Position numbers and translations under genes: made by a program. Positions 1 through 64,000 of a DNA stretch of 64,000 nt are shown here, one piece after another. The notes below the pieces were generated by a model. That model did no database searches. It was given only the letters and a program-made list of their open reading frames with translations, and had not been told where the DNA came from. This stretch comes from Thermoplasmatota archaeon. Lineage in GTDB: Archaea > Thermoplasmatota > Poseidoniia > Poseidoniales > Thalassarchaeaceae. The first letter of the stretch is position 1; every line of letters starts with the position of its first letter. The DNA lies in assembly GCA_030828405.1 (NCBI GenBank), contig JAURCP010000003.1, positions 73,460 to 137,459 of the forward strand, read 5' to 3'.

Positions 1-381
1 TCACACTCTTCGGCCACGTCGGCCACCTTTTGCTTTCGTTCCATCTGTAGGGATTGGAGTCACGTCTTCAATACGTGTTATTTGAACACCTGCTCTAGTA
101 AGAGCACGAATTGCAGATGTAGCACCAGGTGCATTGTGGTTTCGATTCCCACCTGCTCCTCTATATTTTACGATTACTTGATCAAATTCTTTCTCTGCAA
201 GCATTTCTGCAATCCTCTCTGCGGCACGTGTTGAAGCAAATTGTCCTCCAGAGTCACTACCACCCTTAGTCACCATACCGCCCGAAACTTTGCAAATTGT
301 TTCTGCTCCGGTTAAATCGGTAGCAGTAATAAGAACATTGTTACTAGTACTGAAAATGTGTAAAATCGCTTTATGGCCCAT
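1..381 (-). CDS. rps11: 30S ribosomal protein S11 (uS11)
   Basis: 126-aa ORF with uS11 hallmarks (HIFSTSNNVLITATD, GGMVTKGGSDSGGQFA, basic tail GGRRGRRV). ATG overlaps the S4 stop (TAATG at 379-383). Last gene of the archaeal S13-S4-S11 order. Confidence 0.95.
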   Translation of the reverse strand: MGHKAILHIFSTSNNVLITATDLTGAETICKVSGGMVTKGGSDSGGQFASTRAAERIAEMLAEKEFDQVIVKYRGAGGNRNHNAPGATSAIRALTRAGVQITRIEDVTPIPTDGTKAKGGRRGRRV

Positions 382-1061
382 TATTTCTCCTCCTTAGGAA
401 TAGTTTCTCCAATATCCGGTGCATCTTCAGCATCCTTCTTGATTTGCTCAACGAAATCTTCAGTAGCAGCTCTAGGTCCTGCAACTTCTTCATTTTCTTC
501 ATCACTAACCATAGTCAATCTTAGTTTTTCCATTTCCACTCTGAAAGGATGATTAGGATCTTTGTAAACAGAGTTTGAAGAATAATTTAACATATCTTCT
601 TCTTCCTTCTTAATATGGTATCCAGGAACAGTCATACGTTGTTCGCCAATTGAAATGTGTCCATGAACAATCATATTTCTAGCAGCTCTCATGGATGGAG
701 CTAATCCTCTATAGTATACTACAGATTGTAATCTTCGAGATAGCATATGTTCAACATTAATTTGTAGGACATCGTCCAGACTAGCGCCTTCAACTAATAG
801 CCCTTTCCGGCATAATGAATTGATCATATCCGTTTTTTCTCTAGCAAAGTGTCCTTCAGTAGTATCCACTCTTCCAATAAGTTTCATTGCTTGGTTTCTG
901 TGACGTCTTAAAGCAGATTTTTCTCTCCAGATCTCTTTCATACCACCAATTTTCTTCAGGCCATATTTTTCTTTCAAAGCATGCTCTTCATCTATACGTG
1001 CTTGTTTCCAAGGATGAGTTGGAGTTTGTGTTTTTGATCTTGCGAATTTTGGATCTCCCAT
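381..1061 (-). CDS. rps4: 30S ribosomal protein S4 (uS4), with acidic C-terminal extension
   Basis: 226-aa ORF. N-terminus MGDPKFARSKTQTPTHPWKQARIDEE and an S4 RNA-binding domain (RLQSVVYYRGLAPSMRAARNMIVHGHISIG). Lies between S13 and S11. Confidence 0.93.
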   Translation of the reverse strand: MGDPKFARSKTQTPTHPWKQARIDEEHALKEKYGLKKIGGMKEIWREKSALRRHRNQAMKLIGRVDTTEGHFAREKTDMINSLCRKGLLVEGASLDDVLQINVEHMLSRRLQSVVYYRGLAPSMRAARNMIVHGHISIGEQRMTVPGYHIKKEEEDMLNYSSNSVYKDPNHPFRVEMEKLRLTMVSDEENEEVAGPRAATEDFVEQIKKDAEDAPDIGETIPKEEK

Positions 1062-1070
1062 TAACTCACC

Positions 1071-1535
1071 TCACTTCTTCCTCTGCACACCGAGTGCAGT
1101 ACCACTTCTACCATTACTTCTTAGTCTCTGTCCACGAACTTTGTGGCCACTTCGGTGCCTTAATCCGCGGTATGTCTTCATTCCTGCTAGACGTGATATG
1201 TCATCATCCCTCGTCATCCTAACGTCTAATGCAACCAAATGAGCATCTTCATTAGATTCTAAGTCTCTTTGCCTATTTACTAACCACCAAGGAACGTTTG
1301 TTGCGTACCCATCAATAGTTGCTCTAAGCCTATCTTGTTCGGTATCCTCAAGATGGCCTCCAAGTTTCGTACCATCGATTTCTGCTAGTCTACAAAGTTG
1401 CTGTGAAGTTCTTACTCCAATACCTTTTACAGATGTTAATCCAATAGCAATTGGTTTCAATCCATCTATGTCGCTGTCAGCCATTCTGATAATATAGGAG
1501 AAGTCATCTCCAATCTCTTGTTTTTTATTACTCAT
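1071..1535 (-). CDS. rps13: 30S ribosomal protein S13 (uS13)
   Basis: 154-aa ORF with LTSVKGIGVRTSQQLC and RGLRHRSGHKVRGQRLRSNGR motifs. GGAGG lies 9 nt upstream of the ATG. Confidence 0.95.
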   Translation of the reverse strand: MSNKKQEIGDDFSYIIRMADSDIDGLKPIAIGLTSVKGIGVRTSQQLCRLAEIDGTKLGGHLEDTEQDRLRATIDGYATNVPWWLVNRQRDLESNEDAHLVALDVRMTRDDDISRLAGMKTYRGLRHRSGHKVRGQRLRSNGRSGTALGVQRKK

Positions 1536-1554
1536 TGTACGGTCCTCCCGTGTT

Positions 1555-1568
1555 CACTGTTTCCAGTG
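1555..1568 (-). promoter_or_regulatory. Stem-loop (CACTG-GAAA-CAGTG on the minus strand) in a GC-enriched leader upstream of rps13
   Basis: Perfect 5-bp stem with a GAAA tetraloop inside the 112-nt spacer 1536-1647. A TATA-like TTTTTAAT sits further upstream on the minus strand (~1620-1630). Confidence 0.3.
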
Positions 1569-1647
1569 GCCTTTACGGCATCCTCGCGACTTACCAACCC
1601 TATTTCAACCCACCCGATAGATTAAAAATGAATTATCTTTGATAAAT

Positions 1648-2952
1648 CTAGGATTCTTTACAAATAACATATAATTTATGGCTTCCAGATCCCCGTTCTA
1701 AATCTACGTCAATCATATATGATTTCGCCCCCTCAACATCGCGCAATGCTTTGTCTAGACGTCTCTGTAATGTAGGTTGGGTTTCAGGATCTAAAGAACA
1801 TCTCAATGTAATTTTTCCAATGTTATTTCTAGACGCCGCACTAGCTATTTGATTAATATTATCTAACTCCGGAGGTGTTAATCTGTGCTGAACAATCTTG
1901 CCAGTGCTAACTACAAAGCCATTTATCTCATCATCATCATTTAGAGAATCTGTATGTATTAACAAGGGTCTTCTTCCTTCTATTCTTAACCATGAATGGC
2001 CGGTACCTTCCTTTACCGCCTTTGTTATCCATTTTTCCTGTAATCCACTTTGAATAAGTGCCGGATCAATTATAGAAATATATGCTCCAAATGGTGGAGG
2101 TTTGGACAGAGTTTCAACCTTCGAGTTCTTTTTCTTTCCCTCTATTTTAGCTATAATATTCTTTGTTCCCATTCGAATACAACGTCTCTCATCTTTTGAT
2201 GAAATCGCACCTATCCAAAGCGATAACCTGTCAACTCTTCCTCCGCCTTGACTCAACCATTCCCAAGTTTTAGGTGTCCCAGGAAAAACTGTTTCAACAA
2301 TTGCTTCTATCATTCCTTGCTGTTCTTCACCTAACCTAGGTGATAAGTCAAGGAGTACAGCAGGACCTCTGGGACCTGTTTGTAGATATTCATTCCATGA
2401 TTTGAGAACACTCATCAAAGAAGGTTTCATTTCATCAACATGATGATTTTGAGCATCCCTAGGACGAGCCGGGTCTAAATGAAGCATAGCAATAGGAGGA
2501 TGTGCTCTTATTCCTGATTTCATCAAGCTATTCCAGTACGTTGTAATCGCTCCTTCAGCATCACTACTATCTCCGATAATGACTCTATCCAGTGTTCTTT
2601 GCATTTCTTCAGCATCTGAAGCTGAGTGTATGTTCGCAGCACACAATACTGCTATGTTGCCATCTAATTCAACTCCTAAAGCAGGCCTTTTTAATTCGTT
2701 GGCCAGAGCAATTAATTGCGCTCCTGAGCCTACAGCAGCATCGAGTATCACACCAGCAGGTAAGTCAAAAGATTCTATTTGTTGAGCTCGAATCATAGAT
2801 ATTGCCCATGGCGTTGACAACCTTCTCATATCATCAGTCATATACAAAAGAGGCTCACCTTTTCTTGCAGACTTTGGACTAACTCTATTTCCTGCTTCCT
2901 TTGTAATATCTTCTGAGGGTATTAATGCGGTATGATTATTGTTTCCAGTCAT
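1648..2952 (-). CDS. Class I SAM-dependent methyltransferase (substrate unknown)
   Basis: 434-aa ORF. Rossmann motif I VILDAAVGSGAQLIALA, then an acidic GVELD strand and LHLDPARP. I do not recognise a closer family. Confidence 0.55.
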   Translation of the reverse strand: MTGNNNHTALIPSEDITKEAGNRVSPKSARKGEPLLYMTDDMRRLSTPWAISMIRAQQIESFDLPAGVILDAAVGSGAQLIALANELKRPALGVELDGNIAVLCAANIHSASDAEEMQRTLDRVIIGDSSDAEGAITTYWNSLMKSGIRAHPPIAMLHLDPARPRDAQNHHVDEMKPSLMSVLKSWNEYLQTGPRGPAVLLDLSPRLGEEQQGMIEAIVETVFPGTPKTWEWLSQGGGRVDRLSLWIGAISSKDERRCIRMGTKNIIAKIEGKKKNSKVETLSKPPPFGAYISIIDPALIQSGLQEKWITKAVKEGTGHSWLRIEGRRPLLIHTDSLNDDDEINGFVVSTGKIVQHRLTPPELDNINQIASAASRNNIGKITLRCSLDPETQPTLQRRLDKALRDVEGAKSYMIDVDLERGSGSHKLYVICKES

Positions 2953-2979
2953 TTTTTTCGCCTCTTCTTATTCAATATC

Positions 2980-3933
2980 TCAAATTATCATACGATCAAT
3001 TTTTACCTCAAATCGGAGCCAAGTATTTTCTAGTTCATGCCCTTCATTGTTCCCATAAGCAATAGGTGGAGGTAAAAGAACAGTATGTGTGGTACCTGTA
3101 TCTTGAACGAAACCCCTATCTTCTTCAATATCTAGTCCAATTACAGCCCAACCAAAGCCTTTGATATATCTCGAATCATCTCCTCCGGTAACTGGTAAAT
3201 CTCCTTCATCTAACTGTTCTCCTGTATCGGCATCCCATAAAATATAGTGAATTTGAATATTATTCCCGTCAGTGACATGAACTTGTCTTTCATTAGAACC
3301 TTTGAAAACATGCACATCTAGATTAATTGTCGAAGTTTGAAATTCTACATGTGTAGCTGTAATAGTAACATCCTTCTCTGTGATATCTTCAGTCAATGAG
3401 ATTTCAATTATTTGAGAGTCTCCTCCTTCTAATCCATTCACTAGAAGATTAGAACTTCCTTCACCTTTAAATTCCACACTTCCACCGATGATTTCTAAGA
3501 TTAAATCAATGGTAGTATTTCCTCTATTGTAGATTACAACACTAGCTCCATCTCCAATTCCTTGGTGTTCCCAATCACATCTTAATTCTCCAGGGTATAG
3601 GAATACATCATCTTGTTCAGATAGTGAATCTGGCCAATCCCAATCGTCAAGTCTTGAGTCACAAGTATCGAATAAAAGATCAATTTCCCAACTCCATCTT
3701 CCATCTTTCTGAACATCTAATTCAGAAACTGTACCTTTTGGAAATAAATCTTCTAATTCTTCTTGAAAATCTAAAGCCGCGAGAACAAGTAATAAAGAGG
3801 AAGTAATTAGCATAATTACCATGACAAATGAGAGAATCATCATTGTTCTTGGAACAGTCATTTCATTCAACCCAATGGGTATTGGAGGATGTTCAATTTC
3901 CTCCGATGTATCGGCTATCCACGACCTCGTCAC
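2980..3933 (-). CDS. Membrane-anchored extracytoplasmic protein with C-terminal FKBP-like PPIase domain
   Basis: 317-aa ORF with GTG start and an N-terminal TM anchor (MMILSFVMVIMLITSSLLLVLAAL). The last ~100 aa align by eye with the FKBP fold (IQIHYILWDADTGEQLDEG...IKGFGWAVIGL...VLLPPPIAYGN...LRFEVKI). Confidence 0.45.
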   Translation of the reverse strand: MTRSWIADTSEEIEHPPIPIGLNEMTVPRTMMILSFVMVIMLITSSLLLVLAALDFQEELEDLFPKGTVSELDVQKDGRWSWEIDLLFDTCDSRLDDWDWPDSLSEQDDVFLYPGELRCDWEHQGIGDGASVVIYNRGNTTIDLILEIIGGSVEFKGEGSSNLLVNGLEGGDSQIIEISLTEDITEKDVTITATHVEFQTSTINLDVHVFKGSNERQVHVTDGNNIQIHYILWDADTGEQLDEGDLPVTGGDDSRYIKGFGWAVIGLDIEEDRGFVQDTGTTHTVLLPPPIAYGNNEGHELENTWLRFEVKIDRMII

Positions 3934-4043
3934 AGTACTTTGTCAAGCCAGCCCATCATCAAGGTTAGCATATCACGTTAGTAACAAAATGGAAATAATT
4001 AGACAATAAAAGAGGCGCAGTAAGCCGTTTTTTTAGTATTTTT

Positions 4044-7000
4044 CTAATCTTTAATTAATTCTTCTTCGTTAGAGAGACTCAACCAAGTAACAAAACCTAA
4101 TTCTGCGGCTAAAACAATTAATGAAATCAGTAAGATTGAAGGATTTAGTATTGTACTTCCTAGTACTAATAAAGATGCAATTATTGCTATCAAAAGATCG
4201 AATAAACCCCATACTCGCAAGACTCTTCTTAACTGTAAAATTCCTACTACCCAAACGACAGTAGACATACTGATCATGATTATTGGAAGATAAATAGTTG
4301 TGAACAGCCCTGTCCATAATATTCCCGTGTATAGCATCAAATGTGCATCTATTGCCAATACCATTGTCCATATTTCTTTTTTCATTGGTACTGATAAAGC
4401 ACATAATAATAATGATAATAGCCCAATAATTAGTGTTATTTTATCTCCGAATCCATCAATACTAGGTATCATATTTGATATTGAAATTATTGGGAAAATG
4501 ATTGCAGGGACTATGAATCCTAACTCTGAAACTTGCTCATTCTTAATTGTATGAAATAGTGTTAATGTAATTGCTAACAATCCTGCTGGCCCCGTTGATA
4601 TGAATACTATTGCTATCGCTCTAATCGAATTATTCTTGGTTGCCTCTTTATGATTTTTTTGTCTTTTTATTTCCAGCCAAGATAGTAAGATAACTGAAAG
4701 AATTAGAAGGGTTTCAAGTATTGACCATGGCAATATCCATTCAACAAAGTCACCCTTAGTAGGATTTACGCTCAGAGGCGCGGGTAGTGATTCGTAAAGT
4801 ATAGCTCCAATTAGTCTCCCTATGAATATTGGAATGATAAACCAGTCAACTGCAATAGCTACCCTTTCCATTAAGTTCTTTTGATTCATTAGAGAAATGA
4901 TACATAGTAAAAATACTAATAATGCCATTATTGCCATATCAAATAATTCCAAATTACTCATTCCAGGCGATAAATGGCCTGAAACTTGAATTAATACCAC
5001 TCCACATATTGCTATTGCAATGGGCATCTCAATTCCTAGAAAATGGGGTAGATCTAATTCTAAATTTTTAGTCCGTTGTCGGGCAATTAGTATCAAGATA
5101 GAAATAAAGATTCCACTCACAAGGAGTAATAATTGATTCACTCCTCCAATAAAGGTAATAATCGATGAACTGACAATCACTAGTCCTAGAATTAATAAAA
5201 TAATTACAGGTTTGTGTGTGGCATCTGTGAGGTATAATTCTTCCAAATCATCGGTATCTCTCATTTCTCTACTTTTTTTCCTTTTATTTTTAATGTCCAA
5301 AAGCCGCGCATCGATGTTTTGAATTTTTCCCGTAGACAAATTTGCAACTTTTGACTTCTTTTGAGCTAGTACTTTCAAATTATCCCTTTTTGCGATACTC
5401 TTTATTTCTCTTCTTACTTCTCCGTTACTTACCATCCAGATTGCACTAACTGCAAATAACGCCAATGCTATCATTAATTCTGAAAAGCCCCCTTTTGTGT
5501 AAACTAGAGAAATATTGATTGTTAATAACCATAGAGAGGCTAATGAAGGATTAAGCAATTTTTCAATTTTATTTATTTTGATAAGATAACTAAAAATTAT
5601 GATTATTGTACATATTAATGATACCTTTTCAATACCTAATTGAGGAATAATGTCTGTATCGATTAGTTCATTCTGACCCCTAGAAATCAGACTTACTAAC
5701 ATTGGCAGCCCCATTAGGGTCATTCCTACTGAATAAATACCGTCTTTATTCTCTTCATTATTGTAGAATAAGAATCCTGCCGCTAAGCAATATATTATCA
5801 TCAAAATCTCTTCTAGTCCAAATTGCCATTGAACTATCAGGTAACCTATTGCAAGAGTTGTTAACATCACAGTAGAATTTCCAATTCTTTGTTTTTTCAA
5901 TTCAGAAATCAAGTGCAATAACGTAATTATTCCTAGAGTTATTAATATGGTGACTGCAGTAAAACCTCCAAAATTTGCCATGAAAGTTATAGTAATTATT
6001 GGTAGCCATAACCCGATACTCCATAATTGTAATAATCCTGAGTCTCTAATTGCTGCAGATATTTCGGTTACACCCAGAAATTTTGAGGCTATATTTACTC
6101 CATTATCGCCTAATCTATAATTTACGATTACCATCAACAAAGACGAAATCGAAAAATAACCTAAAAGCGGAAAAGGCTCTAGATGAATAATTGAACCAGG
6201 ATCAGTATTGCCATTTGCTACAATCAACGTTCTAATAGCTTCTTCGAGAATTTCTTCTATCATTATCCAAGTCCATGGGAGAATTACTGTCACTCCGCCT
6301 AAAGAGGGAGAGCTTCTCTTAATTGCCAGATATCCTGTTCCAATATGGACTAAAGATAACGCACTTAATAGTAAAGTCCCTCCATCTCCATCAATACAAT
6401 TGGAGAGACATAAACTACTTCCAGAAGATTGGTCTGCAGGAATCATTACTACCAGTAATAATAATACTCCAATAGAACCAGTCCATAATACTCTATCTGT
6501 TACAGAATTTTGGTCTCTGATCATTACAAATCCGGTTAAGAACATTCCTGTTATTGCAAAAATTTCATAAGAATCAAATGTTAGTAAATTTTCTGTTTCA
6601 TTGATTATCAAGAATATTGTCATTAATATTCCTGAAATTAACAATGGAGTCGAAACTCTCCGCGGATTTATTCCCCTCACTACTAGATAAGACCCTCCAA
6701 AGGAAGACGCTAGAATCGCAATTAATCCTAATGCATATCCTACATCTTGTCGATTAGCACCGACCGCCATCAATGCCCCGATCATTCCCAGTGATACCGA
6801 AACACCCCATAACCCAGGTTCACCCAATCCTAAAGCCTTGAATGCCTTTGAGAACCAGTTATCATCTTTAGCAAATCTTGCAGCCATGCTAGCATTAATA
6901 CCTGATATAACAATAATTAGTACAAATAATAGTAGTGGTTCATCAAATGGTAAGATTCTCAGAGAACCAATACTGAATCCTTCAGTAAGAGCATGCATAC

Positions 7001-7808
7001 CAATCCATAGATTAGTGGATGCTATACCAAGAGCCGCTAAATTCCCTGATTTCCTGTGTAAAGCTAAACTATGAACTAGAATTGTTGCGATTAGTATCAT
7101 TAACGCAATTCCAATTTCTCCAAAACTATATCCTGTTGCAGATCCTATCGCTAACAAAATCAGTGTAGATTGTGCAGCAATTGCATCATGATTGTGTCTG
7201 TAAGAAAGATATACATTAAATCCTACAAGAGCTAATAGAAGTCCACCAAGAACTTCCACAGATATTATGTCCCATCTCTGTAACTCGATTGCTAATCCAT
7301 ACAATACTTTCATTGATATTATAACCCAAGTTATTCCTAACAAATGAAGGTTCTTTTTCGGTATCCAAGTTTCTCCAAAAATAAATCCCATTGTTGCTAA
7401 GAATAACAATAATATCGTAGCAAATAATGGTTCTAGAGCAATTCCTGCTGCTACACTCACACCAGAAAATAATAGAATCATAGATGCCATTAGTGCCCAA
7501 TTGACTTTCCTTTCTCCATCTTGTGCTAAGTTAGTTGTTAAATCCGCTTCAGGCTTATTGACTACCGTCCCATCTCTTCTAATACTTCCTGGGGATTTTT
7601 CATCTAACGGTGTGAATGGATCAAAAATATCTCCCAATGCTTCATCAATTTCCTGTGTGCCTTTTTCAGGGTCTATTTCCGGTATTTCATCAGGAATTAT
7701 TATGTCTGCCAATTCTACAGAGTCACTAATCTTGAACGCACGTTCTCGAATAAGTTTATCATTCGAATCTTCGGTACTCACAGTATGTCTGAAAGGTATT
7801 GGTGACAT
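4044..7808 (-). CDS. Very large polytopic integral membrane protein, unknown function (~1254 aa, roughly 30 or more hydrophobic helices)
   Basis: Uninterrupted 1268-codon ORF. About 115 aa of acidic cytoplasmic N-terminus, then near-continuous TM segments. One Lys/Arg-rich loop lies mid-protein (KKSKVANLSTGKIQNIDARLLDIKNKRKKSREMRD). I prefer the ATG at 7808 (GGGGAT 8 nt upstream, ATATATAT about 40 nt upstream) over the ATG at 7850. Confidence 0.75.
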   Translation of the reverse strand: MSPIPFRHTVSTEDSNDKLIRERAFKISDSVELADIIIPDEIPEIDPEKGTQEIDEALGDIFDPFTPLDEKSPGSIRRDGTVVNKPEADLTTNLAQDGERKVNWALMASMILLFSGVSVAAGIALEPLFATILLLFLATMGFIFGETWIPKKNLHLLGITWVIISMKVLYGLAIELQRWDIISVEVLGGLLLALVGFNVYLSYRHNHDAIAAQSTLILLAIGSATGYSFGEIGIALMILIATILVHSLALHRKSGNLAALGIASTNLWIGMHALTEGFSIGSLRILPFDEPLLLFVLIIVISGINASMAARFAKDDNWFSKAFKALGLGEPGLWGVSVSLGMIGALMAVGANRQDVGYALGLIAILASSFGGSYLVVRGINPRRVSTPLLISGILMTIFLIINETENLLTFDSYEIFAITGMFLTGFVMIRDQNSVTDRVLWTGSIGVLLLLVVMIPADQSSGSSLCLSNCIDGDGGTLLLSALSLVHIGTGYLAIKRSSPSLGGVTVILPWTWIMIEEILEEAIRTLIVANGNTDPGSIIHLEPFPLLGYFSISSLLMVIVNYRLGDNGVNIASKFLGVTEISAAIRDSGLLQLWSIGLWLPIITITFMANFGGFTAVTILITLGIITLLHLISELKKQRIGNSTVMLTTLAIGYLIVQWQFGLEEILMIIYCLAAGFLFYNNEENKDGIYSVGMTLMGLPMLVSLISRGQNELIDTDIIPQLGIEKVSLICTIIIIFSYLIKINKIEKLLNPSLASLWLLTINISLVYTKGGFSELMIALALFAVSAIWMVSNGEVRREIKSIAKRDNLKVLAQKKSKVANLSTGKIQNIDARLLDIKNKRKKSREMRDTDDLEELYLTDATHKPVIILLILGLVIVSSSIITFIGGVNQLLLLVSGIFISILILIARQRTKNLELDLPHFLGIEMPIAIAICGVVLIQVSGHLSPGMSNLELFDMAIMALLVFLLCIISLMNQKNLMERVAIAVDWFIIPIFIGRLIGAILYESLPAPLSVNPTKGDFVEWILPWSILETLLILSVILLSWLEIKRQKNHKEATKNNSIRAIAIVFISTGPAGLLAITLTLFHTIKNEQVSELGFIVPAIIFPIISISNMIPSIDGFGDKITLIIGLLSLLLCALSVPMKKEIWTMVLAIDAHLMLYTGILWTGLFTTIYLPIIMISMSTVVWVVGILQLRRVLRVWGLFDLLIAIIASLLVLGSTILNPSILLISLIVLAAELGFVTWLSLSNEEELIKD

Positions 7809-7897
7809 AATCTCATCCCCTTTTTCATTAACTCTCAGATATATATTCATTATATCTCTACATAATGATTGAAAAGTGATTCATATTGTCAGTGCCC

Positions 7898-9514
7898 ATG
7901 GAGACGTCGTCGAAAGGCACAGGCCCATCTAAATTTGCCACTTCTTTAGCAAGTCATGGACTAGACCCCAAGGGTGCAGTACATTGGAATCTTGGTTGGG
8001 AAGAACTTCATAATATTGCAGTTGATAGAGGTGAGGCAACTAAGACCTCTCATGGAGTTCTTTTGGCAACCACTGGCGAGAGGACAGGACGCTCACCTAA
8101 TGATAGGTTCATTGTCAAAGAATCAGGATTAGCAGATGATGTCTGGTGGGGTGAGGTTAACAAATCAACATCTCCAGAAGTATTCGATAATTTACTTTCA
8201 AAGGTACAAAATCATTTAGATAACAGAGATGTTTTATTTGTAAAAGATGCTCATTGTGGTGCTGACCCAAAGTATTCTATGCCTGTACGATTAATTACCG
8301 AAAAAGCTTGGCATGCATCTTTCTTTCACAATATGTTTGTACGAAGTGATGCAAGTGAATTAGTTGATCATAAACCAGAATATACTATCCTTCATGCTCC
8401 CGAATTATTAGCAAAACCTAATGAAGACGGTACAAATTCAGGAGTTTTCGTCATTTTAGCATTAGATAGAGGACTTGTAATTATTGGGGGGACACATTAT
8501 GCAGGTGAAATTAAGAAGGCGATTTTTACTATTATGAATCATATCTTGCCTGCTAAAGGTTTACTTCCAATGCATTGTTCAGCAAATACTGACTATAAAA
8601 ATTCAGCATTATTTTTTGGCCTATCTGGCACTGGAAAAACGACACTCTCTGCAGACCCAGGAAGGGCACTAATTGGAGATGATGAGCACGGGTGGTCCGA
8701 TGATGGAGTTTTCAATTTCGAAGGAGGTTGTTATGCCAAATTAATAGGTCTCTCTAAGGAAGATGAACCTGCGATTTTTGCAACAACTAGGATGCCTGGT
8801 TCTGTATTAGAAAATGTGATTTTAGACGCAAATGGTGTCCCTGACTTTGAAGACGGCACCCTTACTCAGAATACTAGAGGTTCTTATCCAATTGAATCAA
8901 TAGATAATCGTACTCCTGATTCAATGGCAGGCCATCCTAAAGATGTGGTATTCCTAACTTGTGATGCTTTTGGAGTCTTACCTCCGCTTTCTAGGCTAAC
9001 GCCTGAACAAGCAGCTTATCACTTCATATCGGGATATACTGCTAAAGTTGCTGGAACAGAAATAGGTATAACTGAACCCCAGGCTACGTTTTCAACATGT
9101 TTTGGCGCACCATTTATGCCAAGACACCCTAGTGTTTACGCAGACCTACTTTCAACTAAAATCCGAGAACATAATGCTAATTGTTGGTTAATTAATACAG
9201 GGTGGGTTGCAGGAGGTTATGGTGAATCTAGTAGGATTCGAATTAAATGGACCAGAGCACTACTTAATGCGGCTTTAGATGGTTCACTTGATGATGTTAT
9301 TTTTATGGAAGATGAAAGATTTGGCTTTCACATACCTACATCTTGTGAAGGCGTACCCGATGAAATTCTCCAACCTAGACAAACTTGGTCTGATACAAAG
9401 AGATTTGACAATGTTGCAAATCTACTAGCACAAATGTTCATTGAAAACTTTGAGCAATATTCAGAAGGATGTAGCGAGGAAGTACTCTCTGCATCACCTA
9501 AGGTTTTAGATTAA
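7898..9514 (+). CDS. pckA: Phosphoenolpyruvate carboxykinase (ATP-dependent)
   Basis: ATP-PEPCK signatures: FFGLSGTGKTTLSAD (kinase-1a), GDDEHGW, GGCYAK. Length about 540 aa. ATG at 7898; the in-frame TTG at 7886 is an alternative start. Confidence 0.93.
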   Translation: METSSKGTGPSKFATSLASHGLDPKGAVHWNLGWEELHNIAVDRGEATKTSHGVLLATTGERTGRSPNDRFIVKESGLADDVWWGEVNKSTSPEVFDNLLSKVQNHLDNRDVLFVKDAHCGADPKYSMPVRLITEKAWHASFFHNMFVRSDASELVDHKPEYTILHAPELLAKPNEDGTNSGVFVILALDRGLVIIGGTHYAGEIKKAIFTIMNHILPAKGLLPMHCSANTDYKNSALFFGLSGTGKTTLSADPGRALIGDDEHGWSDDGVFNFEGGCYAKLIGLSKEDEPAIFATTRMPGSVLENVILDANGVPDFEDGTLTQNTRGSYPIESIDNRTPDSMAGHPKDVVFLTCDAFGVLPPLSRLTPEQAAYHFISGYTAKVAGTEIGITEPQATFSTCFGAPFMPRHPSVYADLLSTKIREHNANCWLINTGWVAGGYGESSRIRIKWTRALLNAALDGSLDDVIFMEDERFGFHIPTSCEGVPDEILQPRQTWSDTKRFDNVANLLAQMFIENFEQYSEGCSEEVLSASPKVLD

Positions 9515-9519
9515 ACAAA

Positions 9520-11772
9520 TTATAATTTTTGTGTTGCATGTCTTTGTGCATCGACTGCACAAATAGCAGCCATATGAACAACCTCTCTTACACTGTCATC
9601 TCTTTGAAGAACATGTGCAGGTTTAGCCAGACCTTCAAGAATAGGTCCTGTCATTTCTGCACCTGCGACTCTTTGAAGTAACTTATATGCAATATTAGCA
9701 GAAGCTAGATTTGGACATATTAGGACATTTGCCGGACCATCAAATTCCATGAATGGATAATTTTCTTGTATCTCGTCAATCAATGCAGTATCTGCTTGCA
9801 TTGGACCGTCAATAACAATACTAGGTTCTATTTCTCTAGCCATCTCTATTGCTTCTTCAATCCTATCAGTTCTCATTTCACCGCTGGTTCCAAAGTTTGA
9901 AAAAGATAACATTGCAACTTTTGGTTTTACTCCGAATCTTCTTGCTACTTTAGCAGTTTGAACAGCAATTTCTGCCAAGGTTCTAGAATCGGGATAGATA
10001 TTAATGGTGGCATCACCTATGAACATTAGCTGCCCATTGACAGTCATCATGTACATTCCTACTATACGGTGAGTATCGATTGCAGGGCCAATTGTTTGTA
10101 AGCATGGTTTCACAATATCAGGGTAGTTATGTGAAATTCCTCCAAGATACCCGTCTGCCTCACCCATGTGAACCATCATTGGTCCGAAATATGTAGTAGT
10201 TTTGAGTAGCCTGATTGCATCTTCCATAGTAAGTCCTTTTCTTCCTCTTAGTTTATGGAATTCTTTTGCATAAGCCCCTCTTCTTCTTGGGTCATATCTA
10301 ACGTCGATAGTTTCACACTCAAATTCAAGACCTAATTCTTCTTTTACAGCATTAATTCTTTTTGTATGGCCCAATAGTATAGGTTCACAAATATTTTCAG
10401 AGATACACTGAGCGGCTGCTTTGATAATAGTAGGATGTTCTCCCTCGGCAAAAACAATCTTCTTTTTGTCCCTTCGTGCTCTATTTATTACACGCCTCAT
10501 AATCGAACGTGTAAGGCCTAATCTGGCTTCCAATTCTTCACGATATTTTTCAATATTAAATTGCTTTTTTGTTATTTTTGCCACTCCTTCGTCAACGGCG
10601 GCTTGAGCGACAGCACTCGCTTCCCAAATCAGAACTCTTGCATCAAATGGTTTTGGAATAATATAATCAGGGCCGAATTGTATTTGTTCACCTTCATAGG
10701 CAGCAGCCACATCATCAGGAACGGCCTCTTTTGCCAAATTAGCAATAGCATGAGTTGCTGCCATTTTCATATTCTCAGTAATCTCAGTAGCTCTAACATC
10801 AAGAGCACCTCTGAAAATATATGGGAATCCCAATACATTGTTGATTTGGTTAGGATAATCTGATCTCCCAGTAGCAACTATTGCATCTCTTCTGACATCT
10901 AAAACATCATCAGGTAATATTTCAGGATCCGGATTTGCTAATGCGAAAATTAGAGGCCTGTTAGCCATAGATTTAACCATCTTTTTATTCACAATCCCTC
11001 CCTTTGAAAGTCCTAGAAAAACATCACTATCTTTCATGGCTTTTTCTAAATTTCCGTCCTCGATATCTCGGGCAAATTCGTCTTTATATACATTTAATTC
11101 CCCATTATTAGAACGCTTAATAGTTAAGATTCCTTTCGAATCAACCATGAGTAAGTTTTCCTTTTTAACACCCAAACGGATATAGTGGCGGGCACAGGAA
11201 ATAGCCGATGCCCCAGCTCCTGAAACTACTACTTTTATTTCCGTAATTTCTTTCCCTACAACTTCTAAACCATTCAATAGAGCAGCACCTGATATTATTG
11301 CAGTACCGTGTTGATCATCATGCATTACAGGAATATTCAACTCTTTGATTAATCTCTTTTCAATTTCAAAACATTCTGGAGCCTTAATATCTTCTAGATT
11401 TATTCCTCCAAAAGTAGGTGATATAGCCTTTACGGCTTCAACAAATTCATCTACATCTGTACGATCAATTTCAATATCAAAAACATCAATATCGGCAAAC
11501 GCTTTGAATAACAGACCCTTTCCTTCCATTACAGGTTTTCCGGCTAGTGCGCCGATATTACCAAGACCTAATACTGCGGTTCCATTACTAATGACAGCCA
11601 CAAGATTTCCTTTTGATGTATAACTAAATGCTGCATCGGGGTTTTTTTGTATTTCTTTACACGGATAAGCTACGCCTGGTGAGTATGCTAGTGAAAGATC
11701 TCTTTGAGTACCATGAGGCTTTGTAGGTACTACTGTTATTTTTCCAGCAGGTCCGGATGAATGGTATTCCAA
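9520..11772 (-). CDS. maeB: NADP-dependent malic enzyme, MaeB type (malic enzyme plus PTA-like domain)
   Basis: [40 protein letters not shown], followed by a C-terminal phosphate-acetyltransferase-like half. The 5' end is uncertain: only a TTG is available, and conserved-looking residues continue upstream (see findings). Confidence 0.92.
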
Positions 11773-11994
11773 AGCATCTTTTCGAAGTTGTTTATCTGTC
11801 AGGATTACATCCCCTGTATACTATCCGGCATATCTCTTACCTATGATGCTATCCGATATTAATGATATATATTATCGGCCTTTTGTACACTCTTTTTGAG
11901 TATTTTTATTATTGAAGTATCACCTACGGTGTACGAGCATGTATGGCACATTCGCCACATCCTTTGATAATGTATAAAACGACGCGATTGGACT

Positions 11995-14900
11995 ATGGGC
12001 ATAGCGTATGATTCAGTTTCTGGCTCTCAGAAACGGATGGCGATGGTGTTAGTTGCTCTGATGTTACTTCTTCCGTGGTCGTCATTTGAATCTACAAATC
12101 TAGAAGAAAATTCAGATTTTATGAGTACAATCCCCGGTGCTTGGGGCGCTGGGGGAAGTAATGATACAGGATGGATTGAATTATCTGCAGAAGGTGCGAA
12201 TCCATCCAATGGAACCTATGCATATGGGGATTTATTTCTCGATTTTGCCCCCGGTGCTTTAATTGATAATATGACTTTTGAAGTAAAAGTTAATGGTTCA
12301 GATGGTTTGTGGGCATATGAGCCACAGATTACACTACTGGATACTCAGACACCAATACTTGATTGGACTGAATTAGGAGGATTCGGTATGCAAAATTCAT
12401 TTTCTGAGAATCAACCAGAGGTTAATTCGGCAGGGATTCTTGACACTCGCTTACGACCTAATTCCATAAGTGATACAAGTTGGCAGTTACCTACTGGGAT
12501 TTCTATAACAGATCTAGTCATGGAAGCTTTACGCCCAGCAGATCCAAAGGTTTCCTTTTCATCTTTAGACATTGAAATATACGATAGTGCTGTAAATCCA
12601 GTTGATGGTAGATTATACATCCTACTGGGGGATGACCTACTACATTTAGATGACCAAACATCTACTTTAATTGTAGATATTGAATCTGATGTATATGGCA
12701 GAAGTCTTGCAGTAGATGAAACGAGAAATCGTCTTTTGATAGGAACTTCCAATGGAACAATATTACAACGCAGTCTTTCCGATTCTTCCATCATGGAAAC
12801 ATCATTAATCTCTGATGCTCAAACCTTCGACGCTATCACGGTTGATGATTACGGTACAGTTTGGGCAACCTCTGGATGCAATGTTTACTACACCAGCGAT
12901 AGTATTTGGGAATCTTACTATTATTGCCCTGGAGGTGCCGTTAAGACAGCCACTGATATAGTATCCACAGGCGATGAAGTCTACATTTCTACATATCAGG
13001 GTCTCCATTTCCTAGGTTTTTCAACATCTCCTGGAGTTAATGGAACCTTAGTTTCAGTAGATAGCAATGTGCTGTGGAATACAGGCAATTTCTTAAGTTC
13101 TGATAAAATAAACGATTTACAACTATTAGGTTCTCAATTATTGATTGCAACAGACAATGCAGGGATAGACAGGCGTAATTTAGCTTCTAATTCTTGGATG
13201 GCTACATGGTCAACCAGTAATTGGTTAGCCTCTAATCAAGTCATTGGTTTCGGCCTTACTGAAGGTTGGCTGTACATCCTCGCTGCTAATACTGTACACA
13301 CATATGATACCAATGCACTTTTCTTTTCATCACAGAGACAACTAACAGATTTTGATTTGAAAGAAAACGGTAATGAGATAATTTCTTGGCCTGATTTGGG
13401 CAAAGCAAGAAATCCATATCCTGGACTGGTTTTGGTAGGTGATGGTTCTGGTGTATTGGGCCGTTTAGTTGGAGAAATTAATGACGGAACAGAAACTCTT
13501 GTTAGTAGCCCTTCAACAAATCAAATGAATCAGGTAATATTTGTTGATGATTATGAAGAAGGAGAAATCTGGGTTTCAGGAGGGACCATAATAGATAGAT
13601 TTGATGAGGCAACTCAAACATGGCTTTCTCCAATTGATATTTCAGATTATGTAAGTAACCCCTTCCAAATAACATCGTTTGTCCAGGATTCAGATGGATG
13701 GGTTTGGGTTGGTACAATAAACTCAGGAATTCTGAGACTGGACAATACAGATGCATCGTATATGGGCACAGTTCAGGGCATTGCTTCTAATGCAGTTAGA
13801 TCTCTATCACATGACTCGTATACTGAAATCTTAGTAGTCGGGCATTATGAAGACGGGCTATCATTTGTCAATACATCTTCAATGACACTTTCAGATGTTA
13901 TTACTGAGCAAGATGGTTTAGATTCTGATTTTATCAATGATGTCGTAACTAGGTATGGTGTTGCATATATCGCTACTCCTGACGCGGGTGTTATGAGAAT
14001 TAATTTACAAGAATTATCTATTTTGTCATCTTGGCAATCTCTTGGTGCAGATAACTTAGAAGCCGCCCCAATAGCAGTCGACCAAGATATAATTTATTTT
14101 GGATTAACAGGATTTGGAATTTTATTGATTGATAGACATACTAGTGAAATTATTGATATTTGGGATGCAGATGGAACTAGTGGTTTACCAGATAATGATG
14201 TACTTTCTCTCCATCTTGACTATTATGGCGGTTTAATTATTGGTATGGAAGTACCTAATTCTGGCGGGACGTCAAATCAAGCAATGGCTAGATGGGATGG
14301 GTCTAATTGGGAATATTTTGAAACAGATGTTCCAGGTGGAAATAATGATCCATTCAAAATCAATGATATCAAGAGTGACGCAGACGGAGTAGTTGCGGCT
14401 ACTAACCGAGGAGTTTGTACTTGGACGGGTTGGACAATAATTCAAGGAAACATATACGAGTGGGATGAATGTGTTTCTCCAATGAATAATTCTGCGCGAT
14501 TCAGTGAGACTTTTTCTGTAGAATTAGTTCCTCTTAGTAGTTCTCTCTCCGAAAATTGCTGTACTCGAATATTAGCAGGTCATGACGAAGGTGCATCTTT
14601 GATAAATCGAAATACAGGATTATCTGTTGTAGAAAGATGGACTGCAGGAGATGATACACAAAGAGCTAGGGTGGTAAAAGTACAAGATATATTGTATATT
14701 GGTTTCGAGAATACTGGTATAGGGAGATATAATCTTACTAGTCAGGAATGGCTTCAAACATGGGATGGTGATCAAGGATATATCAATGATGATGACGTCA
14801 CAGTTCTAATTCCTGGACATATTGAAAATACAATATGGGCGGGCGGTGATTTTGGTTTAACTCTCATCGATGTAGTAAATGATACAGTGCTAATAGCTTG

Positions 14901-17900
14901 GAATCGTGGTTCAAATTCTGGTGGTCCTACACTTTCTAACTCCGCACCACAAGATGTAATAATAGTTGATGATATTCTGCATTATTCAACTCAGAGATCA
15001 ACTGCATGGTGGCAGTCAAATGATCAAATCTGGAGAATCAATTTAACTTCTAATTCTAGTGAATCTACTATTGATGTAGGTCAAGAATTGGGTTGGGAGG
15101 GTAAAATTCACAGTTTAGGGCATGTTTCTGAAGAACTTTGGGTCGGAATTAGGCCTACTCAATACTGGAATCAAGGTGATGGAACGATTGCTCGATGGAA
15201 TATTACTAACGAAACTTGGGAAACTCCTCTAGATACCATAGGTAGTGTTGAGAGAGTGAATGCTCAATTCCTTGGTGAATGTTTCCCAATTAATGTTTCA
15301 TCTTGCGAGTTATGGATTGCATATGGCGATAACATATTGCGTCGTTTCTCAGCACAAACAATGACATTGCTTAATGAATGGACAGATATACCCGGACCAA
15401 TCAGAGGAATAGTTGAATATCAGGATGATTATTTATTTGCAAGTATGGATGGTATTCTACGTTGGGAACCTGATAATGAAACATGGTTAGACCCATGGGT
15501 TGTTAACGATGGATTGCCATCAGATGCAAATGACGAATTGTATACAATGATAACTGTTGGAGAAGATCTGTGGGCAGGAAGTTATAGCGGAGGAGGAGGC
15601 TTCAATACCAATTCAGAAATTATCCGTAAGAACGGTACTACAGGTAACTGGACAACATGGAATTTGGGTAGTGCAGGAATTCCTAATGGTTATACTGCAG
15701 ATATTGAAGTTTGTGATGATATTGTACACATAGCCGTTGGAGCAGTCAATTGGTGGGGGAATCAAGGCGGTATTGCTCGTTACGACTTAGCAGATCATGA
15801 TTCCGATGGAATTACTGATGAATGGATTACTTCCATCCTGACCTCTAATGGTCTGGCGGATAATGACGCTCGCGCCCTTGCTTGCGACGAAGCCAATAGA
15901 ATAATGTACGTTGGTTTTGATGAAGAAGGAGTAGGAATTGACAGATATAATTACAATACCGATCAATTTTTATCTACTCTAACAAATTCTGCAGATGGTA
16001 TTTCAGAAGATAGAATATTCCCTGGAGGTATGCTGCACGATGGAAATGTATTGTTAACAGCGCATCAATTTGATACGACAGGTGGTATTTCTAGGATCAT
16101 TACCTCTGGGACATCTACTTTGAATGGTCAGATCCTCAGTCCTGGGATGGATGGTTGCTCAATCGTTAAAGCACCTTCATCAACAACTCCTATCTATGCT
16201 ATAGGGCGCTCCGGACAAACCTCAGGAGTCAATAGAGTTGATAGATTAGATTCTACAGGTTTGATAGAAAGTGGTTTCGATGAATTAACAGGGCTAACAA
16301 GTGGTAAGATACTAAATATTATTTCCAATGAAACAAATATTTGGGCAACATCAAGTTTAGGTTGGAATTCATTTTATGCATCTTCTGTATTACAAGGAGA
16401 GCTTGTTAATGGTGGCGTTAGGTGGCAATATGGATATTCATTTGATGGCGATATTATCAATGATATCAAATTAGATGGAGATAAAATATGGGTGACTACT
16501 GCAGGCAGTGGTTTGTATAAAATTGACACAATACAGCGAACCTTGACACCTACATCCTCAGCTCTCCACTCACAAATGGATGGAATGCATATTGACGATG
16601 ATGGGATAATGTATGTAGGACTAATGGGTGAATCTGGGACCTCTGCAGGATACCAATCGTTCAACACTAATACTGAAAATTGGGGTCAAGGCAGCCTAAT
16701 AGCAGGTTTACCAAGTAATATTGTTAGAGACTTCCTAGAAGTAGGCAATCATGTATTGATTGCAACTAATGGAGGTATAGGTATGTACAATATGACAAGG
16801 AGTGGATGGGATTCTCCAATCACCTCTTATGATGGTCTCCCATCACCAGTAGTTGAGCATTTAATGCTCTTAGAGGGGCCGATACAAGGAAACGGTACAA
16901 TATTGGCAGGAGGATTAGCAGGTATAACAGTCCTTGAAGAAGGAACTTATTCAATACAGAATACCATAGATTATTCTGACGGTTTAATTGGGAATCGAAT
17001 TTCAGGAATGTTGTTTGCAGACTCTGTAACTCGAGAGGTAATAGTGGGTAACTCTACAATTATCCAACATCATAATGCGTCAATATTCATTTCTCATAAT
17101 GGTCAAGGTGCAACAAGACCGGGTGTTGCTGCTTGGGATATTGATACAGATACTCAAAATGGAACATATCTAATAGATATGATACCAAGTAATAATGTTC
17201 TGAGTTTAGCTGCTGATTCTTGGGGCGTTCATGTTGCTACAGACATTGCTCCAGTAGTACATTGGAACGGTACAATGGGGCAAATGGAAGCAGGCACAAA
17301 CCCATCTAATCTTTTATCATGGCCACCTGTAAAGATGGTTTCGAACGGTAACTATCTAGTCCTAATAGGCTCTGGCGGAATTAATCTTTTAGATGTAGGA
17401 AATTCTCACTCTGTAATTGCATCAACTTCAGCATCGGGATTCAATAATGCATTTATTGAATCTAATTCTCTATATGTTGTTGCAGAAGATGGGCTTCATG
17501 TTTGGGAAGGAAGTTTAATTGAACAGCCACGAGAATATCAAAGAAGAGCGGAACCAATTTATTCTATATTTGGCGGTAGGCAATGGGATATTACATCAAC
17601 AACTCATCCAGGTATGTCTACGGTTTTAGTTAATTCTTCGGATCCTCTGTCAATTCCAAATGATTCTAATTCTCTTCCAGGAATTTTACCTATGTACAAT
17701 GGAGCTTTGACAATCACAAGTCCAGTTACCTCATCTAATGTCTGGGCTCGTTCTGTTTCTTTGAATTATTCTGGCTCATGGGATTTAGCAGGAAGAAACC
17801 CTGCAATCGAGGCAGGATTCCAAAATGCTATTTCCAATGTAGGACCGGGCTCTAATTCAGTAGAATTACATGTACAAATGCAATCTCCAATGAATGGCAC

Positions 17901-20577
17901 AATTAGTGTTAGAATGACTTATGATTGGGAAAGAGTGGAAGTTCCAACAATCCTGACATCTTTCAATAATCGTGGAAATGATGGTGGCGGAGTTCTTGAG
18001 GCTACATGGTTACCATCCGAAGATGCAGCATGGTACGGATATAGAGTCTATATCTGGGATTCTACATCTAACCCTGTATGGGAGCCCAATAAACAAGAAT
18101 TAGAAGATTTCGCAGGATATATGCATGTTCCATTTTGGTCTCAAACTTCAGCCACAATCACTGAAGCAGATCATAATGGAATTATGTCAACACTGGTAGA
18201 TGGCAATAAGTATCGGGCGGCAATCGTTACAGAATATGCCGATGGTTCAATTGGAGAGCCTATGTCATGGCCTTTCAATGCAACTCCAATTGACGAAGTC
18301 CCATCTCCTCCTGAATGGTTGACTGCAAATCCGATTTCTGGTGGTACAGCTGGAACCATTTACGCTGAATGGTCTGCATGTACTGAAATGGATCCTTCCA
18401 AGACTAGGCTCTGGGCAGTTGAACAAGAAATTACAAATGCATTAGCATTAACAAACAATTTTGATATCTCAGCAATTTCTGGAAATAATACTGTTCTACA
18501 ACTAAATCCTGGTTCTACATATTGGTTCGCTGCTGTTTGTGTAGACGAAAGTGGTCAATCGGATCTACTTAATGCCACTATAGTTGGTCCAATAGTTACC
18601 GCCGGAGGGCTTGATGACGGCATTCCACCGATGCCTATTGAAGGAACCACTGCTATCGACGTTCCAGATGATGAAGGAGGGCAAATACAAGTTTCCTGGA
18701 TCCCAAATCAAGAAGATGATTGTACATTCTATACTATATTTGCACTACCTGCTACAAGTTGGCAACCACCGAACAATGTAGATGGTTGGCCTGTTTCATC
18801 ATATGTTTCAGATTGTTCAACCAATTCAACAATTATTTCTTCATTTGGGGAAGCTCCTTTCTTAGATGATACGACTTATTGGATAGGTGTCGTTGCTTCA
18901 GATGATTGGGGTAACCAAGATTTTAGCAACGTATTGGTTGTTGAAGCAACTCCTCAATCTAATAATGGCGGAGTAGGCATACCTCCAGCCAGAGTTGATG
19001 GCTTAGCGGCGTTCGATCATCCTGAAGATGACGGAACCGCTATTGATATAATTTGGAATAGGTCTTTGGCTACCGATTTCTCATTCTACACAATCTGGGT
19101 TTCTGATTTCTATCAAGAAGACCTAACAGAATCTTGGAATGATTGTTCAAATTCTCCTGAATCCTGTGGACTTATAAAATTAAATCAGCAACAAATTGGG
19201 GGCGCTTTCCAACTTCGAATGACAGTGGAGAAAGCACATTATGGAGATACAATTTCTCAATCTTCTTCTTCGGCAATAATACCAGAAGTGCCACTATATG
19301 TTACAATCACTACTCATGATATTCACGGTAATGTATTCCTCTCAGATATGCAGAATTACATGGTATTGGTAATTCCGTCAGATAACAGCGGAGATATATT
19401 CCCACCTTCAAGACTTAATCCTCCTCAGTTAACAGATCGTCCATCAGATGATGGAGACGGTGTATTTGTTACATTCCAAGAAAGCGATGCTTCAGATATT
19501 TCTGAATATTGGATATTTGCAGAAACAATCCCATTTAGTTCCTTAGTAAACCGTCAACCAGCAATGATTCTTGATAGGGATGTAGAGATGCCGGTTCTTC
19601 TTCAACAATTTTCAGATGGTAGTCCATTAGCCCCTAATATCATGTTCTGGGTCAGTGTAATCCCAGTTGACTCATCAGGAAATTATTGGGATGAAGGAAT
19701 AAAAACTTCTTCAATAGCTCTGATTAATGAAAATATTCTTGACCCTGGCCTTCATATTCCTGAAATTGGCGGAATAATTGCTTATTGGGATAGCACTGGA
19801 ACTAAGATTCAAATTGAATGGGATGATAAAAACGATCCTTCAATTGAATCATATTATATTTTCTTATCTTCAATACCATTTGAAGATACTCGTGATGCTG
19901 ACACCTCTCAGAATGTAGCTAAGCCATATTCAAGTTATACATGGCAAGCAACTCCATCTGAAACGGATAATCAATACTCGGTAAATAACGAGAACTCCTA
20001 CTGGATTGCTATAGTTGGATTTGATGGGGAAGTTCACCGTCTTGCAGTTGATCCTCTAGAAATACAACCATGGTCTGAATCTGCTTTTGGTTCTGATAGT
20101 GATGGTTTGGGTGATTCAGGCAGTACTTGGATTAATCAATTAATTGATGGTGATATGAATATGATAATTGCTCTAATTTCTGCAATAATGATATTATTTG
20201 GTGGAGTATTAGTATTGAAACCTAAAGGTAGGTCTGCACCACAGCCATGGGAGATGGGAACCTTAGAAGTCGAACTCGAGGAACAAATGTATGACGAAGA
20301 TTTCGGAATGGATGACGATTTTTCAGCAGATGATTCTATACCTGAAAATGTAGAAAATGTACCATTCGAAGAACCCGTAAATATCGATTCTTTAACTCCA
20401 ACCCAATTAGATAATGAAGTTATGGATGAATTACTTGTAGATGAAGAAGAAATTGATTTAGATGACTTAAGTGACTTAGCAGATGACTTTGATTTGGACG
20501 ATCTCGATGATATGGCTGAAGAATTAGCAGATATAGAAGATGATATCGATACCTCTTTTATTGATGATATTTTGTGA
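11995..20577 (+). CDS. Giant surface protein (2860 aa): signal peptide, many beta-propeller (Reg_prop-like) blades, six FN3-like modules, C-terminal TM anchor, acidic cytoplasmic tail
   Basis: Single uninterrupted ORF. N-terminal hydrophobic MAMVLVALMLLLPWSS. Recurrent blade motifs such as DSDGWVWVGTINSGILRLD, DGDKIWVTTAGSGLYKID, ANRIMYVGFDEEGVGIDRYN. Repeated modules with (D/E)DGG..I.V.W......Y.I. TM MIIALISAIMILFGGVLVL at about 20155-20220, then a D/E-rich tail. The start could also be the ATG at 12037. Confidence 0.9.
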   Translation: MGIAYDSVSGSQKRMAMVLVALMLLLPWSSFESTNLEENSDFMSTIPGAWGAGGSNDTGWIELSAEGANPSNGTYAYGDLFLDFAPGALIDNMTFEVKVNGSDGLWAYEPQITLLDTQTPILDWTELGGFGMQNSFSENQPEVNSAGILDTRLRPNSISDTSWQLPTGISITDLVMEALRPADPKVSFSSLDIEIYDSAVNPVDGRLYILLGDDLLHLDDQTSTLIVDIESDVYGRSLAVDETRNRLLIGTSNGTILQRSLSDSSIMETSLISDAQTFDAITVDDYGTVWATSGCNVYYTSDSIWESYYYCPGGAVKTATDIVSTGDEVYISTYQGLHFLGFSTSPGVNGTLVSVDSNVLWNTGNFLSSDKINDLQLLGSQLLIATDNAGIDRRNLASNSWMATWSTSNWLASNQVIGFGLTEGWLYILAANTVHTYDTNALFFSSQRQLTDFDLKENGNEIISWPDLGKARNPYPGLVLVGDGSGVLGRLVGEINDGTETLVSSPSTNQMNQVIFVDDYEEGEIWVSGGTIIDRFDEATQTWLSPIDISDYVSNPFQITSFVQDSDGWVWVGTINSGILRLDNTDASYMGTVQGIASNAVRSLSHDSYTEILVVGHYEDGLSFVNTSSMTLSDVITEQDGLDSDFINDVVTRYGVAYIATPDAGVMRINLQELSILSSWQSLGADNLEAAPIAVDQDIIYFGLTGFGILLIDRHTSEIIDIWDADGTSGLPDNDVLSLHLDYYGGLIIGMEVPNSGGTSNQAMARWDGSNWEYFETDVPGGNNDPFKINDIKSDADGVVAATNRGVCTWTGWTIIQGNIYEWDECVSPMNNSARFSETFSVELVPLSSSLSENCCTRILAGHDEGASLINRNTGLSVVERWTAGDDTQRARVVKVQDILYIGFENTGIGRYNLTSQEWLQTWDGDQGYINDDDVTVLIPGHIENTIWAGGDFGLTLIDVVNDTVLIAWNRGSNSGGPTLSNSAPQDVIIVDDILHYSTQRSTAWWQSNDQIWRINLTSNSSESTIDVGQELGWEGKIHSLGHVSEELWVGIRPTQYWNQGDGTIARWNITNETWETPLDTIGSVERVNAQFLGECFPINVSSCELWIAYGDNILRRFSAQTMTLLNEWTDIPGPIRGIVEYQDDYLFASMDGILRWEPDNETWLDPWVVNDGLPSDANDELYTMITVGEDLWAGSYSGGGGFNTNSEIIRKNGTTGNWTTWNLGSAGIPNGYTADIEVCDDIVHIAVGAVNWWGNQGGIARYDLADHDSDGITDEWITSILTSNGLADNDARALACDEANRIMYVGFDEEGVGIDRYNYNTDQFLSTLTNSADGISEDRIFPGGMLHDGNVLLTAHQFDTTGGISRIITSGTSTLNGQILSPGMDGCSIVKAPSSTTPIYAIGRSGQTSGVNRVDRLDSTGLIESGFDELTGLTSGKILNIISNETNIWATSSLGWNSFYASSVLQGELVNGGVRWQYGYSFDGDIINDIKLDGDKIWVTTAGSGLYKIDTIQRTLTPTSSALHSQMDGMHIDDDGIMYVGLMGESGTSAGYQSFNTNTENWGQGSLIAGLPSNIVRDFLEVGNHVLIATNGGIGMYNMTRSGWDSPITSYDGLPSPVVEHLMLLEGPIQGNGTILAGGLAGITVLEEGTYSIQNTIDYSDGLIGNRISGMLFADSVTREVIVGNSTIIQHHNASIFISHNGQGATRPGVAAWDIDTDTQNGTYLIDMIPSNNVLSLAADSWGVHVATDIAPVVHWNGTMGQMEAGTNPSNLLSWPPVKMVSNGNYLVLIGSGGINLLDVGNSHSVIASTSASGFNNAFIESNSLYVVAEDGLHVWEGSLIEQPREYQRRAEPIYSIFGGRQWDITSTTHPGMSTVLVNSSDPLSIPNDSNSLPGILPMYNGALTITSPVTSSNVWARSVSLNYSGSWDLAGRNPAIEAGFQNAISNVGPGSNSVELHVQMQSPMNGTISVRMTYDWERVEVPTILTSFNNRGNDGGGVLEATWLPSEDAAWYGYRVYIWDSTSNPVWEPNKQELEDFAGYMHVPFWSQTSATITEADHNGIMSTLVDGNKYRAAIVTEYADGSIGEPMSWPFNATPIDEVPSPPEWLTANPISGGTAGTIYAEWSACTEMDPSKTRLWAVEQEITNALALTNNFDISAISGNNTVLQLNPGSTYWFAAVCVDESGQSDLLNATIVGPIVTAGGLDDGIPPMPIEGTTAIDVPDDEGGQIQVSWIPNQEDDCTFYTIFALPATSWQPPNNVDGWPVSSYVSDCSTNSTIISSFGEAPFLDDTTYWIGVVASDDWGNQDFSNVLVVEATPQSNNGGVGIPPARVDGLAAFDHPEDDGTAIDIIWNRSLATDFSFYTIWVSDFYQEDLTESWNDCSNSPESCGLIKLNQQQIGGAFQLRMTVEKAHYGDTISQSSSSAIIPEVPLYVTITTHDIHGNVFLSDMQNYMVLVIPSDNSGDIFPPSRLNPPQLTDRPSDDGDGVFVTFQESDASDISEYWIFAETIPFSSLVNRQPAMILDRDVEMPVLLQQFSDGSPLAPNIMFWVSVIPVDSSGNYWDEGIKTSSIALINENILDPGLHIPEIGGIIAYWDSTGTKIQIEWDDKNDPSIESYYIFLSSIPFEDTRDADTSQNVAKPYSSYTWQATPSETDNQYSVNNENSYWIAIVGFDGEVHRLAVDPLEIQPWSESAFGSDSDGLGDSGSTWINQLIDGDMNMIIALISAIMILFGGVLVLKPKGRSAPQPWEMGTLEVELEEQMYDEDFGMDDDFSADDSIPENVENVPFEEPVNIDSLTPTQLDNEVMDELLVDEEEIDLDDLSDLADDFDLDDLDDMAEELADIEDDIDTSFIDDIL

Positions 20578-20621
20578 TATCTCTTAGAAGAATTTGAAGA
20601 GATGTAAGTTTACGGCCATAC

Positions 20622-21404
20622 ATGACCGAAAACAGCAACCCCAGATTTGAGGTATGGTCTACAGTCGCTTGGGACGGCAAAGATTGTCTTTTAGCTGCGA
20701 ATTTACATTTCGATAGAATGGAGAGACATGCCCGTCGTCTTAATTTTTCTTTACCCGATAATTTTAGAAAAAGTATTTTCACAAAATTGAAAAATCTAAC
20801 TTTTTCTGAAACCTCTGTAGTCCAAGAAAATCAACCTCCTTATCTGGTAAAAATAGGTATAACCAATGAAGGAATTTTTTCTTTAATTCCTCGTTTGAAC
20901 CAACCGTGGCCAAGTATATTGAAGGCAATAACGGTTTCTGCCCCAATCTGGGATGGAGAAATAAGAGGGACAAAACATGGTGACTGGAAACCATATTTTG
21001 ACGCTAGAGAATTAGCTTTAGAGAACAATGCTGATATTTCCTTGTTAATTGAGAACGATAATTTAATCGATGGTGACAGATGTATGCCGATCATTCTTGA
21101 TATAGATGGTACCGCTTATTACCCAAGAATCGAAGAAGGTGCTTTAGATTCGATTACTTTAGAACAAATTAAGAAATGTTTAGAAAATTCAGGAATCCCT
21201 ATTAGTCCTGCGATTATAACTATGAATTTGATATTAAGAGCCAAGGAAATGATTGTTATTGGTAGTGGAATGGGTATCCAATCTTTGGGTGAAATCGATG
21301 GTAGGAAAATAGGGCTACCTCGCGGGCGATTATATGAATCTGCTATGTCTTGCTGGAAATATAGACTATCTAATGCATGGGAATCAATAGAACAAATGAG
21401 CTGA
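20622..21404 (+). CDS. Class IV aminotransferase-fold protein, probable aminodeoxychorismate lyase (PabC-like)
   Basis: 260-aa ORF. LHFDRMERHARRL resembles the class-IV N-terminal motif, and GTKHGDW sits where the PLP-lysine motif (G.KH) is expected. It lies 4 nt upstream of the pabB-pabA fusion. Confidence 0.55.
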   Translation: MTENSNPRFEVWSTVAWDGKDCLLAANLHFDRMERHARRLNFSLPDNFRKSIFTKLKNLTFSETSVVQENQPPYLVKIGITNEGIFSLIPRLNQPWPSILKAITVSAPIWDGEIRGTKHGDWKPYFDARELALENNADISLLIENDNLIDGDRCMPIILDIDGTAYYPRIEEGALDSITLEQIKKCLENSGIPISPAIITMNLILRAKEMIVIGSGMGIQSLGEIDGRKIGLPRGRLYESAMSCWKYRLSNAWESIEQMS

Positions 21405-21408
21405 TAAT

Positions 21409-23718
21409 ATGATACCAGAGTTTCGCACCTTTTCTAATTCTGTGGAAAACCCTATTGTTTCATTATTAGAAAAATACAGAGGTTCCGAACTTCCGAGTCA
21501 TGACGAACTTATCTTAAATTCTGGTGGCCCTGTTACAGATTTATCCGGTTACTCTTTTCTTCCCTGCTTACAAAGCGTACGTATATTATTTTTTGAACCT
21601 CTAAGTGAAACTGACTTAGATAATTCATCTGCACTCCAAGGGGATATTAAATTAGGTAATAATAATCTACTAACCATATTAGTTCAGAAATATAATTTGT
21701 CTGGCTGGGATACTGTGAATGAGTACCAAGTTGAGACACTCGAAAAGGCAATAAAAATCGCTGAAAGTTTAGAGTTACCATACCAGAATATTGCTGATTA
21801 CCCAATATTACCGGGAGGATTTACTGGCATTCTAGGTTATGACTTAAATAGATGGTCGGTTGGAATTAACTTAGATCATAATCCACAAGATGGAACCCTC
21901 TTAGGAGTTCTATGGAGATCTGATGCTTGGTGGATACATGATAGGAAGGCAGATCAATTAACTATAATTTCAGTCCCTAACCATCCTTGGTTAGAAGAAG
22001 CAAATAGTAATGGATTATCGATTATGGAGAATAATATCTTCTCACCATTAGAATCTTTTTCAGTACCGGAATCTGAAAGTGATGCATCCCATTCGAGAAA
22101 AGTTGATACAATTAAGGAAAGTATTCGACAAGGTCATTTTTATCAATTAAATTATGGAAGGAAATGGTCAGGCAATATGCCGAGCCATCCATGGCATGCA
22201 TTTCAGAGAATGATGGAAAGTAATCCCTCTCCATTCGCATCATGGCTATATGTTCACGACCATGGGTGGAGCATTGCTTCAGCAAGTCCAGAGCGACTTC
22301 TAAAAACTAACAAAGGAATAATTTCTACTAGACCTATCAAAGGAACTTATCCTAGAGGAAAAACTCTTGAAGAAGACAGGAATCTACAAATTGAGATGGT
22401 TTCATCAGAGAAAGAGATAGCTGAACATCTAATGTTAGTGGATCTCAAGAAACATGATTTATCTAAGATTTGTGAACCAGGTAGCGTACATTGGTCTGAT
22501 TTCCGTATAGAGGCATTATCTACAGTCCAACATTTAGTCAGTGGTGTATCTGGTAAGTTAATTTCTAATATTGATTTTGGTAAAATAATTTCTGCTTTAT
22601 TCCCTGGTGGTTCAATTACCGGCTGCCCAAAAATTGCTTCGATTGCCGCAATAAATGAGATAGAAGAATCACCAAGAGGCGCATGGACAGGGTCGATAGG
22701 GCACTTCCACTCAAACTCAGGAATATCCGAATTTAATATCTTAATCCGCACATTAGAATCACATTCGGGACCAAACCAGTGGCATGGTAGAGTTCAAGCA
22801 GGTGGAGGTATAGTGATTGGATCTAATTCTTCTTCTGAAGTAGAGGAAGCACGATGGAAAGCCGCAGCAATTACTGATTCAACTTGGGGTTTTAGGACCG
22901 GTTTTTCGATCGAAGAACTACCTAAAAGAGACGTAGAAATATTACCTATTCCTGAGATAAAAGGTCCTGTAAATGCGCTTAAACTAAAGGGTCCTCATAC
23001 AGGATCAAATATTGGTAACATTATCAGAGGTGATTCCGATATATCATTTCCAACCGATGTATTACTAATTGATAATTTAGATTCTTTTACGGAAAATATT
23101 GCAAATTCAATTGTTAAGTTGGGTTTCTCAGTTAGAATAGTTGACGGCCGCCCTAAAAGTCATTCTGATTCCACTACTAAAATCAAATATTGGTTAGAAA
23201 ATTTCACTCCTAAAAGTATCATTATTGGACCTGGACCTTCACGCCCCGAACAATCGCAAATAACTATGGAAATAGCCAAGTTAGCAGTCGAAGGTAAAAT
23301 TGTGACAGATGGAAAACACATCCCAGTACTTGGCTTATGTTTGGGCCATCAAGCCTTAGGCTTAGCTGTTGGTTGGGATTTGATTGAATCTCCGAAGGGA
23401 GCTATCCATGGAGTACCTTCAATTATTAAACATGATAAATATGGATTGTACACTAAATTAGATTCTCCCTTGATTTTAATGAGATATAATAGTCTTATTC
23501 TAATTCCAAAAAATGAATTTATGATTTGTGATGCTTGGGATAATGAAGAGAATTTAGTTATGGGAATTAGGCATCCAATATTCCCCGTCTTTGGAATTCA
23601 ATTCCACCCAGAGTCTGTGGGAAGTCCTCAGGGCTATGAACTAATTTTGTCTTTCCTTGAACAGGAACCAGTATTAATAGACCCAATTTCTAATAATCGT
23701 CAGGTTAGAAGACCGTAG
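21409..23718 (+). CDS. pabB: Aminodeoxychorismate synthase, fused component I (chorismate-binding, N-terminal) and glutamine amidotransferase (C-terminal)
   Basis: SPERLL...TRPIKGTYPRG (PIKGT with Lys, as in E. coli-type PabB, not the PIAGT of TrpE), LMLVDL, GSITGCPK. C-terminal GATase: LLIDNLDSFTENI, LGLCLGHQALG, GIQFHPES. Confidence 0.82.
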   Translation: MIPEFRTFSNSVENPIVSLLEKYRGSELPSHDELILNSGGPVTDLSGYSFLPCLQSVRILFFEPLSETDLDNSSALQGDIKLGNNNLLTILVQKYNLSGWDTVNEYQVETLEKAIKIAESLELPYQNIADYPILPGGFTGILGYDLNRWSVGINLDHNPQDGTLLGVLWRSDAWWIHDRKADQLTIISVPNHPWLEEANSNGLSIMENNIFSPLESFSVPESESDASHSRKVDTIKESIRQGHFYQLNYGRKWSGNMPSHPWHAFQRMMESNPSPFASWLYVHDHGWSIASASPERLLKTNKGIISTRPIKGTYPRGKTLEEDRNLQIEMVSSEKEIAEHLMLVDLKKHDLSKICEPGSVHWSDFRIEALSTVQHLVSGVSGKLISNIDFGKIISALFPGGSITGCPKIASIAAINEIEESPRGAWTGSIGHFHSNSGISEFNILIRTLESHSGPNQWHGRVQAGGGIVIGSNSSSEVEEARWKAAAITDSTWGFRTGFSIEELPKRDVEILPIPEIKGPVNALKLKGPHTGSNIGNIIRGDSDISFPTDVLLIDNLDSFTENIANSIVKLGFSVRIVDGRPKSHSDSTTKIKYWLENFTPKSIIIGPGPSRPEQSQITMEIAKLAVEGKIVTDGKHIPVLGLCLGHQALGLAVGWDLIESPKGAIHGVPSIIKHDKYGLYTKLDSPLILMRYNSLILIPKNEFMICDAWDNEENLVMGIRHPIFPVFGIQFHPESVGSPQGYELILSFLEQEPVLIDPISNNRQVRRP

Positions 23719-23757
23719 CCTTGAATTAGCAATCCATAGTGGGCAAGTTGAAAGAAC

Positions 23758-24120
23758 ATGGCATATTGTAGGTTGTGTAAACAAAATTATCCTCAGAATC
23801 AATTTGTGAGCGGTAATGGTCCTCGTTATCTTGTATGTGCAAGATGTGCAATTGAGCATGATCTCGCAGATGAAGATGAAGTCCCTCAGTTATATTCTGA
23901 TGATTTAGTTAAAGCTAGATTTGCACTTTTTAGTAGAAGATATAGACTTTGGCTCGCCCTTCTAACTGGATGGACTCTATACTTTACATTGGGTAACGAT
24001 ATCGAACTCTGGTCAGGTTTATTCTTTATCGCATTGGTAATCGGAACTATCTCCACCCCTGTCTTGTATTTCTTAGGTTCAGCACGTTTTAATGCAGAAT
24101 TATCAAAACTATCTCCTTGA
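23758..24120 (+). CDS. Small zinc-ribbon membrane protein (hypothetical)
   Basis: 120-aa ORF. N-terminal CRLC...CARC pair, then two hydrophobic helices (LWLALLTGWTLYFTL; LFFIALVIGTISTPVLYFLG). Confidence 0.45.
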   Translation: MAYCRLCKQNYPQNQFVSGNGPRYLVCARCAIEHDLADEDEVPQLYSDDLVKARFALFSRRYRLWLALLTGWTLYFTLGNDIELWSGLFFIALVIGTISTPVLYFLGSARFNAELSKLSP

Positions 24121-24428
24121 TACCAATTCGGGAATCCTTGAAATAGTGTATACCCACCTCTCACCTTAGAGGGAACAGAGGGTTCCCTATGAAAGCCCGC
24201 GAGATTGGATACGAAATTAGGAGGAGTTGAATAAATTAAAATAGTTTTTTAAGAAATAAAAAAAAGACGCAGTATAGCGTTTTTATAGTAATTCTTAATC
24301 AATATTCAACTCTTTTTCTAATAATACCGGCTCTCCCGAATAATAGTTTATCATAACACATGCGTGAGCATTATCGGAAAGAGAGAACAGCGGGTACTCT
24401 ATAACTAAATTTTAAGGAAGTAAAAAAA

Positions 24429-26108
<1,680 letters not shown>

Positions 26109-26166
26109 TTAGAAAATTGGATGACTAGATTGTTTTGCTAGCCTGCAACATCCTAGATGTCATGCA

Positions 26167-26209
26167 GCGACAGACTCCCCTAGGGCGATTAAGTCCTAGG
26201 GTGAGTCGC
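26167..26209. terminator. GC-rich imperfect hairpin between convergent genes (candidate bidirectional terminator)
   Basis: GCGAC...CCCTAGG-(loop cgattaagt)-CCTAGGG...GTCGC, followed by CCTTTT on the plus strand. It sits in the 108-nt spacer between the stops at 26108 (+) and 26217 (-). Confidence 0.35.
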
Positions 26210-26216
26210 AACCTTT

Positions 26217-27221
26217 TCAAAAATCAAATAATGTAGGTTGACTATCAGACTTCAGTCTATTAGAATTAGCTAATCTGGTAATTGCTCTTGAAATTCTCTT
26301 ATCACTAAATCCTCTAGATTTAGCGAATTGTGTGAGTTTCTCTTCATTTGATTTAGATGAATCCGGCAATGGGTGAGAATGTACTGGATGATTTCTAAAT
26401 AATTCTCTAATTTCTGCTAGATTTTCAGGTAAATCAAACCCTTTTTCAATCGAAACATTTTCCATTGTTCCATACTTTTTAATTAACTTAAGTCCGGTTT
26501 TTGGACCAATACCTCTAATTCCTTCATGGAAATCAGTCCCAATCATTATTCCTAGGTCGACCAATTGCTCATAATTTATTTCATGCATTTCTAGCAAATC
26601 TTGTAATACTATTTTTTCAGCTTGTAATACTCTTCCAAATTTTCTTGTTCCGTGAGATGTCAGATTTCTAATCATCACAGGCGCTCCATAAAGCAGCGTA
26701 TCCCAATCTTGACTTGCTACAGCAAAAACTTCCTTATTTCTACATCTTACAGCGGCAGCTCCTTCTGCTTCCATTGGTGCTTCTAACCAGGTAACTCCTA
26801 AACAATCAAACAACTCCTGTGTTTCAGCTACCATTTCTCTAGTATATTCTGCAGTTTGTGGACCTAATTTCTTAGCTGCTGCTAGATCTCCGGATTCAAT
26901 TGCAGCCTCCCATTTAGAAACTGCATTTATTTTCCTCTCTTTCCTAGTACCCAATGTTTCCATCTTTAGTTGATGAGGCTTACCATCAAAAACAAATACA
27001 GGATCAATTCCTTCTTCAATCATTATTGTGGCTCTATCTAAGAACCCCATTAAATGTGCTACCGGCTTCCCATTATACGATAATGGCTTACCATCTTGAC
27101 CGGTAAGACTCGTGATGAATTGGTAGGCATTAAGAAAAACATCTACAGCAACTTTCTCTCCTTTTAGTTCACTTAAATCGATAGGTTGAGAAGGTGCTAG
27201 GTCTCTTAGATTACAGCCCAT
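26217..27221 (-). CDS. fen: Flap endonuclease 1 (FEN-1)
   Basis: From the internal ATG at 27221: MGCNLRDLAPSQPIDLSELKGEKVAVDVFLNAYQF (XPG-N), FVFDGKPHQLK, GIRGIGPKTGLKLIKKYG (H3TH), and a C-terminal PIP-like QPTLFDF. The ORF-track start at 27299 adds 26 non-homologous residues. Confidence 0.93.
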   Translation of the reverse strand: MGCNLRDLAPSQPIDLSELKGEKVAVDVFLNAYQFITSLTGQDGKPLSYNGKPVAHLMGFLDRATIMIEEGIDPVFVFDGKPHQLKMETLGTRKERKINAVSKWEAAIESGDLAAAKKLGPQTAEYTREMVAETQELFDCLGVTWLEAPMEAEGAAAVRCRNKEVFAVASQDWDTLLYGAPVMIRNLTSHGTRKFGRVLQAEKIVLQDLLEMHEINYEQLVDLGIMIGTDFHEGIRGIGPKTGLKLIKKYGTMENVSIEKGFDLPENLAEIRELFRNHPVHSHPLPDSSKSNEEKLTQFAKSRGFSDKRISRAITRLANSNRLKSDSQPTLFDF

Positions 27222-27310
27222 GGTTGTCCCGCTCCTCAGTTGATATGCTATGGCCGACGTCGAGGCATTTAGGGTTGAAGTCGTACACGCGTGAAACATA
27301 GGGTGCTGAA

Positions 27311-28447
27311 ATGTCGCAAAGTCTCCTCCTTGGTAGTGGTTGGCATCCTCCTTTATTTCGTTCAGAAATTAATGCATTATTTGGAGATTTGAAAGTATTA
27401 CATCCAAGAATAGTATTACTTGACGAATCAATAGATGACATTTTTCTTACTAGAGTTTCTAGAGCAGCTTTAGTAGATGATTTACTACATTTCGGCGGGC
27501 ATTCCTATGATTCAGACTTCGACTCAATAGTTAACGAGATTTCTAATTGGTGCAAAGAAAATTTGCTTCCAGGAAGTTTTGCTGTTAGGAGTAAAAAACT
27601 TGGTTCGGGTATAGAAAATATTTCTCGTAGAGACTTAGAAAAAGAAGTAGGTGCAGTATTATTTTCAGAGAAAAACCCAGTCAATCTTCACGATCCGGAT
27701 TTTGAAGTTGTCATTATAGTTGCAGGTGAAGTTGAAGGAGAAGTGCATAGGGATTCTCTTTTTACAGATCCTTGTATCGTTTGGGGAATTAGAGAGAATA
27801 ATTGGGAAAAAACGAATTATATCGGCCGCCAACCAATGGAAAGACCATTCTTTAAGCCAATTTCTCTAGAACCAAGATTAGCTAAATTATTAATTTCACT
27901 CGCTCATAGGAAAGGAACAACTCCACAAAATTTTATTGACCCATTTTGTGGAACAGGAGGTATAGCAATAGAAGCTCTAATTCAAAGAATGGATATATTT
28001 GTCAGTGATTTAGATCCTACTATGGTTCATGGTGTCAAGAAGAATTTATCTTGGGCTAATGATAATGAGGAAAATATAATACAAGTTGAGAAATGTAGTG
28101 TAAAGGATATTGTAGATTTATGGGGTTCCAAAGAAAATAGCATATTTGTCTTTGACCCACCCTATGGGAGGAATGCTTGGAAATCAGATGATGGCTTGGA
28201 ATTATTCCTTTCTGCACTTGAACAGGCACTAATAATAGATCCTAATTCAGTAATATCAACTATGTTACCTGCTGGCTCAGAGTCACTCGAGAATAATCCT
28301 GATACTGATTATATCGTAATGGGCCGTCCTTGGAGTGAGATTCAAAAAGAGGTTAACAAAAGAGGTTGGAAAGTTTATCTACGTTCTCCGGTAAAAGTTC
28401 ACAAGAGTTTAGCCCGTATGGTTGTTGTTTGCCATCCGTTGCATTGA
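27311..28447 (+). CDS. THUMP-domain tRNA (guanine-N2) methyltransferase (Trm11/Trm14 family)
   Basis: THUMP-like N-terminal half (FAVRSKKLGSG...DPDFEVVIIVAGE). MTase motif I DPFCGTGGIAIEA and catalytic VFDPPYG. Confidence 0.85.
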   Translation: MSQSLLLGSGWHPPLFRSEINALFGDLKVLHPRIVLLDESIDDIFLTRVSRAALVDDLLHFGGHSYDSDFDSIVNEISNWCKENLLPGSFAVRSKKLGSGIENISRRDLEKEVGAVLFSEKNPVNLHDPDFEVVIIVAGEVEGEVHRDSLFTDPCIVWGIRENNWEKTNYIGRQPMERPFFKPISLEPRLAKLLISLAHRKGTTPQNFIDPFCGTGGIAIEALIQRMDIFVSDLDPTMVHGVKKNLSWANDNEENIIQVEKCSVKDIVDLWGSKENSIFVFDPPYGRNAWKSDDGLELFLSALEQALIIDPNSVISTMLPAGSESLENNPDTDYIVMGRPWSEIQKEVNKRGWKVYLRSPVKVHKSLARMVVVCHPLH

Positions 28448-28477
28448 AATCAGATTACCCTCGCACAGACAATTACT

Positions 28478-28552
28478 GGGCTGTTAGTTTAGTGGATAAA
28501 ATGGGGCGCTTCGGACGCCTTGCCCCGGGTTCGAATCCTGGACGGCCCACCA
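28478..28552 (+). tRNA. tRNA-Arg (anticodon TCG), CCA encoded
   Basis: Hand-folded cloverleaf. Acceptor GGGCTGT/ACGGCCC (one G-U), D stem GTTT/AAAT, anticodon stem GGGCG/CGCCT with loop CTTCGGA, T arm CCGGG-TTCGAAT-CCTGG, discriminator A then CCA. Confidence 0.9.
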
Positions 28553-28586
28553 TTAAATAGAAATTATTTATTCTGGGAGTTGTTAT

Positions 28587-28814
28587 CTAATTTCTTTCTT
28601 TTTTGATTTGTTTGAATAATACTCTTGAGAAAATCATTGAGAATCCTAGGAATAACCACCATGGTATACTTGTTCCTCTATCAATGAAATATGTTACAAT
28701 GAGTATTCCAAAGCCATAAAATGCTCTGAATATTGAAAAAGCGATAAATGATTTAACAAGCTTATTCTCGAGAAAACTCTGGGTTTTTGTTCCACTCATT
28801 AGTTTCTCTCCCAT
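28587..28814 (-). CDS. Small two-TM membrane protein (hypothetical)
   Basis: 75-aa ORF with two hydrophobic helices. Overlaps the ribD 3' end by 16 nt. No family recognised. Confidence 0.4.
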   Translation of the reverse strand: MGEKLMSGTKTQSFLENKLVKSFIAFSIFRAFYGFGILIVTYFIDRGTSIPWWLFLGFSMIFSRVLFKQIKKERN

Positions 28815-29878
28815 TTAGTGATAATATCATTACCTAATGTTATTTCTTCTTTCAAAACTAATCCTGCTTCTTCAAGATGACTTTTGTAGAAATAATCTTC
28901 ATTTTGTGCATCTAACTCTATGTTAGAAATACAAAGATGGGCTGAATCGACTAATTTCTGTTCTAAGAAACGTTTCCAAGTTTCTAGCCCTCCTTCAACT
29001 AACAAAGTTTGAACTTCTAAATCGCCCAAGCAGTGTAGAATTTTTTTAACATCTATATCTCCATATTCTGTAGGTAAAACTATTCTATTAACATGAGCCT
29101 TATCTTTGGTTGTATCATATTTTTTGGCATTAATTAGGTATGTTTCAGCATCCGGAGTTGTCATTAATTGACAATCAATCGGAATCCGATTATTTGGATC
29201 GATAACTACTCTTTTTGGTACTATATCAGCAGAACCTTTTTTTCCTCTAACTGTTAATTTAGGATCATCTCTGATCACAGTATTTACTCCTACAATTATT
29301 GCCATAGAATCTCTTCTAATTTCATGAACCATTTCTAATGCTTTCTTCGTTGAAAATCTAACAGCAGGTTTTCCAGGATCTCCATCTATTCTACCATTAT
29401 TATCTGTTGCCGCCTTAAGTAACACGTGCGGTGTTCTATGTTCGCACCAATGCATGAATGCTGACATTTGGGCGTAGCATTCTTCTTCAAGTAAGCCAAT
29501 CTCAACTTCAATACCTTCTTTTGATAGCGCATCTACACCGCCTCCCCTGACTGTAGGATTTGGATCTGCAACACCGATAATTACTTTTTTTACACCTGCC
29601 CACATCAAAGCCTCGCTACAAGGAGGAGTTCTCCCAAAGTGGTTACAAGGTTCTAGTGTGACATACGCAATAGAACCTTGAGTCTCAACACCCCTTGCTT
29701 CAGCATCGGCAATAGCCATTTGTTCTGCATGAAGCCCTCCAAGATGATCGTGCCAGCCCTCAGCGATTATTCCTCCATCTCTAACTAATACGCAACCAAC
29801 TAGCGGATTTGGGCGAACTGCAAAACGTCCCTTTTCCGCTAATTCAATTGCTCTGCGCATGAAAAACTCGTCTTGCAT
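28799..29878 (-). CDS. ribD: Bifunctional riboflavin biosynthesis protein RibD (pyrimidine deaminase / uracil reductase)
   Basis: CMP/dCMP-type deaminase zinc motifs HAEQMAI and TLEPCNHFGRTPPC. C-terminal RibD reductase domain (KAATDNNGRIDG, LLVEGG). Confidence 0.93.
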   Translation of the reverse strand: MQDEFFMRRAIELAEKGRFAVRPNPLVGCVLVRDGGIIAEGWHDHLGGLHAEQMAIADAEARGVETQGSIAYVTLEPCNHFGRTPPCSEALMWAGVKKVIIGVADPNPTVRGGGVDALSKEGIEVEIGLLEEECYAQMSAFMHWCEHRTPHVLLKAATDNNGRIDGDPGKPAVRFSTKKALEMVHEIRRDSMAIIVGVNTVIRDDPKLTVRGKKGSADIVPKRVVIDPNNRIPIDCQLMTTPDAETYLINAKKYDTTKDKAHVNRIVLPTEYGDIDVKKILHCLGDLEVQTLLVEGGLETWKRFLEQKLVDSAHLCISNIELDAQNEDYFYKSHLEEAGLVLKEEITLGNDIITKWERN

Positions 29879-29966
29879 ACGTCTCCCTCACGGCGTTCGA
29901 AGTATTCTTTATACAAGATTCCTCGCTTTGCGAGCATTCAAGTCTTAAATCCTCACTCAGATAGAC

Positions 29967-31013
29967 GTGACACGTATTGCATGCATCCTAAATCCAAAGG
30001 CCCGAGATGGTTTATCATTGAAACAGTGGGACACATTTTTACCTGCACTAGAAGAAGTTGGATTTGAGATTTCGTTGTATAAAACCGAATATCCTGGGCA
30101 TGCTACTGAGATTTCCAATAATCTTGTTAACGAGGAATATGAACTTGTAGTGGCAGTAGGAGGCGATGGAACTGTTCATGAGGTAGCCTCTGGATTGAGA
30201 GGCTCTAAGACACCTCTTGGTATTCTTCCTATTGGTAGTGGTAATGACTATGCTAGGGCGCATGGTATTCCAATTCCAAGAGGTAAAAAATACCCTGGAA
30301 TGAAAGAAGCGATTAATATTCTAAGTAACGGAGTTGACCGAACAGTTGGTGCAGTTAGAGTTGAAGGGAGGCCCGCTATTGGGCATCATTCGATTCCAGA
30401 TCCACAGCATCATTCAGTTGATGGAACTCCTGAAAAAGAAGGATATATGGTTCGCTGGAGCTTCCTAGAAGTTGATAGTGGAGTAACGTCGGTAGTTAAT
30501 AGAATGAAAAATGAAGGTAAATTCAAGTGGATTAGAGGACAATTAAAATATACATTTCTAGGAATTAGTGCAGTTTTGGGGTGGAAAAAACAGAGCGGAT
30601 GGATAAAAATCGATGATAATCCTGGAGAAGTAATTGAATTTTCAGGACTTTTCTGTCTATCCCAATGTCAAACATTTGGAGGAGGATACAAAGTAACTCC
30701 AGGAGCTTCTCCAGTCCATTCTAGCCCCTCTTTATTGCTAGCATTCGGCCTTTCAAAAATTCAAATGCTTATGGTAATGGGACCTTTACAGAAAGGGACA
30801 CATGTTGGTAAATGGGGTAAAATAAGTATGCAATCTTCGTCTTCTCTCGAAGTTAAATCTGTAAACTCTCAAGGACAACCAACAGAAGAAAGCCACAATC
30901 CAACAATGTATGTCAACGTTGACGGTGAAGCGGTATTAACTACACCAGTGTCAATGAAGTATCATGATAATCAGATTACAGTACGCGGTGCTAAATCAAT
31001 TCCTAATGAGTGA
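29967..31013 (+). CDS. Diacylglycerol kinase-family lipid kinase (YegS/BmrU-like)
   Basis: GTG start. ILNPKARDG, VAVGGDGTVHEV, GILPIGSGNDYAR. Confidence 0.85.
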   Translation: MTRIACILNPKARDGLSLKQWDTFLPALEEVGFEISLYKTEYPGHATEISNNLVNEEYELVVAVGGDGTVHEVASGLRGSKTPLGILPIGSGNDYARAHGIPIPRGKKYPGMKEAINILSNGVDRTVGAVRVEGRPAIGHHSIPDPQHHSVDGTPEKEGYMVRWSFLEVDSGVTSVVNRMKNEGKFKWIRGQLKYTFLGISAVLGWKKQSGWIKIDDNPGEVIEFSGLFCLSQCQTFGGGYKVTPGASPVHSSPSLLLAFGLSKIQMLMVMGPLQKGTHVGKWGKISMQSSSSLEVKSVNSQGQPTEESHNPTMYVNVDGEAVLTTPVSMKYHDNQITVRGAKSIPNE

Positions 31014-31016
31014 TAG

Positions 31017-31102
31017 TGGCGCCGAGAGAGGGATTTGAACCCCCGCGTCCAATGGACAGTGGATTTCAAATCCACCGCAATACCGGGCTATGCGATCTCG
31101 GC
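31017..31102 (-). tRNA. tRNA-Ser (anticodon TGA), CCA encoded
   Basis: Minus-strand fold. Acceptor GCCGAGA/TCTCGGC, anticodon stem GTGGA/TCCAC with loop TTTGAAA, long variable arm (GTCC-att-GGAC), T arm GGGGG-TTCAAAT-CCCTC, discriminator G then CCA. Confidence 0.9.
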
Positions 31103-31145
31103 CGCGCTCTATCGAATCACTCATTAGAAATGAACTTTACAATCA

Positions 31146-31517
31146 TCAATTGTAAAATCCAGGTCTACACCATTCAGGCAATCCAGTGGTTGCTTCTGGG
31201 TGGGTTAATCCGATGAAAAGTATCATTACAATAATGAAAAATGCAGGAAATAATGCAGTTAATGTGAGTATTTTTGAATCTTCATCTCCCCATAAATGCA
31301 TAAATATTGCAGCGATCATAATAAATTTTGGAAGCCCTATCCCTACTAAAATGAATAAGGTTAATTCTTTCTCAGTGTAACTAAGACCGGTAGTTTCAGG
31401 CGATAAATCTAAGCCTACAGCCGCTACTTCAATCAAAGTTAGAATCATCAATCCAAAAAAGTTCATCCAGTACAAATCTTTACCCATTATTGTTTTGTGT
31501 TCGCCCATTTTTTTCAC
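31146..31517 (-). CDS. Cytochrome c oxidase subunit IV-like small membrane protein
   Basis: 123-aa ORF with 3 TM helices, directly after coxIII. The segment KFIMIAAIFMHL resembles the prokaryotic COX4 family motif (..ALVALYFMHL). Confidence 0.55.
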   Translation of the reverse strand: MKKMGEHKTIMGKDLYWMNFFGLMILTLIEVAAVGLDLSPETTGLSYTEKELTLFILVGIGLPKFIMIAAIFMHLWGDEDSKILTLTALFPAFFIIVMILFIGLTHPEATTGLPEWCRPGFYN

Positions 31518-31518
31518 C

Positions 31519-32586
31519 TCAATATAGATAGAAGAATGGGAATACTATTACCCAAACTAAGTCAACAAAGTGCCAGTAAAGACCGAAGTATTCGATAGAT
31601 ACTGCATTCTTTGGAGTGTAACCGCCTCTAGAAGCTTTGAGAGTCATGTAGGTCAATCCAACAATTCCTCCAAAGACGTGAACACCGTGTGTTCCAGTTG
31701 TCACATAGAAAGTGGACGCACCTACACTGATGTCTGCAAGCATTGTAGCACCAGTAACTGGATCAACCCAATCATGGTGATGATAATGGTCCGCATTAAT
31801 CATATATCCTTCTGCTACAAGTGATTTAATATCATGTTCATGAATGCCTAAGAAACTAATTTCAGGTACATAGAACCCAATGAACCATTCAACCATCTTC
31901 AGAGTCAAGAAAATCACTGCTAAGAGCCATGTGCTTCCTAAATATCTAGTAACAAGTTTCTTTCTTCTATTTTCATCAATTTCTCCTACTGGTTTACTAG
32001 CATATCTTAGTGCTTGAACAATTGTGAATGAAGATACAATGAGAGCAAAGGTGTTTATCGCTCCAGGTGCAATATGCCACCATGAAGATGCGATTAGGTG
32101 GCTTGCTGGCTCAAAGCAAATCAAAGCCTCACCAGTCTCTAGAGTATACCCTTGTTCCACCCAATCTCCTCTTTCGAATACAGTCTGACAGTTTTCAATA
32201 CCCGTTCTATATCGGATATATGTACTAAATAATGATGTAAAGACCATCATTTCTGACATTAAGAATACCCACATTCCAACTTTACGGATTTGAATATTCT
32301 TGAATGGTGTCCCTGTTGACATTGGTTCATATGTTCCATCGAAAGACATATCCTGTCTCCACCAGATAATCAAACCAAATAGAACTACTAGTAGACCTAC
32401 CATCACCAAAGGTATGTAACTTGCATCAACCACATCTTTGTTGAAAGCATTAGCGAGCATGAAAAGGAATATTCCAAATCCAATACTCATCACTAACGGT
32501 GCCCATGAATTGTGTGGTGCTCCGTGATCCCAGTGATGTGGTCCCCACGCACTTGGATGATGGTGTTCGTCATGTTCTCCGCTCAA
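31519..32586 (-). CDS. coxC: Cytochrome c oxidase subunit III
   Basis: C-terminal GTHGVHVFGG...YWHFVDLVWVIVFPFFYLY. TTG start overlapping the coxI stop (TTGA). Confidence 0.9.
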   Translation of the reverse strand: MSGEHDEHHHPSAWGPHHWDHGAPHNSWAPLVMSIGFGIFLFMLANAFNKDVVDASYIPLVMVGLLVVLFGLIIWWRQDMSFDGTYEPMSTGTPFKNIQIRKVGMWVFLMSEMMVFTSLFSTYIRYRTGIENCQTVFERGDWVEQGYTLETGEALICFEPASHLIASSWWHIAPGAINTFALIVSSFTIVQALRYASKPVGEIDENRRKKLVTRYLGSTWLLAVIFLTLKMVEWFIGFYVPEISFLGIHEHDIKSLVAEGYMINADHYHHHDWVDPVTGATMLADISVGASTFYVTTGTHGVHVFGGIVGLTYMTLKASRGGYTPKNAVSIEYFGLYWHFVDLVWVIVFPFFYLY

Positions 32587-34958
32587 TTTTCCACCTCCTC
32601 TTTGTCTGCAACCATGAGCCTATTGAACCATTCTCCAAGTTTACTAGGTTCATTTGCAATATGCTCATTTGCGTCCTTCAGAGTTGGTAAGTCATGCCAT
32701 ACTCCATGTTCAAATCTACCAAAAGAAGGAGTAGGTGGAGGTGATTCTGTCATCCACTCAAACGACCATCCGCCCCATGGATCAGCAGGCGCGTCTTTGC
32801 CTCTAATCAGCGATACTATTACATTGATTATCAGTAAAAAGTTGCTAAAGAAGAATAATATTGCTGAGACAGTAATGAACATATTCCAACCAGCAGCTTC
32901 TGGCGGTAGCGCTCCTATGACGGCTTCAGTAATGACTTCACCATCAACTCCTCTCACTTCATCAACTGAAATGAAGTATGTATGATGTCTTCGTGCCATA
33001 CCCCAAACACCTAGTCTGTGCATTGGCCAAAACACTCCATTGTAAGTTATGAAAGCAGTTAGGAAATGTAAAACTCCCAGTCTTTCATCTAGCATTTTAC
33101 CACTCATTTTCGGGAACCAATAATATACTCCACAGAATAGTCCAAAGACAGTTCCTCCAACTAGTACATAGTGGAAGTGAGCAACTACGAAGTATGACTC
33201 ATGGAAATGTAAATCCATTGCCATACTTGGGAAGAACATACCTGAAATACCACCTAATGTAAATGTAACTAAGAATCCTAATGCCCACAAAGTGTGTGTT
33301 CTGTAGACTAATGATCCACCGTTCATCGTCATTAACCAATTGAAAATCTTGATTCCTGTTGGGACAGCAACGAGCATAGTGGTTAGCATTGTTACGAATC
33401 TAAGTGTTGGGTCCATTCCAGAAGTAAACATGTGGTGACCATATACAATGAATGAAACCACACCTATTCCTGCCATTGCGTAGACCATTGAACGATATCC
33501 AAACACTGAACGTCTGGCACTAGTTGCAATTACTTCTGATATAATACCGAAAGCAGGTACAATCACAACATATACTTCGGGATGCCCGAAATACCAGAAT
33601 AAGTGACTCCATAGCAAAGGATCACCTCCAGATGCGGCATCATAGAAAGCAGTCCCAATTACTCTGTCTAAGTAAACCTGTATTAGTCCAACTCCGAATG
33701 CAGGAATCGATAAGAATAACATTAGGTTTGCAATTAAGATAGACCAGGTAAACAAAGGCATTTGCATCCACCCCATTCCTTCTGCTCGCATCACTGCTAT
33801 GGTGGTTAGGAAGTTGATACCAGTAAGTGTTGATGATGCAACAAGTAATATTTGTCCTGCTACCCACATGGTAGTCCCTGAATGAGCAGTTTCACTAACG
33901 ATGTAAGGCGCATATCCCGTCCATCCTGTATCTGCTCCTGTGCCTGAGAATACTCCCGTAAATATCAGAATCGCTCCAACAGGTTGTAGCCAGAAAGACA
34001 TCGCATTTAGTCTCGGGAAAGCAAGATCAGGTGCTCCAATTTGTAAAGGGACCATCCAGTTAGCTGCACCATTGATTAGAGGCATTGCAGCAAGGAAAAT
34101 CATTGTAGTACCATGTAATGTAAAAAATTGATTATATTGATCTTGTGTTAAGAAATCATTTCCTGGTTCCATTAATTGTATTCTTATTAGAATAGCCATA
34201 ATCCCTCCAATTCCTAGGAAAAAGAATCCTGCCAAGAAATATAACGTACCAACTCTCTTATGGTCTGTTGTGGTTAACCAACCCGCAACCCAAGGCGCAA
34301 AGTTCTCCCAATCAAATGATTCAGGGTTATTTTGGTAGAATATGAATATTAGTACCGTCAACAATAGTACAAAACTAACTACGATTAATGTTGTCAATAC
34401 GGTGTATGGATTTGCTTGTTCCAATATTACAGTAGGTGAAGCGACTTGGATGCTTAACCGATTCCATTCATCTCCACTCGTACCACCTTCTGGACTTCCG
34501 GCATTACCGTTTACTGAATTAACATGGAGGATAAATTCTACATTCCTATCGTTCGACGGCGCAATCCAATCAACTAACCACGTTGTTTGGTCATTACCAG
34601 CATCAGTATGTGATACTTCATTCGGATTCCATGATTGAACAGCTGCATCACTTGGAGTAATCTCTCCATCGCTCACCCATAGATTAAATCCACCTTGATT
34701 GATATTAGATGGATCTGCAGGGCCTCCGGTGAAACCAATTGTTAGAGTATAGACTTCCGAGTAGTTGTATGTCTCCGGTAATCCTTCTAATATCGGTACT
34801 ACCGAATCACTGACAACAGCTCCATGACAATTACATCCCGAGTCTTTCACGCCAGCGACTCCGGTTGGTAAAGAAGTAGCAGAAGGTACAGCTACCATAC
34901 CCATCAAAAGTACAACAAAGATTACTAAAGTCCTAGAAGCTATTTTTTCCTTATTCAT
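32583..34958 (-). CDS. coxA: Cytochrome c oxidase subunit I (A-type heme-copper oxidase) with ~225-aa N-terminal extracytoplasmic extension
   Basis: Core motifs TTDHKRVGTLY, WYFGHPEVYVVIVP, VYGHHMFTSG, VAHFHYVLVGG. ATG at 34958 is preceded by GGGGGGAT. The N-terminal extension has a signal/TM segment, a ~150-aa soluble domain and one extra TM. Confidence 0.95.
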   Translation of the reverse strand: MNKEKIASRTLVIFVVLLMGMVAVPSATSLPTGVAGVKDSGCNCHGAVVSDSVVPILEGLPETYNYSEVYTLTIGFTGGPADPSNINQGGFNLWVSDGEITPSDAAVQSWNPNEVSHTDAGNDQTTWLVDWIAPSNDRNVEFILHVNSVNGNAGSPEGGTSGDEWNRLSIQVASPTVILEQANPYTVLTTLIVVSFVLLLTVLIFIFYQNNPESFDWENFAPWVAGWLTTTDHKRVGTLYFLAGFFFLGIGGIMAILIRIQLMEPGNDFLTQDQYNQFFTLHGTTMIFLAAMPLINGAANWMVPLQIGAPDLAFPRLNAMSFWLQPVGAILIFTGVFSGTGADTGWTGYAPYIVSETAHSGTTMWVAGQILLVASSTLTGINFLTTIAVMRAEGMGWMQMPLFTWSILIANLMLFLSIPAFGVGLIQVYLDRVIGTAFYDAASGGDPLLWSHLFWYFGHPEVYVVIVPAFGIISEVIATSARRSVFGYRSMVYAMAGIGVVSFIVYGHHMFTSGMDPTLRFVTMLTTMLVAVPTGIKIFNWLMTMNGGSLVYRTHTLWALGFLVTFTLGGISGMFFPSMAMDLHFHESYFVVAHFHYVLVGGTVFGLFCGVYYWFPKMSGKMLDERLGVLHFLTAFITYNGVFWPMHRLGVWGMARRHHTYFISVDEVRGVDGEVITEAVIGALPPEAAGWNMFITVSAILFFFSNFLLIINVIVSLIRGKDAPADPWGGWSFEWMTESPPPTPSFGRFEHGVWHDLPTLKDANEHIANEPSKLGEWFNRLMVADKEEVEN

Positions 34959-34973
34959 TACTATCCCCCCCAA

Positions 34974-35729
34974 TTAACTATGTACTGAAACAACCGCAGC
35001 CATTAGTGAATGTGAATCGCCACAGTATTCTGTGCAGAGTATTAATGAATCCCCTGTTTCAGTCATAGGAAGCCACATGGTTGTTTTCTGTCCTTGTAAA
35101 ACATCTTCTTTTGTACTTAATTCTAAGAACCAAGGAGCATGTGTTACGTCTTCAGATTCCATGACAAGTAGATATGTTTCTCCTGCCTTTAAATTGATTA
35201 CTGGTTGCATTCCATAGCCTTCAACCATTTGACTAGATACTGCACACAAATCGGCACTTAAATTGTAGTCTCTCTGACTAAATTCACTATTTACTGAAGG
35301 ATTACATTCGAATGACCAAAACCATTGCTGGCCAGTCAATTCAATCACATGATAACATTCTGAATTCACGAATCCTGTATCTTCAAAGAATATATTGTTC
35401 GAAGATTGACCTTCTAAACATTCATCCCCTCTAGCTTCACTTCCTGGTGCTGCCCAAACATGATCTAAAGGCGCCCATGAGATATAAGTCAGATAAATAA
35501 TTAGTAGAAATGGCAGAACTGTCCAAGCTACTTCTAGTTTCAGATTATCATTATGTTTTGGAAATACACCAACAGTCAAATCATCAACGTTACCTGCTTT
35601 TTCTCCATCTGTAGACCTATATGCGAATGAATGATGATACAGCCAACCGAAGGTAAAAACTCCAACGAGTAATGACCAAAGAATATACTCGTCCCAAAGT
35701 ACGTTAAACAGAGGTGATGTCACAGCCAT
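34974..35729 (-). CDS. coxB: Cytochrome c oxidase subunit II (CuA)
   Basis: Two N-terminal TM helices and the CuA motif CTEYCGDSHSLM with upstream H (VTHAPW). Confidence 0.92.
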   Translation of the reverse strand: MAVTSPLFNVLWDEYILWSLLVGVFTFGWLYHHSFAYRSTDGEKAGNVDDLTVGVFPKHNDNLKLEVAWTVLPFLLIIYLTYISWAPLDHVWAAPGSEARGDECLEGQSSNNIFFEDTGFVNSECYHVIELTGQQWFWSFECNPSVNSEFSQRDYNLSADLCAVSSQMVEGYGMQPVINLKAGETYLLVMESEDVTHAPWFLELSTKEDVLQGQKTTMWLPMTETGDSLILCTEYCGDSHSLMAAVVSVHS

Positions 35730-35928
35730 GGGTATCTCGTTTCAATGGGAATGAAACCCACTCATAAGTGTCGCGGATAACACCCCTTACTAACCTACTA
35801 GAAACAATCCTAAGAATAACTTCTAAACCAACTATAATCAGGAACTAATGAAATGCTTTATTGCTCTCGTCAAAATCCTAAATTTCCACACTTTTCCTCT
35901 GAGAATCATAATTGAAAGAGATGTTAAT

Positions 35929-36399
35929 ATGAATCGCAAAAAAAATCTCAGCATTAGGGAAGAAAGATTTTTTCTTGCAGCCAGAGCAATTAAAGAATCT
36001 ATAATACGTAATTTGCCAATAGATGAGGGGGGCTCCAATTGTCCTATTCTTGTGGAAGGAATAAACGATGTAAAATGCCTTAGAGTACTTGGATTTTCAG
36101 GTATTATTGAAACTGTGAATAAGGGATGGGATAGGCCAAGAATGATTGCATATTTGTATGAAACATATGGTTCCGAATTAGCTATTGATGGATTACCAAG
36201 AATTATTCTATTGATGGATTGGGACAGGACTGGAGAAATTCTTCAAAAATCATTTACAAATGAATTGAATTCTATGGATGTAAAAATTGACCAAAATTTA
36301 AGGAATATTCTAGCAAATCAACTTAAATTTGAATGTAAAACGGTGGAGTCAATTATCGGTTTTTCAGATTCACTATTGGAAGTTCTTTCTCAGATTTAG
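35929..36399 (+). CDS. Small Toprim-domain protein (COG1658-like)
   Basis: ILVEGINDVKCLRVLG (Toprim Glu) and LLMDWDRTGE (DxD). The ATG at 35929 gives 156 aa; the ORF-track start at 35848 is the alternative. Confidence 0.55.
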   Translation: MNRKKNLSIREERFFLAARAIKESIIRNLPIDEGGSNCPILVEGINDVKCLRVLGFSGIIETVNKGWDRPRMIAYLYETYGSELAIDGLPRIILLMDWDRTGEILQKSFTNELNSMDVKIDQNLRNILANQLKFECKTVESIIGFSDSLLEVLSQI

Positions 36400-36403
36400 A
36401 ATT

Positions 36404-36850
36404 TCATTCAGGAAGCGATGCAGTTTTCTCTTTTACAGTGTTCAATACTAGATGAGTGATTGATCTTTCTACTCCGTCAATAGATAGGACATTTTTTGAT
36501 AAATCATCAAGATCTTTTCGATTTTTAGCCCTAGCAATAACCATTGAGTCAAAGTCTCCAGTTACGTCATATACTCCGTGAACTCTTGAATCCGTAGCGA
36601 TTTTTTCTTGGATTTCTATTAATCTACCTTTCTGTATCCTTAGTCCGATTACTACATTTAACTCCCAACCAATTTGATCAGGATCAAGAATCACGGAATA
36701 ACCCTTGATTACGCCGTTCTTCTCCATTTTTTTTACTCTATTAGATACAGTTCCAAGAGACACTTTAACGAGTTCAGAAATCTTCCTCAATGATGTTCTA
36801 GCATCATCTTCTAAAACTTTAATTATTTTTTTATCAATTTCATCAAGCAA
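36404..36850 (-). CDS. Lrp/AsnC family transcriptional regulator
   Basis: TTG start. HTH LDEIDKKIIKVLEDDARTSLRKISELVKVSLGTVSNRVKKMEKNGVI, then a RAM/ACT-like C-terminal domain. Confidence 0.9.
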   Translation of the reverse strand: MLDEIDKKIIKVLEDDARTSLRKISELVKVSLGTVSNRVKKMEKNGVIKGYSVILDPDQIGWELNVVIGLRIQKGRLIEIQEKIATDSRVHGVYDVTGDFDSMVIARAKNRKDLDDLSKNVLSIDGVERSITHLVLNTVKEKTASLPE

Positions 36851-36938
36851 GTAATCACTTCATGTTGCCTATTGAGGATAGGCTATTGAACATATGCTAA
36901 ATAATAATAAATTTTTCTAATCAAATGTTTAGTACATA

Positions 36939-38594
36939 CTATTCTTCTTCATTTTTTATCAGAATCGGTAGGTTCCTTTTTGCCCTTAGTATTCTCCTTT
37001 CCTGCTCAGAAATCATTAGAGAAACTCTCCCTCCTATCCAGACGGGGAGGCAAGTATTTTCATTTTCTTCAATCAGAATATGCCCTCCTCTTATCTTATT
37101 CAATTCAAGGCTTATTTCGTATGCAGGGGGCTCTATTCCATTCAGTAAATTATCGATAACTTCACTACTTACTATCGACTTTCCATGTTTGATATTATCA
37201 ATCATTTTCGGTGCTGCTTTACCAACAATTCTTTCTAATTTTCCATTTTGTAATTTTATGCTAATAAGTCCTAAGTGTATTACTCTAAGTGGTCTCCATC
37301 TTTTTCCCGGAATAAAAGTCCGACCACTTCTTTTACTCCTATCCGAATTCCAAATTCCTTTCGCTTCGGGTGTTGACCAGAGTATACTTTTACCTCTCCT
37401 CCAAAGATTTTTTTCATCCCATCCAAGAGTTTCATCTATTAATTCTTCAATTTCAGGTTTTATTGGTTGAGGGAAATTTTCTTCATCAGGTTTTATTTTT
37501 TCTGGCTCAAGAAATTTATCATAATCTACCTTTCCAACATCATAATCTTCATCTTTTTCCAAAACAGCAACGAAGAATCCTCCTGCATCTACATCATCAT
37601 TCCAGATTCTCAAACATTTCCTCAATTCTTCTTTGATACTATTATTGATTGGAGGTGTTATTGAATTATTACCCTCAGTACCTTTTGAGATATTCCCCTC
37701 CTCATCTAATTGTGGCCAATCAGTCATCCCATTTCTACCTGGTAATTTTGTTAATAATTTAGATGCTGGTGACAATGAAATTCCTATATCTAATTTCAAA
37801 ATTTCAGAAATTACTGCTTCATTTTCTATAGGGTCGAGAGAACACGTTGAATATACAATTCTTCCACCTGGTTTGGTTAGATTAACAGCTTTAACCAATA
37901 ATTCTAATTGTAATTTATGTAATGTTTTTCCACCAGAGGGTAGCCATTTTTTCCAAACATCTGGATTTTTCCTAGTTGTCGCCGAACCAGTACAAGGTGC
38001 ATCTACAAGTATTCTATCAAATCCTGATTTTGGAACTTTGGGTATAAATCTACCATCATGATGCACAATCATTGGAGTAATTGAACCATGTCTCTTAGTA
38101 TTAGCAACAAGAGTATTTATTCTACTATTGGCAATTTCATTCGCCATTACGATTCCTCTACCTTCTAAATGTTCAGCAATTTGAGTAGTTTTTGATCCCG
38201 GACTTGCACACATATCCAGTACTAAATCTCCTGGTTTAGCATCTAAAGCAATAGCCGGAATCATAGATACTGCCTCTTGTCTAGTCAATCTCCCTGTTTC
38301 ATGAAGCGCAGCTAAAATTATTTTCACATCTCCTTCTGCTTTACCTCTCGGAAATGGTAGCGTCCATGCACTACCCACTCCTGCGAACCATTCAATCTTA
38401 ATCGCTCCAATTTCTTGAAGCCAATTTTCAACCCACTCAATATCATCTCTAAGTGGATTTACTCTTACAGTCTCATTCAATCTTTCAACAGACTTTTCAA
38501 GCCACTTTTCAGGATCCTTTCTCCAATTGCTAACTGCATTCATTAGAACACTATCCGCCGCAATGGTTTCCCATGAACGCTCGTCTATGTCCAT
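36939..38594 (-). CDS. NOL1/NOP2/Sun-family RNA (cytosine-C5) methyltransferase with C-terminal extension (RsmF-like architecture)
   Basis: VLDMCASPGSKTTQIAE (motif I), ILVDAPCTGSATTRKNPD (motif IV PC), IVYSTCSLDPIENE (motif VI TC). Confidence 0.9.
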   Translation of the reverse strand: MDIDERSWETIAADSVLMNAVSNWRKDPEKWLEKSVERLNETVRVNPLRDDIEWVENWLQEIGAIKIEWFAGVGSAWTLPFPRGKAEGDVKIILAALHETGRLTRQEAVSMIPAIALDAKPGDLVLDMCASPGSKTTQIAEHLEGRGIVMANEIANSRINTLVANTKRHGSITPMIVHHDGRFIPKVPKSGFDRILVDAPCTGSATTRKNPDVWKKWLPSGGKTLHKLQLELLVKAVNLTKPGGRIVYSTCSLDPIENEAVISEILKLDIGISLSPASKLLTKLPGRNGMTDWPQLDEEGNISKGTEGNNSITPPINNSIKEELRKCLRIWNDDVDAGGFFVAVLEKDEDYDVGKVDYDKFLEPEKIKPDEENFPQPIKPEIEELIDETLGWDEKNLWRRGKSILWSTPEAKGIWNSDRSKRSGRTFIPGKRWRPLRVIHLGLISIKLQNGKLERIVGKAAPKMIDNIKHGKSIVSSEVIDNLLNGIEPPAYEISLELNKIRGGHILIEENENTCLPVWIGGRVSLMISEQERRILRAKRNLPILIKNEEE

Positions 38595-38766
38595 ACTCCG
38601 ACGGTTAACTAATCACCCATGAATCAAACGGATTAGAGTTGTTGCTAATTTACGGTTTCCGTTAACTTATTTTCATACTGAAAACAGTCTACAAGACTTT
38701 TCTTTACCAATAATAGTTATACCTTCAAACAAACCCTCAAGGGTTGCGGTAGTTTCCGCATTTGGG

Positions 38767-39129
38767 ATGCACATGACTAGACTAAGAAGACGTATAGCAA
38801 AAGAAACGGGAGAACCGATAAGAACCGATAAAGGGGGGGCTTCAAGAAAATTAGAAGAATTATTGCAAAGAGCCAGAATGAACGGAGCCAAACAGGGCCC
38901 ATTAGTACCAGTTGAAGCATTAATCAATGTTGAAAGAGATGAATGGGTTTGGCAAGTAGTTGACAAAAGAGTTCTTGATGCATTAAGTCATAGATTAATA
39001 TTTCAATCAGATAATGGTTCGAGAAGAGAGATACTCATGACTATGGGGTTAGAAACTGCAATGGATGCTGCTTCCTGTATTGTTGAACTAGATGGTGGGT
39101 GTGTTCTTATTGAGACTTTAGACCCTTGA
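38767..39129 (+). CDS. Hypothetical protein
   Basis: 120-aa ORF with protein-like charged/helical composition. I prefer it to the overlapping antisense ORF 38673-38966. No family recognised. Confidence 0.4.
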   Translation: MHMTRLRRRIAKETGEPIRTDKGGASRKLEELLQRARMNGAKQGPLVPVEALINVERDEWVWQVVDKRVLDALSHRLIFQSDNGSRREILMTMGLETAMDAASCIVELDGGCVLIETLDP

Positions 39130-39215
39130 AAAGGCAATTTTTTAGATTTTAATCTTTATTTTTTAGAATTCAATGATTCGCGGCGTTGAAATACTAAATG
39201 TAGGTCCGATTGACA

Positions 39216-39407
39216 ATGGCAAAGGACAAGAAGGGAAGTGGAATCCAGCAAGCGGCTGGTCTGATTCGTTACTTCGATGAAGAATCTGAGGATGCAATTC
39301 AGATTTCAAGAGGTATGATTTACTTTGCTTGTATATCTTTTTCAGTAACAATTTATCTTGCGAATCATGGTGTTCTACACTGGTTAGCAGATACTTTTGG
39401 ATTTTAA
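39216..39407 (+). CDS. secG: Preprotein translocase subunit Sec61beta (archaeal SecG)
   Basis: MAKDKKGSGIQQAAGLIRYFDEE plus a single C-terminal TM. The AGL(I/M)RYFDE motif is typical of archaeal Sec61beta. Confidence 0.75.
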   Translation: MAKDKKGSGIQQAAGLIRYFDEESEDAIQISRGMIYFACISFSVTIYLANHGVLHWLADTFGF

Positions 39408-40259
39408 CTACTCAGATTCAGTTAAATCTACGAAATCAATGTCATTATTCAGTAAATCACTTGCATTTATTTCTTCAGTATTTTGATTTTGTTTTGCAGT
39501 AGATTTTGAAACTATAGATTCTATTTCAGATGATCTCACTTCGGTATCGGGATTTGCTTCAACCAATGCAGTAATCGCTCTTCCAAGTGCTCTTTCAACC
39601 GCTGGTGCATTTCTATCTAAAAGAGCTGCTCTAGCATCTTCTAAAGCAATCTTTGCATTATCAAGTATAATTTCTATTTCGGGGTCAGTACCTATTAATC
39701 CTTTAATTTCATTTTCAACAATTATTATTTCTTCTTCCATTTCATTCCGAGCATATTTGGACAGCTCTCTCCAACATTCTCCATGCTCAGTTAGAGATGC
39801 ATTAGTGATTTTTTCAAACTTCTTAACCCTAGATGCTTCCCAAGGATTTCTTCCTAGCGCTGCCATTATATCATGTACGCATCTTGCTCTGAGAGACAGT
39901 GGGCCAATCAACTCAATTTCGTTATAGAAGCATTTTGCCCAAAGTCCGAATCCCCAATATGATGCACTTTTAATACTAATTTTTAATTCTCCTGAAGAAG
40001 AATTGAGAACCCATTGCTGCTCATCATAATCAGGTTTTTTTGAGAATTTAGGAGGGTCATGAGGTCCTAATGAACGCAGCGACACATTTGCGATATCACC
40101 AAGAAAAACAGTAGTAGTTTTACCTTGCCAACCAATATTCCTGAGATAATTTCCTTCATCAATTCTCATTTCTGGTTCTCCAGAAATAACTTGAGCAAAT
40201 AATAAGCTACGATTTGGGTCACAACCAAGAGGTTTTTTTGGAGTAGCTCCTTCTTTCAC
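39408..40259 (-). CDS. Hypothetical protein (283 aa) with acidic C-terminal tail
   Basis: Long clean ORF. N-terminal beta-rich half, helical half, then a tail ...DLLNNDIDFVDLTESE. No family recognised. Confidence 0.6.
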   Translation of the reverse strand: MKEGATPKKPLGCDPNRSLLFAQVISGEPEMRIDEGNYLRNIGWQGKTTTVFLGDIANVSLRSLGPHDPPKFSKKPDYDEQQWVLNSSSGELKISIKSASYWGFGLWAKCFYNEIELIGPLSLRARCVHDIMAALGRNPWEASRVKKFEKITNASLTEHGECWRELSKYARNEMEEEIIIVENEIKGLIGTDPEIEIILDNAKIALEDARAALLDRNAPAVERALGRAITALVEANPDTEVRSSEIESIVSKSTAKQNQNTEEINASDLLNNDIDFVDLTESE

Positions 40260-40350
40260 AATTGTCCGTAGTGTCTTTCAAACATCAACCTACTGATTTC
40301 CCTGATGTCATGACAACAACTGCTAAGTTCCTCCAGTTTAACTTGATATC

Positions 40351-40545
40351 ATGCCAAGGAGGAAGTATGGTCGTCTGGTGAAAACGGTAGAGCGACCACC
40401 GAATGACAATTGTTCTCGTTGTCGTTCTGGAAAATACTGCCCTATCCCTGGCCATATTGGTAACGATGCCTTAGCAAATAGGGATTGGCAGGGCCCAGAA
40501 AATGTCAATAAAAGAGAAAATAAAAAGAATCCTGCTAGAAAATAA
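40351..40545 (+). CDS. Small basic Cys/His-containing protein (hypothetical)
   Basis: 64-aa ORF, MPRRKYGRLVK...CSRCRSGKYCPIPGH...KRENKKNPARK. Fills the intergenic space, but support is weak. Confidence 0.3.
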   Translation: MPRRKYGRLVKTVERPPNDNCSRCRSGKYCPIPGHIGNDALANRDWQGPENVNKRENKKNPARK

Positions 40546-41694
40546 TTATTTTATTGTTGGTGCACTTTCAGTAATTTCCTCTGTCGTTTCGGAATTCTCT
40601 GATTCTAGTTCGGCGATACTGATTGAAGACTGCGCTCTATGGTAAATTTCTCTTAAGGTCTGATCACCAATTTCTAGATACACTCTTGTCGTTGAAATAT
40701 TTGCATGTCCTAGAAGTCTTTGTATTGTTACTAAATCTGCTCCTCTCTCTAGAAGTCCGGTTGCAAATGAATGTCTTAAAACATGTGGACTTAATCTCGT
40801 CCTTGGGATATCTGAAGCATCAGCGATCCGATCCAATAACTTCTGAACAGAGCGGGGGTTTAATCTCCGACTTCGACTTGAGAAGAATAATGACCTTTGG
40901 TCTTTTTCTCTAGTACAATTTTTCAATCTAGCGTTTCTAATCGGTCTCCAAGCATCTAAAGCATCCAATGTAGCATTAGTGAAAAGCACAGTCCTATCTT
41001 TCTCTCCTTTTCCACCAATAACTAAGGCCGACAAGTCTTCTAAATCAACATCATCTAAGTCTAAATTACAGATTTCTGAACATCTCAGCCCAGTATCAAG
41101 CATCATTGTAATTACAGGGAAAGCAATAGGATCTTCAGATCGAATCGCAGCTAATCTGACCTTTTGCAAATCATTTTTACCCAATGTTCTGGGTAGTGAT
41201 CTAGATCTTGCAGGTCTCTGAATCCATTCAGGGATAGTATATCCCATCCACTTCAATAAATGTGTAATTGCTGCAATTCTTGCATTGATTGTTGCAGGTC
41301 TTAAATCTCCAATTGTGTTTAACCATGAATCAATTCTACCATTATTAGGATTGCTTCTGTTAAATAATTCTGAAACTTGAATCTCTTTAATTTCATTCCA
41401 AGACATTATTTCCTCGTTGGGTAGAGGTGTTGTTGTGAATGTTTTTGCTGCTATCACATACGATCTTATTGTATGCTCACTCTTTTTTTCTGTTTTCAAT
41501 TGTTGAGACCAGCATTCAAACCATGGCAATAAAGCCAATCGCTGAAGTCTTTGTGGTAGATTCTTTGTATGTATTAACAATTCTGCACCATTCAGATTTA
41601 ACTCTTCATTTGAGTTTGCAACAACCTTTGAGATTGTTTTTTCTTCATTCTGTTCAGTCAATTCCCTCGCCTCATCGTCGCGAACGACGCGCAT
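40546..41694 (-). CDS. Tyrosine recombinase (XerA/XerC/D-like) with ~70-aa N-terminal extension
   Basis: Catalytic-domain motifs LDTGLRCSEICNL (R), HVLRHSFATGLLERGADL (H-x-x-R), LLGHANISTTRVYLEI (H...Y). Confidence 0.88.
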   Translation of the reverse strand: MRVVRDDEARELTEQNEEKTISKVVANSNEELNLNGAELLIHTKNLPQRLQRLALLPWFECWSQQLKTEKKSEHTIRSYVIAAKTFTTTPLPNEEIMSWNEIKEIQVSELFNRSNPNNGRIDSWLNTIGDLRPATINARIAAITHLLKWMGYTIPEWIQRPARSRSLPRTLGKNDLQKVRLAAIRSEDPIAFPVITMMLDTGLRCSEICNLDLDDVDLEDLSALVIGGKGEKDRTVLFTNATLDALDAWRPIRNARLKNCTREKDQRSLFFSSRSRRLNPRSVQKLLDRIADASDIPRTRLSPHVLRHSFATGLLERGADLVTIQRLLGHANISTTRVYLEIGDQTLREIYHRAQSSISIAELESENSETTEEITESAPTIK

Positions 41695-41799
41695 CCCATG
41701 TCCCTAAGGACAAAGCCATGAATCCCTGATTGGACTTGAATGCTTCTCTCATTTTCATAATTAGATTACATTTTGTAATGCTTATGAAAAGATGCCAAT

Positions 41800-42756
41800 T
41801 CATGAATCTGCTTGATTTTTTTCATCAATATTACTAGATTGATGTTTCTGATTCATCAAAGAATGATTTTCTTCATTTTTTTGTAACAAATAATTCAATC
41901 TCTTCGACACCGCTCCTGCAACATTAATCTGTGATGCTTTTTCTATACCCTCTAATCCAGGGCTAGAATTAACTTCTAGGACAAGAGCCCCTCTTTCTGA
42001 TTCAAGTAGATCTACACCAGCTATTTCTAGTCCTAAAATTCTAGCCGCTTTAATAGCTATTTTTTCGAAATCTTGATCTATTTCGATCTTCTCTACACTG
42101 CCTCCAAGATGAAAGTTTGAACGGAATTCATCTCCATTTGCCCTTCTCCTCATACATGCAACAACTTCCCCCCCTACAACCAATGCTCTGATATCTTTTC
42201 CATGAGATTCTTCAATATATTCTTGCACCAAAGGTCTCATTTCTCTTTCCAACATTTGGTAAACTAATTGACGAGCGTGTTGTTCAGTTTTTGCTAAAAA
42301 CACTCCTGCACCGTGAGTCCCTTCTGTCGACTTTACCACGCAAGGAGTTCCACCAACTCTACTAATTGCTCTATTTGTGTCTTCCCATGAAACCACTTGT
42401 GCGGTGATGGGGACTGGAATATTTCCTGAAGACATCATTTGGCAAGCAATCAATTTGTCCCTACTCCTAGTTATCCCATCACTAGAGTTCATGACAATTA
42501 CGCCCATTCTTTCAAACTGTCTGACTATAGTGACTCCTCTTCTGGTTATTGAATAGCCAATTCTCGGAATTACTGCTTCACATTCCACAGGCCACCCTCT
42601 GTAGAATATTTTTCCTCCTTTGTCATCAACTATCATTGTTAGAGATAGAGGATCCAATATTTTGACATCCCAACCAGCATTTTCTGCTTCTTCTGAAAGG
42701 CGCTTTGTAGAGTATAATTTTGGCCCACGAGATAGTATAACTAATCGAGGCCTCAT
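41800..42756 (-). CDS. rimK: RimK-family ATP-grasp alpha-L-glutamate ligase
   Basis: MRPRLVILSRGPKLYSTKRL..., VVKSTEGTHGAGV, GVDLLESERGALVLEVNSSPGLEG. Confidence 0.9.
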   Translation of the reverse strand: MRPRLVILSRGPKLYSTKRLSEEAENAGWDVKILDPLSLTMIVDDKGGKIFYRGWPVECEAVIPRIGYSITRRGVTIVRQFERMGVIVMNSSDGITRSRDKLIACQMMSSGNIPVPITAQVVSWEDTNRAISRVGGTPCVVKSTEGTHGAGVFLAKTEQHARQLVYQMLEREMRPLVQEYIEESHGKDIRALVVGGEVVACMRRRANGDEFRSNFHLGGSVEKIEIDQDFEKIAIKAARILGLEIAGVDLLESERGALVLEVNSSPGLEGIEKASQINVAGAVSKRLNYLLQKNEENHSLMNQKHQSSNIDEKNQADS

Positions 42757-42841
42757 AATTTGCCGCGAACGCCCGACCTTCTTGACTTCTTTGGCTGCGG
42801 AAATGGTATTTTCGTGCTCTAGTAGTGATTCCTTAACACAG

Positions 42842-45163
42842 ATGAAGGAAGGTATTGAAAGACTTGGGTCATCAACAAGTCCTGTTATTATGGCCGACGG
42901 GGAGTCTTACACGTTCGACTCATTATCAAAAATGATGGTTTTTGACTTGAGAGAAATATGTAAAAAAGAGGAAATATCATCCTCTGGTAACAAAGCAGAA
43001 TTAATTGTGAGAATTCTTGGCCATTTCTCATCTGATAATGATAATAACGATTTATTTCTCGAAGAAGCACCAATAGAAACTCAACCCAAAGATTCTCTAA
43101 TTGAAGAAAAAAATGAAACTACCCGCTCTTCCAAGGAGATAGATGATGCGATAAATAGATTGATTTCTCGTGTTGAATCTAAAGATAGTTTAGTTATTGA
43201 AGATAATTCTGAAGAAAAAGAAGTAACAGAGGAATTGAAAATAGTTGAAGAAATAATGGAAGCAGAGATTTTTGAGGCAGAAATTATTGAAGAACCAGTA
43301 ATCATAGAAAATGAAGAACCTTCTTTAATTTTGGACGAAGACGACCCTTGGTCATTAGAAAATAAAGAAGTAAAAACAATTGTTGACCCCCCATCTGAGG
43401 TAAAAGAAGACCAACCATCAATGACAATTGTGTTACCTTCAATGGATGTTTTTAAGAAATATTGGCAGCAAATTTCTGCAGTTATTGTAGTAGTTTTACT
43501 GGTAGGTGCTGGAGTTGTTTACTTCCTCTCAGCGGACTCTTCGTTCCAAGCTAGGCCATTAAATTATGGAGATTCAATGACATTCACTTTGAGTGACGGA
43601 GAAATTATTCTAGATGGTGATGATATGGTTGCATTACTGAGAGATAATTTACCAGATACCGCGATCACAGATGCCTGTAATAGGTTAACAGTAGGACTTA
43701 CAGGAACTGGATCAATTTCAATTGTTGAAGGAGATTTGAATGAAATTTCCCATCCAATTGATAGGCAGTCTTCTGAATTATTAGGAGTAATTAATGCCAA
43801 AGACGCCTATGGGCGTTCTCATTTAACAGTACAACAAGAAATAATACATGATCTCGAAGTAGATCTTGAAGGTAAAACTTGGAGAGATACTAATGTATGT
43901 GGAAATTTAGGTTGGTCTTTACCGGGTAATGATTTACTGATGACAACCAATCTTTACGAAGAATTAACTGAAACAAGTCTATTAAGATCTGAATCAATTA
44001 TTTCATTTACCGATGTTGACGATACTACAACAAATGCAAATATCGTAACTTTTGGCGCCGATGGTTTTGGAAATTTAGACGATATAGCCCCTATTCTGAC
44101 ATTCCCATTGGCTCCTATTGAATTGCATAATTTCTTTGGCGATATTAAGTTAAATTCGGGAATGAATTCTGACTCAATTTCCGATTGGAATAAAGATTGG
44201 GAATGGGTAGTTGGTTCAGAACAAAATAATGCAGAACACGGTCTAGTTTACCCAGTACAAATTTCTCATTCGGAAATTGAAAGGTGTCTTGGAAGAATGA
44301 ATATCGACATTCTTGTAAAGAATGGAGTCCCTTGGGCAGTTGAACAAGAAGTTGATATCTTGATTAACAAAGATCAGAGTACTTCTGACTGTAGTTTTAT
44401 CGAAAGTGCGGCCTTTGAAGCAGCACTGCCTGAGGGAGAATTAACTGTAAGAATGAAGATGAGTATGATAACTTCCGAATCTGGTTCAAAGTCAATTTCT
44501 TGGAGTTCAACATATGCAGGTAGACCGGGGCCTGGAGAAGACAAACTCAGTACTAATGCAAAGAAAGAATGGTCAACAGCGATGTGGGATGAGTCAGAAA
44601 TCAGGTCATTTACATTAGAGGATGCAATTAGTTGCTTACGCGCCAACCATTCTAATCGGGATATTACAGTAGCAATTGATAGTGATGGATATATTTGGCA
44701 GTCTATTTATTCTCTAAATGAGGTGCAAGAATGGAATCTTTCATGGGTTCGTTCGGATGAAACATCAGGGTGGGCGATAGTTAGCCAATCAAATAATGCT
44801 TGTTCATTTGATGACGAAGGTCGTGATGATGGAGAAGTAATTTGGAACCAAGATGCCATTCCTTCAACTCACACATTAAAGAATCTTGAAGCCCGTATTC
44901 TAGATTCCAATAGATATCAAGACTTATCCTTGTCTTTGGGCGATAATCAGTGGTCTGAAGGAAGTAGTTTTGGATACAGACTTTCAGTATCTGAAGATAG
45001 CGATCTTCTTTCATTTTTACCTGGCGATCTTACAGAAGGGCAAGTAACAGTAGCAGGAAGTAGGGAATGGATAGACTCTAATCGTAAGCATAACATAAAT
45101 TTTGCAATGGATGCTCAAACAGGAAGGATGCTCGCATGGGCCGAGATAATTGGCCAAACTTAA
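42842..45163 (+). CDS. Single-pass membrane protein: cytoplasmic SAP/HeH-like DNA-binding motif, acidic linker, TM helix, ~540-aa extracytoplasmic domain
   Basis: LSKMMVFDLREICKKEEISSSGNKAELIVRILGHF (about 42920-43022) fits the SAP/HeH helix-extended-helix pattern. E-rich linker follows. TM ISAVIVVVLLVGAGVVYFL is at about 43472-43530. Start is ambiguous (ATG at 42803, 42842 or 42890); the ORF-track start at 42620 overlaps rimK and I reject it. Confidence 0.72.
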   Translation: MKEGIERLGSSTSPVIMADGESYTFDSLSKMMVFDLREICKKEEISSSGNKAELIVRILGHFSSDNDNNDLFLEEAPIETQPKDSLIEEKNETTRSSKEIDDAINRLISRVESKDSLVIEDNSEEKEVTEELKIVEEIMEAEIFEAEIIEEPVIIENEEPSLILDEDDPWSLENKEVKTIVDPPSEVKEDQPSMTIVLPSMDVFKKYWQQISAVIVVVLLVGAGVVYFLSADSSFQARPLNYGDSMTFTLSDGEIILDGDDMVALLRDNLPDTAITDACNRLTVGLTGTGSISIVEGDLNEISHPIDRQSSELLGVINAKDAYGRSHLTVQQEIIHDLEVDLEGKTWRDTNVCGNLGWSLPGNDLLMTTNLYEELTETSLLRSESIISFTDVDDTTTNANIVTFGADGFGNLDDIAPILTFPLAPIELHNFFGDIKLNSGMNSDSISDWNKDWEWVVGSEQNNAEHGLVYPVQISHSEIERCLGRMNIDILVKNGVPWAVEQEVDILINKDQSTSDCSFIESAAFEAALPEGELTVRMKMSMITSESGSKSISWSSTYAGRPGPGEDKLSTNAKKEWSTAMWDESEIRSFTLEDAISCLRANHSNRDITVAIDSDGYIWQSIYSLNEVQEWNLSWVRSDETSGWAIVSQSNNACSFDDEGRDDGEVIWNQDAIPSTHTLKNLEARILDSNRYQDLSLSLGDNQWSEGSSFGYRLSVSEDSDLLSFLPGDLTEGQVTVAGSREWIDSNRKHNINFAMDAQTGRMLAWAEIIGQT

Positions 45164-45220
45164 AACATCTAAATTTAGCAATCTGATAATTATTATAAGC
45201 GGCACATTCAACTTCCTTCT

Positions 45221-45237
45221 AAGCGCCGAAGGCGCTT
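45221..45237 (+). promoter_or_regulatory. Perfect 7-bp inverted repeat AAGCGCC-GAA-GGCGCTT ending 2 nt before the parA ATG
   Basis: Read directly. It is a GC-rich island in AT-rich DNA within the 76-nt spacer after the upstream gene's stop. It could be an operator, a terminator or a translational hairpin. Confidence 0.3.
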
Positions 45238-45239
45238 GT

Positions 45240-46184
45240 ATGTCTGCTAATGATGACAGTAATCTTCCGGAGGTTGAGAAGATTCCTCTGGTAATCGATG
45301 CTGAATTTACTGAGGAAGAAGAAATTCAAAGTCAAACAAGTAGTTTGCATGAAATGTCTTCTCAAAAAACAAGTAGACCACTGGATTTACCCTATCCAAC
45401 CCCCACTCTCGAAGGTCGTGCAAGGGTAATTACTGTAATTAATCAGAAAGGGGGGGTTGGAAAAACAACTACTGTCATTAATATTGCATCTCAATTGGCA
45501 TTGAGGGGGCATCGAATTTTAGTTGTTGATGCAGATTCTCAAGGAAACTGTGCAACTGGCCTCGGAGTTGATAAGAGTAAAGTTCAGAATACAACAAGAG
45601 ATCTTATTCTTTCTCCAGAGACCGCTATTTCTGCTCGACATGCAACTGCAGTTGATGGATTACACATGATAGTTGGAGACAGAAGTTTAGTAGGATTAGA
45701 GCAGGAAATGTTGAGACAATTAGGTAGAGAAAGAAGGCTTTCAGAAGCTCTAGAGCCATTACTTCCACATTATGATATAGTAATTATCGACACCCCTCCT
45801 TCACTAGGTTTGGTAACTATTAATGCACTTGTCGCGAGTAATGGAGTTTTAATTCCAGTACAAACTGAATATTTCGCTCTTGAAGGTCTTGCAATGTTGG
45901 CAGGAACTATAAGAGAAGTTAGAAATCTTCTAAATCCACATTTAGGTGTTGATGGAGTTTTGTTGACAATGCATGCCAGTACTCTTCTCAATCAACAAGT
46001 AGCTTCTGAGATTTTTGAACATCTTCCTGAGTTTGTAATTCGCCCAGCTATACGCCGTAATATCAAATTAGCAGAGGCGCCGAGTCATGGTGTACCAATA
46101 CACTTACATGACCCAAACAGTAATGGTGGCAAAGATTACCAAGATGTTTCTGATGAATTAGAAAAAAGATGGGGATTAAAGTAA
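45240..46184 (+). CDS. parA: ParA/Soj-family partition ATPase with ~60-aa acidic N-terminal extension
   Basis: Deviant Walker A VINQKGGVGKTTT, VVDADSQGN, IVIIDTPPSLG. Internal ATG at 45240; the ORF-track start at 45150 overlaps the upstream gene. Confidence 0.92.
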   Translation: MSANDDSNLPEVEKIPLVIDAEFTEEEEIQSQTSSLHEMSSQKTSRPLDLPYPTPTLEGRARVITVINQKGGVGKTTTVINIASQLALRGHRILVVDADSQGNCATGLGVDKSKVQNTTRDLILSPETAISARHATAVDGLHMIVGDRSLVGLEQEMLRQLGRERRLSEALEPLLPHYDIVIIDTPPSLGLVTINALVASNGVLIPVQTEYFALEGLAMLAGTIREVRNLLNPHLGVDGVLLTMHASTLLNQQVASEIFEHLPEFVIRPAIRRNIKLAEAPSHGVPIHLHDPNSNGGKDYQDVSDELEKRWGLK

Positions 46185-47146
46185 TGTCCTCTAAAGGCCT
46201 TGGAAGAGGGCTAGAATCAGTAGCAGAATTAGCCAAAGACGGGCCTGATCTTACTTCATATGTATCAGTACCAAAGTTACCTGTTGATTCTCCAAGAGTA
46301 GCAGTTTTATGGATGATTTTTGGTAGTATCTCATTTGGAACTATGAATGCATTAGTGAAATGGACATCAGTAAATGCCGATGTCTGGATGATAATTTTTG
46401 TTCGCTCACTAGTTATCGCCTTAGCAGTAGCTATTTTTGCTAGATTTCAAGGTATTAGCCTCAAAGTCAAAGATAGAAGAAAGATGTTTTTGCGATGTCT
46501 TACTGGATTAATTGCAATGTTGCTATATTTCACAGCATTATCATTAATTCCTATCGGTCAGGCAGTGACATTACAGTATACTGCGCCGTTATTTGTGGCA
46601 TTACTTTCTGGTCGATTAATTAGTGAAAAAGTGTCATCTTCAGTACTCGTTCTGCTAATGACTGCCTTTATCGGAATAGTTCTGATAGTTTCTCCTGATT
46701 TTGATAGTATTGATTCCAATGCATTACTTGCTTTGGGTTCGGGATTATTCGCTGGCTTAGCATACATTTTTGTTCGTGATTTAAGAAAAACGGAGTCACC
46801 TTCTTCTGTAGTATTTTGGTTTGCCGCTTTTTCTGTTCTTGGCTCGATGGTTCAAGCAGTTCCAAACTTATCCGCTTTATCTCTAGAAATGGTTGCTGCC
46901 TTAATAGGAATAGGGGTGGGTGCAGGAGGCGGTCAAGTAGGAATTACCATGGCTTATCATAAGGCAAATGCCGCTTGGGTTAGTGCATTTTCTTATCTTA
47001 CAGTGATAATAGCAACAATTTACGGAATTATTTTGTTTGATGAGATATTAACTCTGAAAATCGTTCTCGGAGGTTTAATGATAATAGGTTCAGGAATAGC
47101 ATTGGCATTTTTTACTCCATCCAGTTCTGAAAGTGAAAAATCTTAG
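46184..47146 (+). CDS. EamA/DMT-family 10-TM transporter carrying a ParB-type N-terminal peptide (MSSKGLGRGLESVAEL)
   Basis: The ATG shares one nucleotide with the parA stop (TAATG at 46182-46186). About 35 cytoplasmic residues are followed by ten hydrophobic helices in two 5-TM halves, typical of EamA. The N-terminal GLGRGLE matches the ParB/Spo0J N-terminal consensus. Confidence 0.85.
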   Translation: MSSKGLGRGLESVAELAKDGPDLTSYVSVPKLPVDSPRVAVLWMIFGSISFGTMNALVKWTSVNADVWMIIFVRSLVIALAVAIFARFQGISLKVKDRRKMFLRCLTGLIAMLLYFTALSLIPIGQAVTLQYTAPLFVALLSGRLISEKVSSSVLVLLMTAFIGIVLIVSPDFDSIDSNALLALGSGLFAGLAYIFVRDLRKTESPSSVVFWFAAFSVLGSMVQAVPNLSALSLEMVAALIGIGVGAGGGQVGITMAYHKANAAWVSAFSYLTVIIATIYGIILFDEILTLKIVLGGLMIIGSGIALAFFTPSSSESEKS

Positions 47147-47817
47147 TCGAACCATTCAGAAATTTCATCAAGACTTTTTCTTTTAAGATTGGGTACTTTG
47201 GCATTTTCTGCTGGATATCCGACAGGCATCAGTAACATTGCGTGTTCATACTCGGGTCTCTCCAGCAATTCTCTCAAGAATTTCATAGGCGATGGGGTAT
47301 GGGTCAATGTAGTCAGTCCCATATTTTGTATAGCTGCAATGAATAAACCAATGGCAATCCCACATGACTCTTGGGAATAATAAGTAGGTGCAATTTCTCC
47401 ATTCATACGTTCTCTTTTAGATTGTCTAAATACAACAACAACCCATGGTGCATCTGTGATATGTTCTTTGATATGGTCTGTGCCTAAAGGTCGTAATAGT
47501 TCAGCCCATGCTTCTGGCATTCTTTCAGAATATGTTTTTTCCTCTTCTTCCTCAGCTGCATCACGAATTTTATTCTTTAAATCTTCATTTGATATCGCAA
47601 CGAAAGTCCAAGGTTGTAAATGAGCTCCAGATGGTGCTGTACCTGCGGTTTTAATCGCCATTTCTATTAGATTACGGGGCACATGTTTCGTTGAGAAATG
47701 TCTAGTAGTACGTCTTTTATTCATCAACTGAAAAAAATCAAATGCATTTTCTGCCATTTTTTCTTTAGAAATCGGGGAGAACTCTAAATCAATGAAATCA
47801 GAGTCTTCATCATTCAT
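47143..47817 (-). CDS. Nitroreductase-superfamily flavoprotein, iodotyrosine deiodinase (IYD)-like
   Basis: RRTTRHFSTKHVP...IKTAGTAPSGAHLQPWTFVAISNEDLKNKIRDAAEEEEE closely mirrors the IYD-subfamily N-terminal region as I recall it. Confidence 0.8.
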   Translation of the reverse strand: MNDEDSDFIDLEFSPISKEKMAENAFDFFQLMNKRRTTRHFSTKHVPRNLIEMAIKTAGTAPSGAHLQPWTFVAISNEDLKNKIRDAAEEEEEKTYSERMPEAWAELLRPLGTDHIKEHITDAPWVVVVFRQSKRERMNGEIAPTYYSQESCGIAIGLFIAAIQNMGLTTLTHTPSPMKFLRELLERPEYEHAMLLMPVGYPAENAKVPNLKRKSLDEISEWFD

Positions 47818-48373
47818 ATTTTCCCTCAGATCTTTGTATCATCAGTCCTGCAATAATTATAGCTGAAAGAGTTAGAGAAAAAATAAACCCAGGAACACTA
47901 TCGTTTTCTTCTTCTGTCATGCAAGAAGTATCATTACCTCCCCATTCTTCTCCATCATACCAGCAATCAGACCAAATTTTCCAACCAAATCCTGTATCAG
48001 GGACTCTTACCACAGTATCATTATCGTCTATTTGATCAATTCTCCAATTCAAATAGCTTGCATCTTCATCTACAACTACTGATGCAGTCCATGTTTTATT
48101 GTCTGAAGTATTCATTTCAATTGTTTTAGGAGGATAACATACTCCTGAATTAATACATACTTGAGTAATCCAGTTTATTTGACTGATGTTAGTAGATTCA
48201 TTTTTCAGTGTTAGAGAAATAGTAAATTCTTGTTCTTCATACACAACATTACTGTATTCCATAGATTCGAAATCAGTTTCATTCAGATTTGTGGCTTCAT
48301 TAATTCCACCATCTGCAGCAATGACAGAGGATGCTAAAATAGCAACTGTAACCAATGCCAACAGTTTATTCAC
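47810..48373 (-). CDS. Secreted glycoprotein-like protein with PGF-CTERM archaeal sorting signal
   Basis: GTG start. Signal peptide MNKLLALVTVAILASSVIA, many N-x-S/T sequons, and C-terminus VPGFIFSLTLSAIIIAGLMIQRSEGKYE (PGF, hydrophobic helix, basic residues). Confidence 0.6.
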   Translation of the reverse strand: MNKLLALVTVAILASSVIAADGGINEATNLNETDFESMEYSNVVYEEQEFTISLTLKNESTNISQINWITQVCINSGVCYPPKTIEMNTSDNKTWTASVVVDEDASYLNWRIDQIDDNDTVVRVPDTGFGWKIWSDCWYDGEEWGGNDTSCMTEEENDSVPGFIFSLTLSAIIIAGLMIQRSEGKYE

Positions 48374-48412
48374 AACTGTTCGTAGAGATTCTTACAAATG
48401 AATCCTATTGAT

Positions 48413-48934
48413 TCATGTTTCTAGTTCCCACAGCTCATCGCCGACCCAATGAATAGTCTTAATCGCCTTCCCCTTGGTCATTTTCATCATTTCATTACCG
48501 CTTACAATAGCCATTCCTATTGCGAGTGGTTTGCCATGTTGTTGATCTCTAATCCACATTAAATCACCCGGTTCTATATCTGGATCTGCTAGATGGACCC
48601 CTGCGCCCATACAATCCGCTCCATTCATCAAAAAAGGAATTGCACCATGATCTACTGCTGCCCAACTTTTTTCTATATTCCATGCCAACACTCCTCTGAT
48701 TGTTGGATACCATGATTTTCCTGAATCAGTCTGAATCTGAAATGCCAATGGTACTTTATCGACTAATATCAAATCTCTTTCTTGAAAGTGTCCTCTTTCC
48801 AAGAATAAGTTAGGGAAATTTAGCTCAATACCAATTAAATCAGAAAGTTCTCGCATTTCTTTGCGAATTTGCTTCCACCTTACAGGTGTCCTACGCCGAA
48901 TCCTCTTTTCACTCACAATTGCTTCTGAGGGCAT
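48413..48934 (-). CDS. PUA-domain RNA-binding protein (COG2016 / MCT-1-Tma20-like)
   Basis: C-terminal PUA pattern GAIPFLMNGADCMGAGV...GDLMWIRDQQHGKPLAIGMAI...GKAIKTIHWVGDELW. ATG at 48934; the TTG at 48946 is the alternative. Confidence 0.78.
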   Translation of the reverse strand: MPSEAIVSEKRIRRRTPVRWKQIRKEMRELSDLIGIELNFPNLFLERGHFQERDLILVDKVPLAFQIQTDSGKSWYPTIRGVLAWNIEKSWAAVDHGAIPFLMNGADCMGAGVHLADPDIEPGDLMWIRDQQHGKPLAIGMAIVSGNEMMKMTKGKAIKTIHWVGDELWELET

Positions 48935-49066
48935 AATGTCTATCAATATACTTTATTTAAGTCACATAAATCATATTTTTGACGTGAATTTTGACAGAAT
49001 TTCATAACATACTTGATGTTGTTTAATCCAATCTATTGAAATAAGGGCGGCAAGTCGGCGGCTTGC

Positions 49067-49459
49067 ATGGCAAAGTGGCATGGTATATCTCGACGCAAGG
49101 CAACCGGCGGACGCTTGAAGCGACCAAACCGCTATCGTGGTAAGCGTAGAACAGAGATTTCCAGTGAAGCACAGTATGCTTTCGTAGGGGATGTTGATGC
49201 ATCTAAGAAGTACAGAAAAAATGCAGGTTCGCAGACTGTTAGAGTTACCTCTGCTCACACTGTAAATGTTCATTCAAAAGATGGCAAAACTACTCGTTCA
49301 ACAATTTCAAATGTATTAGAAAACAGCGCAAATCTTAACTTTGTTAGACGTAATATAGTTACAAAGGGAGCAATAATTCAAACTGAACTCGGTAAAGTCA
49401 GAGTAACTAGTAGACCAGGTATGGACGGAGTAGTTTCTGGCGTTCTTATTGAAGAATGA
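49067..49459 (+). CDS. rps8e: 30S ribosomal protein S8e (eS8)
   Basis: MAKWHGISRRKATGGRLKRPNRYRGKRRTE..., NFVRRNIVTKGAII, VRVTSRPGMDGVVSGVLI. Confidence 0.93.
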   Translation: MAKWHGISRRKATGGRLKRPNRYRGKRRTEISSEAQYAFVGDVDASKKYRKNAGSQTVRVTSAHTVNVHSKDGKTTRSTISNVLENSANLNFVRRNIVTKGAIIQTELGKVRVTSRPGMDGVVSGVLIEE

Positions 49460-49508
49460 TTCAGTCGAAGCCCTCAAGTTTGCTGAATAACGCGGAGAGA
49501 GCGGTAGC

Positions 49509-49949
49509 ATGACAGCGGACAAGTCGAAGATGACTCTCTGGACCAGATATTTTGACTCTAAATTATCTCGTTCTGAAGGTCGTCGAGTTCCTAAAGAAGC
49601 TTCAATCCCCAATCCTAGCCTAGACTCAGTTGTTTGGGCTGCAAGAGATTTGGGGCTTTCGAAGATGAAGCGAGATTTAGAGGCAAGCCATCCCTCCCGT
49701 CCACATCTAAATGAAGGTCGACTTATTCTATCGACTAAAGAAGCGATTTCTGTAACTAATGCGGATTCTAAAGAAGGAGTTATGCAGAGTATTGGACTTC
49801 GATTACGTAGACAGTATGTTGAAGCAAAAAATGATGAAACCCCCAATAAGAAACCACAAAAGAAGGGAGATAAACAGGTTCGTTCTCAAAGAAAATCATT
49901 CAAGGGCAAGAATAGTGGCCAAAGGAAAAAGCGTTTTGGCCGTAAATAA
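49509..49949 (+). CDS. srp19: Signal recognition particle protein SRP19, with Lys/Arg-rich C-terminal tail
   Basis: LWTRYFDSKLSRSEGRRVPKEASIPNPSL matches the SRP19 core motif. The tail is ...KKPQKKGDKQVRSQRKSFKGKNSGQRKKRFGRK. Confidence 0.85.
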   Translation: MTADKSKMTLWTRYFDSKLSRSEGRRVPKEASIPNPSLDSVVWAARDLGLSKMKRDLEASHPSRPHLNEGRLILSTKEAISVTNADSKEGVMQSIGLRLRRQYVEAKNDETPNKKPQKKGDKQVRSQRKSFKGKNSGQRKKRFGRK

Positions 49950-50975
49950 TCAAAGTTCAGGGGTCCATCCGAATTTATCTTCAACTCTTCCATTCATTAT
50001 ATCTGTAAGTGCTGTGTATAACTCTTGAGTAATCTCACCAATTCCTCCATCACTGTAATGGGCAACTTCTCCACTATGCTCTATTGATCCAATTGGAGAA
50101 ATCACTGCAGCGGTTCCTGCACAAAAAGCCTCATCTGCAGTCATAGCAAATTTAACATCCACTTTTGTTTCTTGAACTTCATAACCAAGTGACCTTGCTA
50201 ATTCAATCGTAGACATTCTAGTAATTCCAGGTAAAATAGTCCCTGTAAGTTCAGGAGTATAGATTATTTTGTCTTTTACACAAAAGAAATTAGCAGCCCC
50301 TACTTCCTCAATATATCTGTGATTTACTGCATCAAGATAGATGATTTCTGCATATCCTTCTGATTTTGCATTTTTTGATGGCATCATTCCAGGCGCATAG
50401 TTTCCTATTGCTTTCACACCGCCAGAACCGCCAGGCGCCGCTCTATGGTATTCGTCTGAAACTTTCAAAGAAATGGGATTCATACCTCCCTTGAAGTACG
50501 GGCCTACAGGAACTGCGTAAATCAAAAATGTATATTCTGGAGCCGGAGCTACACCTAATATCGCACCACTTCCAAAAATCAGAGGACGGATGTATAACTC
50601 TCCTCTTCCACATGGCGGTAGCCAACGAATATTTTCTTTCACTACTTTCCTTACAGCATCTAGAAACATTTCTTCTGATACAGGTGGCATTCCTAATCTT
50701 CTACATCCGTCAGCAGATCTTCTTGCATTAAATTCTGGGCGGAACAGTAGAACTCGGCCATCTTCAGATCTTCTTGCTTTCATTCCTTCAAACAAACCTT
50801 GCCCATAATTGATAACACCAGAAGCAGGCGAGATTCTCAAATCTTGATAATCTTGCATGATGCCATCCTCCCATTCACCACCTTGTTCACATTTTGAAAT
50901 AAACATCCTATCAGTTTCTGTAAAACTGAAAGTCAAACTATCCCAATCAATACTTGGTTTAGAATCATCTAACAT
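49950..50975 (-). CDS. ilvE: Branched-chain amino acid aminotransferase (class IV)
   Basis: YGQGLFEGMKARR, GELYIRPLIFG, GGVKAIGNYA (PLP Lys), EEVGAANFFCV, GITR. Confidence 0.92.
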   Translation of the reverse strand: MLDDSKPSIDWDSLTFSFTETDRMFISKCEQGGEWEDGIMQDYQDLRISPASGVINYGQGLFEGMKARRSEDGRVLLFRPEFNARRSADGCRRLGMPPVSEEMFLDAVRKVVKENIRWLPPCGRGELYIRPLIFGSGAILGVAPAPEYTFLIYAVPVGPYFKGGMNPISLKVSDEYHRAAPGGSGGVKAIGNYAPGMMPSKNAKSEGYAEIIYLDAVNHRYIEEVGAANFFCVKDKIIYTPELTGTILPGITRMSTIELARSLGYEVQETKVDVKFAMTADEAFCAGTAAVISPIGSIEHSGEVAHYSDGGIGEITQELYTALTDIMNGRVEDKFGWTPEL

Positions 50976-51071
50976 ACCAACGCCCTCAGTTAAATGTCTA
51001 GGGAGAGGGGACGGCTTTCAACGGTTGTGTTCAATCAAACTCAAAAATAGTATACATGAACTTCACAAAGG

Positions 51072-53750
51072 TTGGTATGCAAGCACTTAATCTCAGGCTT
51101 GGGTGTAACATTGGAATGGAGTGAAGAAGCCTGTATTATCTCGGGAGATAATCGTGCTCTACCTGGAAATGTTGGTAAAACTGCAATTGAATTATGGTGC
51201 CGATCAAAGTCAGGTCATTCAGTATTATTACTGGTTAATGGGCTTAATCCATATCTTGAAATTTCAGACCCAAGTACAAATTCTAACTCTAAGTATCCTA
51301 GTTTATCTTTAGAATCGGTTTCGGATGATTGGAGAGTTGTTGGTTCACCTCTACCCCTTGGGAATAAATTGTATGAAGGAAATGAAAGGCCGCACTGGAG
51401 AGTTTTTGTTAAGGATACTACAATCGTTAGAAAGTTGCGAAGTGAATTGTCGACACAGGGTTGGGACGTTACAAGTTCGGATATTTTATTAGTTCATAGA
51501 TTACTAATGGATTGTGATTTAGGTCCTCATATATCGTTTTCCGGGGAAGTTCTTTGGGTGGGGGAACGCGGACCAGAAGAAATCTCTAGGATTCAAGATG
51601 CAGATTCAGCATCTGAGAGAATCAAGGAACTCGGAGGAGCTGGATTATATCCTGTTGATCTAATAGTATCTTGCAATGTGTCGGATCTGAAACGTGTCGA
51701 ACCATTCCCTACACCTTTTGTAACCTTTTCTTATGATTTAGAAACCAGTGTTAAGCATAATACAATTCTTTGTGCTGCTGCTGTAATTGATAGAAGTGGT
51801 GAGAGAACAACTCATGAATTTATAGGTTCAGAAAAAGAAATCATGGAGGGCCTTACAAGATTAGTTAGGGACGAAGATCCAGATTTTATTACTGGATATA
51901 ATATTGATAATTTTGATCTTCCCAGAACATTGGAGAGGTCTGAAGAAAATAGCAATTCATTTTCAGAACAATCATCTATGTTTGGATGGGGAAGAGTCCC
52001 TTTGACAAATAAAGAAATAGGTGCCAAAACAATAGGCCGTGTATTCCCAAAACGTCAACAGAATCGAGTTTGGAGAATTTCTGGACGAATTCCTCTGGAT
52101 GCTTGGTGGCAGGCAAGACAGACTCTTAGTCCGCAAAGAGAATCTCTCAGATATGTTTCTAATCTTCTATGGCCAGAACAGGATGACAAGCAGAAATTAG
52201 ATGTTGATGCAAGCCAAATGGATATGGAATGGGCCAACCGTCCGGAAGAAGTTATGGAGTATTGTGTAAGAGATACAATTTTACCCTTGGATATTCTCGA
52301 AAAATTGAAATCAATCCCACGAAAAGAAGCATTAGCATCGGTGTCTTCTACTACTGTAGAAACAGCATCTGCAGGTACAACCAGTCAATGGATAGATTCT
52401 CTTGTTGTAAGATTAGCAGATAGAAATGGTGTTGCCATCCCGATGACAAATAGAACTACTGGTAGGAGAGAGCAGATAGCAGGAGGTTATGTTCACGAGG
52501 TAGAACCAGGGGTGAAAAATTGGGTGGCTGTACTTGATTTCAAATCCATGTATCCTTCGATAATGATATCAAACAATATCTGCTCAACAACATTAATTCG
52601 AGATTCAACTACAGACCCATCACATTTTATTTCTCCAATAACTAATACTAGATACTTATCGAAAGATGAACGAATAGGACTTGTTCCATTATTATTACAA
52701 AATTTAATGGATAGTCGAGATAAATACAAGAAAGCATATTCACAAGCTCTTGAGAATGGAGATGAAGACGAAGCATTCCTAAACGATCAATTGCAATATG
52801 CTGTTAAAATCCTGATGAATTCTTTCTATGGAGTATTTGCTTCTAGTTTTTATCGTTTCACCCATGAGAAGTTAGGAGCTAGTATAACCGAATGGGCTAG
52901 ATATAATATTACAGAAATCATTTCTAATCTGGAGAAGGATGGTTACGATGTGGTATACTCTGATACTGATTCAATATTTGTCTGTACTATGAGTGAAGAT
53001 AATACTCCTGCTAAGAAACCAGATTCAGGCAGTGAACTATTGGCTTGGGAATCTGCAAAAGAAGAGACTATCAAACTTGGAGAGCAATTAGCAAGTCAAT
53101 TTACCAAAGAAGGAGCAGAGTTGGAATTTGAAACAGCACTCTCCGCCTTTTTCTCTCACGGTGCTAAGAAAAGATATGTTGGTAGAGTAATTTGGCCTCG
53201 TGAAGAATTATTAATACGAGGTTATGAAGTCAGGCGAACAGATTCTTTTGGTATACTTAGTACAACAATGACTGAAATGTTTGAATTAATCCTTGAGGGA
53301 GATGAAGAAGGCGCGATTGATCTTGCTAAATCGGTAATTACTGAAGTTCAACAAGGAAAAATACCTCCATCAGATCTAATTGTTAGTCGTTCATGTAAGG
53401 GGACTTGGGACAAAAGATATGGTAAATGGGTTTTCGATAAAATCTATGCGAACCCAGATAGTTTACCATATGTCAGAGCAGCAAAAGAAAGGATAAGTAG
53501 AGGTTTACAATTTACTCCTGGTATGAAAGTTGGATATATTATCACTAATTCTAAGTCAAGTCCGATGGAAGTAAAGGCTTGGTTAGTCGATGAAATAGGT
53601 GGAGAACCCCCTAGCCCTGATCCTCAATACTACGTTAATAGATTGGCAAAATCCCTAGGAAGAATTACTTCTGCTTTGAATTTTGATGAGTCTAAACTGA
53701 AAGATTATGCCAAGAATCCCTCCACACAGAAGTCATTATTTGACTTCTAG
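51072..53750 (+). CDS. polB: DNA polymerase, family B
   Basis: Exo I FSYDLET, Exo II NIDNFDLP, Pol motifs DFKSMYPSIM, KILMNSFYGV, YSDTDSIFV, KKRY. No in-frame ATG near the 5' end: TTG at 51072 comes after the in-frame TGA at 51057-51059, with TTGs at 51096 and 51111 as alternatives. Confidence 0.93.
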   Translation: MVCKHLISGLGVTLEWSEEACIISGDNRALPGNVGKTAIELWCRSKSGHSVLLLVNGLNPYLEISDPSTNSNSKYPSLSLESVSDDWRVVGSPLPLGNKLYEGNERPHWRVFVKDTTIVRKLRSELSTQGWDVTSSDILLVHRLLMDCDLGPHISFSGEVLWVGERGPEEISRIQDADSASERIKELGGAGLYPVDLIVSCNVSDLKRVEPFPTPFVTFSYDLETSVKHNTILCAAAVIDRSGERTTHEFIGSEKEIMEGLTRLVRDEDPDFITGYNIDNFDLPRTLERSEENSNSFSEQSSMFGWGRVPLTNKEIGAKTIGRVFPKRQQNRVWRISGRIPLDAWWQARQTLSPQRESLRYVSNLLWPEQDDKQKLDVDASQMDMEWANRPEEVMEYCVRDTILPLDILEKLKSIPRKEALASVSSTTVETASAGTTSQWIDSLVVRLADRNGVAIPMTNRTTGRREQIAGGYVHEVEPGVKNWVAVLDFKSMYPSIMISNNICSTTLIRDSTTDPSHFISPITNTRYLSKDERIGLVPLLLQNLMDSRDKYKKAYSQALENGDEDEAFLNDQLQYAVKILMNSFYGVFASSFYRFTHEKLGASITEWARYNITEIISNLEKDGYDVVYSDTDSIFVCTMSEDNTPAKKPDSGSELLAWESAKEETIKLGEQLASQFTKEGAELEFETALSAFFSHGAKKRYVGRVIWPREELLIRGYEVRRTDSFGILSTTMTEMFELILEGDEEGAIDLAKSVITEVQQGKIPPSDLIVSRSCKGTWDKRYGKWVFDKIYANPDSLPYVRAAKERISRGLQFTPGMKVGYIITNSKSSPMEVKAWLVDEIGGEPPSPDPQYYVNRLAKSLGRITSALNFDESKLKDYAKNPSTQKSLFDF

Positions 53751-53802
53751 TCGTTATTACGGGAAGCCGTAGGATTGATGAGATATCGATACTACGGACC
53801 TT

Positions 53803-55011
53803 ATGATGGCACGCCTCCGTGGACTTGCATTTTTGTTGGTTTTATTGATGATTAGTACCCCTCTAGCTGGTTGTTTAGACTCTTTTAGCGGCAATAATGC
53901 CCCTACTTCGACCTTTTCAATGACTCCAGATTCTAATGTTAGATCAGGTGATGAGATAACATTCAATGCCGCGGGTTCGTCAGATCCAGATGGTGACTCA
54001 CTAACATTTACTTGGAATTTTGGTGATGGAAATACTGGTTCTGGATTGACTACAACTCATTCTTATGTTCAAGATGGAGAATATACGGTAAGATTGACTG
54101 TCAGTGATGGTTCATTAGAAACTACAACAAAAAAGACATTGAATATCATTGATCCCTCTGCTAGAGAACCACAAGCTAAGATTACAGATGATAAGGATGA
54201 CGATTGTGAAGGAGAATCAGCTCCAGCAGGAAGTTTTGTTTTAGTTTGGGTTTGTGAAGAGGATAAAGAAATAAGTGATAGAGAAGTTGAATTTACAACA
54301 AAAATTAACTTGGACGCCTCTGATTCATGGGCGGGTTGTGACCCTGATGATTCTGATTGTTACGCAGAAGAATACATCGTTGAATGGAATTGGGATTTAG
54401 ATACGAGTTATGATTCTGATAATGATGGTAACTCAGAGAATGATATTGATGCTACTGGTGAATCTATCGAATGGGAGACTCTTCCATCTACAGGTGATGC
54501 AATTACAGCAGGTGCTTGGGAAATTAGTTTGACAGTTGTAGATAACAATGGATTGTCGTCATCTGATGAAACCAAGGTCTATGTGAGTTATCGTGGTGTT
54601 TGGTCTGATTTTGAGATAGATCGTCGTTTGGGTAATGACCCAATCATTATTTCATGGGAATACCCTCTAACATACGATTCAGATACGACCGACAAGATTC
54701 GTTATCTGAGAGTTAAGTTGATCTATCCTAAAGAGGATGATGGCGCTGGTGGAATAACTGTAGATTCGGAAAATATACTTGACATCTATGTTTACAACTC
54801 AACTGATGATGAAGTAGCCAACACAACCGCAATCGGCCCCGATAACAGAGATGCAGGTGATTGTGATTCAGATGACCATTGTGTGTGGATGGTAATTAGT
54901 GGCTCTACAGTTAGGGGAAAATTACCCGGTCAATGGACTGCAGATATACAAAATGAGAAAACTCATAACACAGAGATAAAACATTTCATTATTGAACTCG
55001 AATATCGATGA
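53803..55011 (+). CDS. Secreted PKD-domain protein with lipobox-like signal peptide
   Basis: [24 protein letters not shown] (LAGC). PKD domain [53 protein letters not shown] second Ig-like region has [13 protein letters not shown]. Confidence 0.85.
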
Positions 55012-55117
55012 ACTGCGACGCTGTTTATACTGTTAATAGGACAGAACAATATATTCTTTCTGATGAATGGATTCAAATATGCCTCTACGGTCGGCGGGCT
55101 ACTTAGAGGTGTATCAT

Positions 55118-56404
55118 ATGGGTTCACAATGGGAAGATAAAAGCAAACCGCACTTGAATATTGTATTTGTTGGTCACGTTGACCACGGAAAATCGACAAC
55201 AGTTGGAAGACTACTATTAGATAGTGGTCATATCGAACAACACGTTATCGATAAGAATGAAAAACTTGCATCAGAGCAAGGTAAGGCTGGTTTCGGTCTT
55301 GCTTACGTTATGGATGGTTTGAAGGAAGAGCGTGAGCGTGGAATTACTATCGACGTCGCTCACAAAGAGTTCTACACTCCAAATTATTACTTCACTGTAA
55401 TTGACGCGCCTGGTCACCGTGATTTCGTAAAGAACATGATCACTGGAACAAGTCAAGCAGATGCAGCAGTTCTTTGTGTTGCAGCTAATGACGGTGTTAA
55501 CGCACAAACTAAGGAACACGCTTTCTTAGCACGTGTTTTGGGTGTCAAACAATTAATTGTTAACATCAACAAGATGGATATTAGTGGTGTTGATTACTCA
55601 GAAGATAAGTACAACTCAGTTAAAACTGAAGTTTCAAATCTATTGAAGATGGCTGGATTTAACCCAGCTGACGTTCCAATGATTGCAGGTTCATCTTTCT
55701 ACGGAGAGAACATCTACAACAAGAGCGAGAACATGGGATGGTACAAGGGACCTACTCTATTCGAAGCAATTGATAAGATTCAGATGCCTCCAAAACCAAC
55801 AGACCGTCCACTAAGACTTCCAATTCAGGATGTTTACAAAATCAGTGGTATTGGAACTGTTCCAGTAGGAAAGATCGAGACTGGTGTTCTAAACTCAGGT
55901 AAGACTGTTGTTTTCAACCCAAGTCAGAAATCTGCTGAAGTTAAGTCAATCGAGATGCACCACACAGTTCACGCTAAGGCTGAGCCTGGTGACAACGTTG
56001 GATTCAACGTACGTGGACTAGCTGCTACAGATATCCGTCGTGGTGACGTTGCTGGTTACCCAGAGAGCGCACCTAACTTCGTACGTCATGACGAAACATT
56101 CGTTGGACAGATTCAATTAATGGATATTCCAAAGGCTATCGGCGCAGGATACACACCAGTATTCCACTGCCACACCAGCCAAGTAGCTGTTCGATTCGTT
56201 GAGCTTCTTGAGAACTCCAAGACAAAGGAAGCAAACCCTCCGTTCCTAAAGACAGGAGATGCAGCATTAATTCGTTTCGGACCTACCAAGCCAATGGCAA
56301 TCGAGCAGATGGATGCATTCCCTGAACTTGCAAGATTCGCTATTCGTGACATGGGTAAGACCGTGGCTGCTGGCGTTTGCATGAAGATCGAGAAGAAAGC
56401 TTAG
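55118..56404 (+). CDS. tuf: Translation elongation factor EF-1 alpha
   Basis: [33 protein letters not shown]. The ATG at 55118 is preceded by GAGGTG; the ORF-track start at 55067 adds 17 non-homologous residues. Confidence 0.96.
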
Positions 56405-56433
56405 ATTTGTAGAAAGATTGGTGAGTGAATTAA

Positions 56434-56763
56434 ATGCCAGTCGTTACTACTATCAAGTTAACCGGTGATAATCACAAAGATGTAGACATGGTATGTGCTA
56501 CAATTAAGGCAATTTCAGATAAATCTGGTGTTGCACTACGTGGACCTATACCTCTACCTACTAAGAAATTAGTAGTTCCTTGCAGAAAAGCTCCTGATGG
56601 AGAAGGTGCAGAGACTTGGGATCACTGGGAAATGCGTTTCCACAAGCGTCTTCTTGAACTTGTAACTAACAGTTCAAAGGATGAGAAGGCATTGAAAGCA
56701 ATAATGATGATTGAATATCCTGATTCAGTCACTATCGAGCTTTCACTAAGAAATCTTGGATAA
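56434..56763 (+). CDS. rps10: 30S ribosomal protein S10 (uS10)
   Basis: ALRGPIPLPTKKLVVPCRKAPDGEGAETWDHWEMRFHKRLLEL. Archaeal EF-1alpha-S10 gene order. Confidence 0.93.
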   Translation: MPVVTTIKLTGDNHKDVDMVCATIKAISDKSGVALRGPIPLPTKKLVVPCRKAPDGEGAETWDHWEMRFHKRLLELVTNSSKDEKALKAIMMIEYPDSVTIELSLRNLG

Positions 56764-56774
56764 GGTTTCATAAT

Positions 56775-56790
56775 CTCTTTAAAGAGTTTT
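56775..56790. terminator. Palindrome CTCTTTAAAGAG followed by TTTT in the 29-nt spacer between convergent genes
   Basis: Read directly. It lies immediately after the rps10 stop and before the stop of the minus-strand ORF at 56793. Confidence 0.35.
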
Positions 56791-56792
56791 AA

Positions 56793-57068
56793 TCAGCAAA
56801 TTGCGATATGCATTTTCTCACCTTGATGCCCCCAAAACATCTCTCCAGGTTTTTCAAAATCGAAATATTTAGTGATAAAAAAATAATCCCATTTTGGATG
56901 TTTTTCATCAAATTGGATAATAATTTTGTTAGTACCCCATCTTTCAAGAATAAAGCACTGAGCTTTGTATCCATCTACAGAGATATTTAGCTTACCATAA
57001 TCTTCACCATTAAAGGGTGCAATCGGTATTTTTTCTTCAGTCAACAGTTTTTGTGTAATTTTGGTCAT
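56793..57068 (-). CDS. Hypothetical protein (91 aa)
   Basis: The only substantial ORF in this interval. Soluble, beta-rich composition. No family recognised. Confidence 0.45.
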   Translation of the reverse strand: MTKITQKLLTEEKIPIAPFNGEDYGKLNISVDGYKAQCFILERWGTNKIIIQFDEKHPKWDYFFITKYFDFEKPGEMFWGHQGEKMHIAIC

Positions 57069-57167
57069 ATCTTTCCTCCATTAACATGAGAAAAGATGTT
57101 TGGTATAAAGACTCTCAGAAATTATCATAAATGATAGAATTTCTATTTTCACAAAAACTCACTAAAT

Positions 57168-58514
57168 TTAAAGTGCCGCTTCATCTCTAGCTAGACTACC
57201 CATTGGGTCCCATGCAGGTAATACTACTGGAGTAGTGCTGAGTCCTTTTTTCATTTTCTCTGTAAGGTAATTTGTAGGTGCTGCAATTTCGAACATGTGT
57301 TCATCATACCATGAATCATTCATTGTATAGAATCCTTCTTCACCACTCTTTTTAGCGCCCCATGAATTCTCCACTCTCCATCTTCTTGGTGCTCCGTCAA
57401 CTACATCAACTCCTGTGAATAACATTGCATGTGTCATCATTGTCTGGCTATATCTCAGACGATTTGCCTTATCCATACCGAATTCTGTACCATATAATTC
57501 TGCAAAGTCAAATAATTTAGCATCCCATAGTCCTCTTTCTCTATGCATCTGTTTACCTACGTCACATCCCATCCAAACTGGTAAGCCATCCTCCAATAGT
57601 TTCTGAGTTATATTCTTCATTTCTTGACTTGGTACATTTAGGTAGACTACTGGAGGGCCTCCAGCAACATTCTGTAGATAGTCTACAGTGTAAGTTTGGT
57701 AGTATTCATTCCTTGGGTCGTTAACAATACAAACATAATCTTCCCAGTCCATTTCCACATACTCTTTAGCAAATTCTTGAGGAGTCATACTTCCCTTTCT
57801 ATGGAATTCTCCATCTTTATCTTCCCATTGCCAATCAAACTCTTTCGGAGGAGTCCCTAAATGGATACATAGAATTTTCCAGATATCTTCCACTCTCTTA
57901 TCTTTGTGAGCCCTGGCATCCTCTACTGATCCACCATTATCTAATATTTCTCGTAGTTCACTCGCTCCACTTCTTAGAATATCTTTCAATATAGCATTCA
58001 TCCATCGGGTACTAGACGAAGAAATACTCTCAGGATAAGCGGTTTTTGGAACTAATCCATGTTTTCTGATTAAGTTCATTGCCATATTCCATTGTCCTCC
58101 ATCTCCAATTGGATCACCTAGTAAGAAACCAATCGTTCTATCGTCTAATGGTCTGTCTGCAGTATCAATAACCGCCTCAAAGAAATGATTACTTCTCTCA
58201 AATTTATCCCAAAAGTGAATATGTGACTGGCTGAATTCGAAGTTTTTTACATTGAGTTTCTTCATTGTTCCAGGTCTGAAAAGATTTAATGTTGCGAATA
58301 ACCAACATCTTCCACTACTTTTCTGATTTGTTACTTTCCAATCATCTAGTTTTATTGAAAAAGATGAATCAATTGCTTGTACTAGATCTCTGTTTAATGC
58401 TACATCAATTAGATTTCCATTAGTAACTGCATTTTGTGCAATCTTCGCTGCGGGGTCATTAGCAAAGTTATTTCTGAATTTTTCTAGTTGTTGATGTGTG
58501 ACTGTTTCTCCCAT
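57168..58514 (-). CDS. pepC: Aminopeptidase C / bleomycin hydrolase (peptidase family C1B)
   Basis: Active-site motif QKSSGRCWLFATLN (Cys), THAMLFTGVD (His), ENSWG (Asn). About 448 aa, typical of PepC. Confidence 0.9.
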   Translation of the reverse strand: MGETVTHQQLEKFRNNFANDPAAKIAQNAVTNGNLIDVALNRDLVQAIDSSFSIKLDDWKVTNQKSSGRCWLFATLNLFRPGTMKKLNVKNFEFSQSHIHFWDKFERSNHFFEAVIDTADRPLDDRTIGFLLGDPIGDGGQWNMAMNLIRKHGLVPKTAYPESISSSSTRWMNAILKDILRSGASELREILDNGGSVEDARAHKDKRVEDIWKILCIHLGTPPKEFDWQWEDKDGEFHRKGSMTPQEFAKEYVEMDWEDYVCIVNDPRNEYYQTYTVDYLQNVAGGPPVVYLNVPSQEMKNITQKLLEDGLPVWMGCDVGKQMHRERGLWDAKLFDFAELYGTEFGMDKANRLRYSQTMMTHAMLFTGVDVVDGAPRRWRVENSWGAKKSGEEGFYTMNDSWYDEHMFEIAAPTNYLTEKMKKGLSTTPVVLPAWDPMGSLARDEAAL

Positions 58515-58568
58515 TGGCTCACCTTCGGTAGACTGTATCGGATAATGACACCTCTAAGTCATTACTTT

Positions 58569-59534
58569 TCATATCTCAGCAGATTCGGCGAAACCAGCAG
58601 CAATTAATGTGTCCGCCATTAGGGAAGAAAAGTTTGCAACTTCGCCCGCAGTTAGTTGAATTTCTGTTCCATCTTCATCTATGATTGGGTCTACAAGGTC
58701 TTGTAACATCCTAATTCTTTTCATATCGGAAAGATTACCAATAGGGTTGGGTGATTCTATAGAAGTTGCTGACATTGCCCCAGTGGCTCTTTCAGGGAAT
58801 TCATCCATCTGTCTTATTCTATCTTCCTCGTCTAATTCAGGCTCATTCCACATTTCTTGTGGTGGAGAAGGCGCAGAAATTTTTTGTTCTGACTCATCTT
58901 CTTCTGACTCATTGAATTCGGTTAAGGCCGCATTCCCTCCAAGACTGGATTTATTGATAGTTTCAGGTTTCCCTCCATGAAGCATACCGTCCCAAGACAC
59001 ATCCTTCTTGTATCTCTCTACTAATCTTTCAACACCGGTATAATAAATTCTTTCTGAAGGATCGTGTCTTTGCCAATTTAATGGTGGTAATGCACTCTCG
59101 TTTTGCCTTCCGTTAGGTGTTTTTATCAGATTACTCAATATAGCATGTTGAGCAAATGCATTCATTCTCAATCTTGTCAGATCCGACACAGAGGTTCTAG
59201 CAACACCTAGTCTACGAGATTGAAGTTGAGTTTTGGCATTCATTCCTTCGTCCCTTATTGTCTCAGCCAACTCATTTTCTAAATTGGTTAATAGTTGACG
59301 AATTGAAGGCCAAAAATTTGGAATTGTAATTTCTTTGGGTACATTTGGACTAGATTTTTGCTGTCTTGTTAATTCAAAAAGTGCCTTTTCGACAACAATT
59401 AGTTGTTGCTTTGTCAATCTTGATGAAGCGACTTCGTCAATCATGTGAGCAACCTGAGTTACGGCAGACAGAGGAAGGCCATGAATGATTCCTTTGTATA
59501 TCTTCTTTCTAGCCTCTTCATCCGTTGAACTCAA
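58569..59534 (-). CDS. Hypothetical protein, possible GINS subunit (Gins51-like) with long acidic insertion
   Basis: TTG start. The C-terminal MKRIRMLQDLVDPIIDEDGTEIQLTAGEVANFSSLMADTLIAAGFAE resembles the GINS B-domain pattern (V..L.D.P.i.G.DG..y.L.kGDV..lP...A..Li..G.A). The helical N-terminal part has DLTRLRMNAFAQHA. By-eye assignment only. Confidence 0.4.
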   Translation of the reverse strand: MSSTDEEARKKIYKGIIHGLPLSAVTQVAHMIDEVASSRLTKQQLIVVEKALFELTRQQKSSPNVPKEITIPNFWPSIRQLLTNLENELAETIRDEGMNAKTQLQSRRLGVARTSVSDLTRLRMNAFAQHAILSNLIKTPNGRQNESALPPLNWQRHDPSERIYYTGVERLVERYKKDVSWDGMLHGGKPETINKSSLGGNAALTEFNESEEDESEQKISAPSPPQEMWNEPELDEEDRIRQMDEFPERATGAMSATSIESPNPIGNLSDMKRIRMLQDLVDPIIDEDGTEIQLTAGEVANFSSLMADTLIAAGFAESAEI

Positions 59535-59558
59535 TAAGAAAAAACCTCTCCGAGGCTC

Positions 59559-59643
59559 GCAGGTGTACCCGAGTGGTCAAAGGGGTCGGGCTCAAGTTCC
59601 GATGCGTAGAGCTTCGCAGGTTCGAATCCTGCCTCCTGCACCA
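59559..59643 (+). tRNA. tRNA-Leu (anticodon CAA), CCA encoded
   Basis: Class II cloverleaf. Acceptor GCAGGTG/CTCCTGC (one U-U mismatch at 6:67), D arm CCC-GAGTGGTCAAA-GGG, anticodon stem TCGGG/TCCGA with loop CTCAAGT, 13-nt variable arm, T arm GCAGG-TTCGAAT-CCTGC, discriminator A then CCA. Confidence 0.85.
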
Positions 59644-59644
59644 T

Positions 59645-60334
59645 CTAACTTCTAGACATAATGAATTGTTCTAAGAATTCTATTGTACCTAGAGTGCCTT
59701 TTGATTTAGTCAAATAATCTGCAGCATCGGCTACTCCTTTGAATTCATCATTTACCGCAACTGCAAATCCACATAACTCAAACATTGGAATATCATTGGA
59801 CGCATCACCGACTGCGATTACTTTCTTTGGATCAATTCCTCTCTGTTCAAAAGCAACTTTGAGCCCACTAGATTTGTTAAGTCCCTTTTCTGTAATATGT
59901 ACTGCAAATCCGGTAGGAACAACTTGTAAATCGGGCCATCTAGAAGTTTTCAATGCATCTCTCATTCTCTGATAGTTTTCTGTATCAAGAAGGCACCATT
60001 CAGTTTCTCTCCAGCGATTAGTTTCAATGCCCTTAGGATCTAATCCATCTATCTGGGTAGATAGCCATTCTGCCGCATCTCTTGCTCTTTTGCCATCCGC
60101 TAAGCATCTTATTGGAAAACCTTCTTTGGTGTCCCAAACCATGCCTCCATTTTCACCTATGACAAAGCCACTGATAGCTAGTACTTGTTGTATCGGAGTA
60201 ACATTAGGCAGAGTTCTTCCCGATGCCAGTGAAACTGTGATACCCATATTTTCTATTTTTCTTATCAGTGGGATTAATTCAGGTTGGAATCCATCATAAT
60301 CAAGCAGTGTCCCATCGATGTCGAAGACAATCAT
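59645..60334 (-). CDS. HAD-superfamily (Cof-type) phosphatase, phosphoglycolate phosphatase-like
   Basis: MIVFDIDGTLLD (motif I), SLASGRT (motif II), VGDASNDIPMF (motif IV). ATG at 60334; the GTG at 60367 is the alternative. Confidence 0.85.
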   Translation of the reverse strand: MIVFDIDGTLLDYDGFQPELIPLIRKIENMGITVSLASGRTLPNVTPIQQVLAISGFVIGENGGMVWDTKEGFPIRCLADGKRARDAAEWLSTQIDGLDPKGIETNRWRETEWCLLDTENYQRMRDALKTSRWPDLQVVPTGFAVHITEKGLNKSSGLKVAFEQRGIDPKKVIAVGDASNDIPMFELCGFAVAVNDEFKGVADAADYLTKSKGTLGTIEFLEQFIMSRS

Positions 60335-60453
60335 TTCCCAATTATCTCCCTCCGGTAACTTACTCACATGCTCGCGTAGTGGTTCTCTCTCATCATCTAA
60401 TCGTTCATACTATATCCAGTCATCTTCAAGGATGACATACTAGTCCCAATACT

Positions 60454-63171
60454 ATGGAGGATGAGGAGTTTCTGATTCTCGATGATGATCAAGAACCTGA
60501 AACCCCTATACCAGAAATTAAATCAGATCAGAAAAAATTAATAAAATCGGGCTCTAAAAATATTATTTCTAGTATTTCAAAAAATGTCGAAAATAAGTTT
60601 TATCAAATTAAGGAATCCAATGAGTTGAAGAAACTTCTTGATGATGGAAAAGAGAATCTGATATCCTTTTCAAGAAGTGGTGACAGTATTTTAGATGCTG
60701 ACTTAGTGATTGATGGCGAATTTGAAATTGAATGGGAAATTGATGGAATGGATTGCGCAGATTGTGCAATGAAGGCAAACCGTGCAGTCAGTAGATTACC
60801 AGGAGTCAATAAGGTCAATGTATCAGTCACAGAAGGAACCGTAAGATTCAATTTAGATCTAGCTAAAGGTCGAATTTCTCGTGTAAATTCGGTTCTAGAA
60901 AGTTTAGGAAACAATCCTAAAATATCTTGGAAAGCAGTATCTGGGCTTACTCCCGGGCGAGTCTCAGGTAATCTTGGAATAGATAGAAATACACTAAAAC
61001 ATGCATTACTTGATATTCCTGGGATTATTAATGTTAGATTTGAAGAAGGAAAAATCGAACTTCAAATGATAGACTTTAATTCTAAGAAATTAAAAGAAAT
61101 ATCAGATGAGAGGATAGGTCAGTTACTTGGTCAAGATTTTAATTTAGAAAAATCAACCAGTTCAAAACTCAGACCAGATCAGATTCAACTTTTATCAGCA
61201 GTTTTTACAATTCCATTATTATTTGGAGTGTTCGCAATAGATAAATTACCTTACATTCCTAATAATGCTGCACTTCTACTTACAGTAATTGGTATTTCAT
61301 TTGCTGGTTTACCAATGTTCAAAGCAGCAGCATCCAGTATCAGAAATAGGGTTCTTGGTTTCCAGGTTCTGACATCATTAGCAGTTATTGGCGCTATGAT
61401 TTTACAAGAATATCCCGAAGCTCTAATTGTAACCGGACTGGTAGCCTTTGCATCCCATCTTGAAGAAAGTGCATTAGTCAAAGCTAGAACTGCTATGCAG
61501 GGAGGATTGGATAGATTACCTAGGCTTGCTAGGCTTTCATCAGCCAATGAAGAAAATTGTTGTGATGATGGTTCATGTGCTTCTGATAATTTGAAAGGTT
61601 CATCTGAAGATGAATGGATTCCAATACAAGCATTAAGTGTAGGTGACATAGTAGAAATTAGGTCTGGCGAGGTAGTACCAGTAGATGGAGTAATTATTGA
61701 AGGGAGTGGAGCAATAGATCGAGCTCCATTAACTGGTGAACCAATACCTGTAGGAGTATCTAAAGGAGACCGTGTCGAAGCCGGACTAGTCTTAGTTCGA
61801 GGTCCTATTATTGTCAACTGCGAGGCTACCGGGGACTCAACCAGATTAGCAAGCCTAATCGATTTAGTTAGAAGTTACAAAGAAATTCCTACTAGAACTC
61901 AAACTACAATTGAACGTTTTACAGCAATCTGGGTTCCATTAGTTTTGGTTGGTTCTCTTGCTTACGGTATATTGACAAAAGATTTCGTTACAACCCTAGT
62001 TCTTTGGGTAGTATCTTGTCCTTGTTCATTACTATTAGCGGCTCCAGTTCCTCATGCAACAGCACTTTCATCCGCTTCAGCTTCAGGTTTAGTTGCAAGA
62101 GGAGGAGATGTTCTTGAATCGGCAGCATCAATAGAACTAGCATTGTTAGATAAAACTGGTACATTGACTACCGGTCGTCCCAAAATAGGAGAGTTTGTTT
62201 GCAGTAATGACCAAGATAAGGACAATATTCTCGCTCTTGTCTCGGCATTAGAAAAGCGTTCCAACCATCCGTATGCTAGAGCTATAATCTCCTTAGCTGA
62301 AGAATCACAAATTAAACCAAAGAGAGTTACTGGAATTACAGATGGAGATGCAGGAGTGTCCGGAAAGTTGAGTGGTAAAGAATTAATCTTTGGAAGAGTA
62401 GATTGGTTACTTTCTCAGGATGTGATGATTACAGAGGAAATTCAAAAAGTATTAGATTCGGCTAGAGATAAAGGCCATGGAGTTAGCGTACTATCTGTTG
62501 AAGGTAAATCAGTTGCTGCATTCACATTTATCCATGATGATGCCAGGGTTGGCGTTACTGAAATGGTTCAAACGTTGCAAAAAGAAGGAATTATCGTAGA
62601 AATTCTTAGTGGAGATGAGCAGTCTTCAGTTGAATCCTTTGCTAAGAAGTTAGGTATAGATCCAAGCATTTGCAGAGGTAATGTCAATCCTGAAGGTAAA
62701 GCACAGTGGGTTGAGGATAGAAGTAAGGCACGCAGTACTCTCATGGCGGGTGATGGATTCAATGATGCAGGTGCTTTAGCAGCAGCCAATATTGGTGTAG
62801 CAGTTGGTAGCGGTGATCAAGTAAATTTAGAGGCAGCAGATGTGCTAATACCAGGAGATGATCCTAGAGCCATAGTTCGATTGATTCAACTTGCCAAGAG
62901 AACAAAGATGATTGTCAATGTAAATATTGCAATATCAGTAATTGTAACTCTAATATTAGTTTTGACAACATTAGCTGGTTTCAACACGAGTATAGCAGCA
63001 GGAATAGCAATACATGAGGCAAGTGTATTCTTGATAATCATTAATGGAATGTTTGTTTCTAGCAATAATACTAGGAGAACGACAGTATTAATCGATCTCA
63101 TGAAAGATTTGGCTATTGATCTCAAGGAAGCATTTATGGCACTTTACAAGACCAATAATACGACCGCTTGA
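60454..63171 (+). CDS. Heavy-metal-translocating P1B-type ATPase
   Basis: HMA domain GMDCADCAMKANRAVSRLPGV, TM CPC (VVSCPCSLLLAAP), DKTGTLT, SNHP, GDGFNDAGALAAANIGVAVG. Metal specificity is unresolved. Confidence 0.93.
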   Translation: MEDEEFLILDDDQEPETPIPEIKSDQKKLIKSGSKNIISSISKNVENKFYQIKESNELKKLLDDGKENLISFSRSGDSILDADLVIDGEFEIEWEIDGMDCADCAMKANRAVSRLPGVNKVNVSVTEGTVRFNLDLAKGRISRVNSVLESLGNNPKISWKAVSGLTPGRVSGNLGIDRNTLKHALLDIPGIINVRFEEGKIELQMIDFNSKKLKEISDERIGQLLGQDFNLEKSTSSKLRPDQIQLLSAVFTIPLLFGVFAIDKLPYIPNNAALLLTVIGISFAGLPMFKAAASSIRNRVLGFQVLTSLAVIGAMILQEYPEALIVTGLVAFASHLEESALVKARTAMQGGLDRLPRLARLSSANEENCCDDGSCASDNLKGSSEDEWIPIQALSVGDIVEIRSGEVVPVDGVIIEGSGAIDRAPLTGEPIPVGVSKGDRVEAGLVLVRGPIIVNCEATGDSTRLASLIDLVRSYKEIPTRTQTTIERFTAIWVPLVLVGSLAYGILTKDFVTTLVLWVVSCPCSLLLAAPVPHATALSSASASGLVARGGDVLESAASIELALLDKTGTLTTGRPKIGEFVCSNDQDKDNILALVSALEKRSNHPYARAIISLAEESQIKPKRVTGITDGDAGVSGKLSGKELIFGRVDWLLSQDVMITEEIQKVLDSARDKGHGVSVLSVEGKSVAAFTFIHDDARVGVTEMVQTLQKEGIIVEILSGDEQSSVESFAKKLGIDPSICRGNVNPEGKAQWVEDRSKARSTLMAGDGFNDAGALAAANIGVAVGSGDQVNLEAADVLIPGDDPRAIVRLIQLAKRTKMIVNVNIAISVIVTLILVLTTLAGFNTSIAAGIAIHEASVFLIIINGMFVSSNNTRRTTVLIDLMKDLAIDLKEAFMALYKTNNTTA

Positions 63172-63196
63172 TAACTAATAAGGGGTAGCGAGGGAT

Positions 63197-63589
63197 ATGT
63201 CCGATTCAGCAGAGGTCGAGTCGAAACACGTAGCTCCTTTAGCAGAATGTGCACATTGTAACCACATGTTACCACCGGGTTTAGGCGAGATTCAGTGTGA
63301 AATTTGTGAAGCAATTTGTCGAGTTTCACATCAGCCTACAGTTGATGCTCTGACTGAAGAGTCAGTCCCTTGTCCTCATTGCAATATGATTCTAGTGGCT
63401 GGAACTGATGAAAGACCGATAGCCCTAACTTGTAGCGGTTGTACTGGTGTTTTTACTTTGACTGCAAAAGTTGTTAAAGTCGAAATAGAATGTCCAGGAT
63501 GTGAAAGAAAATTACGTATCAGACCTCGTCCAGGAACTCGACAACTCGATTGTCCTGCTTGTGATTCCGCATTTAATGTAACATTTTGA
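63197..63589 (+). CDS. Triple zinc-ribbon protein (hypothetical)
   Basis: 130-aa ORF with six CxxC pairs forming three C4 units: CAHC..CEIC, CPHC..CSGC, CPGC..CPAC. Confidence 0.6.
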   Translation: MSDSAEVESKHVAPLAECAHCNHMLPPGLGEIQCEICEAICRVSHQPTVDALTEESVPCPHCNMILVAGTDERPIALTCSGCTGVFTLTAKVVKVEIECPGCERKLRIRPRPGTRQLDCPACDSAFNVTF

Positions 63590-63708
63590 ATTAGTATATT
63601 CAACTCTGTATATTCCTCTAACCCTAACAAAACAGGGATTATCGTGAGAATTACGACCATCGCTATCATATAGTCAAGAAATACCGTAATGATGGGGATG
63701 GGTACCCA

Positions 63709-64000
63709 TGAGTGAAAGCAAGTCGCCAAAAGGAAATGATACCGAAGGTATCGATGATCTTTCGAGCCTTCGCGCTCAGCATGTTCTCTCTGCATCTTCT
63801 ACCATGGATTCAGTTGCAAGAGCTAGAGATAGATTAGATGAAGAATCAAAATTAAGATCCAGTATTCGTAGAGAACGGAGAATGCGTATTGCAGAGATGA
63901 CTGAAAGAGTTTCAGGAATGCATGGTGCAATTAGAAAAGCCAATGAAATTTTATTCGAAGAACAACTTCAAAATATCGAAGCAGACCTAAGAGCAAGTCT
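63709..64000 (+). CDS. Hypothetical coiled-coil protein, 5' fragment (runs off the window)
   Basis: My own translation from the ATG at 63709: MSESKSPKGNDTEGIDDLSSLRAQHVLS...RRERRMRIAEMTERVSGMHGAIRKANEILFEEQLQNIEADLRAS. No stop before 64000. It is absent from the ORF track, presumably because it is open-ended. Confidence 0.45.

What the first reader, a model, noticed from the sequence alone, without database searches (positions are those of the whole stretch)
42842..45163. Membrane protein with a cytoplasmic SAP/HeH DNA-binding motif directly upstream of parA
Seen: near the N-terminus, LSKMMVFDLREICKKEEISSSGNKAELIVRILGHF fits the SAP/HeH (helix-extended-helix) pattern L..L.V.eLR..c..rgl...G.KaeLI.RI. 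It is followed by a Glu-rich linker, one TM helix and a ~540-aa extracytoplasmic domain of unknown fold. Established: SAP/HeH/LEM-type motifs bind DNA, and in eukaryotes HeH/LEM proteins of the inner nuclear membrane tether chromatin to a membrane. The same fold occurs at the Rho N-terminus. Inference: this is a prokaryotic DNA-to-membrane tether candidate. Its position 76 nt upstream of parA suggests it could be the DNA-binding adaptor that the ParB-less module lacks.
Basis: partly seen in the sequence, partly recalled or inferred. Interest (0 to 1): 0.7.

Follow-up and report, generated by a model that had tools for sequence, protein, structure and literature searches.

The report
Archaeal membrane protein with cytoplasmic SAP domain
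This is a real, conserved gene of marine group II archaea for a single-pass membrane protein with a eukaryote-type SAP (DNA-binding-type) domain on the cytoplasmic side. It may tether DNA to the membrane, but its constant genetic partner is a small protein carrying a ParB-like peptide, not parA.

Summary
ORF 42842-45163 (+) encodes a 773-aa protein with these parts:
- a SAP domain above the Pfam threshold (aa 28-62; 30.8 bits, or 35.3 bits for the N-terminal 80 aa alone)
- a disordered acidic linker
- one TM helix (aa ~207-231, N-in)
- a 540-aa Cys-containing ectodomain that models confidently but matches no solved fold.

The family is small and is named only from Poseidoniales. NCBI already calls it "SAP domain-containing protein".

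A Soj-type parA lies directly downstream in 7 of 13 sampled lineages and is missing from the locus in 6.

The near-constant neighbour (12 of 13) is a small uncharacterised protein. Its N-terminus (RGLGRGLxDLL) looks like the ParA-binding peptide of bacterial ParB. In this window that peptide is fused to the EamA transporter that follows parA. So the module is not adaptor-less, and the SAP protein carries no such peptide.

Best reading (about 0.4): a DNA-to-membrane tether that serves as the membrane-side platform of a Poseidoniales-specific nucleoid-positioning module, with ParA as an optional component. DNA binding, topology and all interactions are inferred, not shown.

It is a new variant of known kinds and of moderate interest.

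The parts
42842..45163 (+). Gene for the SAP-TM protein (773 aa; alternative start at 42890 = M17)
   Evidence: ORF and translation. 319 homologues at E<=1e-3. The architecture is conserved in 29 representatives down to 22% identity.
42923..43027 (+). SAP domain, aa 28-62 (helix, extended loop, helix), cytoplasmic
   Evidence: Pfam PF02037 at 30.8 bits, above the gathering score of 23.9, and 35.3 bits on the N-terminal 80 aa. The family profile hits solved SAP domains at E about 1e-11. AF2 helices 33-42 and 51-63 at pLDDT about 90. L36, G49, L54 and R57 are invariant.
43037..43456 (+). Acidic, mostly disordered cytoplasmic linker (aa 66-205)
   Evidence: Net charge -29 over aa 66-215. pLDDT <50 over residues 66-98 and 113-201, with one helix modelled at aa 98-115. 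Length varies between relatives, giving a whole cytoplasmic N-terminal part of 109-312 aa.
43253..43294 (+). Conserved acidic-hydrophobic short motif IMEAEIFEAEIIEE (aa 138-151) inside the linker
   Evidence: Recognisable in most of the 29 representatives as h-EAE-hh-EAE-hh-E and degenerate in the most divergent ones (P0127, P0149, P0159). Its column conservation is 0.56, equal to that of the SAP domain and well above the flanking linker at 0.27-0.32. Its partner is unknown.
43460..43534 (+). Single transmembrane helix (aa ~207-231), N-in / C-out
   Evidence: KD maximum of 2.81 at aa 211-229, with KK on the N-side. AF2 helix 208-230. In 28 of 29 relatives the strongest hydrophobic segment lies at the aligned position (P0143 is the exception), and K/R is usually richer on the N-flank.
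43535..45160 (+). Extracytoplasmic beta-rich domain (aa 232-773) with six invariant Cys (279, 353, 482, 517, 598, 654)
   Evidence: Invariant Cys, Trp, Gly and Pro columns. AF2 pLDDT about 90. There is no convincing Foldseek match: the best PDB hit is 6ntr at E=2.8e-4 and TM 0.43, and the C-terminal half has a best E of 0.014.
45221..45237 (.). Perfect palindrome AAGCGCC-GAA-GGCGCTT, 3 nt upstream of the parA ATG
   Evidence: Conserved in L001-L007 while the rest of the spacer varies. L009 has a change on both arms that keeps the palindrome (GAGCGCC...GGCGCTC). It is unique in the window. The fold z-score is only -1.5. Its role is unknown.
45240..46184 (+). Soj-type ParA ATPase (314 aa) with a roughly 60-aa acidic N-terminal extension
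   Evidence: Pfam AAA_31 at 6e-54. Closest solved structures are bacterial chromosomal ParA/Soj: 8ray at 1e-57 and T. thermophilus Soj 1wcv at 8e-52.
46184..46288 (+). ParB-like ParA-binding peptide (MSSKGLGRGLESVAELAKDGPDLTSYV...) at the cytoplasmic N-terminus of the EamA protein
   Evidence: The start overlaps the parA stop as TAATG. The motif aligns with the N-termini of the small proteins in relatives and with genuine ParB N-termini, ALGRGLDALI and GLGRGLAALI. The K/R distribution over the loops puts the N-terminus inside.
46184..47146 (+). EamA (DMT) 10-TM transporter body carrying that peptide (ORF may also start at 46169)
   Evidence: Pfam EamA at 5.8e-24. The same fusion occurs in L009.
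40546..42756 (-). Conserved upstream neighbours: a XerA/XerC-like tyrosine recombinase (40546-41694) and a RimK ATP-grasp ligase (41800-42756). This is synteny only.
   Evidence: Pfam and NCBIfam. Both are present upstream of the SAP gene in most sampled loci.

Best explanation
The gene encodes a bitopic membrane protein specific to Poseidoniales (marine group II archaea).

**Architecture.** The N-terminal SAP domain and a long acidic, flexible linker lie in the cytoplasm. One helix crosses the membrane. A large, probably disulfide-bonded domain of novel fold sits outside.

**Proposed function.** The SAP domain binds chromosomal DNA without sequence specificity. The protein would then hold part of the nucleoid at the membrane and cell envelope on a tether whose whole cytoplasmic part is 109-312 aa long.

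**Module.** It belongs to a conserved module. Its near-constant partner is the product of the next gene, a small protein whose N-terminus resembles the ParA-binding peptide of bacterial ParB. In roughly half of the lineages, including this one, a Soj-type ParA is encoded between the two genes. In this window's lineage the peptide has been moved onto an EamA membrane transporter.

**Model.** ParA-ATP sits on the nucleoid. Its activating peptide is held at the membrane, either directly through EamA here or, by inference, through binding of the small protein to the SAP-TM complex elsewhere. The SAP protein supplies a static DNA-membrane link.

**Shown:** domain identity, conserved architecture, gene order.

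**Inferred:** topology, DNA binding, every protein-protein contact, and the cellular role.
For: **SAP domain.** It is above the Pfam threshold and conserved in the family. AF2 predicts the helix-extension-helix fold. Among the 21 representatives that keep a clear SAP core, the Gly-x-Lys and Leu-Ile-x-Arg positions typical of SAP are invariant.

**Precedent.** SAP and HEH domains bind DNA. N-terminal HEH domains of inner-nuclear-membrane proteins anchor chromatin to a membrane (PMC3337167; PMC11936186).

**Topology.** No signal peptide, an acidic 210-aa N-terminal region, a KK flank, and six invariant Cys found only C-terminal of the TM.

**Family.** Small and lineage-restricted: 119 hits among 1.84 billion representatives. 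Source names are only Thalassarchaeaceae, Poseidoniales or Euryarchaeota.

**Gene order.**
- SAP-TM is followed by parA in 7 of 13 lineages.
- It is followed by the RGL-peptide protein, or the peptide-EamA fusion, in 12 of 13.
- The gaps are 1-10 nt in four of the six loci without ParA.
- ParA sits in the same slot in distant clades of the tree.

**The peptide.** It matches genuine ParB N-termini. [quoted passage not shown]

**The EamA fusion.** Replacing the small protein's C-terminal domain by a membrane protein suggests that this domain's job is membrane localisation.
Against: - There is no direct evidence of DNA binding. The SAP core is only about neutral in charge (6 K/R against 7 D/E) and sits next to a strongly acidic linker that would repel DNA.
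- The three most divergent members (P0149, P0152, P0159) have lost detectable SAP similarity. Two of them have also lost the conserved Lys.
- DNA-binding-type folds at the cytoplasmic end of bitopic proteins can be protein-binding modules instead. RodZ is an example (my own knowledge).
- ParA is absent from the locus in 6 of 13 lineages.
- No interaction could be modelled, because no multimer prediction was available.
- The ectodomain, which is 70% of the protein and its best-conserved part, is left unexplained.
Confidence: 0.4

Rival explanations
1. The SAP domain is a protein-interaction module, not a DNA binder. The protein would be an envelope-spanning scaffold, comparable to RodZ. Its cytoplasmic SAP domain and acidic motif would recruit the small RGL protein, ParA or another cytoplasmic partner.
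For: - The SAP core is not basic.
- The second conserved cytoplasmic element is an acidic-hydrophobic short linear motif, typical of partner binding.
- The SAP-TM and small-protein genes are almost contiguous (1-10 nt) in four loci, which suggests a stoichiometric complex.
- The family persists where ParA is absent.
Against: The domain scores as canonical SAP and is closest to SAP domains whose described function is DNA binding, such as Tho1 and Ku70. The conserved Lys and Arg positions are retained in 21 of the 29 representatives.
Confidence: 0.25
2. It is mainly a cell-surface or envelope protein whose function lies in the large ectodomain, for example envelope integrity, or lipid or glycan handling. 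On this view its position next to parA reflects conserved chromosomal synteny, not a shared function.
For: - The ectodomain is the largest and best-conserved part (530 aligned columns, many invariant W/G/P/C).
- Its only weak structural resemblances are to open beta-barrel or lipid-carrier-like proteins: 6ntr (DUF1849), the ApoB barrel, LmcA and BFA1.
- The whole region Xer-RimK-...-PUA-S8e-SRP19-PolB is syntenic across the order, so adjacency alone is weak evidence.
- ParA is dispensable in 6 of 13 lineages.
Against: - It does not explain why a cytoplasmic SAP domain and a linker motif are conserved down to about 25% identity.
- The gaps to the small-protein gene are only 1-10 nt in four loci, which points to co-expression.
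- ParA sits precisely between these two genes in distant clades.
Confidence: 0.2
3. One reading: the SAP-TM protein is the centromere- or DNA-binding adaptor that replaces ParB for the neighbouring ParA.
For: It lies immediately upstream of parA, on the same strand, in 7 of 13 lineages. No ParB/ParBc domain was found in any window ORF of at least 150 aa that was scanned. It has a DNA-binding-type domain.
Against: - The ParB-like ParA-binding peptide is on a different protein, namely EamA here and the small protein elsewhere. None is present in SAP-TM.
- SAP domains are not known as sequence-specific centromere binders (my own knowledge).
- No parS-like repeats occur around the locus.
- SAP-TM is kept in six lineages that have no parA in the locus.
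- A cargo adaptor fixed in the membrane could not travel with a chromosome.
Confidence: 0.1

Closest known systems
Eukaryotic SAP-domain proteins (Tho1, MKL1/myocardin, SARNP/Hcc-1, PIAS/SIZ1, Ku70, SAF-A)
   Same: The N-terminal domain is a canonical SAP domain by profile (E about 1e-11 to solved SAP domains; Pfam score above threshold). It has the predicted helix-extension-helix fold.
   Different: Those proteins are soluble and nuclear. This one is archaeal, with a single TM helix and a 540-aa extracellular domain. DNA binding has not been tested.
HEH/LEM inner-nuclear-membrane proteins (Heh1/Src1, Heh2, Lem2, Man1)
   Same: A helix-extension-helix domain sits at the N-terminus of an integral membrane protein and faces the DNA-containing compartment, separated from the membrane by a flexible linker. 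In those proteins the HEH domain anchors chromatin to the membrane (PMC3337167).
   Different: - One TM instead of two, and no MSC/winged-helix C-terminal domain.
- A large domain on the far side of the membrane.
- The Pfam HeH model is only sub-threshold in relatives, and LEM is not hit.
- There is no evidence of common descent. The resemblance is one of architecture.
Bacterial ParABS and other ParA/MinD cargo-positioning systems (ParB, Noc, McdB, PomX, TlpT)
   Same: The neighbouring ATPase is a Soj-type ParA. Its presumed partner carries a ParB-type N-terminal LG(R/K)GL peptide. This follows the general rule that ParA partners present a short basic N-terminal peptide (PMC12462528).
   Different: - No ParB/Srx CTPase domain, no HTH and no parS were found.
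- The peptide sits on a novel 109-184-aa protein or on an EamA transporter.
- SAP-TM has no peptide, and ParA is optional.
RodZ (bacterial bitopic protein: cytoplasmic HTH, TM, periplasmic beta domain)
   Same: The overall layout is the same: a DNA-binding-type fold in the cytoplasm, a single TM and a beta-rich outer domain. RodZ is the precedent for such a fold serving protein binding, to MreB (my own knowledge).
   Different: There is no sequence or fold relation: no HTH or DUF4115 hits. The organisms and the likely partners are different.

Membership tests
SAP domain (Pfam PF02037) | Profile match above the curated gathering score | tested here: met
   30.8 bits for the whole protein and 35.3 bits for aa 1-80, against a gathering score of 23.9. 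26 of 29 relatives hit.
SAP domain (Pfam PF02037) | Two helices separated by an extended loop with an invariant Gly, plus conserved Leu and basic positions | tested here: met
   AF2 helices 33-42 and 51-63 at pLDDT about 90. L36, G49, L54 and R57 are invariant across all 29 representatives. K51 is invariant among the 21 clear members.
SAP domain (Pfam PF02037) | Binds DNA | not testable with these tools
   Needs EMSA or anisotropy. The core charge is about neutral.
HEH/LEM-MSC inner nuclear membrane proteins | N-terminal HeH or LEM domain by profile | tested here: not met
   PF12949 HeH appears only at E=0.095-0.34 in two relatives and not in the window protein. PF03020 LEM is absent.
HEH/LEM-MSC inner nuclear membrane proteins | Two TM segments and a C-terminal MSC (Man1/Src1) domain | tested here: not met
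   A single hydrophobic segment. No Pfam family other than SAP on the whole protein at E<=1.
ParB-type ParA partner (centromere-binding adaptor) | N-terminal basic and aliphatic ParA-binding peptide (LG(R/K)GLxAL) | tested here: not met
   Absent from SAP-TM. Present instead on the EamA protein and on the small proteins.
ParB-type ParA partner (centromere-binding adaptor) | Sequence-specific DNA-binding domain together with repeated centromere sites | tested here: not met
   No HTH, RHH or ParBc hit. Only chance-level repeats in 38.5-47.3 kb. The single palindrome at 45221 is unique in the window.
ParB-type ParA partner (centromere-binding adaptor) | Obligate co-occurrence with the cognate parA | tested here: not met
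   parA is adjacent in 7 of 13 lineages and absent from the locus in 6.
Bitopic N-in/C-out (type II) membrane protein | No signal peptide, one TM, positive-inside flank, extracytoplasmic Cys pairs | tested here: met
   Heuristic only: hydropathy, K/R flanks, and six invariant Cys exclusively C-terminal of the TM. No dedicated topology predictor or experiment was available.

The most novel reading that the evidence does not exclude
Poseidoniales archaea would use a membrane-centred chromosome-organising machine that has not been described in any domain of life.
- A SAP-domain transmembrane protein pins the nucleoid to the envelope.
- A bacterial-type Soj ParA is driven not by ParB on DNA but by a ParB-derived peptide displayed at the membrane, on a small adaptor protein or on an EamA transporter.

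The result would be a prokaryotic functional counterpart of the eukaryotic HEH/LEM chromatin-membrane tethers.
Probability: 0.2. Interest if true: 0.8.

Novelty: new variant of a known kind. Interest (0 to 1): 0.55.

Why it matters
How archaea outside the Sulfolobales organise and segregate their chromosomes is largely unknown, and I know of no described archaeal DNA-membrane tether of this type.

This locus offers three concrete, testable parts in one of the most abundant archaeal groups in the surface ocean:
- a SAP-TM protein
- a Soj-type ParA
- a ParB-like peptide grafted onto non-ParB scaffolds.

If the SAP domain binds DNA, this would be a prokaryotic example of the layout eukaryotes use at the inner nuclear membrane: a helix-extension-helix domain, a flexible linker and a membrane anchor.

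The peptide transplant also shows how ParA partners can evolve by moving a short motif between scaffolds.

If the SAP domain does not bind DNA, the protein remains a lineage-specific envelope protein of unknown fold and of limited general interest.

Tried and rejected
- **Close relatives.** A genome-contig scan with the single protein returned only close relatives (85-98% identity, L001-L007). Their identical synteny says nothing.
- **Metagenome scans.** Context was therefore sampled with 12 exact-protein look-ups instead.
- **Tandem SAP in L007.** An apparent tandem SAP duplication in L007 is an assembly artefact: a run of N followed by out-of-frame repeated sequence.
- **Ectodomain fold.**
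  - phmmer against PDB sequences gave nothing.
  - Foldseek of the full model against the PDB gave only weak beta-barrel-like hits.
  - Foldseek against viral structures gave nothing beyond the SAP segment.
  - A separate model of the C-terminal half gave a best E of 0.014, to double-hotdog dehydratases at TM <=0.16. I do not accept that match.
- **The peptide against PDB.** The RGLGRGL peptide, alone and as a profile, gave no significant PDB hit. This is expected for a 10-residue motif. The comparison with ParB therefore rests on two translated genuine ParB N-termini and on the literature.
- **Repeats and regulatory signals.** A repeat search for parS-like sites found only chance-level matches. 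The sigma-70 and terminator scans were at or below the shuffle expectation and do not apply to archaea anyway.
- **Literature.** Searches linking Poseidoniales, SAP domains and ParA found nothing relevant.
- **Other SAP hits.** Multi-SAP proteins among the weak hits look eukaryotic or giant-virus-like and are unrelated beyond the SAP repeat.
Full report
**1. The observation**

The window is a chromosomal stretch of an AT-rich archaeon (GC about 0.38). It carries housekeeping genes: ribosomal proteins S4, S13 and S8e, SRP19, EF-1alpha, PolB, FEN1 and cytochrome oxidase.

The ORF from the ATG at 42842 to the stop at 45163 gives 773 aa. M17 at 42890 is a possible alternative start.

- **SAP domain.** Residues 28-62 match Pfam SAP at 30.8 bits, above the gathering score of 23.9. 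On the N-terminal 80 aa alone the score is 35.3 bits, E=8.5e-9. A profile of this segment from 21 relatives hits solved SAP domains (MKL1, Tho1, Hcc-1, SIZ1, Ku70, DEK) with E down to 9e-12. AlphaFold2 on a 29-sequence alignment gives helix 33-42, an extended loop and helix 51-63 at pLDDT about 90.
- **Linker.** It holds 43 acidic residues in 150. The model is disordered over residues 66-98 and 113-201, with one helix placed at aa 98-115.
- **TM helix.** A single hydrophobic segment at aa 211-229 is preceded by KK.
- **Ectodomain.** The remaining 540 aa model confidently (pLDDT about 90) as a beta-rich body.
- **Distance to parA.** The gap to the parA ATG at 45240 is 76 nt.

**2. The family**

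Close homologues are annotated by NCBI as "SAP domain-containing protein" from Candidatus Thalassarchaeaceae or Poseidoniales. The SAP annotation is therefore not new.

An exhaustive HMMER scan of 1.84 billion cluster representatives found only 119 hits at E<=1e-3 and 41 at E<=1e-30. The full-length members are 680-870 aa.

An alignment of 29 full-length representatives (22-85% identity) shows the same layout throughout:
- an N-terminal SAP domain, with L36, G49, L54 and R57 invariant
- an acidic linker of variable length, giving a whole cytoplasmic N-terminal part of 109-312 aa
- a conserved acidic-hydrophobic motif, h-EAE-hh-EAE-hh-E (aa 138-151 here), which is as conserved as the SAP domain itself in most members and degenerate in the most divergent ones
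- one TM
- an ectodomain with six invariant cysteines and many invariant Trp, Gly and Pro.

SAP is detected by Pfam in 26 of 29. The three most divergent members (P0149, P0152, P0159) have lost detectable similarity.

Topology is inferred as N-in/C-out for four reasons. There is no signal peptide. The N-terminal region is long and strongly acidic. K/R residues are usually enriched on the N-side of the TM. Conserved Cys occur only on the C-side. This is a heuristic argument, not a dedicated prediction or an experiment.

**3. The ectodomain**

Sequence search of the PDB gave nothing.

Foldseek of the full model gave only weak hits to open beta-barrel-like proteins. The best is 6ntr (DUF1849 from Brucella) at E=2.8e-4, TM 0.43 and rmsd 11.6. 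The ApoB barrel, BFA1 and LmcA follow.

The viral library matched only the SAP segment.

A separate model of the C-terminal half (pLDDT 87) had a best E of 0.014.

**4. Genomic context**

The seven genome loci found first are 85-98% identical and trivially syntenic.

I therefore looked up 12 diverged representatives individually and translated their neighbours. Counting the window's own clade, this gives 13 lineages.

| Feature | Count |
|---|---|
| Soj-type parA directly downstream on the same strand | 7 of 13 (one has a small opposite-strand TM2 gene in between) |
| No parA in the locus | 6 of 13 |
| Small RGL protein, or its N-terminal peptide fused to EamA, in the module | 12 of 13 |

- **The small protein.** It is 109-184 aa, has no Pfam domain, and starts with RGLGRGLxDLL...DLPFLxxYG. 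It follows parA where parA is present. Where parA is absent it follows the SAP gene directly, with gaps of only 1-10 nt in four loci.
- **Its family.** It has 294 cluster representatives, all hypothetical proteins. All source names but one are Euryarchaeota, Poseidoniales or Poseidoniaceae; one cluster is labelled Rickettsiales in NCBI.
- **The fusion.** In the window's clade and in L009 the C-terminal domain of this protein is missing. Its N-terminal roughly 30 aa head an EamA transporter instead. That gene overlaps the parA stop as TAATG, and its N-terminus is predicted to be cytoplasmic.
- **History of parA.** On a rough NJ tree of the ectodomain, parA-containing loci occur in all major clades except the most divergent one, and always in the same slot. 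This favours an ancestral three-gene module with repeated loss of parA.
- **Wider synteny.** Xer-RimK upstream and PUA-S8e-SRP19-aminotransferase-PolB downstream are conserved across the order. Adjacency alone is therefore weak evidence of shared function.

**5. The ParA side**

The ATPase is closest to bacterial chromosomal ParA/Soj: 8ray at 1e-57 and T. thermophilus Soj at 8e-52.

Two genuine ParB proteins encoded next to ParA homologues on bacterial replicons start MAALKRSALGRGLDALI and MAGQKKGGLGRGLAALI. This is the same motif as KGLGRGLESV (window) and KRGLGRGLDDLL (L013).

The module is therefore not ParB-less in the functional sense. It has a ParB-peptide carrier that lacks every other ParB domain. 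No ParBc domain was found in any scanned window ORF. No parS-like repeats were found.

**6. Interpretation**

The SAP-TM protein is best read as a membrane-anchored protein that presents a DNA-binding-type domain to the cytoplasm on a long flexible tether. Precedent exists: SAP and HEH domains bind DNA, and HEH domains at the N-terminus of inner-nuclear-membrane proteins anchor chromatin.

The tight coupling to the RGL-peptide protein is informative. So is the replacement of that protein's C-terminal domain by a membrane transporter in this lineage. Together they suggest that the ParA activator normally works at the membrane, plausibly bound to the SAP-TM complex. I give this composite model about 0.4.

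- the ParA-binding peptide lies on another protein
- parA is dispensable for retention of the SAP gene
- a membrane-fixed protein is not a mobile cargo adaptor.

Two rivals remain serious. In one, the SAP domain acts as a protein-binding module, by analogy with RodZ (0.25). In the other, the protein is essentially an envelope protein whose neighbours are merely syntenic (0.2).

Points against DNA binding are the near-neutral charge of the SAP core, the adjacent polyacidic linker, and the decay of the SAP domain in the most divergent members.

**7. Comparison and novelty**

By domain membership this is a SAP-domain protein, with all testable criteria met.

It is not a member of the HEH/LEM-MSC family. 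The HeH and LEM profiles are not met, it has one TM rather than two, and it has no MSC domain. It does share their architectural logic.

It is not a ParB-type adaptor.

The combination is not described in the literature I could search. It comprises a canonical SAP domain, a TM and a large novel ectodomain in an archaeon, inside a module with an optional Soj ParA and a transplanted ParB peptide. I rate it a new variant of known kinds.

Interest is moderate (0.55). The parts are concrete and testable in vitro. However, the organisms are uncultured, the key activity is unproven, and the SAP annotation itself is already public.

Noticed in passing
window 46184-46288 (N-terminus of the EamA gene 46169/46184-47146); L013:3398-3844, L017:11229-11696, L011:12055-12543, L019:9098-9550, L008:3187-3675, L014:10609-11079, L018:8107-8436, L020:8187-8636, L023:7141-7539, L024:6375-6857: A ParB-like ParA-binding peptide (RGLGRGLxDLL, followed by D-DLPFLxxYG) heads a Poseidoniales-specific family of small proteins with no known domain (294 cluster representatives). 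In this window's clade the peptide is fused to an EamA transporter instead. The motif stays intact in some loci that have no parA (for example L024).
   Followed up: yes
window 45221-45237: A GC-rich perfect palindrome, AAGCGCC-GAA-GGCGCTT, ends 3 nt before the parA start codon. It is conserved in L001-L007 while the rest of the spacer drifts. In L009 both arms have changed so that the palindrome is kept. Other lineages have different palindromes at the same place (L013 CCGAATTCGG, L017 GGGTGGCACCC). It could be an operator or a 5' hairpin.
   Followed up: partly
window 45240-45420 and 46161-46181 (ParA N- and C-termini): The ParA has a roughly 60-aa acidic N-terminal extension with a conserved h-h-D-A/V-E-F-x-E motif, which resembles the acidic motif in the SAP-TM linker. 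All sampled Poseidoniales ParAs end in RWGL or RWGI. The position aligned with the DSR arginine of the closest solved ParA (8ray) is Thr here, and the RNVRL arginine is Lys.
   Followed up: no
L011:6807-7886, L017:6689-7897, L015:359-1393, L018:4896-5936, L019:4777-5916, L023:3899-4921, L014:4651-7911: In many relatives a further bitopic membrane protein is encoded directly upstream of the SAP-TM gene. It has an outer domain, a TM and a cytoplasmic Pro-rich tail; in L014 the tail is expanded to about 700 aa of PPMGGP-like repeats. It is absent from the window's clade, where RimK is the direct neighbour.
   Followed up: no
window 47810-48373 (-): A 187-aa protein with a signal peptide, a conserved QICINSG-CY Cys motif and a C-terminal TM is syntenic on the opposite strand in most sampled loci (L008, L013, L014, L018, L020, L023, L024). 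It gives only a sub-threshold DsbD_N hit (E=1.7e-4).
   Followed up: no
window 40546-41694 (-) and 41800-42756 (-): A XerA/XerC-like tyrosine recombinase (below the NCBIfam cut-offs) and a RimK ATP-grasp ligase are conserved upstream of the module in most lineages. This puts a chromosome-dimer-resolution-type enzyme near the ParA module.
   Followed up: partly
window 11995-20577 (+), 4044-7850 (-), 1648-3933 (-): Very large ORFs of 2860 aa and 1267 aa, and two ORFs of 433 and 316 aa, have essentially no Pfam match. The 2860-aa ORF has a single Reg_prop repeat hit.
   Followed up: no
window 24001-26000: A local composition spike (GC 0.46, AT skew +0.24) coincides with ORF 24429-26108, which encodes bacterial-type TSP3 repeats.
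   Followed up: no
L007:6343-6660: An apparent duplication of the SAP region in MAG UBA89 is a scaffold gap (a run of N) with repeated out-of-frame sequence. It is not a real tandem SAP.
   Followed up: yes
P0152 (L008:480-3080), residues ~120-160: The most divergent high-GC relative seems to carry a second helix-extension-helix-like segment in its long linker (LLALRKADLLELADAEGAEASPRMTKAQIVEALLDA, Rho_N-like), while its first SAP has lost the conserved Lys.
   Followed up: no

Follow-up and report, generated by a model that had tools for sequence, protein, structure and literature searches.

A Soj-type ParA paired with a permease carrying a ParB-type N-terminal peptide in Thalassarchaeaceae

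How might a ParA ATPase operate when the genes on either side of it encode membrane proteins and neither is parB? The question is raised by a 64-kb stretch of DNA (the window) from the Poseidoniales, family Thalassarchaeaceae (MGIIb, marine Group IIb archaea), whose products include a single-pass membrane protein with a SAP domain, a ParA of Soj type and a 10-transmembrane (10-TM) EamA/DMT permease. As an earlier note on this DNA had described, the three genes lie on one strand at 42842-45163, 45240-46184 and 46184-47146 (all +), with a 76-nt, palindrome-containing spacer between the first two, a 1-nt overlap (TAATG) between the second and third, and membrane proteins as both non-ATPase parts (one TM helix in the SAP protein, ten in the permease). 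We think it somewhat more probable than not that Thalassarchaeaceae possess here a chromosomal par locus specific to their lineage, where start/stop overlap couples the ParA gene to that of a peptide-bearing permease in the parB position.

The ATPase (45240..46184, + strand; 314 aa; AAA_31 E 6e-54) carries a deviant Walker A motif, KGGVGKT, and a 60-aa N-terminal extension. The earlier note had raised kinship with MinD or flagellar ATPases; the protein proved to be neither, but of the Soj/chromosomal ParA type, its best solved relatives being M. xanthus ParA (8RAY, 1e-57) and T. thermophilus Soj (8e-52), with MinD reaching merely 2e-16. None of the catalytic residues K70, K75 and D99 varies across 80 species, and K or R always occupies the DNA-binding position equivalent to M. 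xanthus R238. Four of the six residues forming the hydrophobic ParB-pocket of M. xanthus ParA are kept (L189, L191, I194, L231) and two differ (Q155, E226). Two of four are kept in the arginine-binding cluster, where bacterial Y81, E82, D110 and E117 correspond to R120, D121, S149 and E156, an otherwise invariant Tyr thus being Arg in the archaeal protein.

ParB's ParA-binding motif has been defined experimentally as L11-G-R13-G-L15-x-x-L18-I19, with L11, R13, L15, L18 and I19 functionally critical (PMC12462528). The permease (46184..47146, +; 320 aa; Pfam EamA E 5.4e-24, in two stretches) begins with MSSKGLGRGLESV, and its N-terminal tail (46184..46297, +) contains the ParB-type motif L6-G-R8-G-L10-x-x-V13 and a second conserved motif, GPDL(S/T)S(F/Y). 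By the positive-inside rule the tail is predicted to face the cytoplasm, with 19 K+R residues on the N-terminal membrane side of the permease and one on the opposite side. Among 58 motif-carrying species, the positions of L-G-R-G-L-x-x-[IVLM] are near-invariant (L 57/58, G 57/58, R 56/58, L 57/58, Φ 57/58), and flanking positions have an entropy of ~2 bits. Similar N-termini (ALGRGLDALI, GLGRGINVFF, GLGRGLAALI, GLGKGLAALL) are found in the ParB partners of the closest Soj homologues, and the peptide-coding segment occupies the position of a bacterial parB 5' end, overlapping or abutting the parA stop. In six-frame scans of peptide-bearing loci, [LIVM]G[RK][GNS][LIVM]xxΦ occurred near an ORF N-terminus solely in the EamA gene, and the 26 peptide-less loci gave one spurious occurrence of this form. 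The claim that the permease bears a ParB peptide is thus upheld as a conserved copy of the ParA-binding motif, by which it may activate ParA.

Additionally, the deepest clade (L004, L088, L089; 52% EamA identity) carries the motif, which is therefore ancestral. Permease identity is ~66-98% among sampled relatives and 52-53% to that clade. With so highly conserved a body (mean column identity 77%), the permease probably functions as a transporter. Outside the clade, its closest EamA relatives (<=43% identity) have neither the peptide nor a ParA neighbour, and their genomic contexts look bacterial. We propose that a bacterial parAB operon may have been acquired, and that the 5' end of parB, encoding the ParA-interaction peptide, may have been fused to a permease gene likewise of bacterial type. 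The resulting locus resembles bacterial chromosomal ParABS (Soj-Spo0J) in its ParA subfamily (~45% identity to bacterial Soj from PLSDB records), in a gene order where the partner gene overlaps the parA stop, and in the N-terminal L-G-R/K-G-L-x-x-Φ motif of the partner. It differs in its archaeal host, in the 60-aa extension and the Tyr-to-Arg difference of its ParA, and in a partner that is a 10-TM permease lacking the ParB/Srx CTPase, HTH and dimerisation domains. The earlier statement that the module is without a ParB holds for the scope searched: no ParB/Srx domain was detectable in the window or in the 7-10 kb locus flanks, and no canonical parS was found in the window or flanks.

The peptide has repeatedly been lost. 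Among the 80 species, four deletions removed it and two mutations replaced its arginine (GLGMGL, GLGISL) while ParA stayed intact. A third of species dispense with the peptide, and a search of ~7 kb around the peptide-less loci revealed no relocated motif. ParA remains under purifying selection despite these six losses or inactivations, with a core entropy of 0.33 bits in peptide-less and 0.43 bits in peptide-bearing species. ParA is therefore not strictly dependent on the peptide, and must have a peptide-independent function or another activator. In 55 peptide-bearing species L191 and I194 of the pocket never vary; their substitutions (L to I, I to V) are confined to lineages without the peptide. 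Of six inferred pocket-change events, five fall on peptide-less branches, and we judge the sixth a rooting artefact at peptide-less L009. As such branches account for ~29-34% of all change, the chance of all such events falling there is ~6e-4 to 2e-3. The substitutions themselves are conservative.

Upstream of ParA, the first gene most likely starts at ATG 42890 (MADGESYTF...) rather than at 42842 as previously assigned, because homologues begin there and 42848-42863 is conserved even where no ORF is open across it. The resulting SAP-domain protein (42890..45163, +) has 757 aa (773 aa from 42842) and consists of a cytoplasmic N-terminal SAP motif, an acidic linker, one TM helix (ISAVIVVVLLVGAGVVYFL, 43472..43540, +; KK just before it, Kyte-Doolittle peak 2.81) and a ~540-aa extracytoplasmic domain whose six cysteines are invariant in 38 homologues. 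Sampled homologues have one TM helix at an equal relative position, and proteins from different peptide-bearing lineages are just 36-45% identical. The DNA-binding motif proposed earlier is recognizable as a SAP (HeH-type) domain (42923..43027, +), matching Pfam PF02037 at residues 28-62 (E 2.2e-7). A profile of the 38 homologues, in which L28, L36, R37, C40, S48, G49, K51 and R57 are invariant, matches eukaryotic SAP domains in the PDB (Tho1 8.5e-4, MKL1, Ku70, Hcc-1, SIZ1), and no homology was detected by this search outside the SAP motif. Eukaryotic HeH/LEM proteins have a similar layout, with an N-terminal helix-extended-helix DNA binder and a TM segment. Like TipN, HubP and Noc, the HeH/LEM-SAP proteins of the inner nuclear membrane belong to a set of membrane proteins whose role is ParA capture or DNA tethering; none of these is known to place a ParB-type activating peptide on a transporter.

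Although the earlier note treated the three genes as one module, the sequences upstream of SAP and ParA make a single operon doubtful, since each gene has a conserved promoter-like element ~30 nt before its start. That of the SAP gene, GAAGGTATTGAAAGAC (42848..42863, +), is conserved across clades, and the end of ATTGAAAG lies 28 nt upstream of ATG 42890. The spacer motif GCGGCACATTCAAC (45199..45212, +), present in nearly all of ~80 loci and unique in the window, has its ATTCAAC end 27 nt upstream of the ParA ATG and is a candidate promoter for a ParA-EamA unit. A TT[GC]AA element occurs at -45..-18 in 11 of 44 window genes, against a 12% background. SAP and ParA thus probably have a promoter each, in a 1+2 arrangement. 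The palindrome AAGCGCC-GAA-GGCGCTT (45221..45237, +), 2 nt upstream of the ParA ATG and single-copy in the 64 kb, would fold as an RNA hairpin of -11.4 kcal/mol; it occurs in about half of species, with a conserved stem that includes one compensatory A-T/G-C change and a loop that varies, and is absent from other clades.

The order integrase(-), RimK(-), SAP(+), ParA(+), EamA(+) is found in all species-representative loci with enough flank. The RimK-type ATP-grasp ligase (41800..42756, -; Pfam RimK E 2.6e-57, Rimk_N E 1.5e-27) is divergent from the SAP gene and conserved in position. The recombinase (40546..41694, -; Pfam Phage_integrase E 3e-35) is present in all sufficiently flanked loci; the description of it as Xer-type stands with the reservation that it falls short of the curated NCBIfam thresholds, at 177.8 bits for XerA_Arch (cut-off 220) and 178.5 bits for XerC (cut-off 335). 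Both are conserved neighbours, the recombinase being at most a candidate member of the system. Synteny extends at least 7 kb upstream (from an RsmB-type methyltransferase to integrase and RimK), deepest clade included. The co-conservation expected of the three genes is therefore real, in that they are adjacent in every adequately flanked representative locus, but for SAP and ParA it is no stronger than for other neighbours.

These data bear on whether all three genes form one machine, as envisaged in the earlier note, in which the SAP protein binds DNA, ParA is the motor and the peptide-bearing permease the activator, and which would take over from ParB-parS in segregating the chromosome or placing it with respect to the membrane. 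The invariable adjacency on one strand, the lack of a ParB domain or canonical parS in window and flanks, and the conservation of SAP motif, TM helix and cytoplasmic orientation in peptide-bearing and peptide-less species alike are consistent with this. Short conserved motifs occur in both the ParA extension and the SAP linker and could mediate contact. Such contact is purely putative, however; the equal synteny of integrase, RimK and further upstream genes makes adjacency unspecific evidence, the two proteins probably come from separate transcripts, and no centromere is defined, as SAP domains have no known sequence specificity in DNA binding and the sole palindrome is single-copy and missing from many clades. 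We thus regard the full machine as unlikely, and take the SAP gene for a conserved neighbour, probably under a promoter of its own, whose product could plausibly tether DNA directly to the membrane.

Less likely again is that the peptide is a functionless leftover of a parB::permease fusion beside an orphan ParA independent of the permease, the tight junction reflecting shared transcription only. The six independent losses, the altered arginine-binding site and the equal conservation of ParA with or without the peptide would fit this. Yet 10 residues without a function, lying in a disordered tail, would not stay near-invariant (56-57/58) beside ~2-bit neighbours, across lineages whose SAP proteins have diverged so far, and it is exactly in the peptide-bearing species that L191 and I194 never vary. 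We give the lowest probability to a cargo system without a DNA segregation role, in which ParA would distribute permease clusters or a permease complex over the nucleoid matrix as in McdAB carboxysomes or PpfA-TlpT chemoreceptor arrays. Analogy with every known ParA system would make the partner bearing the activating peptide the cargo or its adaptor (PMC9178275; PMC12462528); the permease is conserved as in a working transporter, and neither a sequence-specific DNA binder nor a repeated centromere-like site was found in the window or locus. However, known ParA cargoes do not include integral polytopic membrane proteins, a monomer that diffuses freely in the membrane makes a poor multivalent cargo, a small cell has no obvious gain from partitioning a permease, and a third of species dispense with the peptide.

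Orphan ParA/MinD cargo systems (McdAB, PpfA-TlpT, PomXYZ) similarly pair a ParA-family ATPase with an adjacent non-ParB partner, which stimulates the ATPase via a short, positively charged N-terminal peptide (PMC9178275), as the permease may do here. Their partners are soluble or peripheral with peptides divergent from the ParB consensus, whereas that of Thalassarchaeaceae is an integral polytopic permease with a near-perfect ParB motif. In archaea, SegAB and the ParA-ParB-AspA system of pNOB8 also have a partner gene next to that of a ParA-family ATPase (PMC12139799; PMC9178275). SegB and AspA, however, are soluble proteins that bind DNA site-specifically, and a centromere lies beside the operon, whereas the permease lacks the SegB signature motif and an HTH, and the Thalassarchaeaceae ParA is closer to bacterial Soj.

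We therefore return to the par locus in which ParA is paired with the permease. Repeated peptide loss, the altered arginine-binding site and the two differing pocket residues count against it. To be activated efficiently, a ParA dimer needs two peptides side by side (PMC12462528) and a monomeric permease offers one, nor is it evident why a transporter should be coupled to ParA. A membrane-fixed ParA activator is well supported, and would physically bind ParA and stimulate its ATPase. ParA-ATP dimers would bind nucleoid DNA non-specifically, the membrane would be the site of ParA turnover, and the nucleoid would be transiently tethered to the permease or its clustering partners, or the two positioned with respect to one another. 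Any such positioning role is an inference, and the shuttling mechanism envisaged earlier is entirely conjectural. The presence of a ParB motif on the N-terminus of a permease suggests an unreported way to couple ParA to the cell membrane.

From its sequence, this locus is best read as a Soj-type ParA with a membrane permease, bearing a grafted ParB peptide, as the probable activator of its ATPase. As the earlier note had described, three genes lie on the + strand of the window, encoding a SAP-domain single-pass membrane protein (the SAP-TM protein, gene 1, ending at 45163), a ParA (gene 2, 45240-46184) and an EamA/DMT permease with a ParB-type N-terminal peptide (gene 3, 46184-47146). The window belongs to a Poseidoniales archaeon of the family Thalassarchaeaceae, or Marine Group IIb (MGIIb), and these are the names borne by the nearest relatives of the three proteins.

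Gene 2 contains the deviant Walker A motif NQKGGVGKTTT, which fits KGGxGK[ST] with its signature lysine, matches AAA_31 (E 6e-54), and has K70, K75 and D99 invariant in 80 species. A PDB search returned M. xanthus ParA (1e-57), T. thermophilus Soj (8e-52), H. pylori Soj (2e-44) and MinD (2e-16); Soj genes of bacterial records are ~45% identical to gene 2, and none of the NCBIfam models reached its curated cut-off. Judged by these similarities, gene 2 is a Soj/chromosomal ParA (a type Ib deviant Walker A ATPase), far nearer Soj than MinD. The earlier note had asked whether it might cluster with MinD or flagellar ATPases; the PDB search groups it with Soj/ParA, and a MinD-type division-site role was rejected on similarity. 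At the position of M. xanthus R238, which serves non-specific DNA binding, the window ParA has K276, a predicted DNA-binding position occupied by arginine in 50 and lysine in 30 of all 80 species. Searching a large protein database with ParA returned close MGIIb relatives only, with no outgroup, donor lineage or MGIIa (Poseidoniaceae) sequence among them, and an AlphaFold2 model (16 homologues, pLDDT 48) was unusable. The ParA clade also has a 60-aa N-terminal extension (45240-45419) with conserved LPxV..aPLIIDvEFxE and LP..ptPxGRaR motifs, and an invariant C-terminal RWGL (46167-46178). These motifs are retained with or without the permease peptide and could form a second partner-binding or membrane-binding site.

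Gene 3 encodes a two-repeat EamA/DMT permease with 10 transmembrane helices and both termini cytoplasmic: EamA is found in two stretches (Pfam, E 5e-24), ten hydrophobic segments are present, and every NCBIfam match falls far under its cut-off. The protein begins with MSSKGLGRGLESV. On the side of the membrane where the N-terminus lies there are 19 lysines and arginines, against 1 on the opposite side; by the positive-inside rule this places the peptide in the cytoplasm. In M. xanthus ParB the ParA-binding motif comprises residues 11-19 (L-G-R-G-L-x-x-L-I), where binding depends on L11, L15, L18 and I19 and ATPase stimulation on R13, and a 20-residue ParB peptide suffices when DNA is present (PMC12462528). 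The permease carries L6-G-R8-G-L10-E-S-V13-A14, matching the ParB/Spo0J motif L-G-R/K-G-L-x-x-L-I, and conservation in the permease across 58 species covers four of the five positions critical for function. Counts among these 58 motif-keeping species are 57 for the first leucine, 57 for glycine, 56 for arginine, 57 for the last leucine and 57 for a hydrophobic residue three positions after it, and the flanking positions vary freely (~2 bits of entropy). We also compared the permease N-terminus (MSSKGLGRGLESVAEL) with the products of genes immediately downstream of the nearest Soj homologues in four bacteria, and it matches the actual N-termini of P. distasonis ParB (MAALKRSALGRGLDALI), B. thuringiensis Spo0J (VAKGLGRGINVFF), Tsukamurella ParB (MAGQKKGGLGRGLAALIP) and Vescimonas ParB (MANNAKGLGKGLAALLG). 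Motif match, conservation and genuine ParB N-termini thus bear out the earlier claim of a ParB-like peptide on EamA.

By its detectable domains gene 3 is no ParB: the ParB/Srx CTPase, HTH parS-binding and C-terminal dimerisation domains are all absent, and only EamA was detected. Four ParB proteins and Noc, run by tblastn against the window and all locus flanks, matched only the N-terminal peptide, with no ParB/Srx and no HTH, so that for these regions the description of a system without ParB stands. The window contains no canonical parS. Six-frame scans of the loci placed the motif near an ORF start in this permease gene only, and PDB and plasmid searches with the bare 38-aa peptide yielded nothing beyond designed repeat proteins. 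Behind the ParB-like motif, permease residues 20-26 (46241-46261) form another conserved motif, GPDL(S/T)S(F/Y); it is deleted along with the ParB-like one in peptide-less species, and we recognised no ParB counterpart.

The peptide has been lost repeatedly. In about one third of species the permease N-terminus is short and lacks the peptide, and these species fall into four separate groups on the ParA tree. The arginine is replaced in two further species (GLGMGL and GLGISL), giving six events if loss is assumed to be irreversible. No relocated motif was found within ~7 kb in peptide-less species, and 'FGLGE' upstream of some peptide-less permease genes, considered as a peptide remnant, proved to be the ParA C-terminus in another frame.

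Residues of the M. xanthus ParA pocket shown by experiment to bind ParB were located in the window ParA (V116 to Q155, L150 to L189, L152 to L191, L155 to I194, L187 to E226 and L192 to L231). Four of the six hydrophobic positions are kept (L189, L191, I194 and L231), and Q155 and E226 differ. The arginine-binding cluster (Y81 to R120, E82 to D121, D110 to S149 and E117 to E156) is altered, with arginine in place of the invariant tyrosine and serine in place of D110, which counts against a fully canonical ParA-peptide interaction. L191 and I194 are invariant in 55/55 peptide-bearing species; in peptide-less lineages L191 has changed to isoleucine independently at least three to four times, and I194 has changed to valine. 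All six inferred events lie on peptide-less branches once a rooting artefact at one locus (L009) is discounted. As these branches hold ~29-34% of total change, the chance of every event falling there is ~6e-4 to 2e-3, a figure resting on few events and conservative substitutions. Of the indirect evidence for contact between peptide and pocket, this pattern is the strongest available. Four other ParA residues, A87, A135, E169 and D291, are fixed in peptide-bearing species and change 2-5 times on peptide-less branches, five times for D291 (46110-46112; M. xanthus D253); they could mark further peptide-dependent constraints.

Gene 1 has a SAP domain (PF02037, 30.8 bits against a cut-off of 23.9, E 2.2e-7; SAP stands for SAF-A/B, Acinus, PIAS) that fits the 35-residue helix-extended-helix pattern L..L...L..R.L...G.K..L..RL and is a putative DNA-binding motif. 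An acidic linker follows, then a single strong transmembrane helix after KK, then a ~540-residue C-terminal domain with six cysteines invariant in 38 homologues. With this layout SAP would be cytoplasmic and the large domain would lie outside. The arrangement resembles that of eukaryotic HeH/LEM inner-nuclear-membrane tethers; a role as a DNA-membrane tether is plausible. Against the PDB, the family profile of 38 homologues matched only the SAP domains of eukaryotic DNA-binding proteins (Tho1, MKL1, Ku70 and SIZ1). The ~540-residue domain had no detectable relatives, a SAP search of the large protein database returned close MGIIb relatives only, and an AlphaFold2 model (15 close homologues, mean pLDDT 30) was unusable.

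Scanning one genome per GTDB species gave 80 loci, all 80 from Poseidoniales, with family-level names, where given, of Thalassarchaeaceae or MGIIb. One of these, L062 (NZKZ01000064.1), is a complete MGIIb integrase-RimK-SAP-ParA-EamA block in an Acidiferrobacter sp. bin, a label that probably reflects a binning error. All loci with sufficient flank carry a Xer-type integrase (40546-41694 in the window, -), RimK (41800-42756, -), SAP (+), ParA (+) and EamA (+), and upstream synteny extends at least 7 kb further, the deepest clade included. Downstream genes vary: a nitroreductase follows directly, lies further off or is missing, and the deepest clade has a peptidase instead. A search of 1.8 billion representative proteins showed the permease family to be a tight clade at >= 52% identity; the next relatives (<= 43%) have neither peptide nor ParA neighbour and lie in bacterial-looking contexts, for example next to TamB. 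Uniform base composition, housekeeping neighbours and synteny in ~80 species led us to reject a recent mobile-element origin. Elsewhere in the window, a 283-aa protein without a Pfam match (39408-40259, -) is also encoded upstream of the integrase, at the same place, in distantly related MGIIb genomes. A 559-aa secreted protein (24429-26108, +), in which calcium-binding-type DxDxDG repeats flank a (GQ)n run of ~90 residues, explains the spike in GC (0.46) and AT skew at 24-26 kb. Two very long ORFs occupy 11995-20577 (+, ~2860 aa) and 4044-7850 (-, ~1270 aa).

The SAP gene had been given a start at 42842, which needs revision. The DNA motif GAAGGTATTGAAAGAC (42848-42863) is conserved in lineages without an open ORF there and ends 28 nt before the ATG at 42890, where homologues start, so 42890 is the most likely start. 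ParA has an analogous element, ATTCAAC, 27 nt ahead of its ATG in nearly all loci. In 11 of the 44 window genes TT[GC]AA occurs at -45..-18, and 12% of random windows of 27 nt contain it; it may be a candidate TATA-like element of this MGIIb lineage; ATT[GC]AA(A) or TTGAA recurs window-wide at about -28 to -36 of start codons (for example 42854-42861 and 45206-45212). A 76-nt spacer with a palindrome (AAGCGCC-GAA-GGCGCTT, 45221-45237) and an overlap of one base (TAATG) agree with the earlier note. The palindrome, between ATTCAAC and the ParA start, occurs in about half of species, where its loop varies and one compensatory change is seen, is absent elsewhere, and may be an operator or 5' hairpin; as a repeated centromere it was rejected for the window, where it has a single copy. 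The promoter-like motifs before SAP and ParA suggest two transcription units, SAP alone and ParA-EamA, and the overlap or abutment of the ParA stop and EamA start in all loci suggests coupling of that pair. The earlier single three-gene module therefore survives for ParA-EamA, but SAP is probably separate.

These observations bear on how many of the parts act together. A full machine of SAP-TM protein, ParA and peptide-bearing EamA seems unlikely to us: the triad is adjacent wherever flanks suffice, but RimK and upstream genes are kept equally, so SAP-ParA adjacency is no more telling than that of RimK, and the promoter-like elements suggest a separate transcript for SAP. The DNA positioning system first proposed thus keeps its Soj-type ParA and its cytoplasmic ParB-type peptide on a permease, but one three-gene unit is doubtful. 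The ParB-like motif could instead be a relic without present function, as ParA stays intact and equally conserved after six peptide losses or inactivations; near-invariance of the motif in 58 species amid ~2-bit flanks speaks against this, and we hold it improbable. Least of all do we expect a pure cargo-positioning role of ParA.

Under the preferred reading of ParA with a peptide-bearing permease, a parAB operon was probably acquired and the 5' end of parB fused to the permease gene. Nucleoid-bound ParA would be turned over at the membrane, and the outcome would be transient nucleoid-membrane coupling or permease positioning. Archaeal SegAB differs: SegB has a C-terminal signature motif and an HTH, with a centromere next to the operon (PMC12139799), whereas the partner here is an EamA permease. 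SegAB and pNOB8 both use soluble site-specific DNA binders as partners, unlike this locus. The earlier contrast with SegAB is upheld, as the partner lacks SegB features and the sole nearby palindrome is single-copy and clade-restricted. We found no description of a ParA with a peptide-bearing permease in the searchable literature, and we know of no case of a canonical ParB activating peptide on a polytopic membrane transporter.

ParA/MinD ATPases are general spatial organisers of prokaryotic cells, with specificity set by the activating partner, and the arrangement described here adds to that theme in a new form. Poseidoniales are very abundant and uncultured, and to our knowledge nothing is known of their chromosome segregation. 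It is conceivable, at rather long odds, that MGIIb archaea segregate or organise their chromosome through membrane attachment, with nucleoid-bound ParA captured and switched off by the permease peptide and the SAP-TM protein holding DNA at the envelope. Together they would make up a partition machine that is based on the membrane and lacks a centromere, such as the replicon model postulates. The losses seen in nature (four deletions and two point mutations) amount to a ready-made comparative experiment. If the peptide activates ParA, the ParA-binding motif would prove to be a portable module, open to grafting onto unrelated proteins in the course of evolution, and the locus would give a concrete handle on archaeal nucleoid-membrane coupling, one that needs the peptide, purified ParA and an ATPase assay.

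Follow-up and report, generated by a model that had tools for sequence, protein, structure and literature searches.

The region analysed here, a 64-kb stretch of Thalassarchaeaceae (Marine Group II, MGII) DNA referred to below as the window, encodes a Soj-type ParA ATPase (parA; positions 45240-46184, forward strand; 314 aa; Pfam AAA_31, 6e-54), which is followed directly on the same strand by a DMT/EamA-family permease gene (46184-47146; 320 aa; Pfam EamA, 5.4e-24, two repeats). The two reading frames overlap in the sequence TAATG (46182-46186, forward strand), in which the stop codon TAA (46182-46184) shares its last base with the ATG of the permease (46184-46186), and this overlap indicates translational coupling of parA and eamA. 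The distance from the parA stop to the permease start is -1 to +3 nt in all loci, and the permease gene occupies the exact position of parB, immediately 3' of parA. In 86 related loci, wherever the flank permits a check, the SAP-domain membrane protein gene comes first, then parA, then the permease gene.

The SAP-domain membrane protein gene (42890-45163, forward strand; approximately 757 aa; Pfam SAP, 2.5e-7) is a third conserved gene, directly upstream of parA, that was overlooked in the first-pass annotation of this DNA. Its start was placed at the ATG at 42890 on the basis of relatives. The encoded protein has a SAP DNA-binding domain at its N-terminus, followed by an acidic linker carrying a conserved helix, DDAI(D/N)RL(I/L)SR, a single TM helix and approximately 550 extracellular residues, and the SAP domain, linker helix and TM segment are all conserved among relatives. 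The gene lies 5' of parA in every locus with sufficient flank, including loci both with and without the permease motif described below. The parA leader (45201-45236, forward strand) contains a box, GGCACATTCAAC, and a perfect hairpin or palindrome, AGCGCC-GAA-GGCGCT (45222-45236), which ends 3 nt before the parA ATG; the leader is kept in many loci, with the outer pair swapped from A-T to G-C. The palindrome was considered as a repeated parS-like site and rejected, as it occurs in a single copy in the 64-kb window. A scan for sigma-70 promoters and terminators gave results at or below chance, and the sigma-70 scan is unsuited to archaea.

The first-pass annotation described the ATPase as Soj-like, and this is borne out by its PDB matches to Myxococcus xanthus ParA (8RAY, 1.2e-57) and Thermus Soj (1WCV, 7.6e-52), compared with only 5.6e-13 for archaeal SegA (7DUT). 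The protein is approximately 50% identical to bacterial chromosomal ParA/Soj and far nearer to these than to any transport ATPase. The deviant Walker A motif with its signature lysine (NQKGGVGKTT; 45441-45470, forward strand), motif 2 (LVVDADSQGN) and Walker B (IVIIDTPP) are intact. A DNA-binding stretch is also present (IRRNIKLAEAPSHG), retaining the Soj pattern RRNI(K/R)LAEAPS, and K276 (R in many relatives) provides a basic residue at the DNA-binding position of Soj R189 and M. xanthus R238. No C-terminal membrane-targeting helix was evident by eye in ParA. On the other side of the core, ParA has a conserved N-terminal extension of approximately 57 aa with the motif LPEV..(A/I)PL(I/V)ID(A/V)EFTEEE (45264-45323, forward strand), which is near-invariant in 79 ParA sequences and invariant in one further ParA alignment. 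An AF2 prediction of full-length ParA, made with docking of the extension on the core in mind, yielded a poor and uninformative model (pLDDT 62.7) in which the extension is disordered.

The permease was modelled by AF2 with ten TM helices (pTM 0.76) spanning residues 37-309 (46292-47110, forward strand) and both termini in the cytoplasm, and its Foldseek matches with a probability of 1.0 include SLC35B1, TPT, LicB, and YddG. Its N-terminus reads MSSKGLGRGLESVA / MSSKGLGRGLESVAELAKDGPDLTSY and precedes the first helix as a tail of approximately 35 aa. Within this tail, residues 4-14 (KGLGRGLESVA; 46193-46225, forward strand) form a putative ParB-type ParA-binding motif, so named for its likeness to Thermus Spo0J. 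A second conserved motif, (D/E)GP(D/N)L(S/T)S(F/Y) (46238-46261, forward strand), follows it, in which P21 and L23 are invariant and G20 and S24 near-invariant. The AF2 model places residues 1-10 and 20-32 below a pLDDT of 50 and a short helix at residues 10-18; the positive residues of the tail are K4, R8, and K18. The bias of K+R residues, 10 on the N-terminal side versus 0 on the other side, also locates the tail in the cytoplasm. The N-tail is thus predicted to be disordered and cytoplasmic, as a ParA contact peptide should be. The parA gene, the TAATG overlap and the motif-bearing, ten-TM EamA reading frame were all found as the first-pass annotation had claimed, by sequence, Pfam and AF2.

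The likeness to the ParB peptide is close. The N-terminus of Thermus Spo0J is SGLGRGLEALL, and the heptapeptide GLGRGLE is identical at 7 out of 7 positions and lies at an equal distance from Met1. Permease residues L6, R8, L10, and V13 are the counterparts of L11, R13, L15, and L18 of M. xanthus ParB, which were found by experiment to be functionally critical (PMC12462528), and it is these positions (L6, R8, L10, and V/I/M/L13) that are conserved among the permeases. The ParB consensus, aliphatic-G-R/K-G-aliphatic-x-x-aliphatic-aliphatic, is matched except at the fourth hydrophobic position (I19 in M. xanthus), which is small or variable in the permease motif. Translation of the 64 kb in all six frames contains the pattern GLG[RK]GL a single time. 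When the 40-aa tail was used to search PDB sequences, the matches were designed repeat proteins only, which were rejected as spurious; ParB constructs were not recovered because a 40-aa query is too short.

The motif occurs at the identical N-terminal position in its strict form in 111 of 120 database homologues, with a further seven LGR variants, and is kept in 60 of 85 loci. Among motif-bearing sequences, the Leu, Gly, and Leu residues are found in 58/58 and the Arg in 56/58, so that conservation of the motif in orthologous eamA genes beside parA and the near-invariance of Arg8, both posed as checks in the first-pass annotation, hold in relatives. All four Gly, six Leu, and five Arg codons occur in the motif, and this use of all synonymous codons indicates selection at the protein level. 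The motif is not a chance match. Among the best 150 DMT representatives of 1.84 billion proteins, it is present in members of the MGII family only, while 146 other best DMT representatives lack a ParB-motif tail; P0125, the next-nearest DMT protein checked, is not adjacent to parA. However, there have been at least four losses of the tail (in the L021-25/L033-68 clade, in L067, in the O1 subclade, and in the P0124/P0348 clade), and in motif-less clades the second tail motif is missing along with the first. No relocated motif was found in the motif-less loci, as no other GLG[RK]GL occurs in any frame of their flanks bar one spurious match. The tail-less lineages still have parA-eamA coupling, the pocket residues and an almost unchanged ParA. 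As at least four lineages have retained the operon but not the tail, ParA does not strictly need it.

Neither the 64 kb nor any flank examined was found to contain a ParB-like ORF. Searches by tblastn with Bacillus subtilis Spo0J gave a best E-value of 1.7 in the window and no match in the related loci, and the GERRxRA box is absent, in agreement with the earlier statement that the window contains no canonical parB. Nor is canonical parB the conserved neighbour in relatives, an outcome that would have counted against the first reading: it adjoins parA in 0 of 86 loci. The downstream partner gene encodes EamA repeats only, with no ParB/Srx CTPase domain or HTH. A natural ParA-EamA fusion was sought among ParA homologues, and none was found; all of these are 296-357 aa in length.

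Whether ParA itself could receive such a peptide may be judged from the ParB site of M. xanthus ParA, which comprises Y81, E82, D110, V116, E117, L150, L152, L155, L187, and L192, with the invariant Tyr81 proposed as the receiver of the ParB arginine (PMC12462528). In the numbering of M. xanthus, the MGII ParA of all lineages has R in place of Y81, Q in place of V116, E in place of L187, and S, T, or N in place of D110. On the other hand, E117, L150, G151, L152, and L192 are kept, and E82 and L155 are changed to D and I. The altered residues at Y81, V116, L187, and D110 make docking of Arg8 in the canonical manner doubtful. The pocket residue L191 (L152 in M. xanthus) is replaced by Ile in three independent motif-less clades and in 0 of 54 motif-bearing sequences, a pattern that weakly hints at a contact between ParA and the tail. 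The M. xanthus ParB pocket is enriched in ParA columns that do not vary among motif-bearing loci but do so among motif-less ones (Fisher p = 0.0076, in statistics that ignore kinship), but the signal depends on the single divergent locus L084, is not significant once that locus is removed (p = 0.22) and is only a hint of coevolution. In addition, efficient stimulation of ParA normally requires two juxtaposed peptides of a ParB dimer, single peptides being weak activators (PMC12462528). The DMT fold has two internal repeats in one chain (Pfam EamA), and the permease would itself have to pair up to present two tails.

Taken together, these features suggest that the partner of this ParA may be a membrane protein rather than a DNA clamp. 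The explanation we favour, to which we assign about even chances, is that the permease carries a ParA contact peptide anchored in the membrane, which is probably what is left of a parB after its fusion to the permease gene. In ParA/MinD systems, as a general rule, a charged and disordered N-terminus of the partner contacts the ATPase while the remainder is the cargo (PMC10241942), and the permease is likewise encoded by the adjoining gene and has a disordered, positive N-terminus that is predicted to be cytoplasmic. The tail would serve as the ParA contact and ATPase-stimulating peptide of an integral membrane partner. At the membrane, the tail would capture ParA-ATP dimers attached non-specifically to the nucleoid and would fold as a short helix in the dimer-interface pocket; ATP hydrolysis and release of ParA would follow. 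The outcome would be a transient connection of the nucleoid with the membrane that renews itself and may serve to distribute the membrane protein across the nucleoid or else to connect the chromosome with the envelope, and the SAP protein may add a further, static link of DNA to membrane. The most parsimonious origin would be a bacterial parAB operon that lost the body of parB by deletion, with the first parB codons becoming joined in frame to a downstream permease gene. The first-pass annotation had proposed a ParB-type activator peptide, acting on ParA through its conserved Arg, on a membrane-embedded partner. The anatomy and the comparative tests favour this interpretation, but the tail is dispensable in at least four lineages, Tyr81 is replaced by Arg, and the catalytic arginine finger mechanism has been disputed by recent work (PMC12462528).

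The tail may instead be a relic of a deleted parB that is now kept for a role in which ParA has no part, for instance in membrane insertion, in stability, in regulating the permease or in binding the SAP protein. Its repeated loss has no visible consequence for ParA, the Arg-receiving site of ParA is altered (Y81 to R) and the second tail motif, GPDLSSF, has no ParB counterpart, all of which is consistent with such a relic. We nevertheless consider it unlikely, as the strongest constraint falls on exactly the residues with which ParB binds ParA (L-x-R-x-L-x-x-hydrophobic), the ParA pocket's hydrophobic residues are invariant and such a tail is missing from other DMT proteins.

A rather unlikely alternative is an ATPase-permease pair resembling ArsA/ArsB, in which ParA, as a SIMIBI ATPase, would regulate or power transport by docking on the DMT permease; the tail would be just one docking element among several, and DNA segregation would play no part. 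The parA-eamA coupling is tight in every lineage, tail-less ones included, and this persistence without the tail argues for a ParA-permease link that is independent of the peptide. The similarity of ParA to Pfam ArsA_ATPase is weak (1.5e-5; 24.8 bits, the cut-off being 24.3), and in the NCBIfam ArsA models it falls far below the cut-offs. Moreover, the closeness of ParA to ParA/Soj rather than to transport ATPases, its Soj DNA-binding stretch and the presence of a SAP DNA-binding domain protein in the same operon speak against a purely transport-related pair, and we know of no ATP-coupled DMT transporter.

It is quite improbable, though it would explain the tail losses, that the SAP membrane protein is the true partner or adaptor of ParA through its cytoplasmic helix DDAIDRLLSR and that the permease tail makes a second contact of an accessory or redundant nature. 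All loci have the SAP gene, irrespective of the motif, and its conserved linker helix has the pattern hydrophobic-x-R-x-hydrophobic; however, the helix lies within the protein and not at the N-terminus, it is conserved at only 50-70%, and the Arg/Lys is missing in the most divergent locus (L085). Finally, a chance match or a mis-annotated start that leaves the motif untranslated is effectively refuted, as the amino acids are conserved despite full synonymous codon turnover, the next Met after the annotated start falls within TM1, and the sole point for a mis-annotated start, an alternative in-frame ATG 15 nt upstream at 46169 (MGIKV-), is not the conserved start because many relatives have a stop codon directly before a Met located 3-4 residues ahead of the motif.

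If the permease does carry a ParA contact peptide, a broader and more speculative scheme may be considered, one that we regard as improbable in its entirety: a ParB-less, membrane-based ParA machine would segregate or anchor the MGII chromosome, with the SAP protein tying DNA to the envelope and the ParB-derived peptide on a polytopic protein capturing and recycling nucleoid-bound ParA. In that case, chromosome partition and the membrane would be directly coupled, which would give the old replicon-model idea a molecular form in one of the ocean's most abundant archaeal groups. ParA/MinD ATPases are general positioning motors of prokaryotes, and their specificity resides in the short N-terminal peptide of the partner. 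The permease would be the first case of a chromosomal ParB peptide on an integral membrane transporter with no ParB clamp encoded nearby. The first-pass annotation knew of no described ParA partner with this architecture, and no paper describing one was found; a literature search linking MGII or Poseidoniales with ParA or ParB likewise found nothing relevant. Should the peptide work as proposed, the ParA-contact module would be transplantable by gene fusion onto an unrelated protein, the action of ParA would be tied to the membrane in a new manner, and a first handle would be gained on the chromosome biology of Marine Group II archaea, an uncultured group of global abundance. The natural motif-less lineages represent built-in controls.

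Compared with known systems, the MGII locus is most readily set beside ParABS, in which ParA is of the same type, the partner gene lies directly downstream with overlapping stop and start codons, and the extreme N-terminus of the partner has the pattern x-K/R-GLGRGL-x-x-hydrophobic that is also found on the MGII permease. It differs in that it has no known parS, in that the MGII partner has a 10-TM DMT permease in place of the ParB/Srx CTPase, HTH, and dimerisation domains, and in that the MGII ParA has Arg for Tyr81, changes at V116, L187, and D110, and the N-terminal extension of approximately 57 aa. To our knowledge, no partner of the McdB, ParP, TlpT, or PomXY type is a polytopic transporter or carries a ParB motif, and the peptides of these systems are system-specific. 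The likeness to these cargo-positioning ParA/MinD systems (McdA/McdB, ParC/ParP, PpfA/TlpT, and PomZ/PomXY) is that the partner is part of the cargo (PMC10241942; PMC13170346). SegAB of the Sulfolobales is also alike in that an archaeal ATPase of the ParA type is stimulated by the unstructured N-terminus of a partner encoded downstream (PMC8682754; PMC12284271), but SegA is distant from the MGII ParA (5.6e-13) and SegB is a soluble, site-specific DNA binder of the ribbon-helix-helix type. The DMT/EamA transporters YddG, RhtA, LicB, and SLC35 share the two EamA repeats and the 10-TM fold with the permease, whereas the ParB-motif tail of approximately 35 aa is absent from the 146 others and coupling to parA is unusual. 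ArsA/ArsB differs in its ATPase, which has duplicated A1/A2 halves as opposed to the single ATPase domain of the MGII ParA. HubP of Vibrio and TipN of Caulobacter are membrane or polar anchors of ParA that coexist with ParB and, as far as we know, have not been reported to carry a ParB-type N-terminal motif. Noc is a ParB paralogue that binds the membrane; it is a CTPase with the full ParB fold and has an amphipathic membrane helix. HubP, TipN, and Noc resemble the MGII trio of SAP protein, ParA, and permease in that each ties the world of ParA and ParB to the membrane.

The parA gene (45240-46184, + strand) encodes a 314-aa protein (Pfam AAA_31, 6e-54) with a deviant Walker A motif (NQKGGVGKTT), motif 2 (LVVDADSQGN), and a Walker B motif (IVIIDTPP). 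Its TAA stop codon (46182-46184) overlaps the ATG (46184-46186) of a 320-aa permease ORF that extends to 47146 on the same strand, and the two genes are translationally coupled. The permease begins with MSSKGLGRGLESVAELAKDGPDLTSY, and the remainder is a DMT/EamA permease (Pfam EamA, 5e-24, two repeats) with ten transmembrane helices in the AF2 model (pTM 0.76); Foldseek pairs it with SLC35B1, the triose-phosphate translocator, LicB, and YddG. The first-pass annotation, which had described a Soj-like ParA coupled to an EamA transporter, was correct in both the coordinates and the nature of this pair. GLG[RK]GL occurs only once in the six frames of the 64-kb window. Neither the window nor any related locus has a ParB-like ORF by tblastn with B. 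subtilis Spo0J (query identical to PDB 6SDK over residues 21-185), and there is no GERRxRA box.

Proteins in Candidatus Poseidoniales/Thalassarchaeaceae (Marine Group II, MGII) MAGs match the permease at 82-99% identity. Related loci comprise the best 80 (L001-L080) of 114 relatives, obtained by scanning a single genome for each GTDB species, and six loci added via more distant proteins. The order SAP-domain membrane protein, ParA, permease occurs in every locus with enough flank except L086, which carries a more distant, generic DMT. The parA stop and permease start are always separated by -1 to +3 nt. In about 20 loci (position ~6000; L006-L009, L011, L014, L016-L018, L028, L030, L036, L044, L045, and others), the start codon directly follows the parA stop in the same frame, where stop-codon read-through would yield a ParA-permease fusion; the 120 best ParA homologues include no such fusion protein. 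Downstream of the trio there is often a nitroreductase gene on the opposite strand. Upstream (40546-42756, - strand) are a possibly Xer-like tyrosine recombinase (Phage_integrase, 3e-35) and a RimK-type ATP-grasp ligase; L081 and L085, both distant loci, have these neighbors too. One MGII SAP-ParA-permease cluster (L055, NZKZ01000064.1; 67-76% identity) was deposited as an “Acidiferrobacter sp.” MAG and is probably a mis-binned archaeal contig. Elsewhere in the window, 11995-20577 (+ strand) is occupied by a very long, 2860-aa ORF.

The motif M-x-x-x-GLGRGL begins 111 of 120 database homologues, the others being LGR variants (VLGRNL, ALGRGL; seven) and truncated proteins (two), and is kept in 60/85 species-level loci. 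Among motif-bearing loci, the Leu, Gly, and Leu are invariant (58/58), followed by the Arg (56/58); the Gly on either side is kept in 55/58 and 52/58. Every synonymous codon observed for Gly (four), Leu (six), and Arg (five) is in use, so it is the peptide, rather than the DNA or RNA, that is constrained. The start codon (ATG, GTG, or TTG) directly follows a stop codon in many loci, which fixes the motif at protein residues 4-10; together with the synonymous codon turnover, this excludes a start-codon artefact. A second conserved tail motif, (D/E)GP(D/N)L(S/T)S(F/Y) (46238-46261, + strand), has no obvious ParB counterpart and is always lost together with GLGRGL. Of the best 150 DMT representatives from a 1.84-billion-protein library, only four carry the motif, all members of this permease family.

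The N-termini of Thermus Spo0J (SGLGRGLEALLPK) and the permease (SKGLGRGLESVAEL) were compared. In M. xanthus ParB (Mx), the ParA-binding motif spans residues 11-19, in which L11, L15, L18, and I19 are each needed for binding ParA and R13 for ATPase stimulation (PMC12462528). Their permease counterparts are L6, L10, V13 (V/I/M/L in relatives), A14 (small or variable), and R8, respectively; by this mapping, conservation falls on the arginine and on three of the four hydrophobic positions. AF2 gives the tail low pLDDT and a short helix over residues 10-18, and the positive-inside count (10 K/R residues on the N-terminal side vs 0 on the other) predicts that it is cytoplasmic.

The ParA is of the bacterial chromosomal type (M. 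xanthus ParA, 8RAY, 1.2e-57; Thermus Soj, 7.6e-52), and matches archaeal SegA (7DUT) at only 5.6e-13. Its DNA-binding position Soj R189/Mx R238 stays basic (K276, or R in many relatives). The ParB site that experiments defined in M. xanthus ParA was mapped onto this ParA (Mx n = window n+39). Mx L150, G151, L152, L192, and E117 are unchanged; Ile replaces L155 and Asp replaces E82. The invariant Tyr81, for which stacking on the ParB arginine has been proposed, is Arg in MGII ParA, with V116 to Gln, L187 to Glu, and D110 to Ser/Thr/Asn; these four substitutions are fixed across all MGII lineages. Current evidence has the ParB arginine binding a ParA surface site and acting allosterically (PMC12462528), and that site is altered in MGII ParA; the earlier arginine-finger wording is best dropped. 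The identities are consistent with a tail that contacts ParA, the fixed substitutions with a rival reading as a parB relic retained for another reason.

The ParA also has a ~57-aa N-terminal extension, disordered in the AF2 model, with a near-invariant element LPEV..PLIIDVEFTEEE (45264-45323, + strand; written LPEV..PLIIDVEFTE) that bacterial Soj lacks. The parA leader (45201-45236, + strand) carries a box, GGCACATTCAAC, and a perfect palindrome, AGCGCC-GAA-GGCGCT, ending 3 nt 5' of the ATG. Both are single-copy in the window and conserved in many lineages, the outer A-T pair of the palindrome swapping with G-C, and may act in translation or as an operator.

The tail is absent in 25 loci, which on the ParA tree form a large clade (L021-25 and L033/38/40/50/54/57/68), a single locus (L067), a subclade of the O1 group, and the lineage that diverges most (L084/L085), whose proteins begin MNDNDSPR. 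In all of them the trio order and tight coupling persist and the ParA pocket residues are the same, so the tail is dispensable in some backgrounds. Three independent motif-less clades have Ile at L191 (Mx L152), as against 0/54 motif-bearing sequences, a statistically non-robust pattern that is possibly a trace of relaxed constraint.

The SAP protein (42890-45163, + strand), conserved immediately upstream of parA in all related loci, is a less likely candidate for the main ParA partner, a reading compatible with the motif-less loci. Its layout is an N-terminal DNA-binding SAP domain, an acidic linker that includes a conserved helix, DDAI(D/N)RL(I/L)SR, one transmembrane helix, and ~550 aa outside that lack a Pfam match. 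It could be a DNA-membrane tether and would add a second DNA-membrane connector to the parA operon. This speaks for a nucleoid-membrane function rather than one in transport alone. An ATPase-permease regulatory pair is a further, less likely rival reading.

The simplest reading, that the permease tail is a working ParA contact peptide, has in our view about an even chance of being correct. The tail probably derives from a parB whose body was deleted and whose 5' end was fused to the next gene. If it contacts ParA, the partner of ParA would be a membrane protein, and the cellular role may be membrane-protein positioning, chromosome anchoring or segregation, or regulation of transport. Public annotation names the proteins merely “DMT family transporter” and “ParA family protein,” and full-text literature searches that paired MGII or Poseidoniales with ParA or ParB gave no relevant paper. 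No ParA partner known to us is a polytopic transporter with a ParB motif. The tail fits the general rule of ParA/MinD systems, in which the partner N-terminus is charged and disordered and the remainder is cargo (PMC10241942), and agrees with archaeal SegB, in which an unstructured N-terminus activates SegA (PMC8682754).
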